Positions 1 through 64,000 of a stretch of 64,000 nucleotides of DNA are shown in pieces (within the stretch, counting starts at the first letter, position 1; every line of letters starts with the position of its first letter). Source of the DNA: an uncultured Gammaproteobacteria bacterium (GTDB taxonomy: Bacteria; Patescibacteriota; Patescibacteriia; Magasanikbacterales; GWA2-37-8); the NCBI GenBank assembly GCA_964619625.1, contig CAZUFD010000003.1, positions 30,282-94,281 on the forward strand. Direction: 5' to 3'. The notes below the pieces were generated by a model, which ran no database searches, was not told the origin of the DNA, and saw only the letters and a list, made by a program, of their open reading frames with translations. The position numbers and the translations under genes are program-made.

Positions 1-1
1 T

Positions 2-352
2 TATCCGTTTAGAAATGTATTTGAGCATAGCGCCATAGATATCCGCGCTTCGCAAGGTACGCCGGTAAGAGCCGCCGCATCGGGGTATGTGGCCCGTGCC
101 AAAACTTGTACCGCCTCTACTTGTTATGCGTATGTTTTAATCGTTCATACAGGCAATTTATCCACCTTGTATGGTCACCTCAGCCGTATAGATGTCGCTG
201 GAGATCAGTTTGTAAATAAAGGTGATATTATCGGCTATTCCGGCGGTAAGCCCGGAACTGTAGGCGCCGGGCCATTTGTAACCGGTCCTCATTTGCATTT
301 TGAAGTGCGTTTAAACGGAATCCCGGTTGATCCGCTGGGGTATTTGGAATAA
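2..352 (+). CDS. M23/LytM family metallopeptidase, C-terminal fragment (gene starts upstream of window)
   Basis: Frame-2 ORF open from window edge; motifs [18 protein letters not shown] and GPHLHFEV typical of M23 peptidase domain. Confidence 0.75.
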
Positions 353-457
353 TAAATTATCTGTCATTCCGAACCTTGTGTGAGGAATCTCTGTCTATTT
401 GCTGTTGCAGAGATCCCTCGTCGCTACGGCTCGCTCGGGATGACAATTGAAAATAAT

Positions 458-1429
458 ATGAAGAAATTAAAAGTTGGTGTTTTGATGGGAGGGCCGTCAT
501 CGGAAAGAGAAGTATCGCTCGTAACCGGTAAAGCCGTATTTGATAATTTAGACAGAAAAAAATACGCGCCAACAGTGGTAGAAATGAAAAAAGACGGCAG
601 TTTTTGGTTGGGGAAGAAGAGAAAACTTGATTTGCAAAATAAAGACAGGAAGTTATTTGATATTATTTTTATTGCCATGCATGGCTCGCCCGGAGAAGAT
701 GGGGGAGTGCAAGGCATGTTTGAAACCCTCGGAATTAAATATACAGGTTCGGGAGTTCTTTCTAGCGCTCTAGCGATGAATAAAGTTTTTTCAGCACAGA
801 TTTATCATGCTAACGGTTTACCATATCCGGAATTTATTCATTTTAAAAGAGACGGATGGAAAAACCACCAAGAAAAAGTTTTGCAGGATATAGAAAACAA
901 AGTTGGTTTTCCGTGCGTAGTAAAGCCAGTTGATCAAGGGTCAGCTGTGGGTGTGCATATTGTAAAATCAAAAGATGAAATTAAAAAAGTAATTGACAAG
1001 GCCATTAAAAAATTTTCGTGGCTGATGGTACAGAAATTTATTAGCGGACAAGAAGCAACCTGTGGGGTTTTGGAAAAAAATGGTACAATAATGGCGCTGC
1101 CGCCTACGCATATTCTGCCAAAGATGGGAGAATTTTATGATTATAAATCAAAATATAAAACTGGGGGCTCCACTCATATTTGTCCGGCGGATTTTGATGA
1201 ACAAGTAAATTTGGAAATACAAAAATTAGCCGTGCAAGCGCACAAAGCCTTGGGTTGCCGCAGCATGTCTAGAACCGATATTTTTGTGGGGGATGACAAA
1301 AAATTATATATATTGGAAACCAACACCATTCCGGGTATGACACCAACCAGTTTGTTTCCCGAAGCCGCGGCTAAAGCAGGTATCAGTTTTCCACAAATGC
1401 TTGATTATATTATTAAGACAAATTTATAG
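458..1429 (+). CDS. ddl: D-alanine--D-alanine ligase
   Basis: MKKLKVGVLMGGPSSEREVSLVTGKAV N-terminus and ATP-grasp C-terminus typical of Ddl; start chosen at internal ATG 458 rather than ORF-track 380. Confidence 0.9.
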   Translation: MKKLKVGVLMGGPSSEREVSLVTGKAVFDNLDRKKYAPTVVEMKKDGSFWLGKKRKLDLQNKDRKLFDIIFIAMHGSPGEDGGVQGMFETLGIKYTGSGVLSSALAMNKVFSAQIYHANGLPYPEFIHFKRDGWKNHQEKVLQDIENKVGFPCVVKPVDQGSAVGVHIVKSKDEIKKVIDKAIKKFSWLMVQKFISGQEATCGVLEKNGTIMALPPTHILPKMGEFYDYKSKYKTGGSTHICPADFDEQVNLEIQKLAVQAHKALGCRSMSRTDIFVGDDKKLYILETNTIPGMTPTSLFPEAAAKAGISFPQMLDYIIKTNL

Positions 1430-1431
1430 AT

Positions 1432-3579
1432 ATGGCAAAGTCAGCCGTGCGTAATTTGTATAAACTTTTTAACCCAGGCTCTATTGCTATTTTGGGAGCT
1501 TCGCGCGATGAAAAAAAAATCGGCAATATAGTGCTTAGAAATATTGTTAATTCCGGTTTTAGAGGCAAGATTTTTCCGGTCAATCCAAATTCCGAAGATA
1601 TAAACGGATTAACATGTTATGGCAGTTACGCGAAATTGCCGGAGATTCCGGATTTGGCAATTTTGTCATTGCCTTCGGATTTAGCTTTAGAACTTTTAGA
1701 ACCGATTGCCAAAAAAGGCACAAAAAACATTATCATATTCAGCGCCGGTTTTAAGGAGATCGGTCCTGAAGGAGAAAAAAAAGAAGAGAGCTTGCGTGCG
1801 GCCGCACAGAAATTTGGCCTAAATATTCTGGGTCCGAACTGCCTTGGCTTTGCCAGCACTGTAAGCAGTCTAAATGCCACATTTAGCAGAGTCGGCGGAG
1901 CCAGAGGAAACCTAAGATTTATGTCTCAGTCCGGAGCCTTGGCTTCCGGAATTTTTGATTGGGCTAGACAAAATGCTGTTGGTTTTAGCGAGTTTATTAC
2001 ACTCGGCAATAAAGCAGTTTTAAATGAAAACGATATTTTGCAATATTGGCTCAGTAAACCAAAAACCAAAAAACAAGAAACGGGCTTGTCTAATTGCCAG
2101 CCTATAGGTTTATATTTGGAATCAATAGACGCCGGACAAAAATTTTTAGAATTAGCAGCCAAAACTTCTCTTGCAGATCCTATTTTTATTTTAAAACCCG
2201 GTAAATCAAAGCAAGCGCAACAAGCCATTCGTTCTCATACGGGATCTATGGCCGGAGATGATGCCGTGCAAGACGCAGCTTTTGCCGAAGCCGGAGTAAT
2301 ACGCTGTGAAGGAGTAGAAGACATGTTTGATTTAGCCAAAGCTTTTTCTTGGGAAAACGCGCCGCGCGGGCCAAGAGTGGCTATAGTATCCAATGCAGGC
2401 GGTCCGGCGGTAATTAGCACCGATGCTTTAGAAAAAGAAGGTTTGGAATTGGCGGTTTTAAGTAAAAAAACATTAGCTAAACTAACAAAAAATCTTCCGC
2501 GCGCGTCTAATGTTTTAAATCCGGTGGATGTTTTGGGCGACGCGCTTTCGGATCGTTATCATGAAGCCATAAACGACGTGTTGGCTGAATCTGGCGTAGA
2601 TGCGCTGGTAATCATACTCACTCCGCAGGTGATGACGGAAGTGGAAACAACGGCCGAATTGATAGGAAAATTATCCGCCAAATATGGCAAGCCTGTAGTT
2701 TGTTCGTTTATGGGAGCCGACCTTATTCATACGGCTGAAGAAATTTTAAATAAATATAAGATTCCGTCGTTTAGATTCCCGGAACGGGCTATAAAGGCTT
2801 TGGCAAAAATGTGGCAATGGCGATCGGCAGCTGAAAAACAAAAAGCGCGCGTGAAACAGAAAAAACAAAAGTTGGTTTCTAAACATAGCACAGAAAAAAT
2901 CAATGCCATAATTCAATCTTTGGAAAAAAATAACAAAGTACTCTCGGCAACTCAAGCCGACGAGGTATTACATACTTGTGGCATTAAAACACCAAAGTCC
3001 GCAACGATTAATAATGTAGAAGAAGCGCGTAATTTCGCGCAAAAAAATAAATGGCCGGTAGTGCTTAAAATTTCTTCGCCATTTTTGATGCATAAAACCG
3101 AAGCGGGAGCCGTAATTAAAAATATAAATAATAATGAACAATTAGAAAACGCATGGACAAAAATTACGGCCATAGTAAAAAAATTACCGAATAAATCAAA
3201 CTGCTTTATACAAATTCAACAGCAAATCGGCGCGGGCGTTGAAGTTATTGCCGGCATAAAACATGACAACAGTTTTGGCAATGTGCTTATGTTTGGCGCG
3301 GGTGGAATACTGGCCGAACTAATAGGGGATAGTAATTTAAAAATGCTGCCAATAGACGAAGCTGGCGCAAAACAATTAATATTAAAATCCAAAGTCAGCA
3401 AACTACTTACCGGATTTAGAAATCAAAAATCTTTTGCCTTAAACAAACTGGCAACTTTGCTTGTAAAACTTGGAAATCTGGCGCAAACAACAAATCAGTT
3501 TAGTGAAATTACGATCAATCCGATTATAGTTACTGAAACTGATGCCTGGGCCGTAGACCCAAGAATCATAGTCAGATAA
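1432..3579 (+). CDS. acetate--CoA ligase (ADP-forming), fused alpha/beta (CoA-binding + ATP-grasp domains)
   Basis: 715 aa; N-terminal CoA-binding/succinyl-CoA-synthetase-like domain (SIAILGASRDEKKIGN...FPVNP) plus C-terminal ATP-grasp; 2 nt after ddl stop. Confidence 0.8.
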   Translation: MAKSAVRNLYKLFNPGSIAILGASRDEKKIGNIVLRNIVNSGFRGKIFPVNPNSEDINGLTCYGSYAKLPEIPDLAILSLPSDLALELLEPIAKKGTKNIIIFSAGFKEIGPEGEKKEESLRAAAQKFGLNILGPNCLGFASTVSSLNATFSRVGGARGNLRFMSQSGALASGIFDWARQNAVGFSEFITLGNKAVLNENDILQYWLSKPKTKKQETGLSNCQPIGLYLESIDAGQKFLELAAKTSLADPIFILKPGKSKQAQQAIRSHTGSMAGDDAVQDAAFAEAGVIRCEGVEDMFDLAKAFSWENAPRGPRVAIVSNAGGPAVISTDALEKEGLELAVLSKKTLAKLTKNLPRASNVLNPVDVLGDALSDRYHEAINDVLAESGVDALVIILTPQVMTEVETTAELIGKLSAKYGKPVVCSFMGADLIHTAEEILNKYKIPSFRFPERAIKALAKMWQWRSAAEKQKARVKQKKQKLVSKHSTEKINAIIQSLEKNNKVLSATQADEVLHTCGIKTPKSATINNVEEARNFAQKNKWPVVLKISSPFLMHKTEAGAVIKNINNNEQLENAWTKITAIVKKLPNKSNCFIQIQQQIGAGVEVIAGIKHDNSFGNVLMFGAGGILAELIGDSNLKMLPIDEAGAKQLILKSKVSKLLTGFRNQKSFALNKLATLLVKLGNLAQTTNQFSEITINPIIVTETDAWAVDPRIIVR

Positions 3580-3588
3580 TATTAAGAT

Positions 3589-5298
3589 ATGCAACCATTT
3601 AGCGTAAAAATTGGCGGAGAAGCGGGGTTTGGCATCATGTCCTCTGGTTTGATTTTTTCTAAAGTTGCGACTCGTTCCGGCTACCATGTATTTAATTATA
3701 TGGAGTACCCTTCCATCATTAGAGGCGGGCATAATGTAATGCAGATAATGGTATCGGAAAATCCGATTGCGGCTTCATATGAACATACGGATTTTTTAGT
3801 TGCCTTAAATCAGCAAACCATAGACCTACATGTTTCAGAGCTTTCACTAAACGCCGGTTTGATGTATGACTCGGTAACGTGCGTGCTGCCAAAACTCCCT
3901 AAAGGAGTAACTGCTTTTGACATTCCGATTGATAAAATAGTCAGAGAAATTGGCGGGTCGTTTATTTTTAGAAATACTATAGCGATCGGCGCGGCCGTGG
4001 CGCTCGTTGGAGGCGATATAAAAATTTTGAAAGATTTGTTAGCTGAAGGGTTTGCCGGTAAATCAAAAGAACTCATAGAGAAAAATTTTCGCGTTGCCGA
4101 AGCCGGATATAACTACGCGCGCCAGCGGTATGCCAATAAAATTAAGCCAATATTTGCGATAAAAAAGAAAAAACAAAAACAAATGGTAATAGCCGGCAAC
4201 GAAGCGATCGCTCTGGGTTCAATTGCCGCAGGTATGCAATTTGCCGCTATTTACCCTATGACGCCGATTAGCAATATTTTACATACCTTGGCGCCACTAC
4301 AGGAAAAATATAATTTTATTTATAAGCAGCCCGAGGATGAAATCTCGGCCATTAATATGGCTATTGGCGCTTCGTTTGCGGGAGCTAGGGCCATGACCGC
4401 GTCTGCGGGCGGGGGATTTTGTTTGATGAGTGAGGGCTATGGCTTGGCGGCTATGACCGAAACTCCGCTGGTTATTATAGAAGGTATGCGAGGCGGTCCG
4501 GCTACGGGCTTGCCAACATGGACCGAACAGGGTGATTTGCGATTTGTTTTGCATGCGCATCAAGGCGAGTTCGCAAGAATTGTTTTGGCAGCCGGTGATG
4601 CGACCGAAGCATTTCACCTCACCATGCAGGCGTTTAATTTGGCAGATAAATATCAAACCCCGGTAATAGTTATTGTTGACAAACAAGTGTGTGAAAGTCA
4701 TTTTAGCGTTAGTCCGTTTGAGTATAATAAATATATAGCAGACAGAGGAAAATTTACGGCTAAAAAACAAGCAAACTATAAACGGTATGCTCTCAGCAAA
4801 GATGGTATATCATTACGCAGCATCCCGGGTGTAGGCAACCATGTTGTCGCCAATTCCGATGAACATAATGAGCTGGGATATTCTAATGAAGAGGCTAAAA
4901 ATAGATTAGATCAAATGAGTAAGCGTATGCAAAAATTGGCTACCTGTGCCAAAGAAGATTTGCCTAAGCCGGAACTAGTCGGGCCAAAAGATGCGGATGT
5001 AACCATAGTATCCTGGGGCAGCAATAAAGGCGCAATTTTAGAAGCCATGAATTATTTTGATAATGTAAATTTTTTACATCTGACTTGGATCAGTCCGTTT
5101 CCAACCGAGGCCGTAAAAAATATTTTGCATAAAGCAAATAGAATTCTAAATATAGAATGTAATTCTACGGCGCAGATGGCCGGACTTATTAAAGAAAAAA
5201 CCGGCATTGGCATAAAAGATAATTTATTAAAATACGATGGCCGGCCGTTTTTCCCGGAAGAAATCATCGCGAAAATTATATCGATTTTACGTCGGTAA
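3589..5298 (+). CDS. 2-oxoacid:ferredoxin oxidoreductase, fused gamma-alpha subunit
   Basis: 569 aa; N-terminal gamma-domain (GGEAGFGIMSSG) followed by alpha (pyrimidine-binding/transketolase-like) domain. Confidence 0.85.
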   Translation: MQPFSVKIGGEAGFGIMSSGLIFSKVATRSGYHVFNYMEYPSIIRGGHNVMQIMVSENPIAASYEHTDFLVALNQQTIDLHVSELSLNAGLMYDSVTCVLPKLPKGVTAFDIPIDKIVREIGGSFIFRNTIAIGAAVALVGGDIKILKDLLAEGFAGKSKELIEKNFRVAEAGYNYARQRYANKIKPIFAIKKKKQKQMVIAGNEAIALGSIAAGMQFAAIYPMTPISNILHTLAPLQEKYNFIYKQPEDEISAINMAIGASFAGARAMTASAGGGFCLMSEGYGLAAMTETPLVIIEGMRGGPATGLPTWTEQGDLRFVLHAHQGEFARIVLAAGDATEAFHLTMQAFNLADKYQTPVIVIVDKQVCESHFSVSPFEYNKYIADRGKFTAKKQANYKRYALSKDGISLRSIPGVGNHVVANSDEHNELGYSNEEAKNRLDQMSKRMQKLATCAKEDLPKPELVGPKDADVTIVSWGSNKGAILEAMNYFDNVNFLHLTWISPFPTEAVKNILHKANRILNIECNSTAQMAGLIKEKTGIGIKDNLLKYDGRPFFPEEIIAKIISILRR

Positions 5299-5360
5299 AA
5301 TCGTGTATCCTTGATTTCTCGCCAAAGAGAAATCAAGGGAAAAATACCTAAATTATTGCT

Positions 5361-6218
5361 ATGACTACTGTACAAAATTTAAAAACTCCTAATGCGTGCA
5401 ATTGGTGTCCGGGATGCGGCAATTTTGGCATTTGGACAGCCGTTAAGGAAGCCGCGGCTAAGGAACGCTGGAATAATACCAACAGCGTGATTGTGGCCGG
5501 CATCGGCTGCCATGGTCATATTAATAATTTCATTGAACTGAGCAGTTTTGAAGGGTTGCATGGCCGGGCTATACCGGTGGCTTCGGCTATAAAAATGGTG
5601 AACCACAGGCTGAATGTAATGGTTTTTACCGGCGACGGAGATTGTTTGGCCGAAGGGGGTAATCATTTCATGCATGCGGCTCGCCGTAATCAAAATTTAA
5701 CGGTTATTTTGCATGATAATGCCATTTATGGCCTTACCACCGGACAAACCTCGCCACGTTCTCCGCACGGCTTTAAATCAAAATCAACCCCTATGGGGAA
5801 TTTGGATGAACCGATTAACCCGCTTACGCTGGCCATATCTGCCGGAGCCACGTTTGTCGCCAGAGCATATTCAGGCGATATTCCTCGTCTCACCGATTTA
5901 ATTATTCAAGCAAATAACCATAACGGTTTTTCGGTATTGCAGATTTTACAGCCATGCGTAACATTTAATAAAATCTATTCACATACTTTTTTCCAGGAAA
6001 ATACGTATCATTTGCCCGCAAGTTATAATCCGCAAGATAAAACTGCGGCCTTTGCTAAAACCTTGGAGTGGGGAGAAAAACAAATCCCGGTCGGCGTAAT
6101 TTATAAAGAAGATAGGCCGTCGTACGAAGATCAAGTGCCGCAAATTAAAGCTGCGCCTCTTATTTCGGTAGCCGCGAAAAAAAGAAATATTAATGAAACA
6201 CTGGAAACATTTCTATGA
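5361..6218 (+). CDS. 2-oxoacid:ferredoxin oxidoreductase beta subunit (TPP-binding)
   Basis: CNWCPGCGNFGI motif and GDGD TPP-binding signature; TGA stop overlaps next ATG (ATGA). Confidence 0.85.
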   Translation: MTTVQNLKTPNACNWCPGCGNFGIWTAVKEAAAKERWNNTNSVIVAGIGCHGHINNFIELSSFEGLHGRAIPVASAIKMVNHRLNVMVFTGDGDCLAEGGNHFMHAARRNQNLTVILHDNAIYGLTTGQTSPRSPHGFKSKSTPMGNLDEPINPLTLAISAGATFVARAYSGDIPRLTDLIIQANNHNGFSVLQILQPCVTFNKIYSHTFFQENTYHLPASYNPQDKTAAFAKTLEWGEKQIPVGVIYKEDRPSYEDQVPQIKAAPLISVAAKKRNINETLETFL

Positions 6219-6682
6219 AGAAGATTCTGTTAATATACGCTACGCATTCCGGCAGTACCTTTGTAGCCGCGCAAATCATCAAGGAAATTTTGTCAACCAA
6301 TTTTGAGGTGGTAATGCAAAATGCCTTGGAGTCAAAACCAACAGATATAAAAAATTATGATACGGTTATTTTAGGTTCCCCAAGCTGGTTTAGCAGGGGA
6401 GAAGAAGGAATGCCATCCGAAACCATGCTGAAATTAACGGATGTTTGGGGTAAACAGAATTTATCCAATAAGCATTTCGCGGTATATGGCTGCGGTGATG
6501 ATAGTTATATGACTTTTTGTGGCGCGGTAAATCATCTGGAAAATTTTGTAAAAAACGTAAAAGGCAACTTTATGTTGCCATCCCTTCGTCTCAATGGTTT
6601 CTTTTTTGACGTAGATAAAAACGTAGAACAGGTAAAAAAATGGGCCGCTGATTTAAAAGTTAAAGCCGGCACGATCTGGTAA
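6215..6682 (+). CDS. flavodoxin
   Basis: MKKILLIYATHSGSTFVAAQ flavodoxin-like N-terminus; translationally coupled to OFOR beta. Confidence 0.8.
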   Translation: MKKILLIYATHSGSTFVAAQIIKEILSTNFEVVMQNALESKPTDIKNYDTVILGSPSWFSRGEEGMPSETMLKLTDVWGKQNLSNKHFAVYGCGDDSYMTFCGAVNHLENFVKNVKGNFMLPSLRLNGFFFDVDKNVEQVKKWAADLKVKAGTIW

Positions 6683-6685
6683 AGA

Positions 6686-7651
6686 TTACTTTTTACCGCT
6701 GTGAAATTTTTTGTGGATATCGCGCAAGCGCGGATTGGTGACGTGCGTGTAGATTTGAGTTGTAACAATATTTTTATGGCCCAGAAGTTCTTGCACGGAA
6801 CGCATATCTGCGCCTTGTTGCAGTAGATCCGTGGCAAAGCTGTGGCGCAATGTATGCGGCGTGGCATCTATGGGCAATCCGGCCATGGATCTGTATTTGC
6901 TTACCATCCGCTCTATGGAACGAGCGGTTAAACGGTTGTCATTTTCTTCATCGCCACCTTTTTTATAGTTTATAAATAGCGGTTGGTGCATGTCTTTTCT
7001 AGTTTTAAGATACTCTCCCAACCATTTTAAGGCTCGATCGGAGAAATAAATTGTACGGGTTGAACCGCCTTTTCCAGAAATGGTTAGTTCTTCATCGGAA
7101 TATTTTCCCTTTTTTAAGTTTTCCACGTTAAAGCTTCTTACATTGAGTGAAGTTAATTCGGAGACACGCATGCCGGTAGAGAACAGGATTTCTAAAATTG
7201 CCCGATCACGCAAGCCGTCCGGCTTGGAAAGGTCGGGCATGTTCATTAATTTTTCTACTTGTTCAAATTTAAGAAATTTAATTGCCTTATCTTTATCCGT
7301 AAGTTTTGGCAGCTTTATTTTTTCCGATGGCAGGGAAATGATATCTTTTTCAGCAAAATAGGCGAGGAGATTTCGTAAAGCGATCAGATAATAATTTTGC
7401 GTTGTTTTTTTATTAAAATTGCCCCGCTTATCCTTTTTTCGGGATAAAGATACGCGATAATTCCAGATATGTTCCGGGGTAAGTTCATGGGGTTTTAATG
7501 AGCCTAAATTTGATTCTTGGAGCCATTTGGTAAAGGTTTTGAGAAAGTTGTGGTAATTGCGGGTAGAAATAGGGGAGAGGCCCTTTTCAATTTCGCAGTA
7601 TTCCAAAAAAGTGGGGATGTGGAAGGTGATGGGTTGATTGGATTTGTGCAT
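6686..7651 (-). CDS. tyrosine site-specific recombinase (XerC/XerD-family integrase)
   Basis: C-terminal catalytic motifs HTLRHSFATDLLQQGADMRSVQELLGHKNIVTTQIYTHV; N-terminal SAM-like core-binding domain. Confidence 0.85.
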   Translation of the reverse strand: MHKSNQPITFHIPTFLEYCEIEKGLSPISTRNYHNFLKTFTKWLQESNLGSLKPHELTPEHIWNYRVSLSRKKDKRGNFNKKTTQNYYLIALRNLLAYFAEKDIISLPSEKIKLPKLTDKDKAIKFLKFEQVEKLMNMPDLSKPDGLRDRAILEILFSTGMRVSELTSLNVRSFNVENLKKGKYSDEELTISGKGGSTRTIYFSDRALKWLGEYLKTRKDMHQPLFINYKKGGDEENDNRLTARSIERMVSKYRSMAGLPIDATPHTLRHSFATDLLQQGADMRSVQELLGHKNIVTTQIYTHVTNPRLRDIHKKFHSGKK

Positions 7652-7690
7652 AAGCTTGTATTAACCGTATTTTTATTATATCATAAAATA

Positions 7691-7699
7691 TTATACGAC
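7691..7699. repeat. candidate att core TTATACGAC (left copy), followed by CGTATCTTAAT arm-like motif
   Basis: Exact 9-mer recurs at 11634-11642 next to a near-identical CGTCTCTTAAT motif; the two copies bracket the compositionally foreign segment. Confidence 0.3.
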
Positions 7700-7712
7700 G
7701 TATCTTAATTGT

Positions 7713-7862
7713 ATGAGTAGTTTCGTAAAAACCCGTGCGGCCACATTATTTTGGGGATTTGCGGTAACGTATTTTTTTACCGGTCATATCGTTACTTCCC
7801 TTAAGATTTTTGCCGTTATGGCAATTGGCAACACACTTATCATGTGGAAGCTAGTAAAATAA
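7713..7862 (+). CDS. hypothetical small membrane protein (49 aa)
   Basis: ATG-initiated ORF MSSFVKTRAATLFWGFAVTYFFTGHIVTSLKIFAVMAIGNTLIMWKLVK, hydrophobic; not in ORF track (below 60 aa). Confidence 0.3.
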   Translation: MSSFVKTRAATLFWGFAVTYFFTGHIVTSLKIFAVMAIGNTLIMWKLVK

Positions 7863-7872
7863 GGAGCTATAT

Positions 7873-7900
7873 TTGACATAATTATTTTATATGTTAATCT
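7873..7900 (+). promoter_or_regulatory. sigma70-like promoter (TTGACA -35, 16-nt spacer, TAATCT -10)
   Basis: Perfect -35 hexamer 7873-7878 upstream of GC-rich ORF X1. Confidence 0.45.
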
Positions 7901-7939
7901 TTGTATTTAAGACAAAAAAACACCACCAGGGAGGCATCC

Positions 7940-8317
7940 ATGAATTGGCGCGAAGTTGCAAGCCGTGATGATGTGGTGGGCGGGGAGATTGAGACCCAAG
8001 AAGGGGAGTTCATCTTCCGCGGCCCGATCACATCTGTAGAAGTTCGTGATGACGGCCTGGTCTATTTCCAGGTTGCCTGGGCAGCCCAGAAGCCCATCAG
8101 CATGGAAGGCGGATGGGTGAAGCATGAGGCCACAAGCTTCGTGGTGAGCGCACGTGTTTCGATAGAAGATATCGGTGAAGGCAAACTTCACTTCCGAACT
8201 TCGTTTGCGGAGTCCGCAACCATCTTCCTAAAGGGGAGTGGTAACAAACTGAGTCCACGCAATGTTCGTGGTCTGCGGGTTTGTAGAAGTCACAGAAGAC
8301 ATGCCAAGGCTTCTTGA
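7940..8317 (+). CDS. GC-rich small protein, family X copy 1 (hypothetical, 125 aa)
   Basis: GGGAGG SD 5 nt before ATG 7940; about 60% GC versus AT-rich surroundings; weak similarity to 9744-10097 (MNWREV/MKWKKV N-termini; W.K...S...ED motif). Confidence 0.6.
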   Translation: MNWREVASRDDVVGGEIETQEGEFIFRGPITSVEVRDDGLVYFQVAWAAQKPISMEGGWVKHEATSFVVSARVSIEDIGEGKLHFRTSFAESATIFLKGSGNKLSPRNVRGLRVCRSHRRHAKAS

Positions 8318-8391
8318 GAGGGGGAAATCAGTAAGGCCGTCCAAATTGCTTTGATTATAAAAGTTATAGTTAAAGCAATGACGGTCTTAAT

Positions 8392-8419
8392 AAAATACAC
8401 CTTTAATGAGGTGTATTTT
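8392..8419. terminator. bidirectional intrinsic terminator hairpin (AAAATACACCT...AGGTGTATTTT)
   Basis: 11-bp perfect stem between convergent X1 and Y1 genes, flanked by T/A runs. Confidence 0.5.
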
Positions 8420-8564
8420 ATTATTTAAAATTGCAAAACCACCGCCCCGAACTCATCTTTGCAGATAAAATCGGAAACGGTGGTTGAAAGAATCCTTGAT
8501 CGGCATCACTTGTTCCATAGATCAAATGTCCGAATAACTAAGACTCTAGTTGGTTACTCTGGTG

Positions 8565-8873
8565 CTACTCCTCGGCCTGGATAGCGTCCAGCGAACCGAA
8601 AAGTCTGGCGATGAAGAGATCTTCGGCAGCTCCACTGAAGTGCTGAGAAAGTTGGATCGTGATGGTGCAATCGGCGCGTCCCCGCCAGTCTCCGTGGTTG
8701 GCCACGGAGGTGAGCAGTTCGTGGTCCTCAATCGAGGCCGGCGCCAGGTAGTTCTCGGTCATCCGAAGCAGTTCTCTGACAGCGCCGGTTGCGCCGTATT
8801 TGAACTGCAGTCTCAACCTACGACTGCCGTTGCGCGCCTTCTTCAGTTCGACAGACATTTGCTCTCTCATCAT
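8565..8873 (-). CDS. GC-rich small protein, family Y copy 1 (hypothetical, 102 aa)
   Basis: GGAGG SD 5 nt before ATGATG start at 8873; TTGACC-17-TACCAT promoter on minus strand about 8928-8956; paralog of 9424-9732 and 47997-48308. Confidence 0.65.
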   Translation of the reverse strand: MMREQMSVELKKARNGSRRLRLQFKYGATGAVRELLRMTENYLAPASIEDHELLTSVANHGDWRGRADCTITIQLSQHFSGAAEDLFIARLFGSLDAIQAEE

Positions 8874-9027
8874 ACACACCTCCGAGGTGGGATGGAATTG
8901 TTTGTGCCGTGAACAAAGTAGCATGGTACCCTACTTTTAGCCCCAGGTCAATTAAATATATCAAATCTTTAGTTTATTTTTAGGAAAAATTTATTATAGT
9001 TAGTGTATAGTAAATCTTAACTATAAT

Positions 9028-9306
9028 ATGAAAATAAAGTTTTATTTAGTATTTTTCTGTCTGTTAATTTTGTTAGGCGCTGGCTGTAAAAAAGAAGAAT
9101 GGCAAGGATTTTATTATCCAAACGGCTGTCTTTCGTGCATGGAAGATTATATCTATAGCCCAACGCTTTCTTCAGTGGAAGAATGCCATAACTGGGCACA
9201 GGAAATAAAGAAAGAGCGGGGGGATAACCCAACCGATCAATATGAATGTGGTTTAAATTGTAGGGCCAAAGGTATTTTGCATGTTTGCAAGGAAACGGTA
9301 GATTAA
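9028..9306 (+). CDS. small Cys-rich lipoprotein (92 aa)
   Basis: Signal peptide with lipobox LLGAGC; AT-rich codon usage (host-like); TATAAT at about 9021. Confidence 0.55.
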   Translation: MKIKFYLVFFCLLILLGAGCKKEEWQGFYYPNGCLSCMEDYIYSPTLSSVEECHNWAQEIKKERGDNPTDQYECGLNCRAKGILHVCKETVD

Positions 9307-9373
9307 GTAAAAATTTTACTATCCGCCTGCTCTAGCAAGTCGTTTTTTAGTACTCAAATAGCGGAATAGATAA

Positions 9374-9401
9374 TTGACAATAATAATTAATGTGTTAGTC
9401 T
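9374..9401 (+). promoter_or_regulatory. sigma70-like promoter (TTGACA -35, 16-nt spacer, TAGTCT -10)
   Basis: Perfect -35 at 9374-9379; same architecture as promoter at 7873. Confidence 0.4.
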
Positions 9402-9423
9402 TATGTACCAGGAGGAAGATTCC

Positions 9424-9732
9424 ATGAAAGAGAAAGCTGCCGAAGTCCTTGGACAGGCTCTGGTGGGTACGCGGACGCTCAAGCTGACGTTCAAGCGAAC
9501 AGCTCCAGCAATTGTCTTCAGGCATCTGGATTCAATGTGGGGCAGAGGACTGTTGTTCCTCTCCAGCGGTAATCGAGTGCGACTCAAGATGCTTCTGGCC
9601 AAGGGTGCCGATTGGGGAGGGGATGAGAAGCGAGTTCTGGAGCTTACCCTTACCGTGGAATTCACGGAACAAAGCCGGGGTTGGTTTATTCGCCAGGTTT
9701 CCGATGGCCTGGACGATATCCAGGCTGTGTGA
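9424..9732 (+). CDS. GC-rich small protein, family Y copy 2 (hypothetical, 102 aa)
   Basis: AGGAGG SD 9410-9415; conserved blocks GTRTLKLTFKRTAPAIV, ADWGGDE, LTLTVEF, LDDIQA shared with Y1 and Y3. Confidence 0.7.
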   Translation: MKEKAAEVLGQALVGTRTLKLTFKRTAPAIVFRHLDSMWGRGLLFLSSGNRVRLKMLLAKGADWGGDEKRVLELTLTVEFTEQSRGWFIRQVSDGLDDIQAV

Positions 9733-9743
9733 GAGGAGTTCTT

Positions 9744-10097
9744 ATGAAATGGAAAAAGGTTGATCGGGTAAATAAAGGGATTACCATAACCGGAAATCAT
9801 GGTGTCCCGCCAACAAGATGGTGGAACCACTGGTGGCTTGCACTCTTCGGCTGGAAGACAATTGTCACGTTCCGTCTTCCTGACGAGGTAGTAGCAAGCG
9901 GGTACCATGTGGGCTTCACGGCCAAAGACGGCAAGTCATGGTGCAAGCGCGCAGTCGCGCACGATAAGTTCTTTAGCATGAAAATCGGGTACGAGGATTG
10001 CAAGTTCTGGGTCAAAACAGCCCGCAATCCCGAACAGCCCGATACGGGTGGCGCAGTGATTTTGCCCGAGCTCATCAGCAGAGGGCCTCTTCACTAA
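9744..10097 (+). CDS. GC-rich small protein, family X copy 2 (hypothetical, 117 aa, Trp-rich N-terminus)
   Basis: GAGGAG SD; ATG 11 nt after Y2 stop (operon); WWNHWWLALFGW segment. Confidence 0.65.
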   Translation: MKWKKVDRVNKGITITGNHGVPPTRWWNHWWLALFGWKTIVTFRLPDEVVASGYHVGFTAKDGKSWCKRAVAHDKFFSMKIGYEDCKFWVKTARNPEQPDTGGAVILPELISRGPLH

Positions 10098-10169
10098 GAT
10101 GCGGCCATCTTTTCCAAGACGTACCCGCCGCAAGGCGTTTTGGAAATAAAAAACTTGCGGTTTGAACAA

Positions 10170-10202
10170 AAATAACCTTCTCATGAAGGTTATTTTTGTT
10201 TT
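10170..10202 (+). terminator. intrinsic terminator (AAATAACCTTC-TCAT-GAAGGTTATTT + TTGTTTT)
   Basis: 11-bp stem plus T-run downstream of X2. Confidence 0.55.
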
Positions 10203-10261
10203 CCACCACACTATTCATTTTAGTTCTTATACTTAAACATAGATTGTGGTATAATAAATTT

Positions 10262-10438
10262 ATGTCAAAGCTAATTAGACGAAAAAGAGGAGATACAAAA
10301 ATAGGCACCATTGAAAAGATATATGGAAGGGATTTTGGTACGCGTTCAGATGCTAAGTTAGGAAATTTCTTAGAAAAAAATGGCTATGATTCATTAAGCG
10401 AGCTTTTAAGAAAAGATGACAAAAAAAGATCTAGATAA
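10262..10438 (+). CDS. hypothetical small basic protein (58 aa)
   Basis: Internal ATG of ORF 10196-10438; MSKLIRRKRGDTKIGTIEKIYGRDF; AT-rich. Confidence 0.35.
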   Translation: MSKLIRRKRGDTKIGTIEKIYGRDFGTRSDAKLGNFLEKNGYDSLSELLRKDDKKRSR

Positions 10439-11042
10439 TTTAATAAATGACGTACCAGCCCTCGAACATCTCGCTGGGCGTTTTTTATTTATAAAGGATG
10501 AAGAATTAAGACAGAATATTACCATTGCATTCCAATATATTATATTTTTAATTGCTGTTGAGGGTCAAATTACGTGGCCAGGACCAATTATATATTCTAT
10601 TTTTAAGGATATTATGGTTTACACCGGAAGCATTGTTGAGTCTTGTTTGAGGTATTGCATTAAAGAATATTTTAAGGCAGGTAAGATAGATCCTAAGGAT
10701 GTGATGATTGCAGAATGGAAAATAAATAAACACTTTCAAATTTATAAAATAGACGATAACACAGAGGTGTGTTCTTTGGTGAGGCATAAAAAATTTGAAG
10801 ATTTTGGTGATGAAACACGCTTTAAAGATATAAATAAAATTGCACAAAAAGTTGGAATTTTAACAAAAGAATTATTTGAAAAAGCTGACAGGATTAGAAT
10901 TGATAGGAATAAAGTGCATGTAGTTGCTACTGGAGAAACCCATGATTATTTTACAAAAGAAAATACACAAGCGACTTTTAAATCTGCAAAAGAGATAATA
11001 CAAAGAGTAGAGGAAAAATTATTAGAACTTAATAATAAATAA
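10416..11042 (+). CDS. hypothetical protein (208 aa)
   Basis: Long AT-rich ORF, no recognisable motifs; weak hairpin plus T5 at about 11090-11115. Confidence 0.55.
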   Translation: MTKKDLDNLINDVPALEHLAGRFLFIKDEELRQNITIAFQYIIFLIAVEGQITWPGPIIYSIFKDIMVYTGSIVESCLRYCIKEYFKAGKIDPKDVMIAEWKINKHFQIYKIDDNTEVCSLVRHKKFEDFGDETRFKDINKIAQKVGILTKELFEKADRIRIDRNKVHVVATGETHDYFTKENTQATFKSAKEIIQRVEEKLLELNNK

Positions 11043-11695
11043 AAATTTTTAGTATCTAAAGTAGGGAAGTAGTAACGCTTTGACCGCTGTGGCACCCACC
11101 AGGTGCTTTTTAGTTTATTTAATTTGGCTAACCTAAGCCAAACCTACCCTTTTTGGCTAAGATTAGCCTAATTTATGAGGGTAGGGAAGTTCATTACAAT
11201 TCACTTAGTGCACAGCCCCGTTGCTTGTCTATCACTATGACCTATGTTTCGTCTTATCGACTACTTTATAACTCATATGTGGTTGAGGTGTCGGAGGAAG
11301 AGGTTTGCCTTTGACAGCAGTGACCTCAATTCCTGTTCTACCACCGCGGACTCCAATCAACTCAAGTTGAGCTGAGACAGGAGCCTTTTGGCCGGGTTTG
11401 AGAGCTTTCATATAACTATTATGAAATGCGTGAAACAGGCCGACTAATCCTGCAGCTGCTTAATGCAGCAAGTGGTCAACTGCGAACAGCTGAGGAAAGG
11501 TCAAGTCGGGGCCGTGTATTAAATGAACTGTAGAAGTAATTATACCATTAAATGCCTAAAAGGTTTTATAAGACTGAACGGAGGCAGATTAAAGGATCGT
11601 TAAATACCGTATATATACGTCTCTTAATCTATGTTATACGACATTAAGCACAGAGGGCCCAGGGAGATAAAACCAGCCAAATAAGGCTCTCCCCC
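11040..11695. other. 650-nt ORF-free, highly structured region (candidate ncRNA or att/arm region)
   Basis: No ORF of 60 aa or more on either strand; nested inverted repeats (TTGGCTAACCTAAGCCAA; CCTACCC...GGGTAGG; GGCTAAGATTAGCC; GGGAGA...TCTCCC); repeated GTAGGGAAGT; lies between convergent gene ends. Confidence 0.4.
11634..11642. repeat. candidate att core TTATACGAC (right copy), preceded by CGTCTCTTAAT
   Basis: Matches 7691-7710 motifs. Confidence 0.3.
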
Positions 11696-12715
11696 CTATT
11701 TCCAATATACCTTTTCGCCAAAACGAAGATCTATATATTCCTTTGGTTTTATGGTTGGTAGAATCTGCTTAAAGGTATCTATTTGCGCGTCCAGATTATT
11801 TTTTGGTTGGAAAATAATACTCCAGGATTCTTTGGTATCAATTACCATTCCGGCATTTACATCGTCTAAAACGAAGAATTTAGGCGCTGTCCTCCCCTGC
11901 TCGGCCAACTCTCGCTGCCAGGTAATGGCCGAGGTAATAAATTCAGTTGGTAAGATACCGGATTTCTTTAATTCAATTTCAAGATTTCGTCTGTCATATA
12001 TTAAGGGATATCTGCCAAATAGTTTTCGGATTTTTTCATAATTTGGCGCATGTTTAACCGAGGATGTTGTAATAATTGGTGTGGAAGTGGTGCTGGAAGT
12101 AAACGAAATGCTTAAACTAGTGGTTACAGTTTCCTTTAAAAATTCCCCGGCCTCAACATCCGTTAAATATTTGATTGCGGTTCCTTCGCTATCCAATAAG
12201 AAATATTTCTTACCATTATCATAAATAATAGAGGAAATTTTTTCCTTAACTTCTATATTTAATTCATTAGGAAATACCTTTGTAACCCGAACGCTTTCCA
12301 ATGATAATATATTATATAAATCCTTTGAAATGCTGCCTTCATCAACAAAGAAGTAGTTATTTAAAGGAAGTCTGCTTTTCTTGTTTAAATAATTTTGAAA
12401 TACGACTTGATCCAATTCTGCTCTGGTATTATTTTCCAGTCCAAAATAATTAACTTTATTAATTCTAAAGTATGGTAAATATGCCAAGCAGGCCGCCCAG
12501 GATATAAGTAAAATAAGAAGTATAATCAACTTTAGCTTGGGACTTCTCTGTTTCTGTCTTCGCTCCGCTTTAAATGGATTTGATTTATAATGTAATGACT
12601 GGTTTGGAGCGGCAACAGAGTATTGTTTTTTTCTAAAAAGGCGTAAAATTTTTTTACGCCAGCTTACGTGGGGTTTATATTTTTCAAAAGCGTGTTCAGA
12701 ACGGAAATGCTTCAT
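11696..12715 (-). CDS. cell division protein FtsQ/DivIB-like (POTRA-containing membrane protein)
   Basis: Basic cytoplasmic N-terminus, single TM (LILLILLISWAACLAYL), periplasmic domain; follows mre/PBP2 region on the same strand. Confidence 0.5.
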   Translation of the reverse strand: MKHFRSEHAFEKYKPHVSWRKKILRLFRKKQYSVAAPNQSLHYKSNPFKAERRQKQRSPKLKLIILLILLISWAACLAYLPYFRINKVNYFGLENNTRAELDQVVFQNYLNKKSRLPLNNYFFVDEGSISKDLYNILSLESVRVTKVFPNELNIEVKEKISSIIYDNGKKYFLLDSEGTAIKYLTDVEAGEFLKETVTTSLSISFTSSTTSTPIITTSSVKHAPNYEKIRKLFGRYPLIYDRRNLEIELKKSGILPTEFITSAITWQRELAEQGRTAPKFFVLDDVNAGMVIDTKESWSIIFQPKNNLDAQIDTFKQILPTIKPKEYIDLRFGEKVYWK

Positions 12716-12726
12716 GTGTGGATAAG

Positions 12727-13962
12727 TTAAAGTTTTTTGAATCCGGTATATTTACGCAAAGCCCTTGGTATGAGCACGCTACCATCCCTTTGTTGATGAT
12801 TTTCTATAAGCGCCAGAGGGAATCTGCTGGACACAATGGCCGTGCCATTTAGGGTATGCACAAATTCATTTGAACCATCTTCTTTTTTGTATTTTATATT
12901 TAATCTGCGCGCCTGGTAGTCGGTACAGTTACTAGTACTAGTAATTTCTCCGTAATCATTTTTCATGGTCATCCAGGCTTCAATATCGTACTTTCTGTAT
13001 GCCGGTCCGCCCAAATCACCGCTGGCAACATCTATCACTCTGTACGGCAAATCTAAGCCGTCAGCTATCTTTTGCTCTAGTTTTAAAAGCTCCTGGTGCA
13101 TTTTCTCGCTATCTTCCGGTTTGCAATAAATAAACATCTCTAATTTGGTGAATTGGTGTACACGGTATAAGCCTTTACTGGTTTTACCGTAAGCGCCGGC
13201 TTCGGTACGGAAACAATGAGAAATAGCCGCGTATTTTTTTGGTCCTTTGCTTAAATCAAGCACCTCGTCGGCATGGTAGCCTCCCATGGTAATTTCGGCG
13301 GTGCCGATAAGGCTAAGGTCGGTATTTTCTACGGAATATACCTGGGTTTCGGTGCCCCGTGGATTGAAACCAACACCCGAAAGTATTTCGTTTTTAGCTA
13401 AATCAGGGGTTTCTACGAGAGTAAAGCCATTTTTTTCTAATACATCCATCCCATAGTTAAGCATTGCCTGGTTTAAGCGCACCAGATTATTTTTTGCAAA
13501 ATAAAATTTGGAAGCAGCTACTTTAGCGCCTCTTTCAAAGTCTATTAAGTCTAAGCTGAGCATTAACTCATCATGGTCTTTTGGCTGGAAAGAAAATTTG
13601 GGAGGATTTCCTTCTTTGGCCACTATCCTGTAATCATCCTCCCCGCCTATCGGACTTTCCGGATGAGTAAGATTTGGAACTCGTAGTAAAAGTTCTTTGT
13701 ATTTATTTTCTGCCTCTTCGGCATTTTTTTCTAAAATTGCAATATCATCCCCCATCTTGCGCAGTCTGATAATATCATCTTCGCTTGGTTTGCCTTTTGA
13801 TTGGCTTTTTCTTTGGGACCGCAGTTCCTCTACCCCCTTTTGCGTTTCCCGCCTCTCCTCGTCTAATTTAAGCAAGGCATCTACATCTATAGACACATGA
13901 CGATTTTTACAGTTCTCTTTTATTAATTCTTTGTTTTCACGGATGAATTTTATGTCTAGCAT
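12727..13962 (-). CDS. serS: serine--tRNA ligase
   Basis: N-terminal coiled-coil arm (MLDIKFIRENKELIKEN) plus class II core motifs. Confidence 0.95.
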   Translation of the reverse strand: MLDIKFIRENKELIKENCKNRHVSIDVDALLKLDEERRETQKGVEELRSQRKSQSKGKPSEDDIIRLRKMGDDIAILEKNAEEAENKYKELLLRVPNLTHPESPIGGEDDYRIVAKEGNPPKFSFQPKDHDELMLSLDLIDFERGAKVAASKFYFAKNNLVRLNQAMLNYGMDVLEKNGFTLVETPDLAKNEILSGVGFNPRGTETQVYSVENTDLSLIGTAEITMGGYHADEVLDLSKGPKKYAAISHCFRTEAGAYGKTSKGLYRVHQFTKLEMFIYCKPEDSEKMHQELLKLEQKIADGLDLPYRVIDVASGDLGGPAYRKYDIEAWMTMKNDYGEITSTSNCTDYQARRLNIKYKKEDGSNEFVHTLNGTAIVSSRFPLALIENHQQRDGSVLIPRALRKYTGFKKL

Positions 13963-13972
13963 ACAAGTACTT

Positions 13973-15004
13973 TTACTTTAATTTGATATATTTTAATAGA
14001 ACTTTTTTGTTGCTTTTTGATTGAATAAGTTTTTTATTCAATGGCAACATGTCTGCTTTTAAAGCTTCTGTATAAGTAAACCACCCATAATCTGAACTTT
14101 CTGAAGGCGCAAGTTTTAGCTTGCCGGATTTTATCGTACAAACACACATAAAAAGATGGACCTGATAGGCATCCTCTTTGACCAAGGTAGTAACAATATC
14201 GGGCATCTGCTGTTGTATCTGTACTTTAAAACCGGTTTCTTCCAATACTTCATTGTGCAGTGTTTGGATAAATGTTTCTCCGCCCTCTACGCCTCCGCCG
14301 GGAAATTCCCATTTATCATTAAATTCCGGACGAAAATCTCGGCGTTTAGTCATAAGCATTTTACCATCTTTCACAATAATTCCGGCGGCGCAGATAAGCT
14401 GATACGGCTGATAATTTTTCATTAAAAAATATTTTAACTGAATGGTCATCTTTCCTCTCTGACTTACGGTATTTTTTTCAAGCACCGGCATTTCCGCAAA
14501 TAATTTTTTCATTGGCGGGTAATAAAAGATAGAGGCATAGCCCATATTTTCTTGCACATGCGGAAGCATTTTTTTAGCTATAACCCCATCGGTTCTGCCT
14601 TTAAAAATAGTGAAACTATTAGTCGTTGGATTATATAAACAACCGGAAGTTTCAAAATAAGCCGCGCGCTTTTTATCTGGAACCCCCTCTAATTTTTTTA
14701 ACACCGCATTGTTTCGTTCTATGGCCGTAGCCCCTAATCGTTTTGCCTTTACTCCCGGTTCTCCGTTTAAATAATCAATAAATAATCCGGTATCTTCGGC
14801 AACGGTAAGTAAACCTGTTTTTTTAGCAAAAAACCGTGCTTTTTCCAAAGCATTTTCCCAGGTAGTAGCGTGGGGTTCATCCACCTCTATTCCATTCAGT
14901 TTAAGATCTGTAAGATTGACAAACTTAAAATGCAGGTCCGCAAGCTCAGCCGTTATTTCTTCAAACTTAGCTTTGTTCGTTGTGGCAATAAGGATTTTTT
15001 TCAT
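13973..15004 (-). CDS. fusion protein: non-canonical purine NTP pyrophosphatase (RdgB/Ham1) + Nudix hydrolase
   Basis: N-terminal Ham1 motifs (KILIATTNKAKFEE, TGLLTVAEDTGLFID); C-terminal Nudix box GGGVEGGETFIQTLHNEVLEETG. Confidence 0.8.
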   Translation of the reverse strand: MKKILIATTNKAKFEEITAELADLHFKFVNLTDLKLNGIEVDEPHATTWENALEKARFFAKKTGLLTVAEDTGLFIDYLNGEPGVKAKRLGATAIERNNAVLKKLEGVPDKKRAAYFETSGCLYNPTTNSFTIFKGRTDGVIAKKMLPHVQENMGYASIFYYPPMKKLFAEMPVLEKNTVSQRGKMTIQLKYFLMKNYQPYQLICAAGIIVKDGKMLMTKRRDFRPEFNDKWEFPGGGVEGGETFIQTLHNEVLEETGFKVQIQQQMPDIVTTLVKEDAYQVHLFMCVCTIKSGKLKLAPSESSDYGWFTYTEALKADMLPLNKKLIQSKSNKKVLLKYIKLK

Positions 15005-15408
15005 ACTTCCAGTAAGGCTGCGCGTAGTTTAGAACTCTTATATATTTCCGGTTTAAATGCTTCCAGACGCACGATTTGTACGTGTTTTTTTACAATATCT
15101 TGCAGCTTGTCGGTAAAAAATTTTTGATCGTATCCGAGTACGATAATATCAGGATCTTCATCAATAATCACCTGATATTTATCTCCGGTATTTCCTAACC
15201 GTATTTTATCGGCAATGTGCAATTTTTCCAGGTTCTTTAAACGCTGTTGTTCATTAAATAGCGGTTGTTGGCCTTTTACGTGCTGCACAGTAGCGTCTCT
15301 GGCCACAATTACCGTAAGATGATCGCCTTGTTTTTTTGCTTCAGTAAGAATATAGGTGTGACCCGGGTGCAGTATATCAAATGTACCGAATGCCAAAACT
15401 TTGCGCAT
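15001..15408 (-). CDS. cytidylyltransferase-fold FAD synthase (RibL-like FMN adenylyltransferase)
   Basis: FGTFDILHPGH nucleotidyltransferase motif; overall similarity to archaeal RibL; overlaps upstream gene by 4 nt. Confidence 0.6.
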   Translation of the reverse strand: MRKVLAFGTFDILHPGHTYILTEAKKQGDHLTVIVARDATVQHVKGQQPLFNEQQRLKNLEKLHIADKIRLGNTGDKYQVIIDEDPDIIVLGYDQKFFTDKLQDIVKKHVQIVRLEAFKPEIYKSSKLRAALLEV

Positions 15409-15411
15409 ACA

Positions 15412-16872
15412 TTATTTTTCCGGTTTTAAAGTTGGAAACAGGATTACCTCTTTTAGGTTTTGTACGTCCATGAGAAGTTTTATAAGCCTGTCTATACCCA
15501 TGCCAAGACCAGCCGTAGGCGGCATGCCGTGCTTAAGGGCCGTAACAAAATCCTCATCATACGGCATACTCTCCTCATCCCCCGCTTCGTGCAATCTCTC
15601 TTGTTCTTTAAATCTGGATTCTTGATCTATAGGATCATTAAGTTCTGAAAAGCCGTTACAAAGTTCATTTCCACCTACGCAAACCAATTGTAGACGTTCC
15701 ACATATCTAGGATCATCGGCTTTACGTTTAGCCAGTGGTGACAACTCCACCGGATGGTCTATCATGAAAATTGGATTAATAATTTTTGGCCGCGCAAACG
15801 TTTTATATATTTCATCCACCATTTTTCCATAACCTGTATGTGCGTCTACGCCGTCTATATTTAATTTTTTAATCTTTTTATACAAAGACGCTTGATCCGG
15901 AAATTCTTCAATATCTATATCCGCGTACTGCTTAATAAGCTCACGCATAGTTTTGCGCGGATAGGGCGGAGTAAAATCAACTTCCGTATCCTGGACCTTA
16001 AATTTAAGAGGCAAGCCGGCAGTAGTAATTACCTTTGGTAATAATTCTTCAACTAAATCCATTAAATCTTCGTAATTTGCGTAAGCCCAGTAAAACTCAA
16101 CTTGGGTAAATTCCGGATTGTGGTTGTTGTCTATGCCTTCATTTCTAAAACACTTGGCAATTTCATAGACTTTTTCAAACCCGCCAACAATCAAGCGTTT
16201 TAGATATAATTCCGGCGCAATTCGCAGATACAAAGGAATATCCAGCGCGTTGTGATGCGTGCTAAACGGCTTGGCCAGCGCCCCGCCGTATAAAGTCTGT
16301 AACACGGGGGTCTCAACTTCAAAAAATCCTTTACTGTCAAAATAATTTCTGATTTCACGAACAATAACGCTTCTTACCTTGGCAATTTTCATTGACTCTT
16401 CACTGGCAATAAGATCCAAGTATCTCTGGCGATATCTGGTTTCAATATTTTGCAAGCCGTGGAATTTTTCCGGAAGCGGTAAAAGCGTTTTGCTAAGCAG
16501 GGTATATTTTTTTACTAAAACCGTAAGCTCGCCTTTGTGGGTGATAAAAAGATCGCCTTCTATGTGTAAAAAATCTCCTACATCAAAATGCTTGATAAAA
16601 AATTTATAGGTTTCCTTGCCCAGTTCTTTTTCAGAAAAAGCAAGCTGTATGTTGCCGCTCTCATCTTTTATATGAGAAAAAGTAATTTTCCCCATTTCTC
16701 TTTTGGAAATAAGTCGGCCCGCAACTTTTACCGGGGTATTTTCCGGTTTTTGCAAAGCATCTTTTACGGAGATTCGCTCTTCGGTATGGCTGGGATATGG
16801 ATTGACGCCAAGAGCGCGAAGATGCTCCAATCGTTCCAGTCTTACTTTATCCTCCCTGATTTCGTCTGACAT
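15412..16872 (-). CDS. lysS: lysine--tRNA ligase (class II)
   Basis: OB-fold N-terminus; motif 2 LYLRIAPELYLKRLIVGGFEKVYEIAKCFRNEG. Confidence 0.95.
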   Translation of the reverse strand: MSDEIREDKVRLERLEHLRALGVNPYPSHTEERISVKDALQKPENTPVKVAGRLISKREMGKITFSHIKDESGNIQLAFSEKELGKETYKFFIKHFDVGDFLHIEGDLFITHKGELTVLVKKYTLLSKTLLPLPEKFHGLQNIETRYRQRYLDLIASEESMKIAKVRSVIVREIRNYFDSKGFFEVETPVLQTLYGGALAKPFSTHHNALDIPLYLRIAPELYLKRLIVGGFEKVYEIAKCFRNEGIDNNHNPEFTQVEFYWAYANYEDLMDLVEELLPKVITTAGLPLKFKVQDTEVDFTPPYPRKTMRELIKQYADIDIEEFPDQASLYKKIKKLNIDGVDAHTGYGKMVDEIYKTFARPKIINPIFMIDHPVELSPLAKRKADDPRYVERLQLVCVGGNELCNGFSELNDPIDQESRFKEQERLHEAGDEESMPYDEDFVTALKHGMPPTAGLGMGIDRLIKLLMDVQNLKEVILFPTLKPEK

Positions 16873-16879
16873 AACGGCA

Positions 16880-17353
16880 TTACTTAATTTCTAAAATTTC
16901 GTATATTTGTTTCCCGGCTGGGGTTACCACCGATACTTCATCCCCTACCGCACGGCCAATAAATGTCCCGCCAAGCGGAGATTCGTTAGAAATTTTTCCC
17001 TGTAACGGATCTGCCTCTTGCGGGCCAACAATTGTGTATGATTTTGTCCTATCGCCTGTTTTCACGGTAATATTGCTGCCCATTTGCACTTTTCCCCCCT
17101 GGTCTTGGCCAGCAGATTCTACAATCTCGGCATTATCTAAAATATGCTGCACATCCTGCTTTCTGCCCTGTGCCCAAGCCATTTCTTCCTTGGCTTGGTG
17201 GTATTCGGCGTTTTCCGACAAGTCGCCATGTTGTTTAGCTTCATCTATACGTACGGCAATCTCGGGGATCTTCGTATTTTTTAAATATTCAAGTTCGTTT
17301 TGCAAGTCTGCCAAGCCTTTGGGGGTAAGATACTGGGTTTTTTGATTTAACAT
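16880..17353 (-). CDS. greA: transcription elongation factor GreA
   Basis: YLTPKGLADLQNELEYL...HGDLSENAEYHQAKEE. Confidence 0.9.
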   Translation of the reverse strand: MLNQKTQYLTPKGLADLQNELEYLKNTKIPEIAVRIDEAKQHGDLSENAEYHQAKEEMAWAQGRKQDVQHILDNAEIVESAGQDQGGKVQMGSNITVKTGDRTKSYTIVGPQEADPLQGKISNESPLGGTFIGRAVGDEVSVVTPAGKQIYEILEIK

Positions 17354-17505
17354 ATTTTTGCTAATTTTATAGCTTTTATCTTTAATTTAGATAGAAAAAT
17401 TATAAGCAGAGCTTGAAATTGTGTGGAGTTTCAGAGATAAAAATCAATTTTTATCTCACTGACCTCTAGCGATTATAGCACAGAAGCTTGGGTTTGGTAA
17501 AGAAA

Positions 17506-19476
17506 TTAATTTAAGTATTTTTTCCCCCACCAGAGCAAGAAATCACGGGCAATTGGCTGGGAAGCGGTACTCCCTTCTTCACCCTCTTCTACAAGCACAG
17601 TCACTACAATTTGAGGGTCGTTTGCTGGAGCAAATGAAGTGAACCAGGCATGGTTATCTTTATTTGAATTCCACTGCGCCGTACCTGTTTTTCCGCCGCT
17701 TGCAAACGGCAGTACCCGCATAAGTCCGCAACTGCCGTATGCTACACAATCTTTCATCCCCTGGCGAACGATGCTTAAGTTCTCGGTAGAAACGGGTACG
17801 TCGTATTTTTTGAAATCTAAAGAGCTTTTAGTATGGGTTACGGGTTCTTCCAGTTGCAGACCCAAATGAGGTTGTATTACTTTACCGCCGTTTGCCACGG
17901 CCGCAGTCCATACGGCTACTTGGAGCGGCGTTACGAGTAAATCTCCCTGGCCAATGGAGATATTGTAGGTATCACCGACAAACCACTGCTCGCCCTTAGT
18001 TTTAAGTTTCCATTCTTTGCTTGGCAGAAAACCGGCAGCTTCTCCGGTTAAATCTATTTCAGTTTTTTTAGAAATTCCAAACGCAGTCATATACTTGGCA
18101 ATTCTATCAATCCCTAAGCCTACGAAATTTTTATATCCGCCGCCTACGTAGTAAAAAAAAGTATTTACTGACCAAGCTATGCCCTTATATACATTGGTAG
18201 TGCCATGACCGCCGGCTTTCCAATCTCTGAATATTCTATCTCCCAATTGTAATCCGCCCGTGCTTAAAAAGGCCGTGGTAGGAGTGATTATTTTTTCCTG
18301 CAAAGCCGCGGCGGCCACAACCAGCTTTATCGTAGAGCCGGATGGATACGTACCTCCGATAGCCCGATTAAACAGCGGATGATCGGTATTTTGAGTGTAC
18401 TGGCTATATTTTTTTTGAGTTATGCCTCCGGAAAAATCATTATTATCAAAGGCCGGCAGACTGACCATGGCCAAAATTGAACCGTCTCGTGGGTCCATAG
18501 CCATCGCCGCCGCGCGTTTCTTGCCTGTTTTTGCCAGCATGTTTTTTGTGAGCTCTTCCAATTTTTTTTGCGCTTCCAAATCAAGCGTTAAGATTAGATT
18601 TTTTCCCGGATGCGGCGGATCTTCGGCGAGCACGCTTTGTTCCCGGCCAATAGCGTTTACTTCCACCTTTTTAAGCCCGTATTTGCCGCGCAACGCGGAT
18701 TCGTAGCTTTTTTCGAGTCCAACTTTGCCGATATTATCAAATGGCAAGTATTCTTCCGTATCTTTTAGACCCTCTACTTCCTGATCATTTAATTTGCCTA
18801 AGTACCCAAGAAGGTGGGAAATACTTAGGTTGTGTTCCACAGTGCTTGTGGAAGAAATATATTGGCGTTTGCTGCCTTTTTCAATGGAAATACCGGGAAG
18901 TTGCGAGCTTTGGATGTATAACTTTAACGCGGATTCGTAGTCCAAGTTTTCTTTAATAACCAAAGAAGCGTAGCTGTAGGAACTGTATTTCTTTAACATT
19001 TCCGTAATTTGTTCTTCGGGTACGCCGCTTAAACTGACTACTTTCTCAATAACAGTTTTGCGTTTGCCGGCATTTCTAGGCAGATCTTGAGGGATCAAAG
19101 CTAGAGAAAAATTAGGCACATTTTCTACAAGCTCCGTATGGAATCTATCATAGATAATCCCCCGTTCCGAAAGAATTGGCCGCAACCTAATTCTATTCCC
19201 TTCGGCTAGATCGCGATAATAATCGCCTTTTACCGTTTGCAGATAAAACGTTTTGCCAAAAAGCATGCCAAGCCCGGCAACAACGACAAGCATCATAATA
19301 AAAATATTCTTTCGAGGAATGCTCGTGCCTAAGTATGTTTTGGTATGTGATAAGGAAATTTGTTTGCCGGTCTGGCGTTCAAAATTAAAAGACTCCTCAA
19401 CCCAGTTGTGGCTATACTTTCCATCCAAATCTCCACGTTGAATTTTTTCTTCGGAAATATCAAATATTTTTGCCAT
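17506..19476 (-). CDS. mrdA: penicillin-binding protein 2 (peptidoglycan D,D-transpeptidase)
   Basis: N-terminal TM, RGIIYDR dimerisation-domain motif, SGSTIK active site; adjacent to mreBCD. Confidence 0.85.
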   Translation of the reverse strand: MAKIFDISEEKIQRGDLDGKYSHNWVEESFNFERQTGKQISLSHTKTYLGTSIPRKNIFIMMLVVVAGLGMLFGKTFYLQTVKGDYYRDLAEGNRIRLRPILSERGIIYDRFHTELVENVPNFSLALIPQDLPRNAGKRKTVIEKVVSLSGVPEEQITEMLKKYSSYSYASLVIKENLDYESALKLYIQSSQLPGISIEKGSKRQYISSTSTVEHNLSISHLLGYLGKLNDQEVEGLKDTEEYLPFDNIGKVGLEKSYESALRGKYGLKKVEVNAIGREQSVLAEDPPHPGKNLILTLDLEAQKKLEELTKNMLAKTGKKRAAAMAMDPRDGSILAMVSLPAFDNNDFSGGITQKKYSQYTQNTDHPLFNRAIGGTYPSGSTIKLVVAAAALQEKIITPTTAFLSTGGLQLGDRIFRDWKAGGHGTTNVYKGIAWSVNTFFYYVGGGYKNFVGLGIDRIAKYMTAFGISKKTEIDLTGEAAGFLPSKEWKLKTKGEQWFVGDTYNISIGQGDLLVTPLQVAVWTAAVANGGKVIQPHLGLQLEEPVTHTKSSLDFKKYDVPVSTENLSIVRQGMKDCVAYGSCGLMRVLPFASGGKTGTAQWNSNKDNHAWFTSFAPANDPQIVVTVLVEEGEEGSTASQPIARDFLLWWGKKYLN

Positions 19477-20008
19477 ACATGCGCGCGTTTCTGGCCGAGG
19501 AGTGTAAATATTTTAAGAATTTTAAATCAAAAAGATACATCAAAAATAATAGAATTGAGGAAAGCAGCACCTCCCAGCCTGTATCTGCCAAAATTTCTTT
19601 ATATGGTAATCCGGGGAGATTGTAAAAGTAGTTATAGATCGTTAGGAGGAGTACAAATAATATGCGGTATAAGGTAATGCCCAAGATAGCGGACAGCAGT
19701 ATCATATATACCGAACGGTTGGTAAGGATATGAAGCTGAAACCAGTTAATTGTCAAAAGGCTAGCCAGGAGCGCGGAAGTGCCAATGCCGAACGGAATAC
19801 TGCTTAGTAGTTCCGAAAAGTATGATATAACGAGGCCTAGCCAAAAAATTTTCTTACTGGGGGCAACAATGAGTAATAACAACAAGACGACAAAAATAAT
19901 GTTGGTGTGGTTAAAAGGGTATGGCAAAAAATTAACGATAAATATATGCGTTGTCAGAATCAGGGTTACATATATACAAAGCATGATTGCTTTCCATACT
20001 ATCTTCAT
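19460..20008 (-). CDS. mreD: rod shape-determining protein MreD (polytopic membrane protein)
   Basis: Small hydrophobic protein between mreC and PBP2. Confidence 0.5.
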   Translation of the reverse strand: MKIVWKAIMLCIYVTLILTTHIFIVNFLPYPFNHTNIIFVVLLLLLIVAPSKKIFWLGLVISYFSELLSSIPFGIGTSALLASLLTINWFQLHILTNRSVYMILLSAILGITLYRILFVLLLTIYNYFYNLPGLPYKEILADTGWEVLLSSILLFLMYLFDLKFLKYLHSSARNARMYGKNI

Positions 20009-20020
20009 AGATGGGGAATA

Positions 20021-20821
20021 TTAGTTGGGTATCAGGATACTAACAATGGAGAGTTTGGAAAGATCGGTGCTGGGCGTAAGTACGGCTTGTTGAAACGGCT
20101 GGTAGGCTTCGTTCTCGGCTACAGCGACCTCGCCAATGAGCAAACCTCGGGGGATGTTTTGTTCCATTCCCGAAGTAATGATTTGGTCGCCAATAAGCAC
20201 GGTTTCGTTTCGAGGGATAAAATTCATGCGTATACTGAGTCCGTAACCGCCTTCTACAACTCCCAAACTGCCATCCTTATTTAAAATTGTGGCGGCAATC
20301 TTGCTTTGATTATCGTTAATCAGCCGCACCATGGAAATATGTTTTTCAACTTTGGCAATAGTGCCCACCAAAATCCCCTCTCCGGCAATGACAGGTTGGC
20401 CAATTTTTACCCCGGCCTCTTCGCCGGCAGTAATAATTATCATTTTTTCCACGCTGTCCGTGTTTCTTCCCACCACTTCCGCCATGACATGAGCAAAACT
20501 ACGTTCACTGAGAAAGTTTAATTGTTTTTTTAATTCGGCATTTTCTTGCTCCAGCACCTTTAATGTTGCTTTATCCACCTCGGAATTCTGATTTTTTTCT
20601 AAACATGTATTGTAATTATCCATGACAGTCTGTTTGTCGGCAACATATTTAAATGAATCTTGAAAAGCAAAACGCCAGCTGGTGATTTTGCTGGAGATGG
20701 GAATGATTACGGCTTGTACGCCGCGCTCTAAAAATTTTAACCACCCCAAATAATGGAAACCAATGAGCAGAGCTAAGATAAAACCTAAAAAAAAATAGTT
20801 TCTAACCTTAAAACGAAGCAT
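20021..20821 (-). CDS. mreC: rod shape-determining protein MreC
   Basis: N-terminal TM, coiled coil, beta-rich C-terminal domain; downstream of mreB. Confidence 0.75.
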   Translation of the reverse strand: MLRFKVRNYFFLGFILALLIGFHYLGWLKFLERGVQAVIIPISSKITSWRFAFQDSFKYVADKQTVMDNYNTCLEKNQNSEVDKATLKVLEQENAELKKQLNFLSERSFAHVMAEVVGRNTDSVEKMIIITAGEEAGVKIGQPVIAGEGILVGTIAKVEKHISMVRLINDNQSKIAATILNKDGSLGVVEGGYGLSIRMNFIPRNETVLIGDQIITSGMEQNIPRGLLIGEVAVAENEAYQPFQQAVLTPSTDLSKLSIVSILIPN

Positions 20822-20834
20822 ACGTTATGTTGAT

Positions 20835-21890
20835 TTATAGCGGTGACTGCCTTTGATTCTGATTTTTTATGGAGATTTCATTAAGCAACTCTTCTTCGTC
20901 AAGGAGTATGCCCGCGCCTCGCACCACCGAAGTAAGCGGATCATCAGCGATACGGACGGGAATTTCTACGGCTCTGGCAATAAGCTGGTCAAAACCTCGC
21001 AAGAGCGCGCCGCCGCCTGAAAGCACAATGCCCCGCTCATGAATATCGGCAACCAGTTCTGGCGGCGTAGTTTCCAAAACGCCTTTTATATTTTCAATAA
21101 TTGTTCTGAGAGATTTAGCGATCGCTTCACGAACTTGCGAATCATTGATCATCACTTCTTTTGGCAAACCGGAAACAAGATCGCGGCCGCGCATTGGGAA
21201 ATGCATTGGCTCATTTAATTCTATAGCTGAGCCAATTTTTATTTTTATTTCCTCGGCTTGTTTCTCGCCCAAGAGTAAATTAAAGTGATCGCGGGCATAC
21301 TGAATAATATTTCGGTTTAATTCATCTCCGGCTACGGGAATAGAGCGCCAGGTAACAATGCCGCTGAGTGAAATAACTGCGATCTCGGCCGTACCGCCGC
21401 CAATTTCTACGATAAAATTACCAATCGGTTCTCGGATTGGCATACGCGCGCCAATCGCCGCGGCCATAGGTTCCTGGATTACTATTACTTCCCTGGCACC
21501 GGCATTAGTGGCCGCGTCGGTAATGGCTTTTAATTCTACCTCGGTAATTTCCAGAGGCGCTCCAACCACGACGCGCGGGCGGGTCATAAAATTCATGTTG
21601 TCCTCGTATACTTTGTCAATAAAATACTTAAGCATTTTTTCCGTAACTTCAAAGTCGGAAATAATGCCGTTGATGAGCGGTCTGGTAGTGAGAATATGCG
21701 GCGGGGTTTTGCCTAACATTTCTTTAGCTTCGTTTCCCACAGCTAAAATTTGTTCGGTTTTAGTATTGACAGCCACGACACTCGGCTCGTTTATCACCAC
21801 TCCCCGGCCCTTAACATACACCAGCGTATTTGCGGTACCTAAATCAATGCCAATATCCTTTCTTAATTTTCCGAGCAAGCCTTCAAACAT
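20835..21890 (-). CDS. mreB: rod shape-determining protein MreB
   Basis: IGIDLGTANTLVYVKGRGVVINEPSVVAV actin-fold signature. Confidence 0.95.
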   Translation of the reverse strand: MFEGLLGKLRKDIGIDLGTANTLVYVKGRGVVINEPSVVAVNTKTEQILAVGNEAKEMLGKTPPHILTTRPLINGIISDFEVTEKMLKYFIDKVYEDNMNFMTRPRVVVGAPLEITEVELKAITDAATNAGAREVIVIQEPMAAAIGARMPIREPIGNFIVEIGGGTAEIAVISLSGIVTWRSIPVAGDELNRNIIQYARDHFNLLLGEKQAEEIKIKIGSAIELNEPMHFPMRGRDLVSGLPKEVMINDSQVREAIAKSLRTIIENIKGVLETTPPELVADIHERGIVLSGGGALLRGFDQLIARAVEIPVRIADDPLTSVVRGAGILLDEEELLNEISIKNQNQRQSPL

Positions 21891-21904
21891 ACGTTGTTGT
21901 AATT

Positions 21905-22294
21905 CTATCTATTAGTATATTTTCGGTTGGTAAAAATTATTCCTTCTATAGCGATAAAAATTAGAATTAGCAAAATCGCGCTCCACCAGGCAAATAAATC
22001 TATTTGTAGTAAAAATAACCCGGCCACGATGATTCCGGCCACAAGCATTCCCTGTCTGAATGTGGACTTCACATGGTGAAAAACAACCTGGTCATCCTTA
22101 AGGATTATTTTTTTGATAAGGAACCCCATGACGGAAAATGTGCCGGCCAGAGCCAGGAAAAGACTGCAATAAAAAAATAAAAAACCAAAAAATCCGGCTT
22201 GGGTGGGGTCTGTGCTGTTTAAGACAAAGAACCAAGCCAACCAACAGATAAACGCCCCAATAGACATTAAAATTAGGTAATATCGCAGGGTCAT
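21905..22294 (-). CDS. hypothetical 4-TM membrane protein
   Basis: Four hydrophobic helices, no known motif. Confidence 0.5.
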   Translation of the reverse strand: MTLRYYLILMSIGAFICWLAWFFVLNSTDPTQAGFFGFLFFYCSLFLALAGTFSVMGFLIKKIILKDDQVVFHHVKSTFRQGMLVAGIIVAGLFLLQIDLFAWWSAILLILIFIAIEGIIFTNRKYTNR

Positions 22295-22388
22295 AGTGTG
22301 TTACGGGTCGGGCTTGAGTAGACACTACCCGACCTGATTCTGATGAATCAATTTTAGCTGTGTTTTGCCGGTTTGGCAAGTCGCCTAG

Positions 22389-22682
22389 TTAAAATAGATA
22401 CCGCACCTTTTCTATGCTTTGCACGCCCAATTTATTGTTTGCGAGGGCTACGATTTTTTTCTCATGTAAGCGTATTTCCTGGGCCATTACCGAGCTGAGG
22501 CAAGTTATGGCAATGGTTTTATCTTTAAAATAAACAGCCTGAGCGAATTTCTTCGCGTTAACCCCGAATAATTCCCGTATGACTTCGTTTGCTTTTTCTA
22601 CAACAAATGTCGCAGCCACTTGTTTGCCGACCGGTGTTTGTCCCATGTGTTTTTTTAAAATTTCTCCCAAAGATTTCATGGC
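22389..22682 (-). CDS. DUF721/DciA-like small protein
   Basis: MKSLGEILKKHMG...VGKQ motif family; internal start chosen to avoid overlap with helicase gene. Confidence 0.6.
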   Translation of the reverse strand, partial: AMKSLGEILKKHMGQTPVGKQVAATFVVEKANEVIRELFGVNAKKFAQAVYFKDKTIAITCLSSVMAQEIRLHEKKIVALANNKLGVQSIEKVRYLF

Positions 22683-22710
22683 CATACAAAATCGTATAAA
22701 TAATTTTAAT

Positions 22711-25680
22711 TTAAGCTCTAAATTGACAAATATCTCTAAAATCACAGCGTTTGCAAACATGAGGGCTCGGCGTGGCGGTGAAATCCTGCGAATTTATCTG
22801 ATCAATGGCCGTAACAACTTTTTCTTTTAGTTTTTCTATGTCTTTTTCATTTCCTAAAAAGGAAACTTTTAAATTATCGTTGAGATAAAAATACGTGAGA
22901 CGTTCCGGCGCGCCGATGTTTTTATATTCCGGCAGTTCATTCACTGCTATTTGGTAAAGCAATAATTGGTCCTTATCTTCGCTCTCAAGTTTTTCTTTGC
23001 CATTTCCAGTCTTGTAATCTATAATTTCCAGCTGTCCGTTTGGAAGTTGGTCTATCCTGTCAATGCGGCCATTTACCAAATAATTTCCGATTTTTATTTT
23101 AAACCATCCTTCCAGAGAAATTGGAATGGTCCAATTATCCTTTTCGGTATTATAAAAGGTCTGTAGAATTTCTTTGCCCAGTTTATAATATTCCTCTCGT
23201 TGCGCTTTGCTTTTATACCAATCATCAATCCAAGCCGCTTCATAAAAATTTAACAACTCCTGCAAACTTGGCGCTTTTACACCATTGCTTGATGGCTCCA
23301 CTTTTTCCGGCAGAGCAAATAATGATGTTTGTGTAGCCCTATTTAAGTCTTTTAATCGTTCATAAAATTTTTGTAAGGCAGAGTGGATGCTTTGGCCAAA
23401 ACTGAAGCTGGCGTTGCCTTTGGTGGGGATTTTCAAAACATGCGCCAATTTATATTGATACGGACACGTGCGATAGGATTTTATTTGGGAAAAAGAAAAA
23501 ACTTTTGGTAGTTCGTAAATAAATTCGCCCTTTTCATTATTTTTAATGGGGGCCGATAGGCTTAGGCTTTCTTCGTTTCCGCCCGAGGCGGATCGGCCTT
23601 GGGCCGAAAATCCTAATTCAGGCAGAAAACGGGAAATTTTTTTTGTTCTTACGCCGCCATAATCATCGGCGCTGGTTAGATATAATCGTTCTTTGGCTCT
23701 GGTCATGGCCACATAAAACAACCTACGCTCTTCTTGATAATGACCATCGCCGCTTGGCAGCTGTTCTTTAATAAGCGCGGCCGGAATTTCTATCGGTTCG
23801 CCGCGGCGGCGTCCGGGAAACCTGTCTTCTACCAAGTTCACGACAAAAACATATTTAAATTCCAACCCTTTGGATTTATGCACCGTAATGATATTTACCG
23901 AATCGGGAGTTTCGGTTGGTTGATACATGGCGCCTAAATCACCGGATTCCATGATGTAGTTTAAGTGCTCTAAGAAACCCGCGACATGCGCTCCGGGCGT
24001 GGAATTTTCAAAGCCGCTCATATATTCAAAAAATTCTTTCAGCTGGTAAATTTGCCGAATGACTTCCCTGTTTTGATCTACTTCCTCTTTGGCTAAATAT
24101 TCCAGCAGGCCGCTATCCTGAAGAAAATGAAAAAGTACGGTAGTGGGTTTCTCATTTTTGGCATTCTGCATTCCCGCATGGATAACAGTTAATAATTTGT
24201 CTGCGGCGGCGATGCCATTTGGCGACAAACCAAACTCTACCGCTCGTTTTAAGGCTTCATAGAAAGAAATACTTTTCCTTTTCGCGTTAAAAGTTATTTT
24301 TTGAATATCGTGGTCATCTAATTTCCAGATCGGCATCAGCAGCAATCGGAAAATCGCGCTTGATTCCCGATAATTATCCAGCAGTTTAAAAAAATTGAGG
24401 CAGTCCAGCACCAGTGGTTGGCGATACAAGCCTGACGCCGCCAGAAATTCGTATGGTATCCCCGCCTTTTCCAGCGCCGAAATAAATGGTTCGCTATGGT
24501 TATTGGCACGCACCAGGATTGCAAAATCATCCCAGGTCGCTTCTGTATCCGTATCTTTTATTTTTTTTATTTCTTCAATGACCGAATGTACTTCTTGATC
24601 GAGTGTGGCAGCGTGCAGATGGACAACTTTTTCCTTGTTGTATAAGGGATCCTTCGGCGCCAGCTCAGGATGACTAGCGCGGCTAGTCAGTTTTTTATTT
24701 ACTTGCAATTTTATTTCCAGCCTGTCCGGATTATTATTTTGTATTAATTTATACGCGCTATTCAAAATTTCCTGGCGGGAACGATAATTTTCATTAAGTA
24801 CAATCTCTTGGGCTTTGGGAAAATCATCTTTGAACCGTAAAATATTAGACACCGAAGCGCCTCTAAACGCATAGATACTCTGATCATCGTCGCCTACTAC
24901 CGTAAGCTGTGAATTTGAACCCGTAAGAAGCCGTACCAATTGATACTGCGCCCAATTTACATCCTGAAATTCATCCACCAAAATATATTTGAATCTATTT
25001 TGAAGCAGTTTCAAAATTGCCGGACGTTCTTTTAATAATTTAATGGTATAGAAAATAAGATCGGCAAAATCCAGATAATTATTGTCCAAAAGTAGTTGAT
25101 TGTAAACATGATAGGCGTTTGCAAGTTCAGCCAAGCGATTTTTTTCTTCAATTTCCGCGTTGTCCGTATCGGCTTGCAACTCTTGAACATAACGCAAATA
25201 ATCGGCCGGTGTAATTAATTCGTCCTTGCATTTTTGAAAATGAGAAATGAGGGCATGGATATGACTCGTCGGATTTCCAAGCGAACGATAATAATCCAAG
25301 TTAAATGTATCCAAATTTTGCCGTACCAGCAGCCAGGCATCTACTTCGGTAAGCAGCTTAAATTTATTGCTGATACCGATATCTAACCCATATTCCTCTA
25401 AAATTTTCTGACAAAAGGAGTGAAACGTGGAGATTTGCAAATCTACATAACCAATCCCTACCTCCGCGTCCACCCTATCAAACATCTCTGCCGCGGCTTT
25501 TTCGGTAAACGTGAGCGCCAAAATTTCACTGGTCTTGGCCAGCTTATTTTGTAGAATATGCAACATTTTTTGAGTAATTACCGTGGTTTTACCGGTACCT
25601 GCGCCCGCGACAATAATAAGTGGTCCAGATACGTATTCTACCGCCTGTTTCTGCGAAGGGTTTAGTTTATAATTAGCCAT
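22711..25680 (-). CDS. UvrD/PcrA-family helicase fused to C-terminal RecB/Cas4-like Fe-S PD-(D/E)XK nuclease
   Basis: Walker A GAGTGKT; helicase motifs; C-terminal EIIDYKTG nuclease motif with Cys quartet (CPYQY...CKRCDFRDIC). Confidence 0.85.
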   Translation of the reverse strand: MANYKLNPSQKQAVEYVSGPLIIVAGAGTGKTTVITQKMLHILQNKLAKTSEILALTFTEKAAAEMFDRVDAEVGIGYVDLQISTFHSFCQKILEEYGLDIGISNKFKLLTEVDAWLLVRQNLDTFNLDYYRSLGNPTSHIHALISHFQKCKDELITPADYLRYVQELQADTDNAEIEEKNRLAELANAYHVYNQLLLDNNYLDFADLIFYTIKLLKERPAILKLLQNRFKYILVDEFQDVNWAQYQLVRLLTGSNSQLTVVGDDDQSIYAFRGASVSNILRFKDDFPKAQEIVLNENYRSRQEILNSAYKLIQNNNPDRLEIKLQVNKKLTSRASHPELAPKDPLYNKEKVVHLHAATLDQEVHSVIEEIKKIKDTDTEATWDDFAILVRANNHSEPFISALEKAGIPYEFLAASGLYRQPLVLDCLNFFKLLDNYRESSAIFRLLLMPIWKLDDHDIQKITFNAKRKSISFYEALKRAVEFGLSPNGIAAADKLLTVIHAGMQNAKNEKPTTVLFHFLQDSGLLEYLAKEEVDQNREVIRQIYQLKEFFEYMSGFENSTPGAHVAGFLEHLNYIMESGDLGAMYQPTETPDSVNIITVHKSKGLEFKYVFVVNLVEDRFPGRRRGEPIEIPAALIKEQLPSGDGHYQEERRLFYVAMTRAKERLYLTSADDYGGVRTKKISRFLPELGFSAQGRSASGGNEESLSLSAPIKNNEKGEFIYELPKVFSFSQIKSYRTCPYQYKLAHVLKIPTKGNASFSFGQSIHSALQKFYERLKDLNRATQTSLFALPEKVEPSSNGVKAPSLQELLNFYEAAWIDDWYKSKAQREEYYKLGKEILQTFYNTEKDNWTIPISLEGWFKIKIGNYLVNGRIDRIDQLPNGQLEIIDYKTGNGKEKLESEDKDQLLLYQIAVNELPEYKNIGAPERLTYFYLNDNLKVSFLGNEKDIEKLKEKVVTAIDQINSQDFTATPSPHVCKRCDFRDICQFRA

Positions 25681-25759
25681 ATCTTCTATCTGTTTAGCAC
25701 AATAAAAACAGCCTTTTGGCTGTGTTTATTATAATTTAACTACGTTTTTTTGACAATCT

Positions 25760-25894
25760 TTACCCCCGTTTATCAATACATTCACAACCGCAGCTTTCAT
25801 CACAACCGCAACAACGCACGCATACACTTTCGTTACACAAGCAAGCATCATTCATTTCCTCCAGCATAGTCCTACATTGTTGGCATTTTTCCAT
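25760..25894 (-). CDS. candidate Cys-rich peptide (44 aa, 11 Cys)
   Basis: MEKCQQCRTMLEEMNDACLCNESVCVRCCGCDESCGCECIDKRG; same strand as flanking genes; no obvious SD; hairpin at about 25705-25730. Confidence 0.3.
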   Translation of the reverse strand: MEKCQQCRTMLEEMNDACLCNESVCVRCCGCDESCGCECIDKRG

Positions 25895-25993
25895 AATTTT
25901 TAATGTTGAGCCAAGTATGAAAATGTGTTTTCATGCTTGCGAGACATTCTAAAATTAGCAAGCTCGGCTTCTAATTTTTAATATTAAGTTTGT

Positions 25994-26542
25994 TTATAGT
26001 TTTATTTTTGCTTTATCATTTTTAATAAAAATATCGCCTACGTCATAATTCATTTTTTGTGGTTGTTGTTCCGGTCTGTATAAAACAACCCGCACATCCA
26101 TTTTTGATAGTTTTATTTCTGAATTATATTGACTTGTTTTCTGTAATGATAAATCCTGCATAGCATGATAATAAGCGATCTGTTCTTTGTCAAGGTTTTG
26201 CAATGGCATCCCTGAAGCTCCAAATATCACTACCCCGCCTTCTTTCTCATACATACGCTGCAGTGTTTTTAAGGTAGGTAATAAATTTGGCTCTATAAAA
26301 CCGCTTGTATCATTTGTAATGATGGTAGGAATTTTTTCCAAAAAAAGTCCTTGGGCAAGCTGCGCGCTAAAATATGATTTTCCCACATTTGCATCGTCAA
26401 GATCCAGTCCCCCCACCGCCACGGCAACATACTTTTGAGATTCAAGCAGATCTTTAATACGACGCGCAGTTTCTTTCAAAGCATCCTCAAAAGAGAACTC
26501 TTTTACCTCTTTGAATTTCTCATGGGAATTGCCTGTTTCCAT
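25994..26542 (-). CDS. hypothetical protein (possible degenerate P-loop-like fold)
   Basis: VAVAVGGLDLDDANVGKS motif; immediately downstream of atpC; internal start chosen to avoid overlap. Confidence 0.5.
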   Translation of the reverse strand: METGNSHEKFKEVKEFSFEDALKETARRIKDLLESQKYVAVAVGGLDLDDANVGKSYFSAQLAQGLFLEKIPTIITNDTSGFIEPNLLPTLKTLQRMYEKEGGVVIFGASGMPLQNLDKEQIAYYHAMQDLSLQKTSQYNSEIKLSKMDVRVVLYRPEQQPQKMNYDVGDIFIKNDKAKIKL

Positions 26543-26543
26543 A

Positions 26544-26966
26544 TTATGGTAATTTACGATATTTTCTAGCAACTTTCATTTTATTTAATTCCCTATTTAT
26601 TACCGCTTGTAATTTTGCGTAATCAACATCCTGGGCATTCTTTAGATTTGCCATTTGTTCTTCGGCCCTTACGCGCGCTTCCTCGGCTTTATCTATATCT
26701 ATTTCGGCCACTCTCTGCGCGTGGTCGGCTAAAATTACAATTTCATTTTTGCCTCTTACTTCCAAAAATCCTCCGGAAACTGCCATTTGCTGCTCACCTT
26801 CTTTATCTTTGAATTTTAATTCACCGGCTTTAAGGACGGAAATAAGCGGAATGTGGTTTGGAAGAACTGTAATTTCACCCTCCATGGTAGGAATGGTAAC
26901 TTGATAAATTTCATTCTCGTAAATTGTTTTTTCCGGCGTTACGATTTTGAACTTGAGCATAATCAA
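26544..26966 (-). CDS. atpC: F-type ATP synthase epsilon subunit
   Basis: Beta-sandwich plus helical hairpin sequence, position after atpD. Confidence 0.9.
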   Translation of the reverse strand: MIMLKFKIVTPEKTIYENEIYQVTIPTMEGEITVLPNHIPLISVLKAGELKFKDKEGEQQMAVSGGFLEVRGKNEIVILADHAQRVAEIDIDKAEEARVRAEEQMANLKNAQDVDYAKLQAVINRELNKMKVARKYRKLP

Positions 26967-26971
26967 TTATT

Positions 26972-28369
<1,398 letters not shown>

Positions 28370-28392
28370 TTAATGGATTAATAAGCGAGAAT

Positions 28393-29349
28393 TTATTCCA
28401 GTGCCGCCGCACCACCCGCAATTTCTGCGATTTCTTGGGTGATGCCGGCTTGTCTGGCTTTGTTATAGGTTAAGCTTAGTTCGTGAATCATATCTTTGGC
28501 TGCTTCGCTGGCGTTTTTCATGGCCACCATGCGGCTGCTATGTTCACTGGCCGAAGATTCTAGCATGGTTTGATAAATTTGTGTTTCTACGAGTCGCGGC
28601 AGAATTATTTTTAAAACATCTAATTTGTTTGGTTCAAATAAATAATCGTTTAAATTTGTCCCGATTTCGCTTTGGCGCGAAATCGAGGATGCTCGACTTT
28701 GTTGCGACAAAGTCGGCATTTTCTCAGCTCCTTCTTCTGTGTCAAATAAAGTTTTTTCCAAATCGGTTTCAGAAATTGGCAGAACTTGTCGTAGTTTTGC
28801 TGTTTGCACGAGCGCCGATTTAAAATCCGTATAAGCGACAATTACTTTGTCGTAAGATTTATTTTCATAGGCATCTATTATCATTTTGGCAATGGGTAGC
28901 GCGTCATCAAAATTTGGCGTGTCAGTCATGTTAGTAAAAGCGGCGGTAAGGTTATAACCCATTTTTTTGGCAAAGTCCGCGCCTTTTTTGCCGATGCCAA
29001 TAACATCCACCCCTGCTTTTTCCCTCGTCATTTGCAAAGCTGTTTTTTTAATTATATTGGCATTAAAACTGCCGCACAATCCCCTGTTAGAGGTGATTAT
29101 AATCATCAGAATTTTTTCTACTGGTCTGGTGGCTAACAGTGGCATTTGCTCTTTCTGAGTTTTGGACAAATTAACCAAAAGTTCCCAAGCCAAAGTAGCA
29201 TAGGCGCGAGTGTCCAGAGCGGCATTTACAGCCTTTCGCATTTTGGCCGCCGCGATCATTTCCATAGCCTTAGTGATCTTTTTGGTACTGGCAATGGATT
29301 TTAAGCGGCGTTTAATTACTTTTGTGTTAATGGCCATACGTATAAACAA
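28393..29349 (-). CDS. atpG: F-type ATP synthase gamma subunit
   Basis: IKRRLKSIASTKKITKAMEMIAAAKMRKA N-terminus. Confidence 0.9.
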   Translation of the reverse strand: MFIRMAINTKVIKRRLKSIASTKKITKAMEMIAAAKMRKAVNAALDTRAYATLAWELLVNLSKTQKEQMPLLATRPVEKILMIIITSNRGLCGSFNANIIKKTALQMTREKAGVDVIGIGKKGADFAKKMGYNLTAAFTNMTDTPNFDDALPIAKMIIDAYENKSYDKVIVAYTDFKSALVQTAKLRQVLPISETDLEKTLFDTEEGAEKMPTLSQQSRASSISRQSEIGTNLNDYLFEPNKLDVLKIILPRLVETQIYQTMLESSASEHSSRMVAMKNASEAAKDMIHELSLTYNKARQAGITQEIAEIAGGAAALE

Positions 29350-29350
29350 T

Positions 29351-29764
29351 TTATCTTGTTTTTTTTACAAATTCTTCAAATGCTTCTCTGTATTTTTTTA
29401 CTGATTCATTTCTAGATTGTGCTAGCAGCAAAGCCATTTCTTCCTTTACATCAAATTTTTGTTTTTGCGCCCTGTTCAAAGCAAGTGTTACTTGAAAAAC
29501 TAATTTAAACAATTCTGTGTCCGCTTCGGAAAATGTGTAACTGATAATCCCTTTCTCGCTTGTAACACGATGATCAGAAGAAAATTCTTGTTCAAGTTTA
29601 AGGAGCGAACTTACAAAAATTATACGATCTTCTTTGCTAAACTCCATTAAATCATCATGTTCTTCAAAACGGATCTTTAGTTCCTCAATTGCAATTACGT
29701 CAGCCTTACTTTTGGCTTCTTTTTTACCCAACCAGCTTATTTTTCCCTCTATATCACTGGGCAT
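29351..29764 (-). CDS. hypothetical protein inserted between atpA and atpG
   Basis: 137 aa from internal ATG, helical/charged, no known motif; tightly packed between alpha and gamma genes. Confidence 0.5.
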   Translation of the reverse strand: MPSDIEGKISWLGKKEAKSKADVIAIEELKIRFEEHDDLMEFSKEDRIIFVSSLLKLEQEFSSDHRVTSEKGIISYTFSEADTELFKLVFQVTLALNRAQKQKFDVKEEMALLLAQSRNESVKKYREAFEEFVKKTR

Positions 29765-29768
29765 ACAA

Positions 29769-31268
29769 TTATTTTTTTGCAAATTCCCCGCAAGCATCTT
29801 TTAACTCATTTTCAATTTCATTATCCCATTCACCTGCTTCCAATCTGGCCAAGAGCCCGCTCTTTGATTGTTCCATAAATGTATGGAACGCGCCTTCCCA
29901 GCTTCGCATATCTTTTACCGCGACAGCACTCGCAAAGCCATTACTTACCGCGTAGATGGCGGCTACTTGTTGAGACACGGCCATTGGTTCGTATTGCGGC
30001 TGCTTTAAAATTTCCACCATTCTCTGGCCAAGATCAATTTGATTTTTTGTTTCCGCGTCCAAATCCGAAGAGAATTGCGCAAACGCTTCCATTTCACGGA
30101 ACTGCGCCAAAGACAATTTTAATTTTCCGGCAACTTTTTTCATTGGTTTGATTTGAGCCGCGCCGCCAACACGCGATACGGAAATGCCCACGTTAAGCGC
30201 CGGGCGGATGCCTTTGAAGAACAGATCTGTTTCCAAGAAAATTTGACCATCAGTAATGGAAATCACGTTGGTTGGGATATAGGCCGTCACATCGCCGGCC
30301 TGAGTTTCAATAATCGGCAGTGCTGTAATAGAGCCTCCGCCGGATTCCTTGTTGCGGCGGCAAGCGCGTTCCAAAAGTCTGGAATGAATATAGAATACAT
30401 CGCCAGGGTAAGCTTCGCGGCCTGGTGGACGGCGAAGAAGCAGCGAAATTTCACGATACGCCCAAGCTTGTTTGGATAAGTCATCGTATACGCATAAGAC
30501 ATCTTTGCCTTTATCCATAAAGTATTCGGCCATAGCTACGCCAGCGTACGGAGCAATATATGACAAGGCCGCAGGTTGAGATGCGCCAGCTACCACCACA
30601 ATCGTATAATCCATAGCTCCTGCTTCTTTTAATTTTGCCACGATACGAGCGATTTTTGATTCTTTCTGGCCAATGGCAACATATACGCAAATAATGTCTT
30701 TACCTTTCTGATTGATAATAGTATCAATGGCTACGGCGGTTTTACCGGTCTGGCGGTCGCCGATAATAAGTTCGCGCTGGCCGCGTCCAACCGGAATAAG
30801 GGCATCAATAGCTTTGATACCGGTCTGTAAAGGCTGTGTTACCGGTTCTCTGGTCATTACGCCCGGAGCGATTTTTTCAACAGGGTAAAATTTGCTGGTT
30901 TTTATTTCTTTACCGCCATCAATAGCTTGTCCTAAAGGGTTTACAACTCGCCCTACAAGCTCCTCTCCAACCGGCACAGATAAAATGCGGTTTGTTCTTT
31001 TTACCGTATCCCCTTCTTTAATATATCTATATTCGCCAAGCAATACACACCCAACGGTTTCTTCTTCTAAATTTAAGGCTAGACCATACGTTATCTGGTC
31101 TCCGGAACCAAACTCCAACATTTCACTGGCCTGGCATTTGGACAAGCCGCTGATGCGGGCAATGCCGTCTCCCACTTCAATAACTTTGCCGGTTTCTTCT
31201 TGCTGGGCCTCTTTTTGAAAGAGAGATATATTTTTTTTGATTTCTTCAACAATATTATTTGTAGCCAT
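29769..31268 (-). CDS. atpA: F-type ATP synthase alpha subunit
   Basis: GDRQTGKT P-loop. Confidence 0.95.
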
Positions 31269-31277
31269 ATTCGGTTT

Positions 31278-31667
31278 TTATTTTATTAAAGCTTGTTTTA
31301 ATTTATGCAATTGAGTTTTTAAACTGGCGTCGTATACTACATCGTCTATCTTTATTTTTACTCCGCCGACTAAATCTTTATTTATTTTCTGCGTTATTTC
31401 CGATGTTGCTCCAAATACTTTTTGAATATTTTCTTTAGCTTTATTATTTATTTCGTGAACGCTTTCCATCTCAATTGTTTTGATTCCGGATTGTTTTTTT
31501 GCGTATGCTTCAAATTCTTTTATAATATATTCTATTTTTTTAACTTTATTATATTTTTGCAGGGTGACAAAAAATTGTTTTACAATTTGCGGCAAACTTT
31601 CCGCCGGTACATTTTTCGTAACTTCGTACAGGGCTTTGGCAAATTGTAAATTACTCTGCTTTCGCAT
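31278..31667 (-). CDS. atpH: F-type ATP synthase delta (OSCP) subunit, short form
   Basis: Position between atpF and atpA; C-terminal GGVKIKIDDVVYDASLKTQL. Confidence 0.75.
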   Translation of the reverse strand: MRKQSNLQFAKALYEVTKNVPAESLPQIVKQFFVTLQKYNKVKKIEYIIKEFEAYAKKQSGIKTIEMESVHEINNKAKENIQKVFGATSEITQKINKDLVGGVKIKIDDVVYDASLKTQLHKLKQALIK

Positions 31668-31668
31668 A

Positions 31669-32226
31669 TTATTTTAGACTTTTTACGGCCTCTTCAATTA
31701 TTTTACTATCCTTTTCCACATCAATTTTGGCACCTAAAATCTTTTCGGCAGCGGCCACGATCAAATTGGCGGTTTGTTCTTTTATCTCCTGTACCGATTG
31801 ATCACGTTCGGATTTAATATTTTTTCTGGCCTGCTCTACAAGCTGTTCAATCTCTTTTCTAGTTTTTTCTTTTAATAGCTCGGCGTTACGCACAGCTTCA
31901 ACTTGAGCTTTTTCCAAAACTTTATTCGCGTCTACTTTGGCCTGATCTATTTTTTCCTGATATTTCTTTTCGCTCATGCCTAAATTAGTTTCAATTTTTC
32001 TCGCATTTTCAATACTGTCATCAATCATCTTTTGTCTCTCGGACATTTTTTTGGTCAGTGGTTTTAGAATTAAAAACCATAAAATTAACGCTACTAAAGC
32101 AAAGTTAATAAGCTGAAAGATAAATAGAGTGCTATTTATGCCAAGCGAGGCAAGCACTCCGGTTTCAGCTGCAGCTTCGGCAGTTTTTTTGGTTATTTCT
32201 GAGGCGTGAGCAATATCTATAAACAT
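31669..32226 (-). CDS. atpF: F-type ATP synthase subunit b
   Basis: Single TM followed by long charged helix. Confidence 0.8.
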   Translation of the reverse strand: MFIDIAHASEITKKTAEAAAETGVLASLGINSTLFIFQLINFALVALILWFLILKPLTKKMSERQKMIDDSIENARKIETNLGMSEKKYQEKIDQAKVDANKVLEKAQVEAVRNAELLKEKTRKEIEQLVEQARKNIKSERDQSVQEIKEQTANLIVAAAEKILGAKIDVEKDSKIIEEAVKSLK

Positions 32227-32306
32227 AGGACTACTAAGTATTTATTGGTTGAAAATTATCTCGTCAAGCTCGGCCTTGCGTTTAACAAGCCCGAACCGAT
32301 ACGAAA

Positions 32307-32528
32307 TTATTTTAAAGTAAAAACTACCACCAAAGCGTAAATAGCGATAGCTTCCGCAAAAGCGGCACCCAAGAGCATCGGTACGAATAATTTATCAGAA
32401 GCTTCCGGATTGCGGCCGATAGCTTCCATGGCTTTTGCCACTAGTAAACCGATAGCTATAGCTGGACCAAATCCGCCGATAGCCATTGTTAAACCCTTTG
32501 CCAGAGCTAACACTGATTCGTGTTCCAT
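32307..32528 (-). CDS. atpE: F-type ATP synthase subunit c
   Basis: Two-helix hairpin proteolipid, GAAFAEAIAIYALVV. Confidence 0.85.
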   Translation of the reverse strand: MEHESVLALAKGLTMAIGGFGPAIAIGLLVAKAMEAIGRNPEASDKLFVPMLLGAAFAEAIAIYALVVVFTLK

Positions 32529-32652
32529 ATTTGACCTTTCCGATATCAGAGCCGGACGAGGAGGCTTGAATTTTAACCTCGCGGGTAATATCTTATTTTA
32601 ATTAATTGCCTCAAATTAAGAAACTTCGTTTTAATTTCTTAGTTTGAAATAA

Positions 32653-33429
32653 TTAATGTTCTTGTCCGTGTGGTTTTGTAGTCATGACCGTTAGATACAC
32701 GAGCGTAAGCATCGTGAAAACACTAGCTTGGATTAAACCAACCAAAAGTTCCAAAAGCATAAACGGAGCCGGCACCAAAGCGGCGGCAATACTGCTAATA
32801 ACGGAGATCAAAACTTCACCGGCAAAGATATTGCCGAACAATCTTAAGGACAAAGATAAGACCTTGGCCATTTCGCTGATTATCTCTATAACTCCCACGA
32901 CCAGCTCTACGACAGCTGTAAAAATTGCAACCGGCCCTTTAGTTAGGCTTTTTACAAAGGTTCCAATTTGGATGAATTTGTTTAAGTGAGTGAAGATGCC
33001 AACCGTAAACAACCCAAATAAGTGCGAAGAAACTACTGAAACAAGAGCCATGGCCACAGTTAAGTTTAGATCCGTATTGGCAGGTCGCAATAATGGCGAT
33101 TCCCCTACCGTAATACTTCCAGTACCCGGCAATAATCCCAGCCAATTTGATAATAAAATAAAGAAGAAGATTGAGCCGGTAATAGGCAAAAATCTCATGG
33201 TTTTTTTGCGGTCACCGGTGACTTGGTCAAAATAAACAAAAAGTTTTTCTAAAAAATATTCTAAGAAGTTTTGTGTTTTACCCGGTTTAAGTTTTATATT
33301 GCTGCGGATGATAAAACCCAAGATTAGAAAAAAGACAATAGCCAACCATGTATTTATAATTGTGTTAGTAACGGGAAGCTTTCCAATGTGGAATAAAACT
33401 TCCGGAGCTAGGGTTGGGATATGTAATTC
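32653..33429 (-). CDS. atpB: F-type ATP synthase subunit a
   Basis: LSLSLRLFGNIFAGE conserved Arg motif; internal start chosen. Confidence 0.85.
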   Translation of the reverse strand, partial: ELHIPTLAPEVLFHIGKLPVTNTIINTWLAIVFFLILGFIIRSNIKLKPGKTQNFLEYFLEKLFVYFDQVTGDRKKTMRFLPITGSIFFFILLSNWLGLLPGTGSITVGESPLLRPANTDLNLTVAMALVSVVSSHLFGLFTVGIFTHLNKFIQIGTFVKSLTKGPVAIFTAVVELVVGVIEIISEMAKVLSLSLRLFGNIFAGEVLISVISSIAAALVPAPFMLLELLVGLIQASVFTMLTLVYLTVMTTKPHGQEH

Positions 33430-33448
33430 CATAACTAAAGTAGGTTTT

Positions 33449-33796
33449 CTATAATCGCTCTTCCGGCTTCTTTTCTTTCTTGCCGGCATCGTTTAATCTC
33501 TTGTACTGCGCGCCGTAATTTTTTGCTTTTTTGTGAATGATTTTGGCGGAAATTAGGGCTGCAAGGACAAATGCCAAAATGGTAAAAAGAGGTGCGGTGT
33601 TGTATTTTTTATCAATATACTGGCCAATCAGCACTAGGATTACAACCGGTACGGCTATGGAGGCGCCAAAATCACCTATAATTCGCAGAGCCAATATATA
33701 GTAATCTCGACTCGCTGGTTTCGGTAAATTTTCTTCGGGCATATAAAATGCACTTAAGAACGCGACTATTTTACATATATTTTTTTCTAAAGTCAA
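33449..33796 (-). CDS. AtpZ/AtpI-like small membrane protein at head of atp operon
   Basis: Two TM helices, basic C-terminus; operon position. Confidence 0.5.
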   Translation of the reverse strand: MTLEKNICKIVAFLSAFYMPEENLPKPASRDYYILALRIIGDFGASIAVPVVILVLIGQYIDKKYNTAPLFTILAFVLAALISAKIIHKKAKNYGAQYKRLNDAGKKEKKPEERL

Positions 33797-33930
33797 GCAT
33801 TTTTACAGGTGGATTGTTGTTGATAAAACTGCAGCTACAGAACCCAGCGGCCACACTCTCTAGATTTATGGCTGTTTTTGTTTATTTTGGCTAATTTTAA
33901 ACTAAAAATAGATAAAATTTTGATAAAGTA

Positions 33931-33959
33931 TTGACAAAACACGAACTTATTGTTACTAT
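33931..33959 (+). promoter_or_regulatory. sigma70 promoter TTGACA-17-TACTAT
   Basis: Perfect -35, 17-nt spacer, 5/6 -10; about 80-nt leader with RBS in hairpin loop (AACGGC GAAAGGA GCCGTT). Confidence 0.55.
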
Positions 33960-34041
33960 TGCTCGTTATGTAGAAGCGGCACGCAGGGGGTGTGCAACTT
34001 CTCATAATAGACCCTAAACGGCGAAAGGAGCCGTTTTCCCG

Positions 34042-34392
34042 ATGACCGACTACCAGAACCCTGATCCCGAACTTTTTGGTCTGGAGATCGCAGTCCATTT
34101 GGGCTGGCTCGCCGGTACCGAAGCCCCTCCACTAGAAGACGAGGGGGCAGAGATCACGATCAGCGAGTTTTCCGACGCTGATCTGTTCAACTTGGAGGTC
34201 GAACACGCAGTCGACACTGCCGTTGTCGTGCCAGAGCCCGCTGGGCTGAAGGCGGCAACTGCGGAACCGACCAGCGTGGATGATGGTTGGGAGATGGAAA
34301 ACACGGGTGACAGCCAGGAGAATACCCAGGTTGATCGCCCGCGTCACATGATCATTACGGCAGAAGGTCCCCGTCTGGTCCACCACGAGTAG
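34042..34392 (+). CDS. GC-rich highly acidic protein (116 aa, hypothetical)
   Basis: AAAGGAG SD; Asp/Glu/Pro-rich; about 60% GC. Confidence 0.6.
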   Translation: MTDYQNPDPELFGLEIAVHLGWLAGTEAPPLEDEGAEITISEFSDADLFNLEVEHAVDTAVVVPEPAGLKAATAEPTSVDDGWEMENTGDSQENTQVDRPRHMIITAEGPRLVHHE

Positions 34393-34417
34393 TTGGGTGT
34401 GCCGGCGCGAAGCATCT

Positions 34418-34481
34418 GTTCGCCGCCGCACTACCGCTTTCAAGATAAAAAAATTTGTCTTGTAAAGCGGTGGCGGCGAAC
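34418..34481. repeat. 64-nt imperfect inverted repeat (GTTCGCCGCC...ACCGCTTT / AAAGCGGT...GGCGGCGAAC) around an A-rich loop
   Basis: 10 + 8 bp stems with 5-nt bulge; directly after stop of 34042 gene; no T-run. Confidence 0.5.
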
Positions 34482-34508
34482 TTCAAAAAAACAGATATAA
34501 CAAAAAAT

Positions 34509-34530
34509 CCGCACGTGAGCGGGTTTTTTG
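34509..34530 (+). terminator. intrinsic terminator CCGCACGTGAGCGG + GTTTTTTG
   Basis: 4-bp GC stem, 6-nt loop, T6. Confidence 0.6.
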
Positions 34531-34583
34531 TTATATTGACCATTTACTTAAAATATGGTACGAATTATTTAGGAGGGATCAAC

Positions 34584-34700
34584 ATGAATCTTGCCGAGGA
34601 ATTGATTGGATCTGCCCTGGAAATCTTCCTGAACTGGATGGCGATCATGTACCGTATCCGGGAACTCTTCCGGGTTGACCTCTTCCCCTTGTCCTCCTAG
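34584..34700 (+). CDS. candidate 38-aa peptide
   Basis: AGGAGGG SD 6 nt before ATG; MNLAEELIGSALEIFLNWMAIMYRIRELFRVDLFPLSS; TTGACC at 34536. Confidence 0.4.
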   Translation: MNLAEELIGSALEIFLNWMAIMYRIRELFRVDLFPLSS

Positions 34701-34792
34701 TTAGTACCTTGTATCGGGCTTCACGCCCAGTACGTCGTCCTAGAGAGGGCAGCAACCAGCGGTGTCACACACTGTTGTGACGCCGCAACACA

Positions 34793-34825
34793 AAAACAGC
34801 TTTCAACGTAAGGCTGTTTTTGTTT
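34793..34825 (+). terminator. intrinsic terminator (AAACAGC...GCTGTTT + TTGTTTT)
   Basis: 7-bp stem plus T-run. Confidence 0.6.
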
Positions 34826-34882
34826 TCAACAATTGACCCATTTTATATAAGTATGCTAGTTTACATACAAGGAGGTAGTGGT

Positions 34883-35143
34883 ATGAAGAAGGATGCAAAT
34901 TTCTTTGAGAACTTGGTGGATTGGATCAAGGAGTCGCTGCGTACGTTGCAGCTAGACGAGGTGTTGGAAGATCTTGCTTACTGGGTGGGAAAGTTCGTTA
35001 TTGAGGTGAGCAAAGAGCTTACTCCTGAAGGTTTGCAGAAGTTCTTCAGCGGTTTGAGCGGCGGGTATATCAATACGATGGACCTAGACATCGATCTGGA
35101 TGGAGTGCAACCCGATGAACTTCTCTGCAAGAAAAGCAGGTAG
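34883..35143 (+). CDS. GC-moderate small protein (86 aa, hypothetical)
   Basis: AAGGAGG SD; TATAAG -10 at 34845-34850. Confidence 0.55.
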   Translation: MKKDANFFENLVDWIKESLRTLQLDEVLEDLAYWVGKFVIEVSKELTPEGLQKFFSGLSGGYINTMDLDIDLDGVQPDELLCKKSR

Positions 35144-35164
35144 CGCCTCTACTGCGCAAGGTCT

Positions 35165-35205
35165 TCGCCTCGCCCGAAAATTCGGAGCGAGGCAATGTAT
35201 TTTTA
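35165..35205 (+). terminator. intrinsic terminator hairpin (GCCTCGCCCGAA..TTCGGAGCGAGGC) + T-rich tail
   Basis: Long GC stem after stop of 34883 gene. Confidence 0.5.
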
Positions 35206-35251
35206 TAGGAAAAATGGATTACGTTTAATTTTTAAATATTGCTAGCACCCC

Positions 35252-35280
35252 TTGACAAAAGGGGTGTTTTGGTGTATAAT
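35252..35280 (+). promoter_or_regulatory. perfect consensus sigma70 promoter TTGACA-17-TATAAT
   Basis: Exact consensus hexamers with 17-nt spacer; -35 embedded in palindrome CACCCCTTGACAAAAGGGGTG. Confidence 0.7.
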
Positions 35281-35409
35281 GTCGGGTTGCTCTTTTAATA
35301 GACAGTCTTATTTGCCCCGGGGCAAGAATGCGTCAAATTAGCGCTTTCTCGCCCCTCGGCAACCAAGATTTCGCCGAGACAACCATTTTCCGTGAGAGGA
35401 TCGAAACAA

Positions 35410-35820
35410 ATGAAGAACTTCCGCACCCAGTTCACCTCCATCGCCAGCAACCTGATCATCCTGATCATCGCGCTCGCCTTCGTCCTCACGGGCGGGACGA
35501 CCACGGTCAACTCGGCCTACGCCGACGGCTCCGCGATCACCGTCCGCAAGAACGGCAAGAGTTTCCCGCTCACGCAGAAGCACCGCAACGCGATCAGCGA
35601 GATCGAGCACATCATGCGCCGGTCGGGCGACAACCAGAAGCAGCCGACGAAGTTCTTGTACTCCTGCAACCAGGGGAACGAGAAGATCCGGCAGATCGTC
35701 GCCACCTTCCCCGCGGATGAGCAGTTCATCATGTCGGACGAGTGGGACGGCGAGTGCTTCTTCTACATCCCGCCGACCCGGAAGGTCAACAAGACGCCGG
35801 TGATGGTCGCCAAGAAGTAG
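35410..35820 (+). CDS. secreted small protein with signal peptide (136 aa), extreme GC3 codon usage
   Basis: GAGAGGA SD; signal peptide ...LIIALAFVLTGGTTTVNSAYA; about 68% GC with GC3-saturated codons unlike host. Confidence 0.65.
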   Translation: MKNFRTQFTSIASNLIILIIALAFVLTGGTTTVNSAYADGSAITVRKNGKSFPLTQKHRNAISEIEHIMRRSGDNQKQPTKFLYSCNQGNEKIRQIVATFPADEQFIMSDEWDGECFFYIPPTRKVNKTPVMVAKK

Positions 35821-35873
35821 CAACACCCTGGTCGTGTTCGCGCCCCAAGCGCGGCCACGGCCTACGGCCCAAC

Positions 35874-35910
35874 GAACCCCGCACGCAAGTGTCGGGGTTC
35901 AGTATTTTTA
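35874..35910 (+). terminator. intrinsic terminator GAACCCCG...CGGGGTTC + T-run
   Basis: 8-bp GC stem followed by AGTATTTTTA. Confidence 0.65.
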
Positions 35911-36762
35911 AAGAGAAATATTAAATAACTTTTTAGCGTTTTCGGTCGTCGCAGCCTCGGCTTCGGCAAAAGATATTTGTTTTACTTCGGCAATTTTTTT
36001 AATTGTTTCTCGCACCATCGGCGGTTCGCATCTTTGGCCCCTATACGGAATCGGCGCCAAGTATGGCGCATCGGTTTCCACGACAATTTTTTCTAAAGGA
36101 CAATTTTTTACCACTTCAAGCAAATCAAATTGAAGTTGCGGAGAATTTTTCTTTGGCGGAAATGTTATAACACCGGTAAAACCAATATGCAGCCCCAATT
36201 CCAAATACTGCTGGGCAAAATGCCAGTTGCTGGTATAACAATGAACCGTGCCGCGAATTATTTGCTGCCCGTACTGGGCCATAAGCTGCTTTAACAGTTC
36301 TATCATCTCGGCATGCGCTTCGCGTACATGAAGAACCAAAGCCACGTTTAATTCTTGCGCTAATTTATATTGCAAAGCAAACATCTGTTTTTGTTTTTCC
36401 AACACCTCTTCCCTGGTTTTGTTTTCGGGCAATCTGTACAAATCCAAACCGCACTCCCCTACGGCAATCACTTTTTTACTTTGCCCCAAATTTTTATAAT
36501 ACTCATAATCAAACTCTTCTTCGCGCGACAAAAATTTACTTTCCTCTTCGTCAATATGAGTGGAAAACAAATGTATGGGATGAAGTCCGATGCTCGCATA
36601 CGTAAACGGAAACTTTTCAGCCATTTCCACTCCGGCCCGACTGGTATCTTTTTGCGTGCCAACCAAATTTAAAATCATATTCTCCTGGCCGCATTTTTTT
36701 ACGACTGCTTCGGCGTCATTTCTAAAACCATTAAACTGCACATGGCAATGGGTATCAAACAT
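35908..36762 (-). CDS. tatD: TatD-family metal-dependent DNase/hydrolase
   Basis: MFDTHCH N-terminal motif and TIM-barrel His/Asp/Glu residues. Confidence 0.8.
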   Translation of the reverse strand: MFDTHCHVQFNGFRNDAEAVVKKCGQENMILNLVGTQKDTSRAGVEMAEKFPFTYASIGLHPIHLFSTHIDEEESKFLSREEEFDYEYYKNLGQSKKVIAVGECGLDLYRLPENKTREEVLEKQKQMFALQYKLAQELNVALVLHVREAHAEMIELLKQLMAQYGQQIIRGTVHCYTSNWHFAQQYLELGLHIGFTGVITFPPKKNSPQLQFDLLEVVKNCPLEKIVVETDAPYLAPIPYRGQRCEPPMVRETIKKIAEVKQISFAEAEAATTENAKKLFNISL

Positions 36763-36770
36763 AAGACGGA

Positions 36771-37295
36771 TTACATCAAATTATCTACGGTACTGCGCAA
36801 AATTCGCAATGCTTCAGGAAGCAGAGGGATAAGAATAGAGGCCAGGCGCACCAGCGGTGGCGCAACTTGCGAACTCGCAAGGCCATTCATAAACATTAGA
36901 TTTATGGGGAAGCGAGCGATAAAAAATAGTGAAATTCCTACTACCGCTATGCCTTCTACGGCCCCTAGTATAAACCCCAAGATTCTATCAATACTTCGCA
37001 AAAACGGCAGTTTGGTAAAGATAGATAAGAATTTTTCCATGATCCAAAAGACAAATCCAACCAATCGGGTAATAAGCAAAAACGCAACCACAAACACGAT
37101 AACTTTTACATGATTTTGGCTCCAGCCCGTAAAATTGATGATCCAGTTGGCGAGCGGTTCGTAGTAACGACCAGCCAGATAAATACCGACAACTGTGCCG
37201 ATAAGCGACCCAAGCGTCCGCACCAACCCAAACCACAAACCAAACAGGGCAAAACCTGTGATAATAACGAGAAGCGATATGTCAAAAAGAGACAT
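36771..37295 (-). CDS. cvpA: CvpA-family membrane protein
   Basis: MSLFDISLLVIITGFALFGLWFG... typical CvpA topology. Confidence 0.75.
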   Translation of the reverse strand: MSLFDISLLVIITGFALFGLWFGLVRTLGSLIGTVVGIYLAGRYYEPLANWIINFTGWSQNHVKVIVFVVAFLLITRLVGFVFWIMEKFLSIFTKLPFLRSIDRILGFILGAVEGIAVVGISLFFIARFPINLMFMNGLASSQVAPPLVRLASILIPLLPEALRILRSTVDNLM

Positions 37296-37298
37296 ACA

Positions 37299-38831
37299 TT
37301 ATTGATTTAATCGGGGAAATAATTGTTCTGGTTTAGAAATTTTGTTCCCTACAATTAATTGTACCCAATTTTGCAATTCTGATAAAGGTTTGGCGAGTTC
37401 CGCCCCAAATTCAAGTCCAAGCTGGTTTAGTATTTTTTCGGAAGTTTCCGGCATGATTGGCCAAATCATAACCGCGATATGGCGCAGGCCTTCGGCTAAA
37501 TGATGCAACATATTTTTTACTTCTTGCTCTTTGCCGACTTTCATCATTGCCCAGGGCTGCTTATCCGAAATCATTTGGTCGCAATAAGAAATAAACTTCC
37601 AAACTGATTCTAAAGCACGGTCAAATCTCCATAAATCCATGGAGTTTTTATAATCAACATAAACACTACCAAGATAATCAATTATCTCTTGATTTACTTC
37701 GTTTGTTTCCGGAACCACGCTATCGCAATATTTTTCAACCATTACGAGTATTCGGTTGGTAAGGTTTCCCAAGCCATTTGCCAGGTCCGCGCCATAACGT
37801 TCTTCAAATTTTGAGTAAGAAAAATCACCATCATTATCAAATTGAATTTCTCGCATCAAAAAATATCGCACGGCTTCCAAAGGATACTTTTGCACGAGCT
37901 CCAGCGGATCAATCACATTTCCCACGCTTTTACTCATTTTTTGGCCATCTACGGTAATCCAGCCATGCACGGCAATTTGTTTGGGTAAATCTACACCGGC
38001 AGACATAAGCATGGCTGGCCATAAAAGGGAGTGAAAACGATTTATTTCTTTACCAATTACGTGCGCGTCTGCTGGCCAATAGGTTTTAAATAAATTTTCG
38101 TTATCACTTCCCCACCCCAAAGCGGTAATATAGTTGGTGAGCGCGTCAAACCAGACATACATAACCTGAGCGCCATCGTCTGGTACTGGTATACCCCAAG
38201 GCAGTTTTTCTTTTACTCTAGAAATGCTTACATCTTCCAAACCATTTTTTAAGATATTTTTCATTTCTTTAAAACGATGTTCGGGGTAAACAAAGTCCGG
38301 ATTTTTTTCAAAGAAAAACTCAAGCGGTTCTTGATACTTTGATAATTTAAAAAAATAATTTTCTTCGGATAGAGTTTCGGGGACACGGTTATGATCCGGG
38401 CATTTGCCATCCACCAAATCGGTTTCCAGCTTAAAAGATTCACACCCTATACAATACAATCCGGTATAACTTTTTTTATAGATATCTCCGCTCTCCAAAG
38501 ATTTTTTCCAAAATTCTTGAGCAGATTTCATATGCCGACTTTCTGTGGTGCGGATAAAATCATTATTGGAAATATTCCATTCATCTGCCAGCTTTAAAAA
38601 CCGAGCGGATTTTTCGGCAGAAAATTCTTCCACAGTTCGGTTTAATTCCTTGGCCGTTTTAAGCATTTTTTGGCCATGCTCGTCTGTGCCGGTTAAAAAA
38701 TATACGTCTTTGCCAAGCAGTCTTTGGTAACGAGCCATGACGTCGGTATATAAAATTTCCAAAGCAAAACCAATGTGCGGATCGGCATTGGCATATGGAA
38801 TCGCAGTCGTAAGATAATATTTGTCTTGCAT
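37299..38831 (-). CDS. metG: methionine--tRNA ligase
   Basis: HIGH-type motif AIPYANADPHIGFALE, KMSKS. Confidence 0.95.
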   Translation of the reverse strand: MQDKYYLTTAIPYANADPHIGFALEILYTDVMARYQRLLGKDVYFLTGTDEHGQKMLKTAKELNRTVEEFSAEKSARFLKLADEWNISNNDFIRTTESRHMKSAQEFWKKSLESGDIYKKSYTGLYCIGCESFKLETDLVDGKCPDHNRVPETLSEENYFFKLSKYQEPLEFFFEKNPDFVYPEHRFKEMKNILKNGLEDVSISRVKEKLPWGIPVPDDGAQVMYVWFDALTNYITALGWGSDNENLFKTYWPADAHVIGKEINRFHSLLWPAMLMSAGVDLPKQIAVHGWITVDGQKMSKSVGNVIDPLELVQKYPLEAVRYFLMREIQFDNDGDFSYSKFEERYGADLANGLGNLTNRILVMVEKYCDSVVPETNEVNQEIIDYLGSVYVDYKNSMDLWRFDRALESVWKFISYCDQMISDKQPWAMMKVGKEQEVKNMLHHLAEGLRHIAVMIWPIMPETSEKILNQLGLEFGAELAKPLSELQNWVQLIVGNKISKPEQLFPRLNQ

Positions 38832-38840
38832 AAATAAATT

Positions 38841-39041
38841 TTATTTTTGTTCTGGCTTTTTTGGAGTAAAAAACCAATACCAAATTAAGCCGACTAATAC
38901 CCAAGAAATAATAAAAATTGCCATTTCAATCAGCCAGCTCGGTTCATGGCCTGCAAATTCTAAATACCCAAAATACAAAGGCAATGCTATAAATCCCCAC
39001 ATTATACCAAAAATTATTCGGTCATATATATCTAGCATCAT
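38841..39041 (-). CDS. hypothetical small membrane protein (66 aa)
   Basis: Two hydrophobic helices; between metG and rsmI on the same strand. Confidence 0.4.
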   Translation of the reverse strand: MMLDIYDRIIFGIMWGFIALPLYFGYLEFAGHEPSWLIEMAIFIISWVLVGLIWYWFFTPKKPEQK

Positions 39042-39733
39042 ATTGTATTTACCACAATAACAAACTCCCCTCGTTCATCTTGCATTTTTTCTGTTACTTG
39101 TTCAATCGTACCTCTATATATGGTCTCAAATTTTTTAGTTATTTCTCTACAAACCATAACTTGTCTTTTTACATCTAAGACTTCTTTCAACTCAGTCAGG
39201 CATTTTTTGATTCTATGCCCTGATTCGTAAAACACGACGGTAAATTCGCAGGCCGCTATTTCTTTAAAATATTTTTGGCGTTTATTTTTGTGCGGCGGAA
39301 ACCCCATAAACACAAATTTATCCGTGGGAAAGCCGGAAATAGACAAAGCGGCGATGACGGCTGATGGGCCGGGAATCGGTACAACTTCGGCAACTCCCCC
39401 TGCCCCCTCTTGGAAAGAGGAGGATGACACGAGCTGAGCGATTAATAGCCCGCCCGGATCGCTAATGCCAGGCGTACCGGCATCGGTAACTAAGGCTAGA
39501 TTTTTTCCTTCTCCTAGCAAACCAATAATTTCTTTAATTTTTCTTTGTTCCGTATGTTGGTGATAACTTATGAGCGGCTTGGAAATTTGATAATGTTCTA
39601 ACAAATTTTTGCTCACGCGTGTATCTTCACATAGCACAACGTCAACACTTTTAAGTGTTTCTAGGGCGCGGAGCGTAATATCCGCCAAATTACCAATGGG
39701 CGTGGCGACAATATATAGTTTTCCTGGCTGCAT
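39038..39733 (-). CDS. rsmI: 16S rRNA (cytidine1402-2'-O)-methyltransferase RsmI, with in-frame 35-nt repeat insertion
   Basis: LYIVATPIGNLADITLRALETL...VLCEDTR...VPIPGPSAVIAALS; extra SSSSFQEGAGGVAEV segment encoded by the repeat at 39389-39423. Confidence 0.85.
   Translation of the reverse strand: MQPGKLYIVATPIGNLADITLRALETLKSVDVVLCEDTRVSKNLLEHYQISKPLISYHQHTEQRKIKEIIGLLGEGKNLALVTDAGTPGISDPGGLLIAQLVSSSSFQEGAGGVAEVVPIPGPSAVIAALSISGFPTDKFVFMGFPPHKNKRQKYFKEIAACEFTVVFYESGHRIKKCLTELKEVLDVKRQVMVCREITKKFETIYRGTIEQVTEKMQDERGEFVIVVNTI
39389..39423 (+). repeat. 35-nt palindromic mini-repeat copy A (GGCAACTCCCCCTGCCCCCTCTTGGAAAGAGGAGG)
   Basis: Near-identical to 63455-63489 and to reverse complement of 63044-63079; internal hairpin CCTCTT-GGAAAG-AGGAGG. 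Confidence 0.55.
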
Positions 39734-39774
39734 ATTTTCTCTAGCTTATCAATAAATCCAGGAAAAATCAATTA

Positions 39775-40209
39775 TTACAGAACTGCTTTTTTGGGTTTGA
39801 AAAGATACGAAACAGCCCAGCCAACCCCAAAAGATATTGCCCCAAGCATCCCCATAAACATATCTTTCATCGTGTCAGCCACGCTCGGCTGAGCACTCGT
39901 GAACAAATATTTATCAGATAAAAATTCGTAGAACTCCCAAAAAACCGTTATAGACATTACAAAAAAAAGAATCAGAAAAAAATCCGCCAACTTAGTATTG
40001 GTTTTAATTACATTATAGTTTTTTATTTTTTGCAATATAAAATAGGCCGTAACCGCTATACTTAAACCTCCCAAAAAATGCACGATTCTATTTGGCCAAA
40101 ATATGACTTTGTAATCTGCCCAGCCAGCTTCTAAAGCATAGCCAAGCATATATACAAAAAATGGAAAAGCCAACAAGTTAAATAAATCTCTGAATTTTAA
40201 ATCTTTCAT
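39775..40209 (-). CDS. hypothetical polytopic membrane protein
   Basis: 4-5 TM helices, no motif. Confidence 0.5.
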   Translation of the reverse strand: MKDLKFRDLFNLLAFPFFVYMLGYALEAGWADYKVIFWPNRIVHFLGGLSIAVTAYFILQKIKNYNVIKTNTKLADFFLILFFVMSITVFWEFYEFLSDKYLFTSAQPSVADTMKDMFMGMLGAISFGVGWAVSYLFKPKKAVL

Positions 40210-40221
40210 ACAACCTAAATT

Positions 40222-40539
40222 TTACAATTCTTCATTTAAAAATTTATCCAGATTCGCTTCTTTTTCCTGTTGTGTTAAAGGCTTTATTTCGGCAGCTTTC
40301 TCTATTTGCTCCATGACTGTATCCGGCTGCGCGCCCATGACAAAGTTGCCATTTACAAGCATGTTTGGCCCAAAATCACAGCCGCCCAAACATACGCTAT
40401 AATCCAGATCGTACTGCTTATTTTTCTCTCCCAGCGTTAAACCTGTTTCATCCTCAATTTTTTTCACTACGGCTTCGGCTCCATTCTCTATACAGGAACA
40501 ATCTTGGCAAACTCGCACAATTGTTGGTTTTTTACCCAT
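40222..40539 (-). CDS. thioredoxin-like [2Fe-2S] ferredoxin (NuoE-like)
   Basis: Cys pattern VCQDCSC ... CLGGCDFGPNMLVNG. Confidence 0.7.
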   Translation of the reverse strand: MGKKPTIVRVCQDCSCIENGAEAVVKKIEDETGLTLGEKNKQYDLDYSVCLGGCDFGPNMLVNGNFVMGAQPDTVMEQIEKAAEIKPLTQQEKEANLDKFLNEEL

Positions 40540-40545
40540 ATACAG

Positions 40546-41748
40546 TTATTTCATTTTAGCAATTTGACGTAGCTGCTCTACAATTGCCGGTAAATACTTC
40601 ATTAGATAATCAATATCTTTTTTAGTATTTTCGTGCCCCAAGGAAAATCGTATCGCTCCCCTGGCTTCCTGCGGCTGCATACCCAAAGCCTTCAGTACAT
40701 GGGAAGGTTCTAAAGACTTGGCAGCGCAAGCCGACCCCGTGGAACACATAATACCGTATTCATCCAAATATAGAAGCAAGGCCTCTCCCTCTACGCCTCT
40801 AAAAGTAACATTTAAATTGTTGGGCAATCTTTGCGGCCCGATTTCCGGCCCGTTTAATTTTATATCGGGAATTTGTTTTTGCAATTTTTCCCATAAATAT
40901 TTCGTTAATTCGGCCAATCTTTTTGTTTCTTTGTCTTTATTGTTTGCCGCCAGTTCCAACGCTTTGGCAAGTCCGGCAATACCGGCGGTATTTTCAGTAC
41001 CCGCTCGAAGATGCCGTTCTTGTTCACCGCCAAAAATTATAGGTTGTATCTTCACTCCGCGACGCACATACAACGCGCCCACCCCCTTTGGCCCATATAT
41101 TTTACTGCCGCTTACTGCCATTAAATCTACATGGAGTTTTTCTACGTCCAAATCCAAATAACCTATGACCTGACAAGCATCGGTATGAAACAAAGGATAG
41201 TTTGTTTTATTATTTTTTCTATATTGTAAAATTTGGCGGCCAATATCGGCAATCGGATTTATACTGCCAATTTCATTGTTGGCATACATAATTGAAACAA
41301 GAACTGTATCCGGGCGTATCGCGCTTATAACATCTTCGGCTTTAATTATGCCCCTAGCATCGGGTTTTATATATGTAATGTCCCACCCCCATTTTTTTAA
41401 TTCTTCCAAAGAATTTAATACCGCATGATGTTCAGTGGGGCTGGAAATAATATGTTTGCCGTGCTGCGCATGCGCCTTGGCAACACCAAAAATAGCCAGA
41501 TTATCGGATTCGGTGCCGCCGCTGGTAAAAATTATATTTTCAGGCATTGCTCCCATTAACTTAGAAATTTCACCCCTGCTTTTATTCATTTCCACTTCTG
41601 CTTTTTTCCCTTCTTGGTGCAGTGAGGACGGATTGCCGAATCGGGTATTAAAAAACGGCAGCATGGCTGAAATTACCCGCTTATCCATAGGAGTGGTAGA
41701 CGCGTAGTCTAAATAGATACGCTGTATTTTTTTCGGTTTTGGAAGCAT
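40546..41748 (-). CDS. iscS: cysteine desulfurase (IscS/NifS family)
   Basis: PLP-lysine region SGSKIYGPKGVGALYVR; active-site Cys CSTGSACA. Confidence 0.9.
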   Translation of the reverse strand: MLPKPKKIQRIYLDYASTTPMDKRVISAMLPFFNTRFGNPSSLHQEGKKAEVEMNKSRGEISKLMGAMPENIIFTSGGTESDNLAIFGVAKAHAQHGKHIISSPTEHHAVLNSLEELKKWGWDITYIKPDARGIIKAEDVISAIRPDTVLVSIMYANNEIGSINPIADIGRQILQYRKNNKTNYPLFHTDACQVIGYLDLDVEKLHVDLMAVSGSKIYGPKGVGALYVRRGVKIQPIIFGGEQERHLRAGTENTAGIAGLAKALELAANNKDKETKRLAELTKYLWEKLQKQIPDIKLNGPEIGPQRLPNNLNVTFRGVEGEALLLYLDEYGIMCSTGSACAAKSLEPSHVLKALGMQPQEARGAIRFSLGHENTKKDIDYLMKYLPAIVEQLRQIAKMK

Positions 41749-41749
41749 T

Positions 41750-42331
41750 TTAAAAAGGCAATGTTAGATTTATATTTTTGGCGGCGCCAGTTGCGGCTTT
41801 ACCTGTGGCATGATTATCAAAATTTACGGCAAACGGCAACACTTCTCCGGTTAAGGATTTATAAAATAATTGTTTATTGTTTTTTCCAAATTCATAGACT
41901 TCTTTGGTTACTTTCACGTCTTGTTCACAATATTTTTTAATTTCATCAATTTTGCCTTCCTTCCACCATTTCATGGCCTGTAAGCCATCGGCGCTTTTGG
42001 TAATGTCCAGTGTCGCTTCGGCCACATCGTTTAATTTTAATCTGCGGCCAATTGATTCTTTGATTTTTACAAGCAAATCTAACTGTGGAAATGCCATTAG
42101 ATCCCCGGGGTAATAGCGGTTTAGAATTGGCAAATCAAAATGTTCGCTGTTGTAACCAATGAGTCGCGATGATTTTTCTAAGATCGGCCACAATTTACCA
42201 AGTTCATGACGTTCAAAAGAAGAATATGTATCGTGTTCATACTCATAAATGGAGACAACTGTAACTTCCATGGTATCCAAGTTGGTAATATCGCCTATAG
42301 TTTCTATATCAAAAATAATTTCATTGGACAT
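41750..42331 (-). CDS. DEDD-family 3'-5' exonuclease (RNase H-like fold)
   Basis: Exo I IIFDIETIG, Exo II YNSEHFDLPIL, Exo III YCEQDVKVT. Confidence 0.65.
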   Translation of the reverse strand: MSNEIIFDIETIGDITNLDTMEVTVVSIYEYEHDTYSSFERHELGKLWPILEKSSRLIGYNSEHFDLPILNRYYPGDLMAFPQLDLLVKIKESIGRRLKLNDVAEATLDITKSADGLQAMKWWKEGKIDEIKKYCEQDVKVTKEVYEFGKNNKQLFYKSLTGEVLPFAVNFDNHATGKAATGAAKNINLTLPF

Positions 42332-42337
42332 ACAAAA

Positions 42338-43468
42338 TTAACTTGCGGTAATGGTAAATAAATCTGCTTTGGCATTTTCAATTAAAGAGCTATCTATATT
42401 TGCTTCCAAACGCAATACATTTTCAAGTTTGGCCTTAATTTGTGGATGTTTGGCTACAAATAAACTGCAGCAATCCTCGTATGGCCGGATAGAAATATCA
42501 AACGTGCCGATAGTTCGAGCGGTCTCTATTATATCTTTTTTATTGGTTCCTATCAATGGAGATAATTGCAATAATTCCGACGATTTGGAAATGACTGACA
42601 TATTCTCTAAGGTCTGCGAAGCTACTTGCCCCAGGCTATTACCGGACACCAGAGCCAAATAGTTATACTCTTGCGCGATCTTTTCGGCAATTTTATTAAA
42701 AATTCTACGAGTAACAATCATGCGGTACTCGGCCGGGATTTTCATAATCACCTCTTTTTGAATAGCCGCAAACGGTACGATAAATAATTTTATTTCCGGC
42801 TGATAGCGAGCCAAAACATGCGCCAAATCAAATATTTTTGCGCTCACTTCTTCGGTTACGCTTGTTTGGTTTTGAAAATGCAGCAGGTGCGCCTGCGCGC
42901 CTCTCGTCATCATTTTATAAGCGGCTACGGGGCTATCCAAACCGCCGGAAAGTAAAACCAAAACCTTGCCGCAGCTGGATGTCGGCAATCCTCCGACTGC
43001 ACTGTGCGTATTGCCAAAAATATAAGCGCTGTCTTTACCAATATTGATATGAATATTTAAATCTGGATTTTTCAAGGAGACCTGCCAGTTATACTTTATT
43101 CGTACATACTCTCCTATTTGTTTTTCTATTTCCGTTGAAGGAATGGGAAATTTTTTAAACGAACGCTCAGCAGAGATGCGAAAGGTTTTAGTACTCGCGT
43201 TATTCTTTACCAGTTTATCAATGGTCTTTTTAATATCCTCCGTGGCATGGCTGGCTTTGAACGCTATGGCAAAATTAGCAAAACCGGGAATTAGAGCCAG
43301 CTGTTTGATTTGCTCAGGCAAAATATTTTCAACCCACAAACCGCTTTCTATTCTTTTTACCTTTATTTTCGGCAATAAATGTTCCAAATTATTTTTAAGA
43401 TGTCCATAAAAAACAGGCTGATTGGAGCCTTTGAGAAAAATTTCATCTATATGGATTATTGCATTCAT
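42338..43468 (-). CDS. thiI: tRNA 4-thiouridine synthase ThiI
   Basis: THUMP region plus PP-loop LLSGGLDSPVAAY. Confidence 0.85.
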   Translation of the reverse strand: MNAIIHIDEIFLKGSNQPVFYGHLKNNLEHLLPKIKVKRIESGLWVENILPEQIKQLALIPGFANFAIAFKASHATEDIKKTIDKLVKNNASTKTFRISAERSFKKFPIPSTEIEKQIGEYVRIKYNWQVSLKNPDLNIHINIGKDSAYIFGNTHSAVGGLPTSSCGKVLVLLSGGLDSPVAAYKMMTRGAQAHLLHFQNQTSVTEEVSAKIFDLAHVLARYQPEIKLFIVPFAAIQKEVIMKIPAEYRMIVTRRIFNKIAEKIAQEYNYLALVSGNSLGQVASQTLENMSVISKSSELLQLSPLIGTNKKDIIETARTIGTFDISIRPYEDCCSLFVAKHPQIKAKLENVLRLEANIDSSLIENAKADLFTITAS

Positions 43469-43589
43469 ACCACACTATGGGGATTTAAGCCTTATTCTAC
43501 AGTCTTTTCTGAAACTGTAAACCCCTCTATAAATTGACTCTTTATTCTACTAATGATAGCGTACTAATACACCCTAGAAGGAGTAAAGG

Positions 43590-43925
43590 ATGACCAGAAA
43601 CCCATCTGTGGGTGTCTTTAGAAGAATGTGGTGGTGCATTCGGTGCCGGAGAGCGTTGCCTAACGGCGGCCCATGCTCCCGCTGCAGAGGGATGCAGTGC
43701 ATTGGGTGCAAGGGGGCGCCTGACGGTCAATGCTCTCGCTGTAGAGGAAACTTCTGCATTTCTTGCTTTGAAGCGCATGCGCAAGTGAACCATGCGCCAA
43801 ACATGGTGATGACAGGGGTCAGTTGTGTGGAATGCGGAAATGAACCGGATGGCCAGTGTGCCCACTGCCCGGCAATCCTGTGCGAAGGCGAGGAATGCCG
43901 AAAAACCCACGAAGGCAGGCATTAG
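43590..43925 (+). CDS. GC-rich Cys-rich protein with three tandem CxxC-x(8-10)-CxxC zinc-ribbon units (111 aa)
   Basis: GAAGGAG SD 6 nt before ATG; repeats CIRCRRALPNGGPCSRCRG / CIGCKGAPDGQCSRCRG / CVECGNEPDGQCAHC; TTGACT at 43534. Confidence 0.6.
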   Translation: MTRNPSVGVFRRMWWCIRCRRALPNGGPCSRCRGMQCIGCKGAPDGQCSRCRGNFCISCFEAHAQVNHAPNMVMTGVSCVECGNEPDGQCAHCPAILCEGEECRKTHEGRH

Positions 43926-43974
43926 TCGTAACAGTGAAGACGGCTATGGAAGTATTTGCCCGATCGGGCAACCA

Positions 43975-44010
43975 GGACATCTGCAAGCCCAGCTCTGTCC
44001 TTGTTTTTTT
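43975..44010 (+). terminator. intrinsic terminator (GGACA...TGTCC + T9), preceded by hairpin TTGCCCGATCGGGCAA at 43956-43971
   Basis: Stem-loops followed by TTGTTTTTTT. Confidence 0.6.
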
Positions 44011-44033
44011 AAAACATAATTAAATTTTTTATT

Positions 44034-44438
44034 ATGACAAAAAATATTGCAATTATCCTGGGCGAATTTCACAAAAAAGAAGTAGTGGAAATGCTAAATG
44101 AAGCGCGCAAGGTGGCAGCCGAAAATAATTTAACTATTGCCGAAGAAATTTGGGTAAATGGTTCTTATGAAAAACCGCTGGCTTTGAAGCGAGTGCTGAT
44201 GAAAGAAAATATAGACGGAGCTATTGCGCTTGGAATAATTGAACGCGGAGAAACCAAGCACGGATTGGTAATGGGTCACACTGTGATGCAAAGTATTTTA
44301 AACTTGGAATTAGAATATATGAAGCCGGTTGGTATTGGAATTCTTGGTCCGGAAATTTTGCCGAGTCAAATTCCTTCTCGTTTGCTTCCTACCGCACAAA
44401 AAGCGGTACTGGCTGTGGCACGGATGTTAGAAAAATAA
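44034..44438 (+). CDS. ribH: 6,7-dimethyl-8-ribityllumazine synthase (short/archaeal-type)
   Basis: NIAIILGEFHKKEVVEM...GAIALGIIERGETKHGLVMGHTV pattern. Confidence 0.7.
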   Translation: MTKNIAIILGEFHKKEVVEMLNEARKVAAENNLTIAEEIWVNGSYEKPLALKRVLMKENIDGAIALGIIERGETKHGLVMGHTVMQSILNLELEYMKPVGIGILGPEILPSQIPSRLLPTAQKAVLAVARMLEK

Positions 44439-44440
44439 AT

Positions 44441-44893
44441 ATGGAATTCCAATTTTTGACACCAGATAAATTTATAGACGGCGATCTTGAACTGGTTTTG
44501 GTAAAAACAGTGCCAGCAAATGATAAAAAGGGTTACGTGCCAGCGTACCAATTTGCAATGATAAATACCTTTACCAGAGAAAAAATGGGAGATGTTACTT
44601 TGCGAATTGGTAACAACGAAAATATAAGGTATGGTGGCCATATTGGTTACGGTGTTGAAGAAGAGTTTAGAGGAAACCACTATAGCGCCCGTAGTATAAA
44701 ACTACTCCTACCTTTTGCGAAGAAGCATGGACTAAAAGAAGTAAGTATAACTTGCGACCCAGAAAATGCCGCTTCAAGAAAAACCTGCGAACTGGCTGGA
44801 GGAAATTTAGTAGATACAGTTGATTTGCCAGAACACAACGATCAATATAAACTTGGAGAAAGACAAAAATGTATTTATAAATTTGATTTATAA
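44441..44893 (+). CDS. GNAT-family N-acetyltransferase
   Basis: RIGNNENIRYGGHIGYGVEEEFRGNHYSARS ... CDPENAASRKTCELAGG acetyl-CoA-binding motifs. Confidence 0.7.
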   Translation: MEFQFLTPDKFIDGDLELVLVKTVPANDKKGYVPAYQFAMINTFTREKMGDVTLRIGNNENIRYGGHIGYGVEEEFRGNHYSARSIKLLLPFAKKHGLKEVSITCDPENAASRKTCELAGGNLVDTVDLPEHNDQYKLGERQKCIYKFDL

Positions 44894-47095
44894 ATACTTC
44901 TCTATTGCCTTCAAAATCTTTTCTTTAATATCTGCCGGAGACATTTTGGCAAGTTCGTATAACTCTTCTACATTACCTGATTTTAAATATTGGGTTATGC
45001 CAATTGCTTTTTTGTCGTAATCGGCCGGAAGCATAAACGGATACAAGAAACCTGGCCAACCGTTGTGAAGTGTGACGACTAATCCCCTTTCTTCATCGGA
45101 CAAAATACTTTGCGCTTTGGTTGGATTATTTTTTCGCAAATCTTCAAATAATTCTGGCGATGTTACGGCAATAATTTTTACATCCATTCCTTGCGCTTCT
45201 AATTCTGGTAAAATTTCCAAAGTATTTTTTAATATTTGCATACCGCTGATTGCCAAAACAATCCTACTACCCTTTCCTATAAAGTTTTTATAAACATAAG
45301 CGCCGTTGTTGGCCTCTATTGCCTCCGGCACATTTGCGCGATTTATTACCGGTTGCTCTGGTCTGTATACGGACAAAACAATCGGTTCGCCTTTTTCTAG
45401 CGCGCCAAACAGCATCTCTATAGTTTCGTTGGCGTCTAGCGGTTTATACACCTTTATACCTGGCAAAGCGCCATAAAGCGACATCCAATACATTCCCTGA
45501 TGTGTAGGGCCATCCTCGCCTGTTTCTGGGCCATCGTGGGCCGCTAGACAGATAAAGAAGCCTTTGGTTGGCGGGTTTAGTTGGTTACCTATAATAGCCA
45601 AACGAATAGAATTGGCCATCATATTGGTAAATACGGCAAAGGTGCCAAACACCGAAACGGGTTTATATCCACCAGGCAAAATATCTTGGGTCATAGCCGC
45701 ACCCATCATAGCCATATTTTGTTCGGCAATTCCATAGCGTATACCGCGCCCAAATGGATTATCTTTACTTATTAGTCCATAAACCTCTTCGGCGCTATTT
45801 GTATAAACAGATTTTGCCAAATCCCCCGCTCCGGCATAAAAAAATGCAGTCTGCTTCATATACCAGGCAAACCAAGCTTGTACCGCTTTGCGGGTAGAAA
45901 CTTTTTCTCCGGCTTTAAAAGTTAATTCAGGAGGTAAAACTTTTGGACGTTTAATACTCAGCGGCTGAACAAACGGTCGGTCTGCCAAAGCTTCTTTCAT
46001 TTGATTTACTTGTATGTGTTCGGGTACAATTTTCTGCGCGCCGATTTCTAATCTTTCCAAAATATATTTTTCATCCTCTGGGGTAATGTGAACCAAAACT
46101 TCCTGAATATCTTCCATAACTTTGCCTGGCTCTCCCAAAATATTAAACCCTAATTTTTTCATTATACTTACATATTCGTCGTGCTTTACCGGAGACCCAT
46201 GCGATGCGGCTGTGTTTTCTTTGCTGCCATAGCCTTTGCCTTTTAAGGTATGACAAATAATTACAGTTGGTTGTCCGTTTTCAAATCCTTTGGCGGCGAG
46301 TCTATATGCATACACCATTTCCAAAACATTATGGCCGTCCGTTTCTATAACATTCCAACCTAACCCTAGCCAATGATTTATGTAGGGCGAAGATACAACT
46401 TGTTCTATTTCAGCATCAATTCCAAAATGATTATAATCCAAACTTACAATCATGTTTTTTAGGCCGTTCGTAGCAATAATATTCCGCGCTTCGTAGGTCA
46501 TACCCTCTTCACTTTCGGCATCACCCATAAATACCCAGGTTTTGGTGTCTAACCCGCAAGAAGAATGCGCTAGTGCAATGCCGCCTGCAGCCGAAAATCC
46601 GTGGCCAGATGGGCCGGTTGTAAAATCAGAATATGGATATTGCGCTTCGGCGTGTCCTTGTGGGCCATCGGTATGGCGGAAACGAAGTAAATCTTCAGGC
46701 ATTACGGCTTTTATTACAGCTTCGGAAAATTGTCTGCCGGTACGTTTTAAAACTTCGTAATATAATGCTTGTCCGGCAAAAAGAAGCGGCGTGCAGTGCC
46801 CCGCGCTCCAAACTACTCTATCTCGGCCGGGATTTTTGGGGTTTATTGGATCAAACGCCATTACACCACCAAGGGTCATAGCCAAAAACTGCTCCACTTT
46901 GCCGCTACTTCCCGGATGACCGGATTGCCCGGCTTCAACGGCCGCAAAAATAAGACCTCGCAAAACTTTGGCTAGTTTCTCTAGGCGTTCTATATCTATG
47001 CCTTTTATTGAAGATATTTTTTTGTTTTGAAGATTTATATATTCTGGAGAATTTGTTTTCGATTTTTTGGGCATATTAAAAATTGAGTTGATCAA
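44888..47095 (-). CDS. tkt: transketolase
   Basis: 735 aa; TPP-binding GHPGSSGKVEQF... and transketolase pyrimidine/C-terminal domains. Confidence 0.9.
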   Translation of the reverse strand: MINSIFNMPKKSKTNSPEYINLQNKKISSIKGIDIERLEKLAKVLRGLIFAAVEAGQSGHPGSSGKVEQFLAMTLGGVMAFDPINPKNPGRDRVVWSAGHCTPLLFAGQALYYEVLKRTGRQFSEAVIKAVMPEDLLRFRHTDGPQGHAEAQYPYSDFTTGPSGHGFSAAGGIALAHSSCGLDTKTWVFMGDAESEEGMTYEARNIIATNGLKNMIVSLDYNHFGIDAEIEQVVSSPYINHWLGLGWNVIETDGHNVLEMVYAYRLAAKGFENGQPTVIICHTLKGKGYGSKENTAASHGSPVKHDEYVSIMKKLGFNILGEPGKVMEDIQEVLVHITPEDEKYILERLEIGAQKIVPEHIQVNQMKEALADRPFVQPLSIKRPKVLPPELTFKAGEKVSTRKAVQAWFAWYMKQTAFFYAGAGDLAKSVYTNSAEEVYGLISKDNPFGRGIRYGIAEQNMAMMGAAMTQDILPGGYKPVSVFGTFAVFTNMMANSIRLAIIGNQLNPPTKGFFICLAAHDGPETGEDGPTHQGMYWMSLYGALPGIKVYKPLDANETIEMLFGALEKGEPIVLSVYRPEQPVINRANVPEAIEANNGAYVYKNFIGKGSRIVLAISGMQILKNTLEILPELEAQGMDVKIIAVTSPELFEDLRKNNPTKAQSILSDEERGLVVTLHNGWPGFLYPFMLPADYDKKAIGITQYLKSGNVEELYELAKMSPADIKEKILKAIEKYL

Positions 47096-47107
47096 CTATA
47101 TACGCTA

Positions 47108-47329
47108 TTATTTTAATCCAGACCACATTAAACAATCTACATATAAATTATTCTGTATTTCCTCAACGGATTTATTAGACGCTACTTCTTCGGCAGCAGA
47201 AACATAAAAATTCTGTGCTCTTTTATAACAGTCTTTTCGAATTTTCTGTGGCCTGTATTCATACCAGTAAAAGGCTAGGCCTAAAATAACCACAAATAAA
47301 GAGATAATTACGTAATACTGTTTTTTCAT
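47108..47329 (-). CDS. hypothetical small membrane-anchored protein (73 aa)
   Basis: N-terminal TM helix; same strand as flanking genes. Confidence 0.4.
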   Translation of the reverse strand: MKKQYYVIISLFVVILGLAFYWYEYRPQKIRKDCYKRAQNFYVSAAEEVASNKSVEEIQNNLYVDCLMWSGLK

Positions 47330-47350
47330 AGCACTGCTTTAAAAATAATT

Positions 47351-47923
47351 TTAATTTTCTTCCTCTAAAATTGTTTGTATCTCACTAATCATGCCTTGAG
47401 CTGTTAGACTTTTAGGATCGTCTAAAATGGCTCCTATACCACCGTATATAGTGGAATAAGTTTCAGAGTTTTTCTTATCCTCTTTTTTATTACTTTTTGC
47501 TATTGCGAGACTTCCTTCATAATTAAGTATTGCTGCACGGGCATTAAGTTTCGCTGTTTTGGATAACGCTTTTTCTGATTTTTCTTGCGCTTCGGCAGAT
47601 TTTTTTAATTCTCTCCTAGTCATCTCAAGCTCACTTCTCTGAAGTTTTAGCTCTTCCCTCTGTAATACAATAGCATAAATAACACCCAGAAAAGCTAAGC
47701 CAGAAAAAAGTGCGTTAATACCTCCAAACATATCTCCAAATAACCCTCTATCGGTCATTTTTGAAAAAAACTTACTTACAATCAAAAAATAAACGATAAG
47801 TACCAATAAGGTTGCTATAATTGAAAAAACTATTTTTTTCATAGAATTAATAATACCGCACTGTTTAAGAGATTCTTCCGCTTCGGACAGAATGACACTA
47901 ATATTGTACCTGATTTTGGCCAT
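47351..47923 (-). CDS. hypothetical membrane protein with coiled-coil
   Basis: Two TM helices plus charged helical region. Confidence 0.5.
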   Translation of the reverse strand: MAKIRYNISVILSEAEESLKQCGIINSMKKIVFSIIATLLVLIVYFLIVSKFFSKMTDRGLFGDMFGGINALFSGLAFLGVIYAIVLQREELKLQRSELEMTRRELKKSAEAQEKSEKALSKTAKLNARAAILNYEGSLAIAKSNKKEDKKNSETYSTIYGGIGAILDDPKSLTAQGMISEIQTILEEEN

Positions 47924-47948
47924 TTTAAACAGGCCGGCAGTATTTTTA

Positions 47949-47977
47949 TTGACAGCAAAAAATCAATAAGGGATAAT
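47949..47977 (+). promoter_or_regulatory. sigma70 promoter TTGACA-17-GATAAT
   Basis: Perfect -35, 17-nt spacer, 5/6 -10, 20 nt upstream of SD AAGGGGG. Confidence 0.6.
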
Positions 47978-47996
47978 ATCCGCCAAGGGGGAAACC

Positions 47997-48308
47997 ATGC
48001 AGAACAAGCTTTCGTTGGCCTTGGAGCAGGCGCTCCAGGGATCATGTCAGGTTCAAATCACTTTCAAACGGGATGCGGCTAACAGTGTCCGCTCTCTGCT
48101 GAGAATGATCAAGACCGGGCACATCTTGATGCCGGACGATGAGGAGAAGGCTCTCAAGAAGACCGCTCAGTCCGGTGGGTGGGGTGAAGATCGTCATCGT
48201 ACGACAAATGTCACGTTCACGAGCATTTTCGTCAAGGCCGATATGAAGGATACGTTTGCCAGAATGATGCGTCTAGCCATCGAACAGATCGAGGTCGTGC
48301 CATCCTAA
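47997..48308 (+). CDS. GC-rich small protein, family Y copy 3 (orphan, 103 aa)
   Basis: Blocks GSCQVQITFKRDAANSVRSLLRM, SGGWGEDRHRTTNVTFTSIF, LAIEQIEVV align with Y1/Y2. Confidence 0.7.
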   Translation: MQNKLSLALEQALQGSCQVQITFKRDAANSVRSLLRMIKTGHILMPDDEEKALKKTAQSGGWGEDRHRTTNVTFTSIFVKADMKDTFARMMRLAIEQIEVVPS

Positions 48309-48330
48309 GCAGCAAGCCTGCCAAAACAAA

Positions 48331-48368
48331 GAGCGCCAGGATAATCATCCCGGCGCTCAAATTATTTT
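48331..48368 (+). terminator. intrinsic terminator (GAGCGCCAGG...CCCGGCGCTC + A/T tail)
   Basis: 9-bp GC-rich stem after Y3 stop. Confidence 0.55.
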
Positions 48369-48404
48369 AGAATAATTATTTCAATTTTTCATTTTTTAAA
48401 TTAA

Positions 48405-48866
48405 TTAACGAATAGACCCCCAATTATTTAGATATTCTTGTGCACCGGGATTTACTTCTCCGCTTTTATTCAGAGACACTATAAATTTATATAATTTATT
48501 GTTATTTGATCTGGTTTCTTTTAATTTTAAAGTCGGGACAATAAAAAACATGTTATGCTCAAACCACAGACCTATTAAGTAATCGGCTTCGGTTTTTTCT
48601 ACTTCAGTCAACGTAAAATGTGTAACGCTATTGTGGTTACTCGACGAGCTAACCAATCTTTGCCGCGTCTTAACTTCCAGTTTAATTTTTCTACCATTTG
48701 AATGGTTAAACAAAAGTATATCATACCCCTTTTCATCATAGTTTCTATATACAGACCAACCTTTGGCATTAAAATAATAATATAAGTAAAACATCACAGA
48801 AAGTTCTCCGATCTCTTTCAAAGAGTCACTTATATTTTGTGCGGTTTTTTTATTGATAAATTCCAT
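48405..48866 (-). CDS. PD-(D/E)XK-like nuclease-fold protein (hypothetical)
   Basis: GYDILLFNHSNGRKIKLEVKTRQ resembles D...E.K catalytic motif. Confidence 0.5.
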   Translation of the reverse strand: MEFINKKTAQNISDSLKEIGELSVMFYLYYYFNAKGWSVYRNYDEKGYDILLFNHSNGRKIKLEVKTRQRLVSSSSNHNSVTHFTLTEVEKTEADYLIGLWFEHNMFFIVPTLKLKETRSNNNKLYKFIVSLNKSGEVNPGAQEYLNNWGSIR

Positions 48867-48876
48867 AGCTTAACTC

Positions 48877-51144
48877 TTACTTCTTCCAAAATCGTCCTTC
48901 TTCAAACATTTGGCGCTTCCATCTGTAAAAATCCAAATATTCACACAGGGTAAGCGGTGTGCTGGTAGCTACACTCTCTTCTTCACCGCATCGCAATTCA
49001 CTGGGAATTTCATAGCGAACATCTCTCTTATCTCCGGTTTCTTGGTTTATATACAATCCATACTCGTGCATACCCAAAATATTTTGGTATTTCTGTCTAT
49101 CCTCCAAAATGGAATGGCCTTCAAAACCATTGGCGGTATTGATATTTAAAATTTGCAAAATTGTTGGTGAAATATCTATGCCGGAGGCATACAGGTTAAC
49201 TTCTTTTGGCAAACTGCCTCCGGGCGCGTACATCATCAACATATTTTCATCGTAGAAACTAAGATTTTTAGCCTCGGCTGGAAACAAATCCTTTATATCC
49301 CGTCCTGGGAACACCGCATGATCCGCTACCGCCACCACTATCGTATTATCGTAGTACGGGCTTTGTTTAAACTCTTGCCAAAATTTGCCAAAAGCATCAT
49401 CGGCCGTATGGTATGAATTTAACACATCGTTTTTTCCATCTTTATACAAAACCATATCCTTGGCCAAATTAAACGGCGCGTGCGTATCTACCGTGGAAAG
49501 CATCATCAAAAACGGGACGTCTGTTTTATAGCTATCAACTTCGTGTATGCGCTGCCACATGGCCGGATACAGCTGATGATCGGAATAGCCCCAAGATAGC
49601 GGCTCGCCTTCTATAATATTTTTTAATTCTTCTTGGCCATAAATTCCATCCGTATCCATGCTTTTAAAAATGGCATTTTTGTTTTCAAATTCTTTGGGCA
49701 CGGCCGTAATATAGGTAGCTGATTTATAGCCGTTATTTTTCAAAATAGTTGGCAAACAAAGCAAGCGCAGTCTTTGCAAATTTTTATTATCCTCTACTTC
49801 CGTATAACCAGTCGGCGGCAAGAACGAACATAACTGGGCAATAATGCCGTTTATCGTGGGTGTGGAGGCGTTATAGAAATTTTTAAATATAGTAGTGTGA
49901 GAATCGCCGGCCATTTGTTCCAGACCCGGGGTTAAACCATCTAACTGTTTGTTATAAACGCTCGTAAGACGGCTGGAAAAAGATTCAAAAAAAATAATTA
50001 TGACATTCGGTTTGTTGGTATTAAACTTTTCCGGCAAAAATGTTTTGTCAGTCGTAAAAACTTTGTCTTTATGAGCAAGATAGAACTCGCTTGTATTGTA
50101 AAACAATCCAAATCTTTCCAATTTTTCTTTTACGGCCGGGCTTAGTGTAACTTCGGTTTTATCACCTAAAAAATAATTATAAAAATTTCTGGCAATAGTA
50201 TATTCGGGTGTATTTTGAAAAGAGCTTAAACCAAATAAAGAAAACAGGGCTACGGCTATAAGTGCCAGGCTATAATAAACCCACTGGCGAAAGACGCTCA
50301 TTTGAAAAGATTTGATAATTTGGTAAAAAATCAAGCTAAATATAATCAAGGCTGATACATTTCCCGCTACAACTATGATTGTTATCCAGTTAAAAGCAAG
50401 GCCAGGAGCTCCGTCAGCCACAGCGAGCATTAAAGGGCTAATATATAGCCCGGTAAAATACATGATCCCAATATTTATACTCCAAAAAACCAATAAAAAT
50501 ATAAAACATATCACCCACAAACCCAAGGCAATATAACGCAAGAACGGGGTTTTTATTTTCCAATAAATAAGCACCGAAACCGCAAATCCGAGCACCCAAA
50601 ACATAGTCATAGCCCAGGCGCGAAACAAAACAATGTTATGAAACTTTAAATACGAATCAAAGTTGGCAAAGCTAAACGCCAAAAATTGAAATACGGAAAA
50701 TAAAATAAGCAGGAAAAAAACTACGGTAAAAATGTTTCTATTTACAAGTTTCCACTTATGGGCGCCGGGATGATGCGATAAGTAGGTTTGAGTTTTATAA
50801 AAAAATAAACTCATTAAAAATAAAAATGAGAATATGCTTAACAACTGATGGCGGCTAAAAAATATTAAGAAAAAAAGAGAAAATAGAAAAAACAAGCTAT
50901 CCAAAAACTTGCCGAATTCTTTCTGCCAAAAAATATGGCGATTGAATTTGGCTGTAAAAAAATGATACAGCCATTTGAATACCTGATAGCCGATACATAC
51001 CGCCGCCCAAGTGGCGATGGAAATAAAAACAAAGCGGCTATGCGGACGATATGGCGTATGGTACCAGTTCCAGCCGGCGGAAATTATGAAGGCCGCGACA
51101 AACGTTTGAATTTTACCCCACCATGTTTTGAGCCTTATAAACAT
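48877..51144 (-). CDS. LtaS/MdoB-like sulfatase-family membrane protein (alkaline-phosphatase superfamily)
   Basis: About 10 N-terminal TM helices plus C-terminal sulfatase domain (PNVIIIFFESFSS). Confidence 0.8.
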   Translation of the reverse strand: MFIRLKTWWGKIQTFVAAFIISAGWNWYHTPYRPHSRFVFISIATWAAVCIGYQVFKWLYHFFTAKFNRHIFWQKEFGKFLDSLFFLFSLFFLIFFSRHQLLSIFSFLFLMSLFFYKTQTYLSHHPGAHKWKLVNRNIFTVVFFLLILFSVFQFLAFSFANFDSYLKFHNIVLFRAWAMTMFWVLGFAVSVLIYWKIKTPFLRYIALGLWVICFIFLLVFWSINIGIMYFTGLYISPLMLAVADGAPGLAFNWITIIVVAGNVSALIIFSLIFYQIIKSFQMSVFRQWVYYSLALIAVALFSLFGLSSFQNTPEYTIARNFYNYFLGDKTEVTLSPAVKEKLERFGLFYNTSEFYLAHKDKVFTTDKTFLPEKFNTNKPNVIIIFFESFSSRLTSVYNKQLDGLTPGLEQMAGDSHTTIFKNFYNASTPTINGIIAQLCSFLPPTGYTEVEDNKNLQRLRLLCLPTILKNNGYKSATYITAVPKEFENKNAIFKSMDTDGIYGQEELKNIIEGEPLSWGYSDHQLYPAMWQRIHEVDSYKTDVPFLMMLSTVDTHAPFNLAKDMVLYKDGKNDVLNSYHTADDAFGKFWQEFKQSPYYDNTIVVAVADHAVFPGRDIKDLFPAEAKNLSFYDENMLMMYAPGGSLPKEVNLYASGIDISPTILQILNINTANGFEGHSILEDRQKYQNILGMHEYGLYINQETGDKRDVRYEIPSELRCGEEESVATSTPLTLCEYLDFYRWKRQMFEEGRFWKK

Positions 51145-51385
51145 AATTCCCCTAGTACAATTTTAAAAATTATAAAAAGGTACGCAATTTTTTGTATTGT
51201 TATACCTCTTAGTTCGGCAAAATTTCTTTTCTTTTGTTCCATCTTCCACCAAACAGCCTCTAAATGAATTCCGTTTGGCGCAGGTTGCCGATAAAGATGA
51301 ATTTATGAAATGATAAACTATGAGCAACAAAAAAGCCAACGAGAAAAATATAGAGTATTTAACATTTCTTGACACAGGTTTTTAC

Positions 51386-51745
51386 TTAGAGCTCAACGTG
51401 GTATTCCTTGTTTTTCCTGGAAATTTTTTTGTCTTTTTCAGTTACGCGATGTTTGAGTTTGTATTTTTTGAGCTCCGTTTCCAAATAATCCCGAACCGCG
51501 TCTATAGCTTTATATAAATTTTCTTCCTGTTTGGCGGCAAACAAATTTTTACCGGGCACATCCAGTTTAAATTCCGCGAAAAACATGTCGCCTTTACGAT
51601 GATGGCGGCTATTAAGGCCTAGGATTATTTCGGTTCTAATGATGCGGTCATTATAAAATTTATTTAAAGCCTCTGCTTTTTTGGATGCGTAATCCTTTAT
51701 GGCTGATGTTAGCTCAATACCCCTGCCTGTGATTTGTATTTTCAT
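51386..51745 (-). CDS. hpf: ribosome hibernation promoting factor (RaiA/HPF family)
   Basis: MKIQITGRGIELTSAIKDYASKKAEALNKFYNDRI typical HPF. Confidence 0.85.
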   Translation of the reverse strand: MKIQITGRGIELTSAIKDYASKKAEALNKFYNDRIIRTEIILGLNSRHHRKGDMFFAEFKLDVPGKNLFAAKQEENLYKAIDAVRDYLETELKKYKLKHRVTEKDKKISRKNKEYHVEL

Positions 51746-51747
51746 AT

Positions 51748-51800
51748 GCGAAATGAGTGAGTTAAATAATGAGTGAGAAAATAATGAGCTTGCTCAATTA
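51748..51800. repeat. three to four direct repeats with 16-bp period (AATGAGTGAG..)
   Basis: AATGAG at 51751, 51767, 51783 (plus degenerate copies) immediately upstream of hpf start. Confidence 0.4.
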
Positions 51801-51867
51801 TTTTCTAATGAAATTATTTATGAGCGAATGAGTATATATGGGCTTTATCCCATATAATGTAAATTAA

Positions 51868-52815
51868 TTATTTAACAATTTGCACTTCAGGCTCTAGCTC
51901 CACGCCATATCTATCATACACTTTTTGCTTTATCTGTTCAACCAAATCAAGCACATCAGATTGCGTGGCTTTGTTAAAATTTATCAGATAATTGCCGTGC
52001 TCATCGGAAATCTTGGCGCCTCCGACAGAAAGGCCGCGCAACGCCATTTGTTCAGTTATCCATCCGACCGGCACCGTACCGCGCTGCAAAAACAATTCAG
52101 GTAAATTTTTTGTATCCTGCACCCACTGGGCCAGCTTTATATTTTTGAAAAAACTGCCTGCTGACGGGTATGGCGTATGCTTGCGTTGTTGCAAATATTT
52201 TTGCATCCGCTCCAAAATTTCTTGTTTGTCTCCGGGTTCCAAGTAAATTGCGCCGCCTAGCACAATATCCTTATTATGCTTAAAACTGCTATTGCGATAA
52301 CTAAAACCGCACTCTTCGGGCTTGAGCCGCACCACTTCCCCATTTCGCCAAACCTCCACCCATTTAAGCACTCGGGCAATTTCTTTTCCCATGGCGCCGG
52401 CATTGCCCCGAATCGCACCGCCAAACGTACCCGGAATACCTATTCCCCAATCTATGCCGGTTAAACCGTTCTTTGCGCCCAAGTTTACTACCGCGCTCAG
52501 CATTACCCCAGCTTCCACCTCTATTTCAAAACCAAAACCATCCACAGTTATTTTTGGCGGCGTCGTGGTAGCAATTTTTATTACAATTCCCTCAAAACCT
52601 TCGTCGCTGAGAAGTAAATTTGAACCCCCGGCCAAAATAAAATAATCAAGCCCTTCGGCATTTAAGTAATTTAACAATCCAACTAATTTATCCGTTTTGC
52701 TTACAACTACAAAAAGCTTGGCCGGACCCCCGATCTTAAAGGTTACATGTTTAGCCAAGGATTCATTGATTTTTACCTCACCAAATTCCTTAAGTTTATT
52801 ATATAATTCATCCAT
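51868..52815 (-). CDS. murB: UDP-N-acetylenolpyruvoylglucosamine reductase
   Basis: FAD-binding LAKHVTFKIGGPAKLFV ... ILAGGSNLL. Confidence 0.9.
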   Translation of the reverse strand: MDELYNKLKEFGEVKINESLAKHVTFKIGGPAKLFVVVSKTDKLVGLLNYLNAEGLDYFILAGGSNLLLSDEGFEGIVIKIATTTPPKITVDGFGFEIEVEAGVMLSAVVNLGAKNGLTGIDWGIGIPGTFGGAIRGNAGAMGKEIARVLKWVEVWRNGEVVRLKPEECGFSYRNSSFKHNKDIVLGGAIYLEPGDKQEILERMQKYLQQRKHTPYPSAGSFFKNIKLAQWVQDTKNLPELFLQRGTVPVGWITEQMALRGLSVGGAKISDEHGNYLINFNKATQSDVLDLVEQIKQKVYDRYGVELEPEVQIVK

Positions 52816-52936
52816 ATAGAACAGCTTGCTTTTTACGCCTTTCTCAGGTATAGTATTAGCGTAAAATAAACGAAATTAAGGCTTATTTTAGCCTCCGGAC
52901 AGCGCCGCGCAGGTCACTTAAGTATATAGCAAAAGT

Positions 52937-54226
52937 ATGGCAAATTCAAGTGAGTTAAGCAAGTCCTTGGCCAAACGATTATCCAACCGCCGTTTGTTTT
53001 ATGTTTGCCGCGATATAGAACGCGCTATGGGCAGTGAACAAGGCTTGAAAAATTATTATATTATTACCAACTACAGCAGTCTTGCCAGCCGTATGGCCAG
53101 CCAGTACCAAAATATAATAATTATAAAAGATAAATCCACCCTGGATACCGCCGAGTTATTAAACCACCACCAAACTATAAAAATCATCAAACCAAAAGAT
53201 TTTGTTTTAGTGTTTAAAAATAATGCTATTATTGAAAACATTTGCCGTACTCATAAATGGAAGCTGCTCAACCCTTCTTCTCAATTGGCGGACAAAGTGG
53301 AAAGCAAGGTATCGCAAGTAGAATGGCTTGGCAATCTGGCTGCATTTCTACCGCCGCACCACATTAGCACCTGCGCTCAGATACAATGGCAGCACAAAAA
53401 ATTTATTTTACAATTTAACCATTCTCATACCGGTAGCGGCACTTTTTTAATTGATTCTCAAAAAAAATTAAAGGAATTACAAAAAAAATTTTCCAACCGG
53501 CCAGTGCGAATAATGGGTTTTATCAGCGGACCTGTATTTACTAACAATAATGTAGTTTGGGGAACCAAAACGCTTGTCGGTAATATCAGCTATCAGATTA
53601 CCGGTTTAACGCCGTTTACCGATAACAAATTTTCTACAATTGGCAACGACTTTGCGCTGCCAAATATATTATTAAATAAGAAAAATCCCAAAGGGATCCC
53701 TTCGGGACAAGTAAAACAGTATGCTAAAATCGTAATGAGTATCGGCAAGAGGCTGCATAAACAGGGTTGGAAAGGGCTGTTTGGCGTAGATATAATTATG
53801 GATGCAAAAACTAAACGGCTTTATTTATTAGAAATAAACGCGCGCCAACCCGCTTCTACCGGTTTTGAATCACAGTTACAAAACGTACATACAAAACAAC
53901 AAAAAGGCAGCTATATAACCACGTTCCAAGCTCATTTTGCAGCCTTGCTTGGTATAAAATTCCAAAATTATCAGTTAACCGCTATCCAAACCGGATCTCA
54001 GATAGTGCAGCGGGTTACCACAGACAAACAGTATAAAAATATAAATGAATATTGGAAAAAATTAAAAAAATTAGCGTCTACAAACCCTGCTGTAATTAAT
54101 ATATTGCCCTATAACAATACTGCTCCCGGTTCAGACTTAGCTCGCATTCAACTAAGCGAAGGGGTTATGGCTAAACATGGGTACTTTAATAAGCTCGGCA
54201 AAGAAATCCAAGCGTCTATATGCTAA
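52937..54226 (+). CDS. ATP-grasp family ligase (unknown substrate)
   Basis: C-terminal GLFGVDIIMDAKTKRLYLLEINARQPAS (ATP-grasp E-x-N motif). Confidence 0.6.
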   Translation: MANSSELSKSLAKRLSNRRLFYVCRDIERAMGSEQGLKNYYIITNYSSLASRMASQYQNIIIIKDKSTLDTAELLNHHQTIKIIKPKDFVLVFKNNAIIENICRTHKWKLLNPSSQLADKVESKVSQVEWLGNLAAFLPPHHISTCAQIQWQHKKFILQFNHSHTGSGTFLIDSQKKLKELQKKFSNRPVRIMGFISGPVFTNNNVVWGTKTLVGNISYQITGLTPFTDNKFSTIGNDFALPNILLNKKNPKGIPSGQVKQYAKIVMSIGKRLHKQGWKGLFGVDIIMDAKTKRLYLLEINARQPASTGFESQLQNVHTKQQKGSYITTFQAHFAALLGIKFQNYQLTAIQTGSQIVQRVTTDKQYKNINEYWKKLKKLASTNPAVINILPYNNTAPGSDLARIQLSEGVMAKHGYFNKLGKEIQASIC

Positions 54227-54987
54227 ATCAAACTAAACTATCTCCTCAAGCGGAAAAAGTTATTACGGATTACCTTAATCTGCCTTTTCCAACCCAAGGC
54301 GTACGATGTCCGTATTTTAATAATGCCAGAGTTCGCCAGCGAGGCCAGTTAAAAGTTTTAATTGGCAAAGGCACGCCGCAGGAAATCTTGGAAGAAGCCC
54401 GTATTATTGCCACTCAATATAAGCAAGATATTTTTACGTTTACCGATCCGGAACAAATCCGTAAATTTTTAATAGAACACCGCTTGGGCATAGATTGCTC
54501 CGGATTTATTACGGGTGTTTTAAAAGAAGAATACGCGGCAAAAGGCGCGGACTTAACCAAACGAATTTTTATTACACCCAAGACAAATGTGCTGCGCTGG
54601 TTAATTAGCCGTTTGCGACCCGTTGAACAGATCAGCGTAAACGTCTACGCTAACGATAAAAATACTGAAATAATTTATAATCTGTCCGAAATTAAGGCCG
54701 GCGATTTGATTGTCATGCTTAAAACCGGCCCCAATAAAAATCACGATCATATACTGCTGGTTACCGAAACAAATGGAAATGTTATACAATATGCTCATGC
54801 TCGCGCCTGGTCTAGCGAAGGCAGATACGGCCATGGTGTTGCCGCTGGAACTATTACGCTTACCGAACCAGACAAATCAATTCTCTATCAAACTTGGGAA
54901 GAAAAAAATAAAACCAACGAGGATAGCGAAACTTTTATAGAAGCCAAACAAGCTACGATTCTACAAATTAAACGCTTGAGATTTTAA
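54220..54987 (+). CDS. putative papain-like (NlpC/P60/CHAP-type) cysteine hydrolase
   Basis: GIDCSGFITGV candidate nucleophile, downstream NHDHILLV; overlaps ATP-grasp gene by 7 nt. Confidence 0.4.
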   Translation: MLNQTKLSPQAEKVITDYLNLPFPTQGVRCPYFNNARVRQRGQLKVLIGKGTPQEILEEARIIATQYKQDIFTFTDPEQIRKFLIEHRLGIDCSGFITGVLKEEYAAKGADLTKRIFITPKTNVLRWLISRLRPVEQISVNVYANDKNTEIIYNLSEIKAGDLIVMLKTGPNKNHDHILLVTETNGNVIQYAHARAWSSEGRYGHGVAAGTITLTEPDKSILYQTWEEKNKTNEDSETFIEAKQATILQIKRLRF

Positions 54988-55025
54988 ATATATAGGCTAA
55001 AGCCGCATATACTCTCATTTCAAAT

Positions 55026-56141
55026 ATGAACGTAAATATAATTCAACACGCCCTGGTCTACTTATTATTTTCAGCCATTGGCGCTTTTATTTGGGCGCCG
55101 CTGCTGACGAAATTTTTGTATAAATACAAAATTACCCGCCGCAGCGAGTTTGATTTTACCCTTAAAGGGGAACGGGATTATAAAACCGGCACGCCGATTA
55201 TGGGCGGACTTCTGGTGGTTGTAACCGTAACCGTAATCACAATACTGTTCAACTGGAACCGAGAAAATACCTATGTGCCGATTGGTGTCATGGGTATCGC
55301 GGCCTTACTGGGCGGCGCCGATGACTTGCTTAATATTTTTGGCAAAAAAAGACGCGAGCGCCATATTTCACATATTTTAAACCTGATTGTCGTACACAAA
55401 CTGTGGTATATGAAACTGTGGTATATGCTTATTTTGCCATGGGAAGTATTTAGAAAAACCGTTTCTATTTTTGGCTCTCATCCGGGCCGAGGTATTCAAG
55501 TGCATGAAAAACTAATTTTTCAATTTGTGGCCGGCGCGATTACCGCTTGGTGGATTTATTATAAATTGGGCGTGCAATGGCATTCATTATGGATACCTTT
55601 TGACGGGCAGCCATATATTGGCTGGTGGATAATTCCAATTGTGATCTTTTTTGTGATGTTTACCGCCAACGCCGTAAATTTTGCCGATGGTTTGGATGGA
55701 CTGGTGGGCGGATCTCTGATAATTACCTTTTTGGGGCTTATGATAATCAGCTGGACCGAAGGCCGCATTTCTTTTACCTATCTTAACGCCACGGTTGTGG
55801 GTGCGCTTATTGCTTATACATATTTTAACGTTAAACCGGCCCGGTTTCAGATGGGAGACGTGGGTTCTTTGGGGCTTGGATCGCTGCTGGCCATTAACGC
55901 TATTGCTATAAACCGCACCATGCTAATTCCTTTCCTCGGTTTTATTTTTTATGTAGAAATTATCTCGGTGATTATCCAGGTATTCTGTCGCAGATTATTA
56001 GGAAGAAGATTTTTTAAAATGGCGCCGCTGCACCACCATTTTGAATTTCGCGGCTGGAGCGAAGAAAAAATTGTAATGAGATTTTGGTTAATCCATGGAT
56101 TTTTTGTGATTGTGGCTGTATGGATGAGTTTGTATAAGTAA
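55026..56141 (+). CDS. mraY: phospho-N-acetylmuramoyl-pentapeptide transferase
   Basis: Polytopic; DDLLNIFG, NAVNFADGLDGL motifs; contains 15-nt in-frame tandem duplication (KLWYMKLWYM). Confidence 0.9.
   Translation: MNVNIIQHALVYLLFSAIGAFIWAPLLTKFLYKYKITRRSEFDFTLKGERDYKTGTPIMGGLLVVVTVTVITILFNWNRENTYVPIGVMGIAALLGGADDLLNIFGKKRRERHISHILNLIVVHKLWYMKLWYMLILPWEVFRKTVSIFGSHPGRGIQVHEKLIFQFVAGAITAWWIYYKLGVQWHSLWIPFDGQPYIGWWIIPIVIFFVMFTANAVNFADGLDGLVGGSLIITFLGLMIISWTEGRISFTYLNATVVGALIAYTYFNVKPARFQMGDVGSLGLGSLLAINAIAINRTMLIPFLGFIFYVEIISVIIQVFCRRLLGRRFFKMAPLHHHFEFRGWSEEKIVMRFWLIHGFFVIVAVWMSLYK
55398..55427 (+). repeat. perfect 15-nt tandem duplication AAACTGTGGTATATG x2 inside mraY
   Basis: Exact adjacent copies; in-frame (5 codons). 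Confidence 0.8.
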
Positions 56142-56224
56142 ACTTGAAATTACGTCGGGTCTCACAAATTAGAAATCTATTTCTAATTTGATTCAACCCT
56201 AGAAATTATAAGTAATAATTAAGT

Positions 56225-56905
56225 ATGTACCTATCCTGGAACGAAAAAACTATAACTGATTTTTCTGATAAAAATATTGAAGCCATATATAATGACGGCT
56301 ATGTTTTTACGCGTCTGGGCAAGGGTATGATGAACCAAACCAGAATTTTACGAATTGATTTAAATCAATTCAAATTATCCTCGGAAAATAAAAGAATTTT
56401 AAAAAAAACAGAAGACTTGAGCTTGTTTGTCGCGCCTATCCCCTACGACAACTATGATTGGGCTATTCATAAAATGGGAAAAGATTTTTATGAACATAAA
56501 TTCGGCGTCAAAACTTTTAGCGCTCAAAAAATAAAAGAGTTGATTACCGATAGAAATAAAAGCAATTTTAATAAGTTGTTTATTTATTATAAAAGCGGAG
56601 AAAATTTGGGATACTGCATATCCTTGGAAACAGCCAGTATTTTGCATTATTGCTACCCTTTTTATAATTTAGAATCAAACTACCCCAATTTGGGTATGGG
56701 CATGATGCTCAAAGCCGTTATGTGGGCCAAAGAAAATAATAAAAAATATATTTATCTGGGCTCAGCTCAGCGCCCCGCCGATACGTATAAATTGCAATTT
56801 TCCGGACTGGAATGGTTTGATGGCAAAAAATGGAGTGAAGACTTAATAAAATTAAAGAAATTACTAACTGTCATTCCCACCGCAAGCGGGAATCCAGACA
56901 ATTAA
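56225..56905 (+). CDS. aminoacyl-tRNA:protein/peptide transferase-like (ATE/Bpt - FemXAB-like GNAT fold)
   Basis: C-terminal ...YIYLGSAQRPADTYKLQFSGLEWFDGKKW resembles ATE_C YK..F...E motif; located in cell-wall gene cluster. Confidence 0.5.
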   Translation: MYLSWNEKTITDFSDKNIEAIYNDGYVFTRLGKGMMNQTRILRIDLNQFKLSSENKRILKKTEDLSLFVAPIPYDNYDWAIHKMGKDFYEHKFGVKTFSAQKIKELITDRNKSNFNKLFIYYKSGENLGYCISLETASILHYCYPFYNLESNYPNLGMGMMLKAVMWAKENNKKYIYLGSAQRPADTYKLQFSGLEWFDGKKWSEDLIKLKKLLTVIPTASGNPDN

Positions 56906-56948
56906 ATTGGGATACTAGATTCCCCCGACCCAGTCGGGGGAATGACAA

Positions 56949-58385
56949 ATGTCGTTTATGCAAAATATTATGAAGATCCATTTTATCGGCATCTGCGGCG
57001 TAGCCATGAGCGCGCTGGCAACCGCCTTTCACCAGATCGGCTGGGAAGTAACCGGCAGTGACGTGGGATTTTTCCCGCCGATTTCGGATTACTTAAAAAA
57101 TAATAATATAAATTTTTATCCGGGCTGGCACGTAGAAAAAATGATGGCTAGCGGCGCGCCGGATATTGTTGTGGTTGGCAACGTGGCCGGTTCCACCAAT
57201 CCGGAATTTATTTATGCCCAGGAACATAATTTGCATTATCTATCGTATCCGGAACTGATTGCCCAATATATTGTCGGAACTAATTCAGTGGTTTGCGCCG
57301 GTACCTATGGCAAAACTTCCAGCGCGGCTTTGCTCGCTTTAATTTTTACAAAAGCTGGTTTAAATCCAAACTATATGTTTGGCGGCTTAAGTTTAAATTT
57401 ACCCGTCAGCGCTAAACTGGCAAAAGAAAAGGCGTTGTGGAGTATTTTGGAAGGAGATGAATATAAAACCGCTCGCTGGGATAACCGGCCAAAATTCGCC
57501 CACTACTTGCCTACTCATTTACTTCTCACCTCTGTTTCTTGGGACCATGCCGATATTTACCCCACGCAAGAATCCTACTTTCAGGCGTTTAGAGATTTAA
57601 TCGCTAGCGTTCCCGCAAATGGTCTTATTGCCGCCTGCAGTGATTCGGCAACCGTAAGAGAAACTATACATAATAACCCAAGCACAACAAAAGTCGTAAC
57701 ATACGGAAAAAATACAGACGCGGATTACGTATATTCTAACCCTATACAAACAAAAAATGGCGCGACATTTAGTATTAAAAATAAAGAAAATCAGTATAGT
57801 ATAACCACTTCCGTGCTAGGCCAGCATATGGCCGAAAATATTTGCGGCGCGTTTGCTATGGCCAAAGAAATTGGTATTAATACAAATATTGTTCTGGAAG
57901 CTATAGCTGAATTTAAAGGTATAAAAAGACGTCTGGAAAAAAGATACGAAGGCAGTATTACCGTATATGATGATCTAGCTCATTCTCCGGCCAAAGCTGC
58001 CGCAACTTTGGCAACCTTGCGGGATATTTTCCCAACGAGCAAAGTTGTGGCTATATTTGAACCCAATACCGGCAATCGCAAATCTGCATCCGCGGCCGGT
58101 TATGCCAACGCTTTTGCAAACGCAAATGAAGTAATCATTCCCATGCTTAGCAAAGTAAAAATAGCCAAAGATGATACGGATCCGCCATTTGACGCGGCAA
58201 CCCTGCAAGGCATTATTTCGCAAACACATCCTAACGCTCTATTTATTCCTGATGACAAACATGTGATTGAAGAAATTAAAAAAACCACTCAGCATGGAGA
58301 CGTTGTGGTCTTTTTGGGGTCGCATGGGTTTAGAGGCATGATTGAAGGTTTAATTACTTCCCTTCATCAACCACTTCGGCCGTAA
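56949..58385 (+). CDS. Mur ligase family protein (Mpl/MurC-like UDP-N-acetylmuramate--peptide ligase)
   Basis: IHFIGICGVAMSALA N-terminus, GTYGKTSS P-loop; hairpin ATTCCCCCGAC-CCA-GTCGGGGGAAT at 56919-56944 overlaps its RBS. Confidence 0.8.
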   Translation: MSFMQNIMKIHFIGICGVAMSALATAFHQIGWEVTGSDVGFFPPISDYLKNNNINFYPGWHVEKMMASGAPDIVVVGNVAGSTNPEFIYAQEHNLHYLSYPELIAQYIVGTNSVVCAGTYGKTSSAALLALIFTKAGLNPNYMFGGLSLNLPVSAKLAKEKALWSILEGDEYKTARWDNRPKFAHYLPTHLLLTSVSWDHADIYPTQESYFQAFRDLIASVPANGLIAACSDSATVRETIHNNPSTTKVVTYGKNTDADYVYSNPIQTKNGATFSIKNKENQYSITTSVLGQHMAENICGAFAMAKEIGINTNIVLEAIAEFKGIKRRLEKRYEGSITVYDDLAHSPAKAAATLATLRDIFPTSKVVAIFEPNTGNRKSASAAGYANAFANANEVIIPMLSKVKIAKDDTDPPFDAATLQGIISQTHPNALFIPDDKHVIEEIKKTTQHGDVVVFLGSHGFRGMIEGLITSLHQPLRP

Positions 58386-58518
58386 CTGTTTCGCCATTGA
58401 TTGCATTTATAAGCAAAGTAATTCCGCAGACATCGCATTCAACCACGTTTCCCACGGCTAAATTTACATACGGAGACAAATTAACTTGATTTTGGCATTC
58501 TGGACAAGTAAGCTGCAT
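58354..58518 (-). CDS. candidate zinc-ribbon small protein (54 aa, LysW-like architecture)
   Basis: MQLTCPECQNQVNL...VECDVCGITLL...VVDEGK; two CxxC pairs and acidic tail; overlaps mpl 3' end by 32 nt; no SD. Confidence 0.35.
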   Translation of the reverse strand: MQLTCPECQNQVNLSPYVNLAVGNVVECDVCGITLLINAINGETVTAEVVDEGK

Positions 58519-58594
58519 ACAAAAAATATAAAATTAAGTTAAACAGTAGATAGATTGTATAATAAATTAAAACGTAAGGCAAGAGTTAAAAATT

Positions 58595-59470
58595 ATGATT
58601 ACTCCCCAACCCAAAGCTGATACTTTAGCCAAAATTATAGGTCTGCATGCCGACCTATATTTAAAGCGCGAAGATATGCACCCGCACGGTTCGCACAAAG
58701 GCCGGTCTATCCCGCTGATGATTGATAATTATGCCACCAGCGGCCAGACATATTTTTGTATTTCCTCATCCGGTAACGCCGCGCTCTCTGCCATTTACGC
58801 GATTCAAGAATTAAATAATAAAAAACCTTCGCATTTTTTTACCCTGCATATTTTCGTCGGCAAACGTATTGATCAAGAAAAATTAAAACGACTGCGGGAA
58901 GCGATTACTAACCCAGCCCATATTACCATTGAGCAGGTGGATTCCCCAAAACGAGCTGCCTTTCAAATGGATAAAGAAGGCAAGGCAAAAAACTTGCGCC
59001 AATCAACGGACGATACTGCTCTATCCGGCTATGAAGCCTTGGCCGATGAGCTGGCAGAAATTAAAAACCTCTCCGCTGTTTTTATCCCCACATCCAGCGG
59101 CACCACCGCGCAAGGATTATATAACGGATTTAAAAAACATGGCATTAATCCGCAAATTCATATCATACAAACACCGGCCTGCCATCCGTTTGTAAATTCT
59201 GATTTGCAAACTAAAACATCGTTGGCAAACGCCATTGTGGACAATGTTGGCTACCGCAAAGAAGCCATACAAAAAATAGTTTCAGAAAGCGGCGGACACG
59301 GATGGATAACGAGTGACAAAGAAATTGAAAAAGCTATAACACAAGTAAAAGAAACAGAAAATATAGATATTTCCCCAAATAGCGCTCTATCAGTCGCGGG
59401 CCTACAACTTGCCATAAAAAATAACTGGCAATTTAACGGACCAGTGGTTTGTTTGATTACGGGAAAATAA
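58595..59470 (+). CDS. PLP-dependent enzyme, fold-type II (Trp-synthase-beta/cysteine-synthase/threonine-synthase superfamily)
   Basis: HGSHKGRS candidate PLP-lysine motif; Gly-rich PTSSGTTAQG loop. Confidence 0.6.
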   Translation: MITPQPKADTLAKIIGLHADLYLKREDMHPHGSHKGRSIPLMIDNYATSGQTYFCISSSGNAALSAIYAIQELNNKKPSHFFTLHIFVGKRIDQEKLKRLREAITNPAHITIEQVDSPKRAAFQMDKEGKAKNLRQSTDDTALSGYEALADELAEIKNLSAVFIPTSSGTTAQGLYNGFKKHGINPQIHIIQTPACHPFVNSDLQTKTSLANAIVDNVGYRKEAIQKIVSESGGHGWITSDKEIEKAITQVKETENIDISPNSALSVAGLQLAIKNNWQFNGPVVCLITGK

Positions 59471-59472
59471 TT

Positions 59473-61527
59473 TTATTTGTTCATCAGCACCACTTCATCT
59501 TTGCCGTCAAAATCCACATCGGCCGCCCCAACACTTACCGAACCGGCGGTAAAGCTATTTGAAACTTTAAATTGAGAAAGTAACTTGCCGGCCAAATCAT
59601 AGATTTTAACCTGCTTGCCGCTGCCCAAATCAAATGCCGCGATTATTTCTTTCTTCTTGTCGCCGTTAAGATCGCCCACCGCCACGCTTAATCCTGTTCG
59701 CAATGTCTTGGTGTCAACAAAAAACCTTTTATTTATTTTGGAAAAATTATTATTATAAATAATAATTTCCGGACGACGGCCATTGCCTACCCCAACTACG
59801 ACCTGCCCATTTTTGTTCGCAGCCGGCGTGTTATCCGCGGCTATAGCTACGGATAATCCGGCCTTAAATGTTTTGCCAAGCGGAAAAATGTTTTCTTTTA
59901 CAATTGCTCCGTGATAATTATAGAGTACTGCTTGCCCGCCTTTGCTTTGTGAAACAATAATGGAATTAGTATTGTTGCCAGCCAATCTGCCCACAGCAAT
60001 ATTTAGTTCTCCTTTGTAATTTCCGCCAAACGGAATGCCTTCAAACCATAGCTGGCCAAGACTGTTAAATATTTGCAATTTTTGGCCGCTGGCCACAATT
60101 TTTTCTTCCGCGCCATCGCCATCTAAATCGCCATAGTATATTTTGGCGCCGCTTGAGTACCCTTCTTCATAAATAAAAAAACCATTGCGCGAACGATTGC
60201 CTTTCATATCAAAAAATCGGATAAAATTTCCATTGCCAAATACCACGTTTTTGACGGTTTGAAACGTACGCAACATGATAAGCCCGTCTTTGGCCGGAAC
60301 ATTTACCTGGTTTACAATCGCACCATTATTGGTAACTTTATCCTGCAGACCGGTTATTTTTTCATATTCTCCGCCTAAATCAACGCTTTGCGATTGAGCC
60401 GTAGCATTAACCAGCGCAATACCATTTTCGTATTCCCTGCGCCAAACATCTTCGGTAAATTGTGAAGCATTTGAAAGAGATAAAGCATTGCCGAGCGGCT
60501 GGCCCAATTCTATATCATACTCATCATACCACCAGGTCTGGCCATGATCTTGATCGCCGTAATCAAAGGAATAATACCCGTCCAGCAGCAAAGCACTCGC
60601 AAGTCCCAATCTAAATTTTTTAAGATTACTGGTTTGCGTGCCCTTGTTTGCGGTATTTGCATTTATCACCATAAACCGAGGCAAAATACTGCCTTTCTGG
60701 TTAGACGCATACACTTGCATGGTGCCGCCCCAACCACCATTGATAGAAGGAAAACTCTCAAGCATTACGCCGTTTAAATCGTCTTTATAGGCATCGCTGG
60801 TCGCATTTCCCACGATAATATACCGATCACTTGTAAGCCGCCTGGTTTCTTGAAAAAGAAAACGCATCCCTTCGCGCCAATGCAGATCAACACTGCTATC
60901 GGGCTGGCCATCTTTATCTAAATCAGTATTAGGGCCGGATTTCCACTGCACATCTCTCCAGGCATTATCATAAAACACACCATCCCAAACTCCGGTGGAT
61001 AAAATTTCTTTGGTAACAAACTGAGCCAGGTACTGATTGAAACGCACGCTGTTTATTTGAGGAGCGTTGTCGGCGACGTTTAACATCCAAGTCCCGGGCC
61101 AAAAACTAATTTTGTTGTTACTAGTATCGGTAAGATACCAATTCGGATTGATGCCCGAAACTAATTTTCGGCGCATGATGCTATAGCTCGTAGCCGCATC
61201 GGCTTTTATTTCTTGCGGCGTAATATACGCCAAAATTTTTATATCCGGATTAATTTCCTTGATTTTTTTTAAAGCAGCCAGGCTATTTACCTGTGTTTCC
61301 ATGTCCAGTATAAGCAAATCCCATTTGGCCAGTTCAGTTATTTTATTTGCCGGTATATCCCAATTTAAAAAATAATTGGCGCGGCGCGGAGCTACGCGTA
61401 CGGCATCTGAAGCACTAGGGTATAATAAACCAATGTATGTCGCGATCACCAACGCCAAAGCCGCCCCTATAAAATATAGGCGTTTGATTTTGTACTTTTT
61501 CGTTTTTTTTCTAGCTTTTGCAGCCAT
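59473..61527 (-). CDS. exported membrane-anchored protein with putative glycoside-hydrolase-like TIM barrel and FG-GAP/beta-propeller repeats
   Basis: N-terminal TM; C-terminal repeats DLDGDGAEE, VGDLNGDKKKE, ADVDFDGKDE. Confidence 0.6.
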   Translation of the reverse strand: MAAKARKKTKKYKIKRLYFIGAALALVIATYIGLLYPSASDAVRVAPRRANYFLNWDIPANKITELAKWDLLILDMETQVNSLAALKKIKEINPDIKILAYITPQEIKADAATSYSIMRRKLVSGINPNWYLTDTSNNKISFWPGTWMLNVADNAPQINSVRFNQYLAQFVTKEILSTGVWDGVFYDNAWRDVQWKSGPNTDLDKDGQPDSSVDLHWREGMRFLFQETRRLTSDRYIIVGNATSDAYKDDLNGVMLESFPSINGGWGGTMQVYASNQKGSILPRFMVINANTANKGTQTSNLKKFRLGLASALLLDGYYSFDYGDQDHGQTWWYDEYDIELGQPLGNALSLSNASQFTEDVWRREYENGIALVNATAQSQSVDLGGEYEKITGLQDKVTNNGAIVNQVNVPAKDGLIMLRTFQTVKNVVFGNGNFIRFFDMKGNRSRNGFFIYEEGYSSGAKIYYGDLDGDGAEEKIVASGQKLQIFNSLGQLWFEGIPFGGNYKGELNIAVGRLAGNNTNSIIVSQSKGGQAVLYNYHGAIVKENIFPLGKTFKAGLSVAIAADNTPAANKNGQVVVGVGNGRRPEIIIYNNNFSKINKRFFVDTKTLRTGLSVAVGDLNGDKKKEIIAAFDLGSGKQVKIYDLAGKLLSQFKVSNSFTAGSVSVGAADVDFDGKDEVVLMNK

Positions 61528-61617
61528 TGTACTGGGCTGTTCCCCTACTAAAAAATAGGAACTAATGGCTGTATTTTATCATAAATTCATGTTATACTCA
61601 AGGAAATAATATCTATC

Positions 61618-63009
61618 ATGAACTACCTGAAACATTTTTCCCTCAGCGCGCTTTCAGTAATCGCTTTGCTTGTTTTTATCATTATAAATCCCGGTACCGG
61701 CTTTGACCTTTTGGCTTTTTTACTGATAGTTTTTATTATCCTGCAAAAAATCTTTGGCGAATACTTTATTCTTATTCTTTTGGCAATGCGTCCGGCCCTG
61801 GATTACTGGCGTGATCTGAACCTTTTTTCCTTTAATCTTTTTGATTTTAATATCAACGCCGCTCTTTCAGTCTTTTTGCTTGCTTGGTCTATTATTTTCT
61901 TTCTTAAAAATCACGAGTATTTTGCGGACATTCCATTAAAGGCGCCGTTTCTGGCGCTTATTCTTTGGTGCGGGATTTCAGCTTTTTATACGTATAATCT
62001 ATCCTCCACCATTACCGAAACTATAAAGCTCGCAAATTTATTCGCTCTGTTTGGCATTTGTTATATTATGGCGAAAAAAGACGGTGCTAAATTTAAAGAT
62101 TTTTTCTTAAAATCAGCGATTTTGGCCGCAACCATTCCTATTACGGTCGGCATATATCAATTCATCAGTAAAACCGGCGCGGATATTGATGAATTATCCA
62201 ATAGAATTTATGGTACTTTTGCTCACCCAAACGTGCTTGCCACGTTCGCGCTGGTGTTACTTTTTATAGTCATAAATGAAATTGCATCCAGACATAAAAA
62301 AACAGAAAACATTTTTGATTTTAATAATGATGCTCCCCTAAAAATTTCCGCTCTGTTTTTATCTTTTATAATACTGCTCACCTACACTCGCATCGCCTGG
62401 GTTGGAACGGCAATGTTATTTGCCATAGTGGGCCTCATATATTATCGCAAAATTATTATATACGCTCTTGCCGGTATTGCTTTGTTTTACGCGCTTTTTT
62501 ACCCGGTGAATAATTACTTAATAAATAATCATAATGTTAATTTACAGGCTTCTCATTTTATCTTTAGATTAACTGCCCGCAATCAAGATTCGGACTCCAT
62601 ACGATGGCGCACCAATTTGATAACAAAAGTACTGCCTCTCTTTAAAGAAAAATATTTATACGGCTATGGATACGGCACGTTTGCGCGTGTTTGGGATGAT
62701 AATAAAGATATAGAAAATCTTTGGGATAATACCTCCGAAGCGCACAATGATTATATAAAAGTCGCGTTTGAATCCGGCATTATTGGTTTGGTATTATTTT
62801 TACTGATTTTTGTTTCTTTGCTATACAGACAAATACTGCTGGGCGTAAAAAATCATTGGGCAAACATTGTGTTCATTGCCAGTATTTTTGCGTATTTGGT
62901 TATGAGTATGAGCGATAATATGCTGCACCATACGCCGGTGATTTGGTGGCTTTGGGCCGTGTGGGGTTGGTGGACGGCAGGCACTAAGCCCTTAAATTCT
63001 AGATCCTAA
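61618..63009 (+). CDS. O-antigen ligase/polymerase (Wzy_C)-family membrane protein
   Basis: About 10 TM helices, periplasmic loop WDNTSEAHNDYIKVAFESG. Confidence 0.7.
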   Translation: MNYLKHFSLSALSVIALLVFIIINPGTGFDLLAFLLIVFIILQKIFGEYFILILLAMRPALDYWRDLNLFSFNLFDFNINAALSVFLLAWSIIFFLKNHEYFADIPLKAPFLALILWCGISAFYTYNLSSTITETIKLANLFALFGICYIMAKKDGAKFKDFFLKSAILAATIPITVGIYQFISKTGADIDELSNRIYGTFAHPNVLATFALVLLFIVINEIASRHKKTENIFDFNNDAPLKISALFLSFIILLTYTRIAWVGTAMLFAIVGLIYYRKIIIYALAGIALFYALFYPVNNYLINNHNVNLQASHFIFRLTARNQDSDSIRWRTNLITKVLPLFKEKYLYGYGYGTFARVWDDNKDIENLWDNTSEAHNDYIKVAFESGIIGLVLFLLIFVSLLYRQILLGVKNHWANIVFIASIFAYLVMSMSDNMLHHTPVIWWLWAVWGWWTAGTKPLNSRS

Positions 63010-63043
63010 GATTGAGATGGAAGAAGTTGCCGAAATTTTAGTT

Positions 63044-63079
63044 CCTCCTCTTACCAAGAGGAGGTTAGGAGGAGTTGCC
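63044..63079 (-). repeat. 35-nt palindromic mini-repeat copy B (reverse orientation)
   Basis: Reverse complement GGCAACTCCTCCTAACCTCCTCTTGGTAAGAGGAGG matches copies A and C. Confidence 0.5.
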
Positions 63080-63086
63080 GGTGTCT

Positions 63087-63521
63087 ATGGCTAAAATATT
63101 CAACAGAAAAAAATTTCTCAGCTTCAGATCAGAGCTTCGTAATAAAATGACTAAAAGTGAAATTTTACTCTGAAAATATCTAAAAAATGATCGGGTGGGT
63201 TTTAGATTTAGAAGACAGTACGGGATTGGAAATTATATAGTTGATTTTTACTGCCCTAAGTTAAAACTTGCCATAGAAATAGATGGGTTTACACATGCCG
63301 AAGAGAAAGTATTTATAAAAGATCAAAATAAAGAAGCTTTTTTAAAAAAGAATAATATAATCCTGAAAAGATATAATAGCGCTCAAATATTTAATGACTT
63401 AGATAACGTACTCTTGGATATTGAACATGGTTGTACAGAAATAGCCGAAGCTTCGGCAACTCCCCCTACCCCCTCTTGGAAAGAGGGGGAAACAAAAAAC
63501 CACCCGGAGAGAGTTACCTAA
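63087..63521 (+). pseudogene. DUF559 (Vsr-like endonuclease-fold) gene with in-frame TGA at conserved Trp and mini-repeat-derived 3' end
   Basis: ATG 63087 ...ELRNKMTKSEILL*KYLKNDRVGFRFRRQYGIGNYIVDFYCPKLKLAIEIDGFTH; stop replaces W of conserved LLW motif; C-terminus SATPPTPSWKEGE encoded by repeat copy C. Confidence 0.65.
63455..63489 (+). repeat. 35-nt palindromic mini-repeat copy C
   Basis: GGCAACTCCCCCTACCCCCTCTTGGAAAGAGGGGG; 33/35 identical to copy A. Confidence 0.55.
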
Positions 63522-63774
63522 ATAAGTAATAAATTATTTATTCGGGTAATCGGGTGAAAATTTTGCTAGGCAGATAAATCTGTCTATTTTTATTCATTAT
63601 TTACTAATGAACAGTGTAGATAGATTTTTATTTAATTTTTGTATCTTCTCATTTATTTTTCCACTATTTTTATATAATGGAAAAAATGCATGAGAGGAGA
63701 AGGGCTGCAGCTGCAGACAAAAGTCTCTGCCGCTTCTCCTTGCCTTGAGGGTTTCTCAAGGACTTGCTTGCCAA

Positions 63775-64000
63775 CTAGGGTGGGGTCACCGTGATCCGGA
63801 TACGGGCGATGTGATCTACACCATTGACCGGACAACGGAAAGTGTGATCACCGCTCTCGTTCGGCGAGAAGTTGTTGAATGTACCATTAGACGGATACTG
63901 TCCTCCTTGCTGAGGCATTCCGCCGTTCATGGGACCTCCACTAAGGTCTTGGCTCCTTCCGTCACAATCTGCGGTACCGGGAGATTGCCAATGCAGACTG
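63775..64000 (-). CDS. 3' end of GC-rich ORF continuing beyond window (Gly/Gln/Asn/Pro-rich)
   Basis: Open frame from window edge to TAG at 63775-63777: ...GGPMNGGMPQQGGQYPSNGTFNNFSPNESGDHTFRCPVNGVDHIARIRITVTPP. Confidence 0.3.
   Translation of the reverse strand, partial: SLHWQSPGTADCDGRSQDLSGGPMNGGMPQQGGQYPSNGTFNNFSPNESGDHTFRCPVNGVDHIARIRITVTPP

Follow-up and report, generated by a model that had tools for sequence, protein, structure and literature searches.

The stretch of DNA analyzed here (64,000 nucleotides, in the following referred to as the window) harbors a short open reading frame between the genes thiI and ribH. The features of this locus are compiled in Table 1. The reading frame starts with ATG and encodes a protein of 111 amino acids, as the original prediction had stated, and the Shine-Dalgarno motif was found at the proposed distance from the start codon. 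The prediction had counted 18 cysteine residues, of which only 16 exist. Seven CxxC motifs are present, including CIRC/CSRC, CIGC/CSRC, CISC and CVEC/CAHC, and six-frame translation of the 64 kb identified this ORF as the sole stop-to-stop segment with at least three such motifs. No paralog of the protein was found within the window. The GC content of the coding sequence amounts to about 56.5-56.8% compared to 40.7% for the window, which agrees with the proposed GC-rich character of the ORF, and GC3 reaches 0.61 compared to 0.27-0.39 in neighboring genes. Rfam and tRNA scans of the entire window yielded no match and the GC-rich patch is thus not an RNA gene.

Table 1. Features of the thiI/ribH junction and of the zinc-finger gene located therein
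Feature	Position	Strand	Remarks
thiI, tRNA sulfurtransferase (THUMP + PP-loop); conserved divergent neighbor	42338..43468	-	
thiI / zinc-finger-gene intergenic region, 121 nt; presumed divergent promoters	43469..43589	.	TTGACT and minus-strand thiI site
Shine-Dalgarno GAAGGAG	43577..43583	+	ATG 6 nt further on
CDS, 111-aa Cys/His-rich protein (16 Cys, 5 His), stop included	43590..43925	+	ATG start; L001 ortholog
Extra N-terminal segment, 66 nt in-frame, aa 13-34 (C16, C19, C29, C32)	43626..43691	+	Partial copy of unit A (first half)
Unit A, aa 37-68: C-x2-C-x7-C-x2-C-x4-C-x2-C-x3-H-x4-H	43698..43793	+	B-box type 1-like putative binuclear finger
Unit B, aa 79-111: C-x2-C-x7-C-x2-C-x4-C-x4-C-x3-H-x3-H	43824..43922	+	Diverged second copy
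GC-rich 3' untranslated region with predicted hairpins, then TTGTTTTTTT	43926..44010	+	RNAfold; probable intrinsic terminator
ribH, lumazine synthase, in the slot where relatives have rlmN	44034..44438	+	Pfam DMRL_synthase 1e-21

The signals proposed for transcription were recovered in part. The TTGACT hexamer that had been read as a -35 box lies at 43534-43539 on the plus strand, but a consensus scan called no sigma-70-type promoter for the zinc-finger gene, and reading of the sequence 17 nt past the hexamer finds just TAGCGT with a preceding TG. On the minus strand, the same type of scan did find a promoter-like sequence for thiI (TTTACA-16-TAGAAT, 43521..43494). Downstream of the CDS, a terminator with a double hairpin and T9 had been described. 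RNAfold predicts three hairpins, the last of which precedes the U-run, and the T-run of TTGTTTTTTT is T7 at 44004-44010, with 9 T in 10 nucleotides. The folding energy of this region is ordinary (z -1.44) and a terminator scan made no call at the hairpins; hairpins and TTGTTTTTTT together form a probable intrinsic terminator. As the ORF, the Shine-Dalgarno motif, the TTGACT hexamer, the CxxC motifs and the GC contrast could all be verified, the observation behind the original prediction is real, apart from minor errors.

Relatives of the protein are rare. A word-index homolog search with the single protein sequence returned nothing, and exact-sequence look-ups revealed that neither the ORF product nor the adjacent ThiI is on record. 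In an exhaustive HMMER search covering 1.84 billion representatives, just nine relatives were detected at E<=1e-3 (best 1.5e-10). With profile searches and a metagenome scan, the family grew to about 24 distinct members, 89-187 aa in length, which lack an annotation from any source as well as a precomputed Pfam domain. A groundwater MAG of Candidatus Magasanikbacteria (L001) comes closest to the window, its ThiI being 87% identical. At the same thiI/ribH junction, L001 contains an 89-aa ortholog that is 88% identical to the window protein. The two coding sequences are 91.9% identical and differ in 8 synonymous and 10 non-synonymous codons (dN/dS 0.25), with all Cys/His ligands kept. The 120 nt 5' of the ATG and the 95 nt 3' of the stop codon (43926-44020) are 96.7% and 95.8% identical, respectively. 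Each of the 11 further family loci that were inspected likewise has a strong, purine-rich Shine-Dalgarno sequence (AAGGAGG / GGAAGGGAG) in front of its ATG. Among 20 sequences, which apart from L001 share only 32-39% identity with the window protein, all 12 core cysteines and H107 are strictly conserved, H63 and H68 almost so, and the counterpart of H111 does not vary in the unit-B alignment. Most members end in an H-x-D-x-RSDEEK tail that is missing from the window protein and from L001. The pI ranges from 6.9 to 8.9 in most members and is 8.5 for the window protein, which contains 14 K+R and 9 D+E. The gene is real and its conservation in relatives, on which the original prediction had been made to depend, extends from the L001 ortholog to the family of about 24 members. 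Judged by these substitution and conservation patterns, the ORF is a translated gene under purifying selection.

The repeats within the protein were analyzed by comparing the profiles of units A and B with hhalign. The match (probability 98.6%, E 1e-15) establishes the two units as homologous repeats and substantiates the internal repeat similarity that had been proposed. The core cysteines are C37, C40, C48, C51, C56 and C59 in unit A and C79, C82, C90, C93, C98 and C103 in unit B. Four histidines that the first reading of the sequence had missed, H63, H68, H107 and H111, complete two units with eight ligands each. With these conserved His ligands, the supposed CxxC...CxxC ribbons become 8-ligand binuclear units. 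The idea of a small metal-binding protein built from internal repeats was therefore correct with regard to the repeats and the zinc-finger ligand pattern, and incomplete with regard to the ligands. Of the two units, B shows the stronger conservation across the family, with C79, C82, C90, C93, A95, C98, C103 and H107 as invariant residues.

The proposal of three tandem zinc-ribbon units holds only in so far as the protein contains internal repeats. The conserved core consists of the two 8-ligand units, and what had been taken for the first unit is a partial duplication found in the window only. This 66-nt segment is missing in L001 and every other member of the family. At the DNA level, the similarity between 43626-43691 and 43695-43748 reached a score of 18, compared to -7.1 +/- 4.7 in 5000 permutations with Cys codons held fixed, none of which reached 18. 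The absence of the segment elsewhere and the permutation result identify it as a lineage-specific partial duplication that lies outside the conserved design. Its cysteines, C16-x2-C19-x9-C29-x2-C32, follow the pattern of two CxxC knuckles and AlphaFold2 confidence is low in this part (pLDDT 46-57); an extra Cys4 site at aa 13-34 is possible. Two members, P0006 and P0007, have a third full unit, and the copy number in the family is 2, 2.5 or 3 units.

Assignment of a fold class was approached by motif, profile and structure comparisons. The B-box 1 consensus reads C-x2-C-x(7-10)-C-x2-C-x(4-5)-C-x2-C/H-x(3-6)-H-x(2-8)-H (PMC4162623). Unit A fits it strictly and is the sole match in the six frames of the window; 17 of the 24 members match as well. 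Unit B, with x4 between ligands 5 and 6, lies outside the strict consensus and is captured only by a relaxed pattern. Profile searches against the PDB retrieved PML B-box 1 (8.3e-5 with the family profile and 6.5e-5 with the unit-A profile), the HIT finger of ZNHIT3 (4e-4 and 7.5e-4) and TRIM28 B-box 1 (1.5e-3 and 8e-4); the profile of unit B alone found no significant PDB match. A Pfam scan of the window protein gave nothing at E<=10. In relatives, PF00643 (zf-B_box), PF22586 (ANCHR-like_BBOX) and PF25287 (zf-B_box_Trim66) recur and fall on unit A. These matches cover nearly the full model and their scores of 15.6-23.5 bits remain below the gathering cut-offs of 24.1-27. The HIT model PF04438 matched one of 11 members (E 0.2). 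The original prediction had suggested a comparison with B-box and DnaJ cysteine-rich families, among others. B-box 1 proved to be the best match by sequence, by Pfam (below threshold) and by predicted fold, and when 11 members were scanned against Pfam (E<=10), no DnaJ cysteine-rich family turned up. By reading of the sequence, the window protein also contains no CxxCxGxG motif, of which the DnaJ type has four repeats.

AlphaFold2 with the family alignment modeled the full protein at a pLDDT of 75 and the two-unit core at a pLDDT of 88.6 (pTM 0.67), with a beta-hairpin and a helix in each unit. When the models were compared with the PDB by Foldseek, the tandem B-boxes of CONSTANS and PML B1 ranked first, ahead of MYND, HIT and ZZ fingers, with all E-values at least 0.1. 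PML B1 was matched with a probability of 0.87-0.94 and an rmsd of 1.2-3.8 A over 31-42 columns (E at least 0.1), and TRIM28 B1 could be superposed at 2.6-2.7 A (E at least 0.1). Based on sequence and predicted structure, the protein is most likely a binuclear RING-like treble clef that comes closest to B-box 1 while scoring below curated family thresholds; its placement in the B-box subclass is tentative, as HIT and MYND fingers score almost like B-boxes.

The genomic surroundings of the gene were compared across the family. In about a dozen loci, the gene order is IscS-Exo-ThiI on the minus strand, the zinc-finger gene on the plus strand, and RlmN-Tkt on the minus strand. Outside the window/L001 lineage, every recovered locus that is long enough to show it has this order. 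In these loci, ThiI is 60-72% identical to that of the window and the zinc-finger protein only 31-44%. On longer contigs, the IscS side also carries genes for an Rrf2 regulator, a thioredoxin-like 2Fe-2S ferredoxin and a 4Fe-4S ferredoxin. The window shows the same succession of 2Fe-2S ferredoxin, IscS, exonuclease and ThiI. The slot next to thiI is thus conserved: the zinc-finger gene sits at this site in every related locus recovered (ThiI 60-87% identical). The neighborhood also has unrelated genes, such as those for the exonuclease and the transketolase. Only the window and L001 have RibH in the RlmN slot, followed by a GNAT gene in the window. No RlmN is encoded anywhere in the 64-kb window. 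Between the window and L001, dS is 0.22 for the zinc-finger gene, 0.27 for thiI and 1.16 for ribH, which indicates a break in history on the ribH side. Accessory genes found in L006, L014 and L015 (for a protein of about 250 aa with TM and coiled-coil segments and a 115-aa ORFan) were considered as partners and rejected, as they occur in these three loci only, have no counterpart in the window and gave no family match. Proteins labeled 'zf-C4_ClpX (faint)' near some homologs turned out to be unrelated to the zinc-finger family.

The original prediction had regarded the gene as inserted and compositionally foreign. GC content is raised in every family member (47-57% compared to about 40% in the flanks), and the amino acid composition together with the codon usage of the neighbors already predicts a GC content of 52.1% for the window gene, compared to 56.8% observed. 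The excess beyond composition stems from GC3, with TGC used 13 times and TGT 3 times. No mobile-element genes were seen among the called genes flanking homologs. A phage or defense origin was ruled out, since the family has no viral loci and no viral structural matches, and PADLOC, PHROGs and NCBIfam searches gave no significant match. The same thiI-adjacent slot in relatives, a dS like that of thiI and the contribution of composition identify the gene as a resident and not an insert. On this genomic evidence, it is a long-standing resident of a group of groundwater ultra-small (CPR) bacteria.

Neither a catalytic domain nor a match to any enzyme, defense or phage family was detected in the window protein, and no hydrophobic stretch is visible on reading its sequence, from which we infer that it serves as an interaction module. 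The reading favored here, with moderate confidence, is that of a vertically inherited gene for a soluble tandem B-box-like double-zinc-finger interaction module. The gene would be expressed and passed on vertically in a Magasanikbacteria-like clade of Patescibacteria (CPR). Its conserved core would comprise, in tandem, two homologous binuclear zinc fingers built as cross-brace treble clefs of the B-box type 1 / RING-like type, in which the eight Cys/His ligands of each unit would bind two Zn ions, giving four Zn in the core. In the window protein, the partial duplication would add a CxxC...CxxC pair and possibly a fifth, Cys4 site. Like B-box and HIT fingers, the protein may act as a zinc-stabilized interaction or oligomerization module that binds a partner macromolecule. 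B-box 1 is documented in such a role, as PML B1 dimerizes and binds UBC9 (PMC10705990). ThiI, IscS and RlmN, the RNA-modification and Fe-S enzymes of the neighborhood, are possible partners. The synteny is a weak pointer to such a partnership, as within a narrow clade it may reflect shared ancestry only. The data show a real and conserved gene with homologous repeats, a B-box 1 ligand pattern and a fixed genomic slot; zinc binding, cross-brace topology and function of the protein are inferred.

Several other explanations were weighed against this interaction module. That the gene is a recently acquired foreign island, or encodes the precursor of a ribosomally synthesized and modified peptide (RiPP), is highly improbable and is largely refuted by the data. 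The small Cys-rich product and its GC content of 57% in a window of 41%, with a GC3 of 0.61 next to neighbors at 0.27-0.39, would fit such an origin, but position and orientation are constant across about a dozen loci whose ThiI is 60-87% identical to that of the window, dS matches that of thiI, composition accounts for 52% of the 57% GC, and viral loci, defense or phage family matches and flanking mobile-element genes were not seen. A radical-SAM gene does adjoin the homologs, and the original prediction had called for a search for such enzymes. This gene encodes RlmN, as evidenced by TIGR00048 matches at 243-273 bits and an RlmN_N domain, and because the radical-SAM neighbor is RlmN, the RiPP reading was rejected. 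It is the only radical-SAM neighbor in the loci of relatives, where rlmN is convergent to the zinc-finger gene. The 64-kb window lacks rlmN, and no maturase-like gene (radical-SAM/SPASM, YcaO or lanthipeptide synthetase) adjoins the ORF there. In addition, the invariant Cys and His residues are part of a confidently predicted fold and the protein has no leader/core layout.

A nucleic acid-binding regulator is unlikely yet deserves more weight than a peptide precursor. The fingers would bind the thiI intergenic DNA and control the divergent thiI-exo-iscS-ferredoxin operon, or bind tRNA/rRNA as an accessory of ThiI or RlmN. The gene is divergent from thiI over an intergenic stretch of 121 nt with 97% conservation in L001, its neighbors ThiI and RlmN are RNA-modifying enzymes, and the variable finger copy number (2, 2.5 or 3) is reminiscent of nucleic acid-binding finger arrays. 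The pI is mildly basic in most members, including the window protein, but the positive charge is slight, and there are neutral members. Foldseek lists the DNA-binding fingers of CTCF and GATA at low probability (0.08-0.28), whereas the best-matching domains, B-box 1, HIT and MYND, are mainly known as protein-binding modules. No bacterial DNA-binding family was matched in Pfam or NCBIfam, and an Rrf2 regulator already exists in the divergent operon of several relatives. Less probable than such a regulator is an iron-binding, rubredoxin-like protein or an accessory in sulfur/Fe-S trafficking, for instance an electron donor of RlmN or a partner of IscS/ThiI. CxxC...CxxC knuckle pairs also constitute the ligand pattern of rubredoxin; a 4Fe-4S ferredoxin, a thioredoxin-like 2Fe-2S ferredoxin, a cysteine desulfurase, Rrf2 and ThiI are encoded nearby; and the radical-SAM enzyme RlmN is encoded directly downstream in relatives. 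The two conserved His residues per unit, however, occupy B-box positions and are typical of structural zinc sites, and rubredoxin, ferredoxin and other Fe-S families remained unmatched in Pfam and NCBIfam at any threshold. The gene is convergent with rlmN, so the two are not co-transcribed, and it was kept in the window and L001 although rlmN is gone from the locus. Unrelated genes share the same neighborhood. A bolder form of the interaction module is a CPR-restricted, stand-alone double B-box family, of a domain type familiar chiefly from eukaryotic TRIM and plant BBX proteins, that works as a zinc-dependent adaptor or activator of ThiI, RlmN and IscS, its neighbors over the whole history of the clade, in the manner of Trm112 or HIT-finger assembly factors, and that might mark an old inter-domain transfer of a tandem B-box module; this we consider a rather improbable, speculative extension.

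If the favored reading as a tandem B-box-like interaction module is correct, the family would add a bacterial branch to a fold whose B-box fingers are regarded as largely eukaryotic, and an unannotated ORF family would gain a name and a structural hypothesis. Should ThiI or RlmN prove to be the partner, the protein would represent a lineage-specific accessory factor for RNA modification in minimal genomes. The locus also illustrates that a GC-rich 'island' in an AT-rich genome can be an artefact that stems from a protein rich in Cys, Gly, Pro, Ala and Arg and need not arise by transfer.

Comparison with known systems places the protein closest to B-box 1 of TRIM proteins (PML/TRIM19 B1, 2MVW/6IMQ; TRIM28 B1, 6O5K; PF00643). 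Unit A shares the C5(C/H)H2 spacing, the best profile matches range from 6.5e-5 to 1.5e-3, and the unit is predicted to form a beta-hairpin and a helix. PML B1 is 39% identical to unit A over 31 columns that superpose at 1.2 A in the predicted model. Unlike TRIM proteins, the window protein is bacterial and stands alone, without a RING, a coiled-coil or a C-terminal domain, and no ubiquitin or SUMO machinery is in evidence for it. The family also scores below the Pfam gathering thresholds, and unit B has x4 and not x2 between ligands 5 and 6. Like the window protein, the CONSTANS/BBX proteins (7VSQ, 7WSJ, 7VSP) contain two tandem and mutually similar B-box-1-like units; plant double B-boxes are known to resemble each other and to be B-box-1-like (PMC2533329). 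CONSTANS is the top Foldseek match for the whole core (TMq 0.39, probability 0.60, E 0.12), and the rmsd of about 9 A indicates that the inter-domain arrangement differs. CONSTANS/BBX proteins are absent among the sequence-profile matches, and the window protein contains no CCT domain.

A survey of the TRIM family reported no B-box in prokaryotes (PMC2533329). Bacterial B-box-like binuclear treble clefs were described by Burroughs, Iyer and Aravind in 2011 (Mol Biosyst 7:2261) and, according to the summary in PMC4506424, these prokaryotic B-boxes are linked to the folding, stability and proteolysis of membrane proteins. A bacterial B-box is therefore, as far as this summary goes, not unprecedented. 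In contrast to the B-boxes summarized there, the members of the family reported here look like soluble, stand-alone proteins, and their genes keep to a fixed thiI/rlmN context. It is an unannotated stand-alone tandem B-box-like family of one CPR clade with a modified second unit, apparently distinct from the B-boxes of Burroughs et al. as far as the summary in PMC4506424 goes.

The HIT fingers (ZNHIT3, 2YQQ; DDX59; PF04438) have nearly the same ligand spacing as the window protein, with profile E-values of 4e-4 to 7.5e-4. ZNHIT3 ranks behind PML B1 in the profile searches and the structural match is poorer, with an rmsd of 6.8-9.6 A. In RNP assembly, HIT fingers serve as small adaptors, which resembles the setting of the zinc-finger gene between RNA-modification genes.

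The strand opposite to the zinc-finger gene, which encodes a 111-aa Cys/His-rich protein between thiI and ribH, carries an open reading frame of its own that covers the gene almost completely, and a similar antisense ORF of 103 aa is found in L001, the groundwater Magasanikbacteria locus most closely related to the window. The antisense ORF is taken to be a shadow ORF within the GC-rich stretch. The profile HMM of the zinc-finger family backs the plus-strand frame with an E-value of 1.2e-28; among the segments of the antisense strand, the best-scoring one (43663-43818) reaches 0.074. Further GC-rich patches with small ORFs are present in the window and may represent the "other islands" of the original prediction. 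Neither patch contained a Cys-rich ORF, an Rfam match or a tRNA match. Across the entire 64-kb window, no tRNA gene was found and no Rfam family was detected at its gathering threshold.

Features at and around the zinc-finger locus
Feature	Location	Strand	Remarks
GC-rich patch	34042-34392	+	52-57% GC, small ORFs
Acidic ORF in GC-rich patch	34042-34392	+	116 aa
GC-rich patch	about 35200-36000		52-57% GC, small ORFs
ORF in GC-rich patch	35392-35820		142 aa
Antisense ORF	43542-43922	-	126 aa
ribH and GNAT acetyltransferase gene	44034-44893		GNAT after ribH
ORFan genes, thiI/zinc-finger gap	L006:912-2127; L014:1297-2512; L015:1061-1867	same strand	3 related loci
Transketolase remnant / extra DNA with a palindrome	L001:4274-4411 and L001:5380-5520		

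The gap between thiI and the zinc-finger gene is occupied by ORFan genes in three of the related loci. The larger ORFan product (approximately 245-268 aa) combines a hydrophobic segment at the N-terminus with a long, charged stretch at the C-terminal end and is 35-38% identical between loci, and the second is a protein of approximately 115 aa. No known family was matched by either ORFan, and the window lacks both. The thiI/zinc-finger slot seems to gather lineage-specific small genes.

L001 retains a 46-aa transketolase remnant (85% identical) versus the full 735-aa gene in the window. Approximately 150 nt of extra DNA with the palindrome atatgtggctaaagccacatat are located between the zinc-finger gene terminator and ribH of L001. 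Both features point to local rearrangement.

A tblastn search (E<=1e-3) identified no RlmN homolog in the 64-kb window. The dS values relative to L001 are 1.16 for ribH, 0.27 for thiI and 0.22 for the zinc-finger gene. Because ribH occupies the rlmN slot and its dS lies far above those of thiI and the zinc-finger gene, replacement or recombination at the ribH side of the junction is suggested. While rlmN adjoins the zinc-finger gene in the syntenic relatives, filling this slot in all other related loci (L003-L021), the same position is held by ribH in the window and L001.

Follow-up and report, generated by a model that had tools for sequence, protein, structure and literature searches.

Genomes of the CPR (Patescibacteria) are tiny and encode mostly small proteins without an assigned function. 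The acquisition and diversification of accessory functions in these organisms is poorly understood, and the gene family described here, termed Y, bears on both processes. We studied one of its members, Y3, in a 64-kb stretch of DNA from a Candidatus Magasanikbacteria-like genome, the whole of which is referred to as the window. Like phage morons, Y3 is small and situated between conserved genes, combines its own promoter and hairpin terminator with a deviant base composition, and the other contents of its slot vary between relatives. In contrast to morons, Y3 is encoded on a bacterial chromosome between housekeeping genes and not in a prophage, its family recurs in the slot of diverged genomes, its GC deviation is mainly synonymous, and Y has no relatives among PHROGs, in phage records or in BFVD, nor in a motif-limited scan of IMG/VR. 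Integron cassettes are similar in that small, mostly uncharacterised ORFs are each followed by an imperfect hairpin, in that a tandem array (33.9-35.9 kb) is present, in that a tyrosine recombinase adjoins one array and in that presence or absence between strains is observed at the cassette level. However, each unit carries a promoter of its own, the island at 8-10 kb contains genes in both orientations, the recombinase belongs to the XerC/D type (227 bits) rather than to IntI (a partial match of 100 bits), with none near Y3, and the 3' element of Y3, a 28-nt two-tier GC hairpin with a T-run, follows a terminator design, no attC-like features being identified. Type II toxin-antitoxin or immunity genes share with Y a product of about 100 aa, divergent multi-copy paralogs and an own promoter; like Y, they are located in variable spacers, evolve fast and are sometimes found in operons of two genes. 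Unlike such systems, Y3 appears monocistronic, Y genes are usually solitary, their partners are non-homologous and placed on either side, a close relative (L033) has kept the partner gene X2 but lacks Y2, and no toxin-antitoxin domain was recognised in Y, X1 or X2 (Pfam, PADLOC). Acr-like anti-defence genes, which reside on phages or other mobile elements, often with a downstream regulator gene, resemble Y in being small and fast-evolving, in belonging to no known family and in having a strong promoter and a variable surface, but Y is chromosomal, recurrent in position and without a mobile-element context. With respect to the protein, ABM (LsrG-like)/dimeric alpha+beta barrel proteins and ACT-like ferredoxin-fold small proteins are among the closest known systems; the ABM superfamily has a b-a-b-b-a-b ferredoxin-like topology, and the order predicted for Y is a-b-a-a-b-a-a-b. 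Full-text literature on CPR, GC3, small genes and cassettes yielded no description of such units.

Drawing on the observed coding status, family, signals, composition, synteny, strain indel, rates and hairpin conservation of Y, we consider it probable that Y3 is a genuine, autonomous and fast-evolving accessory CPR gene residing in a variable spacer, and not an active mobile element. The features of the locus and of related units in the window are given in Table 1.

Table 1. Location and properties of Y3, its paralogs, its neighbours and other GC-rich small genes in the window.
Feature	Position	Strand	Properties
Sigma-70-type promoter	47949..47977	+	TTGACA 47949-47954, 17-nt spacer, GATAAT 47972-47977
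GC-rich transcription unit	47950..48368	+	GC 0.506, promoter to hairpin, within DNA of 0.32-0.34 GC
Shine-Dalgarno AAGGGGG	47985-47991	+	5 nt 5' of ATG; read from sequence
Y3 coding sequence	47997-48308	+	103 aa, predicted cytoplasmic, alpha/beta; member of uncharacterised Patescibacteria-restricted family
Two-tier GC hairpin	48331..48358		GAGCGCC-A-GGAT-AATC-ATCC-C-GGCGCTC; dG -19.5 kcal/mol, z = -6.7
Diverging neighbour	47351..47923	-	hypothetical, 190 aa, GC 0.34; hydrophobic stretches, membrane-like look
Converging neighbour	48405..48866	-	NOV_C / PD-(D/E)XK-like nuclease-fold, GC 0.32
Y1 paralog	8565-8873	-	102 aa, 24% identical to Y3
Y2 paralog	9424-9732	+	102 aa, 31% identical to Y3; leads Y2-X2 operon
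Four tandem GC-rich mini-genes	33926..35900	+	34042-34392, 34584-34700, 34883-35143, 35410-35820
GC-rich (0.57) mini-gene	43590..43925	+	111 aa, Cys-rich (CxxC repeats), own Shine-Dalgarno and hairpin

In tblastn searches, Y1 and Y2 were the sole matches of Y3 in the window (E ~3e-6), and a Y profile run against all six-frame ORFs detected exactly three copies in the 64 kb. When Smith-Waterman scores were compared with those of 2000 shuffles, z values of 13.5 were obtained for both Y3-Y1 and Y3-Y2 and of 11.1 for Y1-Y2, and in no case did any of the 2000 shuffles attain the observed score. An earlier note on this DNA had called Y3 a paralog of Y1 and Y2 and had named chance-level alignment in the presence of shuffled controls as the result that would speak against it; with these controls run, the paralogy stands, and the peptides quoted there, including IEQIEVV, are present in the translation of 47997-48308. 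Amino acid identities among the three proteins are 24-31%, no DNA similarity was detected among the three genes, and blastn with the Y3 unit revealed no further copy in the window. Y1, Y2 and Y3 are therefore ancient paralogs.

With a profile built from Y1-3, 156 cluster representatives were retrieved at E ≤ 1e-3, and the stricter threshold of E ≤ 1e-10 left 48; most have 97-105 aa. The 153 representatives beyond Y1-3 were matched across profile positions 1-100, and the family is sparse, with one to three members per cluster. Every named member belongs to the Patescibacteria (Magasanikbacteria, Parcubacteria or Falkowbacteria), and the closer members from outside the window (P0004 and the Y proteins of L008 and L020 among them) are 38-42% identical to Y3. 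In an alignment of 60 family sequences, W62 and F87 (Y3 numbering) are invariant, and conservation is 90% or more at A12, T22, L34, R68 and I98. All seven positions are retained in Y3 (QITFK, GGWGEDRHRT, IEQIEVV), the corresponding consensus motifs of the family being ITFK with T22, W-x2-D-x-N-R-T with W62 and R68, and ALEKIEVV. An AF2 model of Y3 (pLDDT 93.9, pTM 0.83) yielded the secondary structure order given above. The core of the family is conserved and its surface charge is not, the pI varying between 4.3 and 10.4, and for the L002/L004 pair a dN/dS of 0.12 was determined. Tandem Y-Y fusion proteins exist in the family and Y may therefore act as a dimer; a model of the tandem protein P0038 reached a pTM of only 0.55 and gave no usable dimer geometry. 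None of Y1-3, X1 and X2 matched Pfam, NCBIfam, PHROGs or PADLOC, none of the 60 aligned members (0/60) matched Pfam, the non-Y parts of longer members contained no Pfam domain, and a sequence profile search of the PDB returned nothing. As judged from sequence, Y is a real protein family, restricted so far to the CPR and without a characterised relative in the databases searched.

The promoter (TTGACA-17-GATAAT) and the Shine-Dalgarno sequence AAGGGGG of Y3, which the earlier note had pointed out, were confirmed, the promoter scoring 11/12. On its 128 kb of strand, the window contains seven sites with a score of at least 11/12, where a first-order Markov simulation of its sequence predicts 2.4, and the chance that such a site is correctly placed 5' of a given ATG is roughly 0.001-0.004. 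If the transcription start is deduced from the position of the -10 element, the leader of Y3 would measure only ~12 nt. Comparable promoters and 3' hairpins accompany most of the other Y genes examined, the -35 element being of the TTGAC(A/T/C) type and the spacer 16-18 nt long, and in L008 and L009 the 5' end of the Y leader bears stem-loops. Transcription and termination of Y3 would presumably proceed from these signals.

The GC-stem terminator that had been proposed for Y3 was found as far as the hairpin is concerned, but the canonical T-run, TTTGTTTTGG, is located on the minus strand and not on the plus strand. A strict terminator scan called the hairpin for the minus strand only, because its plus-strand tail is AAATTATTTT. 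The same GAA-TTTTT tail is found behind the homologous hairpins of other Y genes, which indicates that the hairpin belongs to Y3 and that it is probably a terminator acting in both directions. Using per-sequence folds and an explicit regex, we found the motif GAGCC...GGAC/GTCC...GGCTC five times in 187 kb, each time 20-35 nt past a Y stop codon. The two-tier hairpin motif is thus confined to the 3' side of five Y genes from four genomes, and relative to the other four copies the Y3 hairpin shows two compensatory pair changes. Present behind 5 of the 17 Y genes examined, with two additional variants, the two-tier hairpin characterises a subset of members and is therefore no requirement for membership.

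The base composition of Y3 differs strongly from that of its surroundings, with a GC of 0.52 versus 0.407 for the window and 0.32 and 0.34 for the two neighbours, and Y3 does indeed lie between AT-rich genes, as had been stated. A GC above 0.5 is maintained from 47950 to 48368. Comparison with host genes gave GC1/GC2/GC3 values of 0.52/0.38/0.66 for Y3 versus 0.48/0.36/about 0.40 for the host. The GC3 value corresponds to z = +4.7 and is reached by none of 1125 host windows of 104 codons (maximum 0.538), and lysine is encoded by AAG and AAA in a ratio of 7:1 in Y3 versus 196:959 in the host. The GC excess is mainly synonymous, GC1 and GC2 being host-like. Even higher GC3 values were obtained for the Y genes of L008 (0.92), L017 (Yb, 0.90) and L025 (0.82). 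Y exceeds its host in GC3 in most loci compared, all except L013 and L023; the excess is slight in L003 and absent in L013, and L023 is a GC-rich lineage in which Y has a host-like GC3.

The converging neighbour of Y3 matches Pfam NOV_C (PF13020; E 1.2e-5, 25.7 bits versus a cutoff of 22.1) and contains a D...ExK motif (GYDILL...LEVKT), so that the earlier description of a PD-(D/E)XK-like ORF on the other strand is borne out. The gene order in the window is tkt - 2 genes - Y3 - nuclease - ltaS - hpf - murB, in L008 it is tkt - Y - 5 genes - ltaS - hpf - murB and in L020 tkt - 3 genes - Y - 1 gene - ltaS - hpf - murB. A Y gene is therefore present in the tkt-to-ltaS spacer of three diverged genomes. 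In the window, two hypothetical proteins and the nuclease-fold gene directly surround Y3, with housekeeping genes farther out on both sides. These slot-sharing Y genes are only 38-45% identical, and between L008 and L020 Y is 45% identical whereas LtaS is 83% identical. A neighbor-joining (NJ) tree of Y genes is star-like, and a same-codon test on the slot-sharing genes gave no slot-specific codon signal, synonymous sites being saturated. As an alternative to orthology, a hot spot may have received Y insertions repeatedly. Among roughly 14 independent contexts of Y, a solitary gene between housekeeping genes was found in at least 9, and solitary occurrence is the normal state of the family.

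Comparison of the window with its close relative L033 (88-95%, roughly 92% nucleotide identity) covers the Y1/Y2 region; the L033 contig probably ends just short of the Y3 site, and no HPF protein is recorded for L033. Y2 is precisely missing in L033, where the Y2 promoter would drive X2 directly, and a simple microhomology, AGGAG, marks the junction of the indel, consistent with a deletion. Y genes are gained and lost as whole units. The Y1/Y2 island is strain-variable, and tyrosine-recombinase genes, a different one in each strain, are located at its edges; the recombinase encoded at 6686-7651 scored 227 bits against XerD, 222 bits against XerC and 100 bits (partial) against integron integrase. 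For Y1, a dS of 0.13 was obtained between the window and L033, similar to that of its neighbours (0.16-0.2), which argues for vertical inheritance of Y1 between these strains. Its dN/dS, however, amounts to 0.72 compared with 0.00-0.14 for ten host genes, and in Y1 of the window the near-invariant Arg (R68) is replaced by Cys; both could reflect decay instead of diversifying selection. Y2 and X2 form an operon with an 11-nt gap, and Z-Y operons are found in L002 and L004. No relationship between X1 and X2 was detected (z = 0.1 in the shuffle test), X2 has no homologue apart from the ortholog in the sister strain, and no X-like neighbour stands beside any other Y gene. The idea of an X partner family was therefore rejected, and the missing X partner at Y3, which the earlier note had mentioned, is without meaning.

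That the GC-rich segment might be chimeric through misassembly or might specify a structured non-coding RNA, with a spurious Y3 ORF, hardly deserves consideration any longer. GC-rich islands in AT-rich genomes often mark structured RNAs, and the Y3 mRNA folds marginally better than shuffles (z = -1.6), but Rfam has no match anywhere in the window, an identical contig of 2044 nt was recovered separately, in the Logan assembly from a sequencing run, and homology is found at the protein level without DNA similarity; the family profile, the high-confidence AF2 model, purifying selection within the family and recurrence of the same architecture in many genomes effectively refute this reading. More weight is due to the proposal of the earlier note that a dispersed multi-copy family is a mobile or selfish cassette. 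A deviant, self-contained, multi-copy unit is present, Y2 is gained or lost, the Y1/Y2 island is variable and carries recombinase genes, and Y1 evolves fast, and to this extent the proposal holds. It is not supported at Y3 itself, where the flanks contain neither terminal inverted repeats nor target-site duplications, only short AT-rich chance repeats, and where no recombinase or transposase-like ORF is nearby. With near-identical copies missing as well, a transposon, IS or MITE was discarded, and so was an integron, given the XerC/D-type recombinase of the island and the lack of an integrase near Y3. A phage or plasmid origin was rejected after tblastn of Y against 50,697 phage and 72,556 plasmid records gave no match and the motif-limited IMG/VR scan none. 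Y3 thus does not appear to be an active mobile element, although the Y2 presence/absence and the recombinase-bearing island show that Y genes enter and leave genomes by some route. A recently acquired cassette that spreads inside a genome and from one genome to another, be it through recombination at the hairpin or through an unseen trans-acting recombinase, with its high GC as an unameliorated donor signature, is in our opinion unlikely. Foreign-looking codons (GC3 of 0.66 versus 0.39 and the lysine codon ratio), three copies in 64 kb, the precise presence/absence of Y2 in strains ~92% identical, the recombinases edging the island, a conserved hairpin that could be a recombination site and whose sequence type is ordinary in DNA of 61-71% GC, and the existence of a GC-rich lineage with host-like Y GC3 (L023) would all fit. 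Against it stand the clean flanks of Y3, the divergence of the copies (24-31% amino acid identity, no DNA similarity), the same spacer occupied in three diverged genomes, the neighbour-like dS of Y1, a deviation limited to synonymous sites, the missing phage and plasmid homologues and the deletion-like AGGAG junction.

An antitoxin or immunity half of a two-gene system, with Y3 as an orphan lacking its toxin X, seems improbable. Small size, divergent multi-copy paralogs, an own promoter, the location in a variable spacer (in L008 beside a HicAB pair), the Y2-X2 and Z-Y operons, fast evolution and a variable surface are what would be expected of such genes. However, most Y genes are solitary, the partners are mutually unrelated and may precede or follow Y, the X2 gene is an ORFan, PADLOC and Pfam gave no toxin or antitoxin signature, and L033 keeps X2 on the same promoter without Y2, which is hard to square with a Y2-dependent toxin. 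We regard as very improbable a highly expressed, conserved housekeeping-like CPR protein (stress- or ribosome-associated, for instance), in which G/C-ending codons and the 3' hairpin would be selected for mRNA stability or translation and the multiple copies would be ordinary paralogy. The near-consensus promoter, strong Shine-Dalgarno and stable hairpin, the leader stem-loops in L008 and L009, a largely synonymous GC enrichment that spans the whole transcribed region and persists across many lineages, except L013 and L023, and the conserved slot beside ltaS-hpf-murB speak in its favour. Yet GC3 is ordinary (0.39-0.46) in other genes for which good expression is to be expected (ATP synthase-like subunits, MreB-like, HPF), the dN/dS of Y is far above that of housekeeping genes, whole genes are present or absent between strains, the family is sparse with clusters of 1-3, and the GC3 excess is slight in L003 and lacking in L013.

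For the autonomous accessory gene that we favour, the following course can be envisaged. A sigma-70-type promoter of its own would give rise to a monocistronic Y3 transcript with a short Shine-Dalgarno leader, ending at the two-tier GC hairpin, which would probably terminate in both directions. The predicted product is a cytoplasmic alpha/beta protein of roughly 100 aa, perhaps dimeric; as a putative small binding protein or adaptor, it may take part in an interaction or in a conflict. Y3 would be the local occupant of the variable spacer that separates the transketolase gene from the ltaS-hpf-murB block, and the family a set of accessory genes that are gained and lost whole and evolve fast, at elevated dN/dS. 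Selection acting on the mRNA or GC-biased gene conversion might maintain the G/C-rich codons, or these might be imported repeatedly from a GC-richer pool. If they are maintained and not donor-derived, Y would be a clean natural case of selection or biased gene conversion acting on bacterial third positions, and the Y-specific hairpin, if used for binding or recombination, would point to a new mechanism of regulation or of cassette exchange. Should none of this hold, Y3 is simply another hypothetical accessory gene, albeit one whose family has now been defined. The strain comparison provides direct evidence that loss or gain affects entire genes of this kind and that they evolve faster than neighbouring genes by a factor of 5-10.

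A wider and more tentative reading, possible but for now doubtful, is that Y3 exemplifies an undescribed class of units in Patescibacteria, autonomous fast mini-genes at fixed junctions whose synonymous sites are actively kept G/C-rich in AT-rich genomes, through selection at the mRNA level or through GC-biased gene conversion resulting from frequent recombination. Such mini-genes may turn over gene by gene between conserved operons, and in the Y family the conserved hairpin would act in cis beyond terminating transcription; it could be bound by the Y protein for autoregulation or serve as a handle for integrase-free cassette exchange. G/C-rich synonymous codons are common to Y3 and at least nine other small genes of the window, and this recurring architecture is defined by at least 10 autonomous GC3-rich mini-genes at four inter-operon junctions in 64 kb. 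The other mini-genes have no match in NCBIfam, PHROGs or PADLOC. Each of the four genes in the tandem array has its own TTGAC(A/C) promoter, Shine-Dalgarno sequence and hairpin. At three of the four junctions, GC-rich small genes are also present in related genomes. The junction of 43590..43925 is occupied in L020, downstream of the homologous flanking gene, by a gene that is likewise GC-rich and Cys-rich, and L017 has GC-rich small genes at the same tatD-upstream junction as the tandem array, one of which (1556-1813) resembles the mini-gene c34883.

On sequence evidence, Y3 adds a new member to an unnamed family of small proteins restricted to CPR bacteria and forms an autonomous, compositionally deviant unit. 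A tblastn comparison of Y3 with the window revealed Y1 and Y2 as the only other matching places, and when the ORFs of all six frames were scanned with a profile, exactly three Y copies were counted. Smith-Waterman scores compared with 2000 shuffles gave z values of 13.5 (Y3-Y1), 13.5 (Y3-Y2) and 11.1 (Y1-Y2), and in each pair the real score was reached by 0/2000 shuffles; the paralogy of Y3 with Y1 and Y2 proposed in the earlier note is therefore well above chance level. No nucleotide similarity among the three genes was detected by blastn. The promoter, the AAGGGGG Shine-Dalgarno sequence (5 nt upstream of the ATG) and the GC hairpin attributed to Y3 are all present, sites of the 11/12 promoter type occurring 7 times in the window versus 2.4 expected. 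Y3 is indeed set between AT-rich genes, its GC-rich stretch lying inside DNA of 0.32-0.34 GC, and the PD-(D/E)XK-like assignment of its neighbour agrees with a Pfam match to NOV_C above threshold and a D...ExK motif. The textbook T-run of the Y3 hairpin is on the minus strand. Since the plus-strand GAA-TTTTT tail and the A/C-rich 5' flank are common to this hairpin and to homologous hairpins behind other Y genes, it is part of the Y3 unit and looks bidirectional.

Positions of Y3, its paralogs, the X genes and further mini-genes in the window
Feature	Coordinates	Strand	Remarks
Mini-genes X1, Y1, Y2, X2	7.9-10.1 kb
X1	7940-8317
Y1	8565-8873	-	tblastn match to Y3
Y2	9424-9732	+	tblastn match to Y3
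X2	9744-10097
Four tandem mini-genes	33926-35900	+	each with TTGAC(A/C) promoter, Shine-Dalgarno, hairpin
Mini-gene	34042-34392	+	116 aa, acidic
Mini-gene	34584-34700	+	38 aa
Mini-gene c34883	34883-35143	+	86 aa
Mini-gene	35410-35820	+	136 aa, N-terminal hydrophobic segment
Cys-rich mini-gene	43590-43925	+	111 aa, GC 0.57, repeated CxxC pairs
Y3 promoter, TTGACA-17-GATAAT	47949-47977	+	11/12 match
Stretch with GC > 0.5	47950-48368		promoter through hairpin
Y3	47997-48308	+	103-aa protein
Y3 hairpin	48331-48358		dG -19.5 kcal/mol, z = -6.7
Neighbour of Y3	48405-48866		converging

A Y1-3 profile retrieved 156 proteins at E <= 1e-3, 48 of them at E <= 1e-10, from 1.84 billion representatives. Nearly all are 97-105 amino acids long, the exceptions being a few tandem Y-Y proteins and a few with N- or C-terminal extensions, and the named source organisms are Candidatus Magasanikbacteria, Candidatus Falkowbacteria and the Parcubacteria group. 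An alignment of 60 sequences displays a conserved core with the consensus motifs ITFK, W-x2-D-x-N-R-T and ALEKIEVV, in which W62 and F87 are invariant. This core, together with a confident AlphaFold2 model of Y3 (pLDDT 93.9, order a-b-a-a-b-a-a-b) and a dN/dS of 0.12 for the Y genes of the locus pair L002/L004, indicates that Y is a genuine protein that folds and is under selection. Pfam matched none of these 60 sequences, no Y match was obtained with NCBIfam, PHROGs, PADLOC or a sequence profile search of the PDB, and Foldseek against PDB and BFVD gave none at E < 0.01. Net charge varies across the family (pI 4.3-10.4), which speaks against any conserved surface for nucleic-acid binding. At 88-95% nucleotide identity, the window is closely related to the Magasanikbacteria MAG contig JACOYB010000009.1. 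One Y-bearing MAG locus of 42% GC, L008 (CAYIHE010000001.1), is titled "uncultured Gammaproteobacteria bacterium"; it is syntenic with the Magasanikbacteria-like window (identities of 83% for tkt, 64% for MurB and 66% for HPF), and it is evidently a CPR genome whose label is probably mistaken.

The Y3 hairpin is of a particular rather than a generic type. Non-redundant sequence of 187 kb, made up of the window and every locus retrieved by then, contains five occurrences of the pattern GAGC[CG]CC..GGA[CT]..[AG]TCC..GG[CG]GCTC, each 20-35 nt past a Y stop codon: behind Y3, the Y gene of L008, both Y genes of L017 (Ya and Yb) and the Y-Y gene of L025. All five fold in two tiers, with an outer stem of 6-9 bp starting with GAGCC, 1-3 unpaired 5' nucleotides and an inner GGAC/GTCC helix of 3-5 bp, and two base pairs of the Y3 hairpin show compensatory changes relative to the other four (C-G to G-C and C-G to U-A). 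With the GAGCC...GGCTC variants of loci L009 and L024, this is a small sample of 5-7 of 17 Y genes. The coding sequences that carry such a hairpin have 33-46% amino-acid identity and no DNA similarity. No Y-type hairpin was found behind other mini-genes, and in IMG/VR the motif type appeared only as ordinary perfect hairpins, without Y, in phages of 61-71% GC. Conservation could come partly from the slow evolution of paired stems; that the hairpin outlasts the synonymous sites of its gene suggests an added role, as a putative protein-binding or recombination site. At the other end of the transcript, the Y leaders of L008 (5958-5982) and L009 (5944-5956) form a GTCTGC...GCAGAC stem-loop at their very start, directly downstream of the -10 box. 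Stem-loops in this position are known to stabilise an mRNA; the Y3 leader is too short for one.

The GC anomaly is genuine, lies mainly at synonymous sites and extends to genes other than Y. GC1/GC2/GC3 amount to 0.52/0.38/0.66 in Y3 versus host averages of 0.48/0.36/0.40. Of 1125 host windows of 104 codons, not one has a GC3 above 0.538, and the Lys AAG:AAA ratio is 7:1 in Y3 versus 196:959 in host genes. Host genes expected to be well expressed, namely those for ATP synthase-like subunits and an MreB-like protein (both identified from translations) and for HPF, have an ordinary GC3 of 0.39-0.46. Across the other loci compared, Y genes nearly always have a higher GC3 than their host (0.92 versus 0.44 in L008, 0.90 versus about 0.33 for Yb of L017, 0.82 versus about 0.52 in L025, 0.67 versus 0.31 in L004); the excess is slight in L003 and absent in L013 and in GC-rich L023. 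In the window there are at least nine further mini-genes, each with its own TTGAC(A/C/T) promoter, Shine-Dalgarno and hairpin and with GC3 of 0.54-0.99, the upper value belonging to the 136-aa gene, whose GC1 (0.45) and GC2 (0.39) are host-like. The Cys-rich gene, which has a Shine-Dalgarno of its own and a hairpin followed by a T-run, lies in a stretch (43517-44027) without an Rfam match. L017 likewise has GC-rich small genes at the matching junction upstream of tatD; only c34883 of the four tandem units has a detectable counterpart there (1556-1813, 30-34% identity, versus 84% for TatD). At the junction corresponding to that of the Cys-rich gene, downstream of the homologue of window 42338-43468, locus L020 has a different GC-rich (0.63) Cys-rich gene. 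The persistence of mini-genes in syntenic slots across genomes with saturated synonymous sites argues that their GC3 would be either maintained or repeatedly imported.

The most informative comparison was with the sister-strain contig L033, which aligns to window 1-19601 at 88-95% identity save for gene-sized gaps. Window 9415-9733 (Y2) is precisely missing, with the junction at 10451-10453 of the L033 reverse complement, where an AGGAG Shine-Dalgarno microhomology joins the Y2 promoter and leader to the region of the X2 start codon. The sister strain also lacks the AT-rich gene 9028-9306, likewise an indel, and the body (6688-7521) of the XerC/D-like gene (6686-7651), which is missing between TGGTAAAG[AG]TT direct repeats while the first ~43 codons of the gene are retained. 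The right flank of the island (10199-11691) is replaced by sequence carrying a different tyrosine recombinase (30% identity). Y genes are therefore gained and lost whole, in a strain-variable island. Between the two strains, dN/dS and dS were 0.72 and 0.13 for Y1, 0.32 and 0.18 for X1, 0.18 and 0.20 for X2, and 0.00-0.14 and mostly 0.16-0.2 for ten host genes, so Y1 has passed vertically between these strains but changes its amino acids 5-10 times faster than its neighbours. Window Y1 has Cys (ADCTITI) in place of the near-invariant Arg of the family, versus ADRTITI in the sister strain; from this loss and the dN/dS, the window copy is possibly decaying. Elsewhere on these contigs, dS reaches 1.13 in SerRS (12727-13962) and 0.46 in a CoA-ligase gene (1432-3579), versus 0.16-0.2 in neighbours, and both seem to be alleles that came in through homologous recombination.

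The earlier note had regarded Y as a mobile or selfish cassette with a partner family X. Gene turnover and foreign look fit the first idea, but Y3 shows no mobility machinery and no recent copies, and its slot is conserved. Its flanks contain only short AT-rich chance repeats and no recombinase nearby, the tyrosine recombinase adjoining Y1/Y2 is of XerC/D type, and the family had no matches in phage and plasmid records or, in a scan for two of its conserved short motifs, in IMG/VR. Most tellingly against active mobility of Y3, a Y gene occupies the same variable tkt-ltaS spacer in three genomes: the window (tkt, two uncharacterised AT-rich genes, Y3, nuclease), L008 (tkt, Y, five small genes, two of them an apparent HicAB pair) and L020 (tkt, three genes, Y, one gene), each continuing with ltaS, hpf and murB. 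The three Y proteins are 38-45% identical (LtaS of L008 and L020, 83%). With their synonymous sites saturated and the family tree star-like, either fast evolution in place or repeated replacement may account for this divergence. The "family X" has to be abandoned: X1 is unrelated to X2 (z = 0.1 versus shuffles), the two share only an MxW+xV start, no X1- or X2-like neighbour accompanies any other Y, and the only X2 homologue among 5.8 billion clusters was its ortholog (91% identical) in the sister strain. As X2 survives there without Y2, a toxin (X2)-antitoxin (Y2) pair is unlikely.

On the features tested, Y3 did not qualify as a member of an integron, transposon or toxin-antitoxin family. 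Its closest analogue in kind is the phage moron; unlike a moron, the Y3 unit is chromosomal and positionally persistent. In our best reading, Y3 would be constitutively and strongly expressed, its product would be a small, rapidly diversifying binding or adaptor protein, possibly a dimer, and turnover would proceed one gene at a time, by short-homology deletion and recombination.

A further point against active mobility is that Y genes are mostly solitary, lying between ferredoxin-like and DAGK-like genes in L009, after a ClpB-like gene in L010, after an apparent AlaRS gene in L013 and between apparent GatC and LigA genes in L014 (names read from translations), and similarly alone in L024 and L025. 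A conserved partner gene, "Z" (67-81 aa), occurs only in the L002/L004 subfamily. In two unrelated loci, L009 (6460-7755) and L024 (3190-4386), Y is near a DAGK-like and bactofilin-like pair, which may be a second recurrent position. L017, from another Magasanikbacteria genome, has two adjacent, 33% identical Y paralogs (7559-7858 and 8001-8318; GC3 0.57 and 0.90) with separate promoters and a Y-type hairpin behind each, flanked by genes for a lipase-like protein and a PIF1-type helicase.
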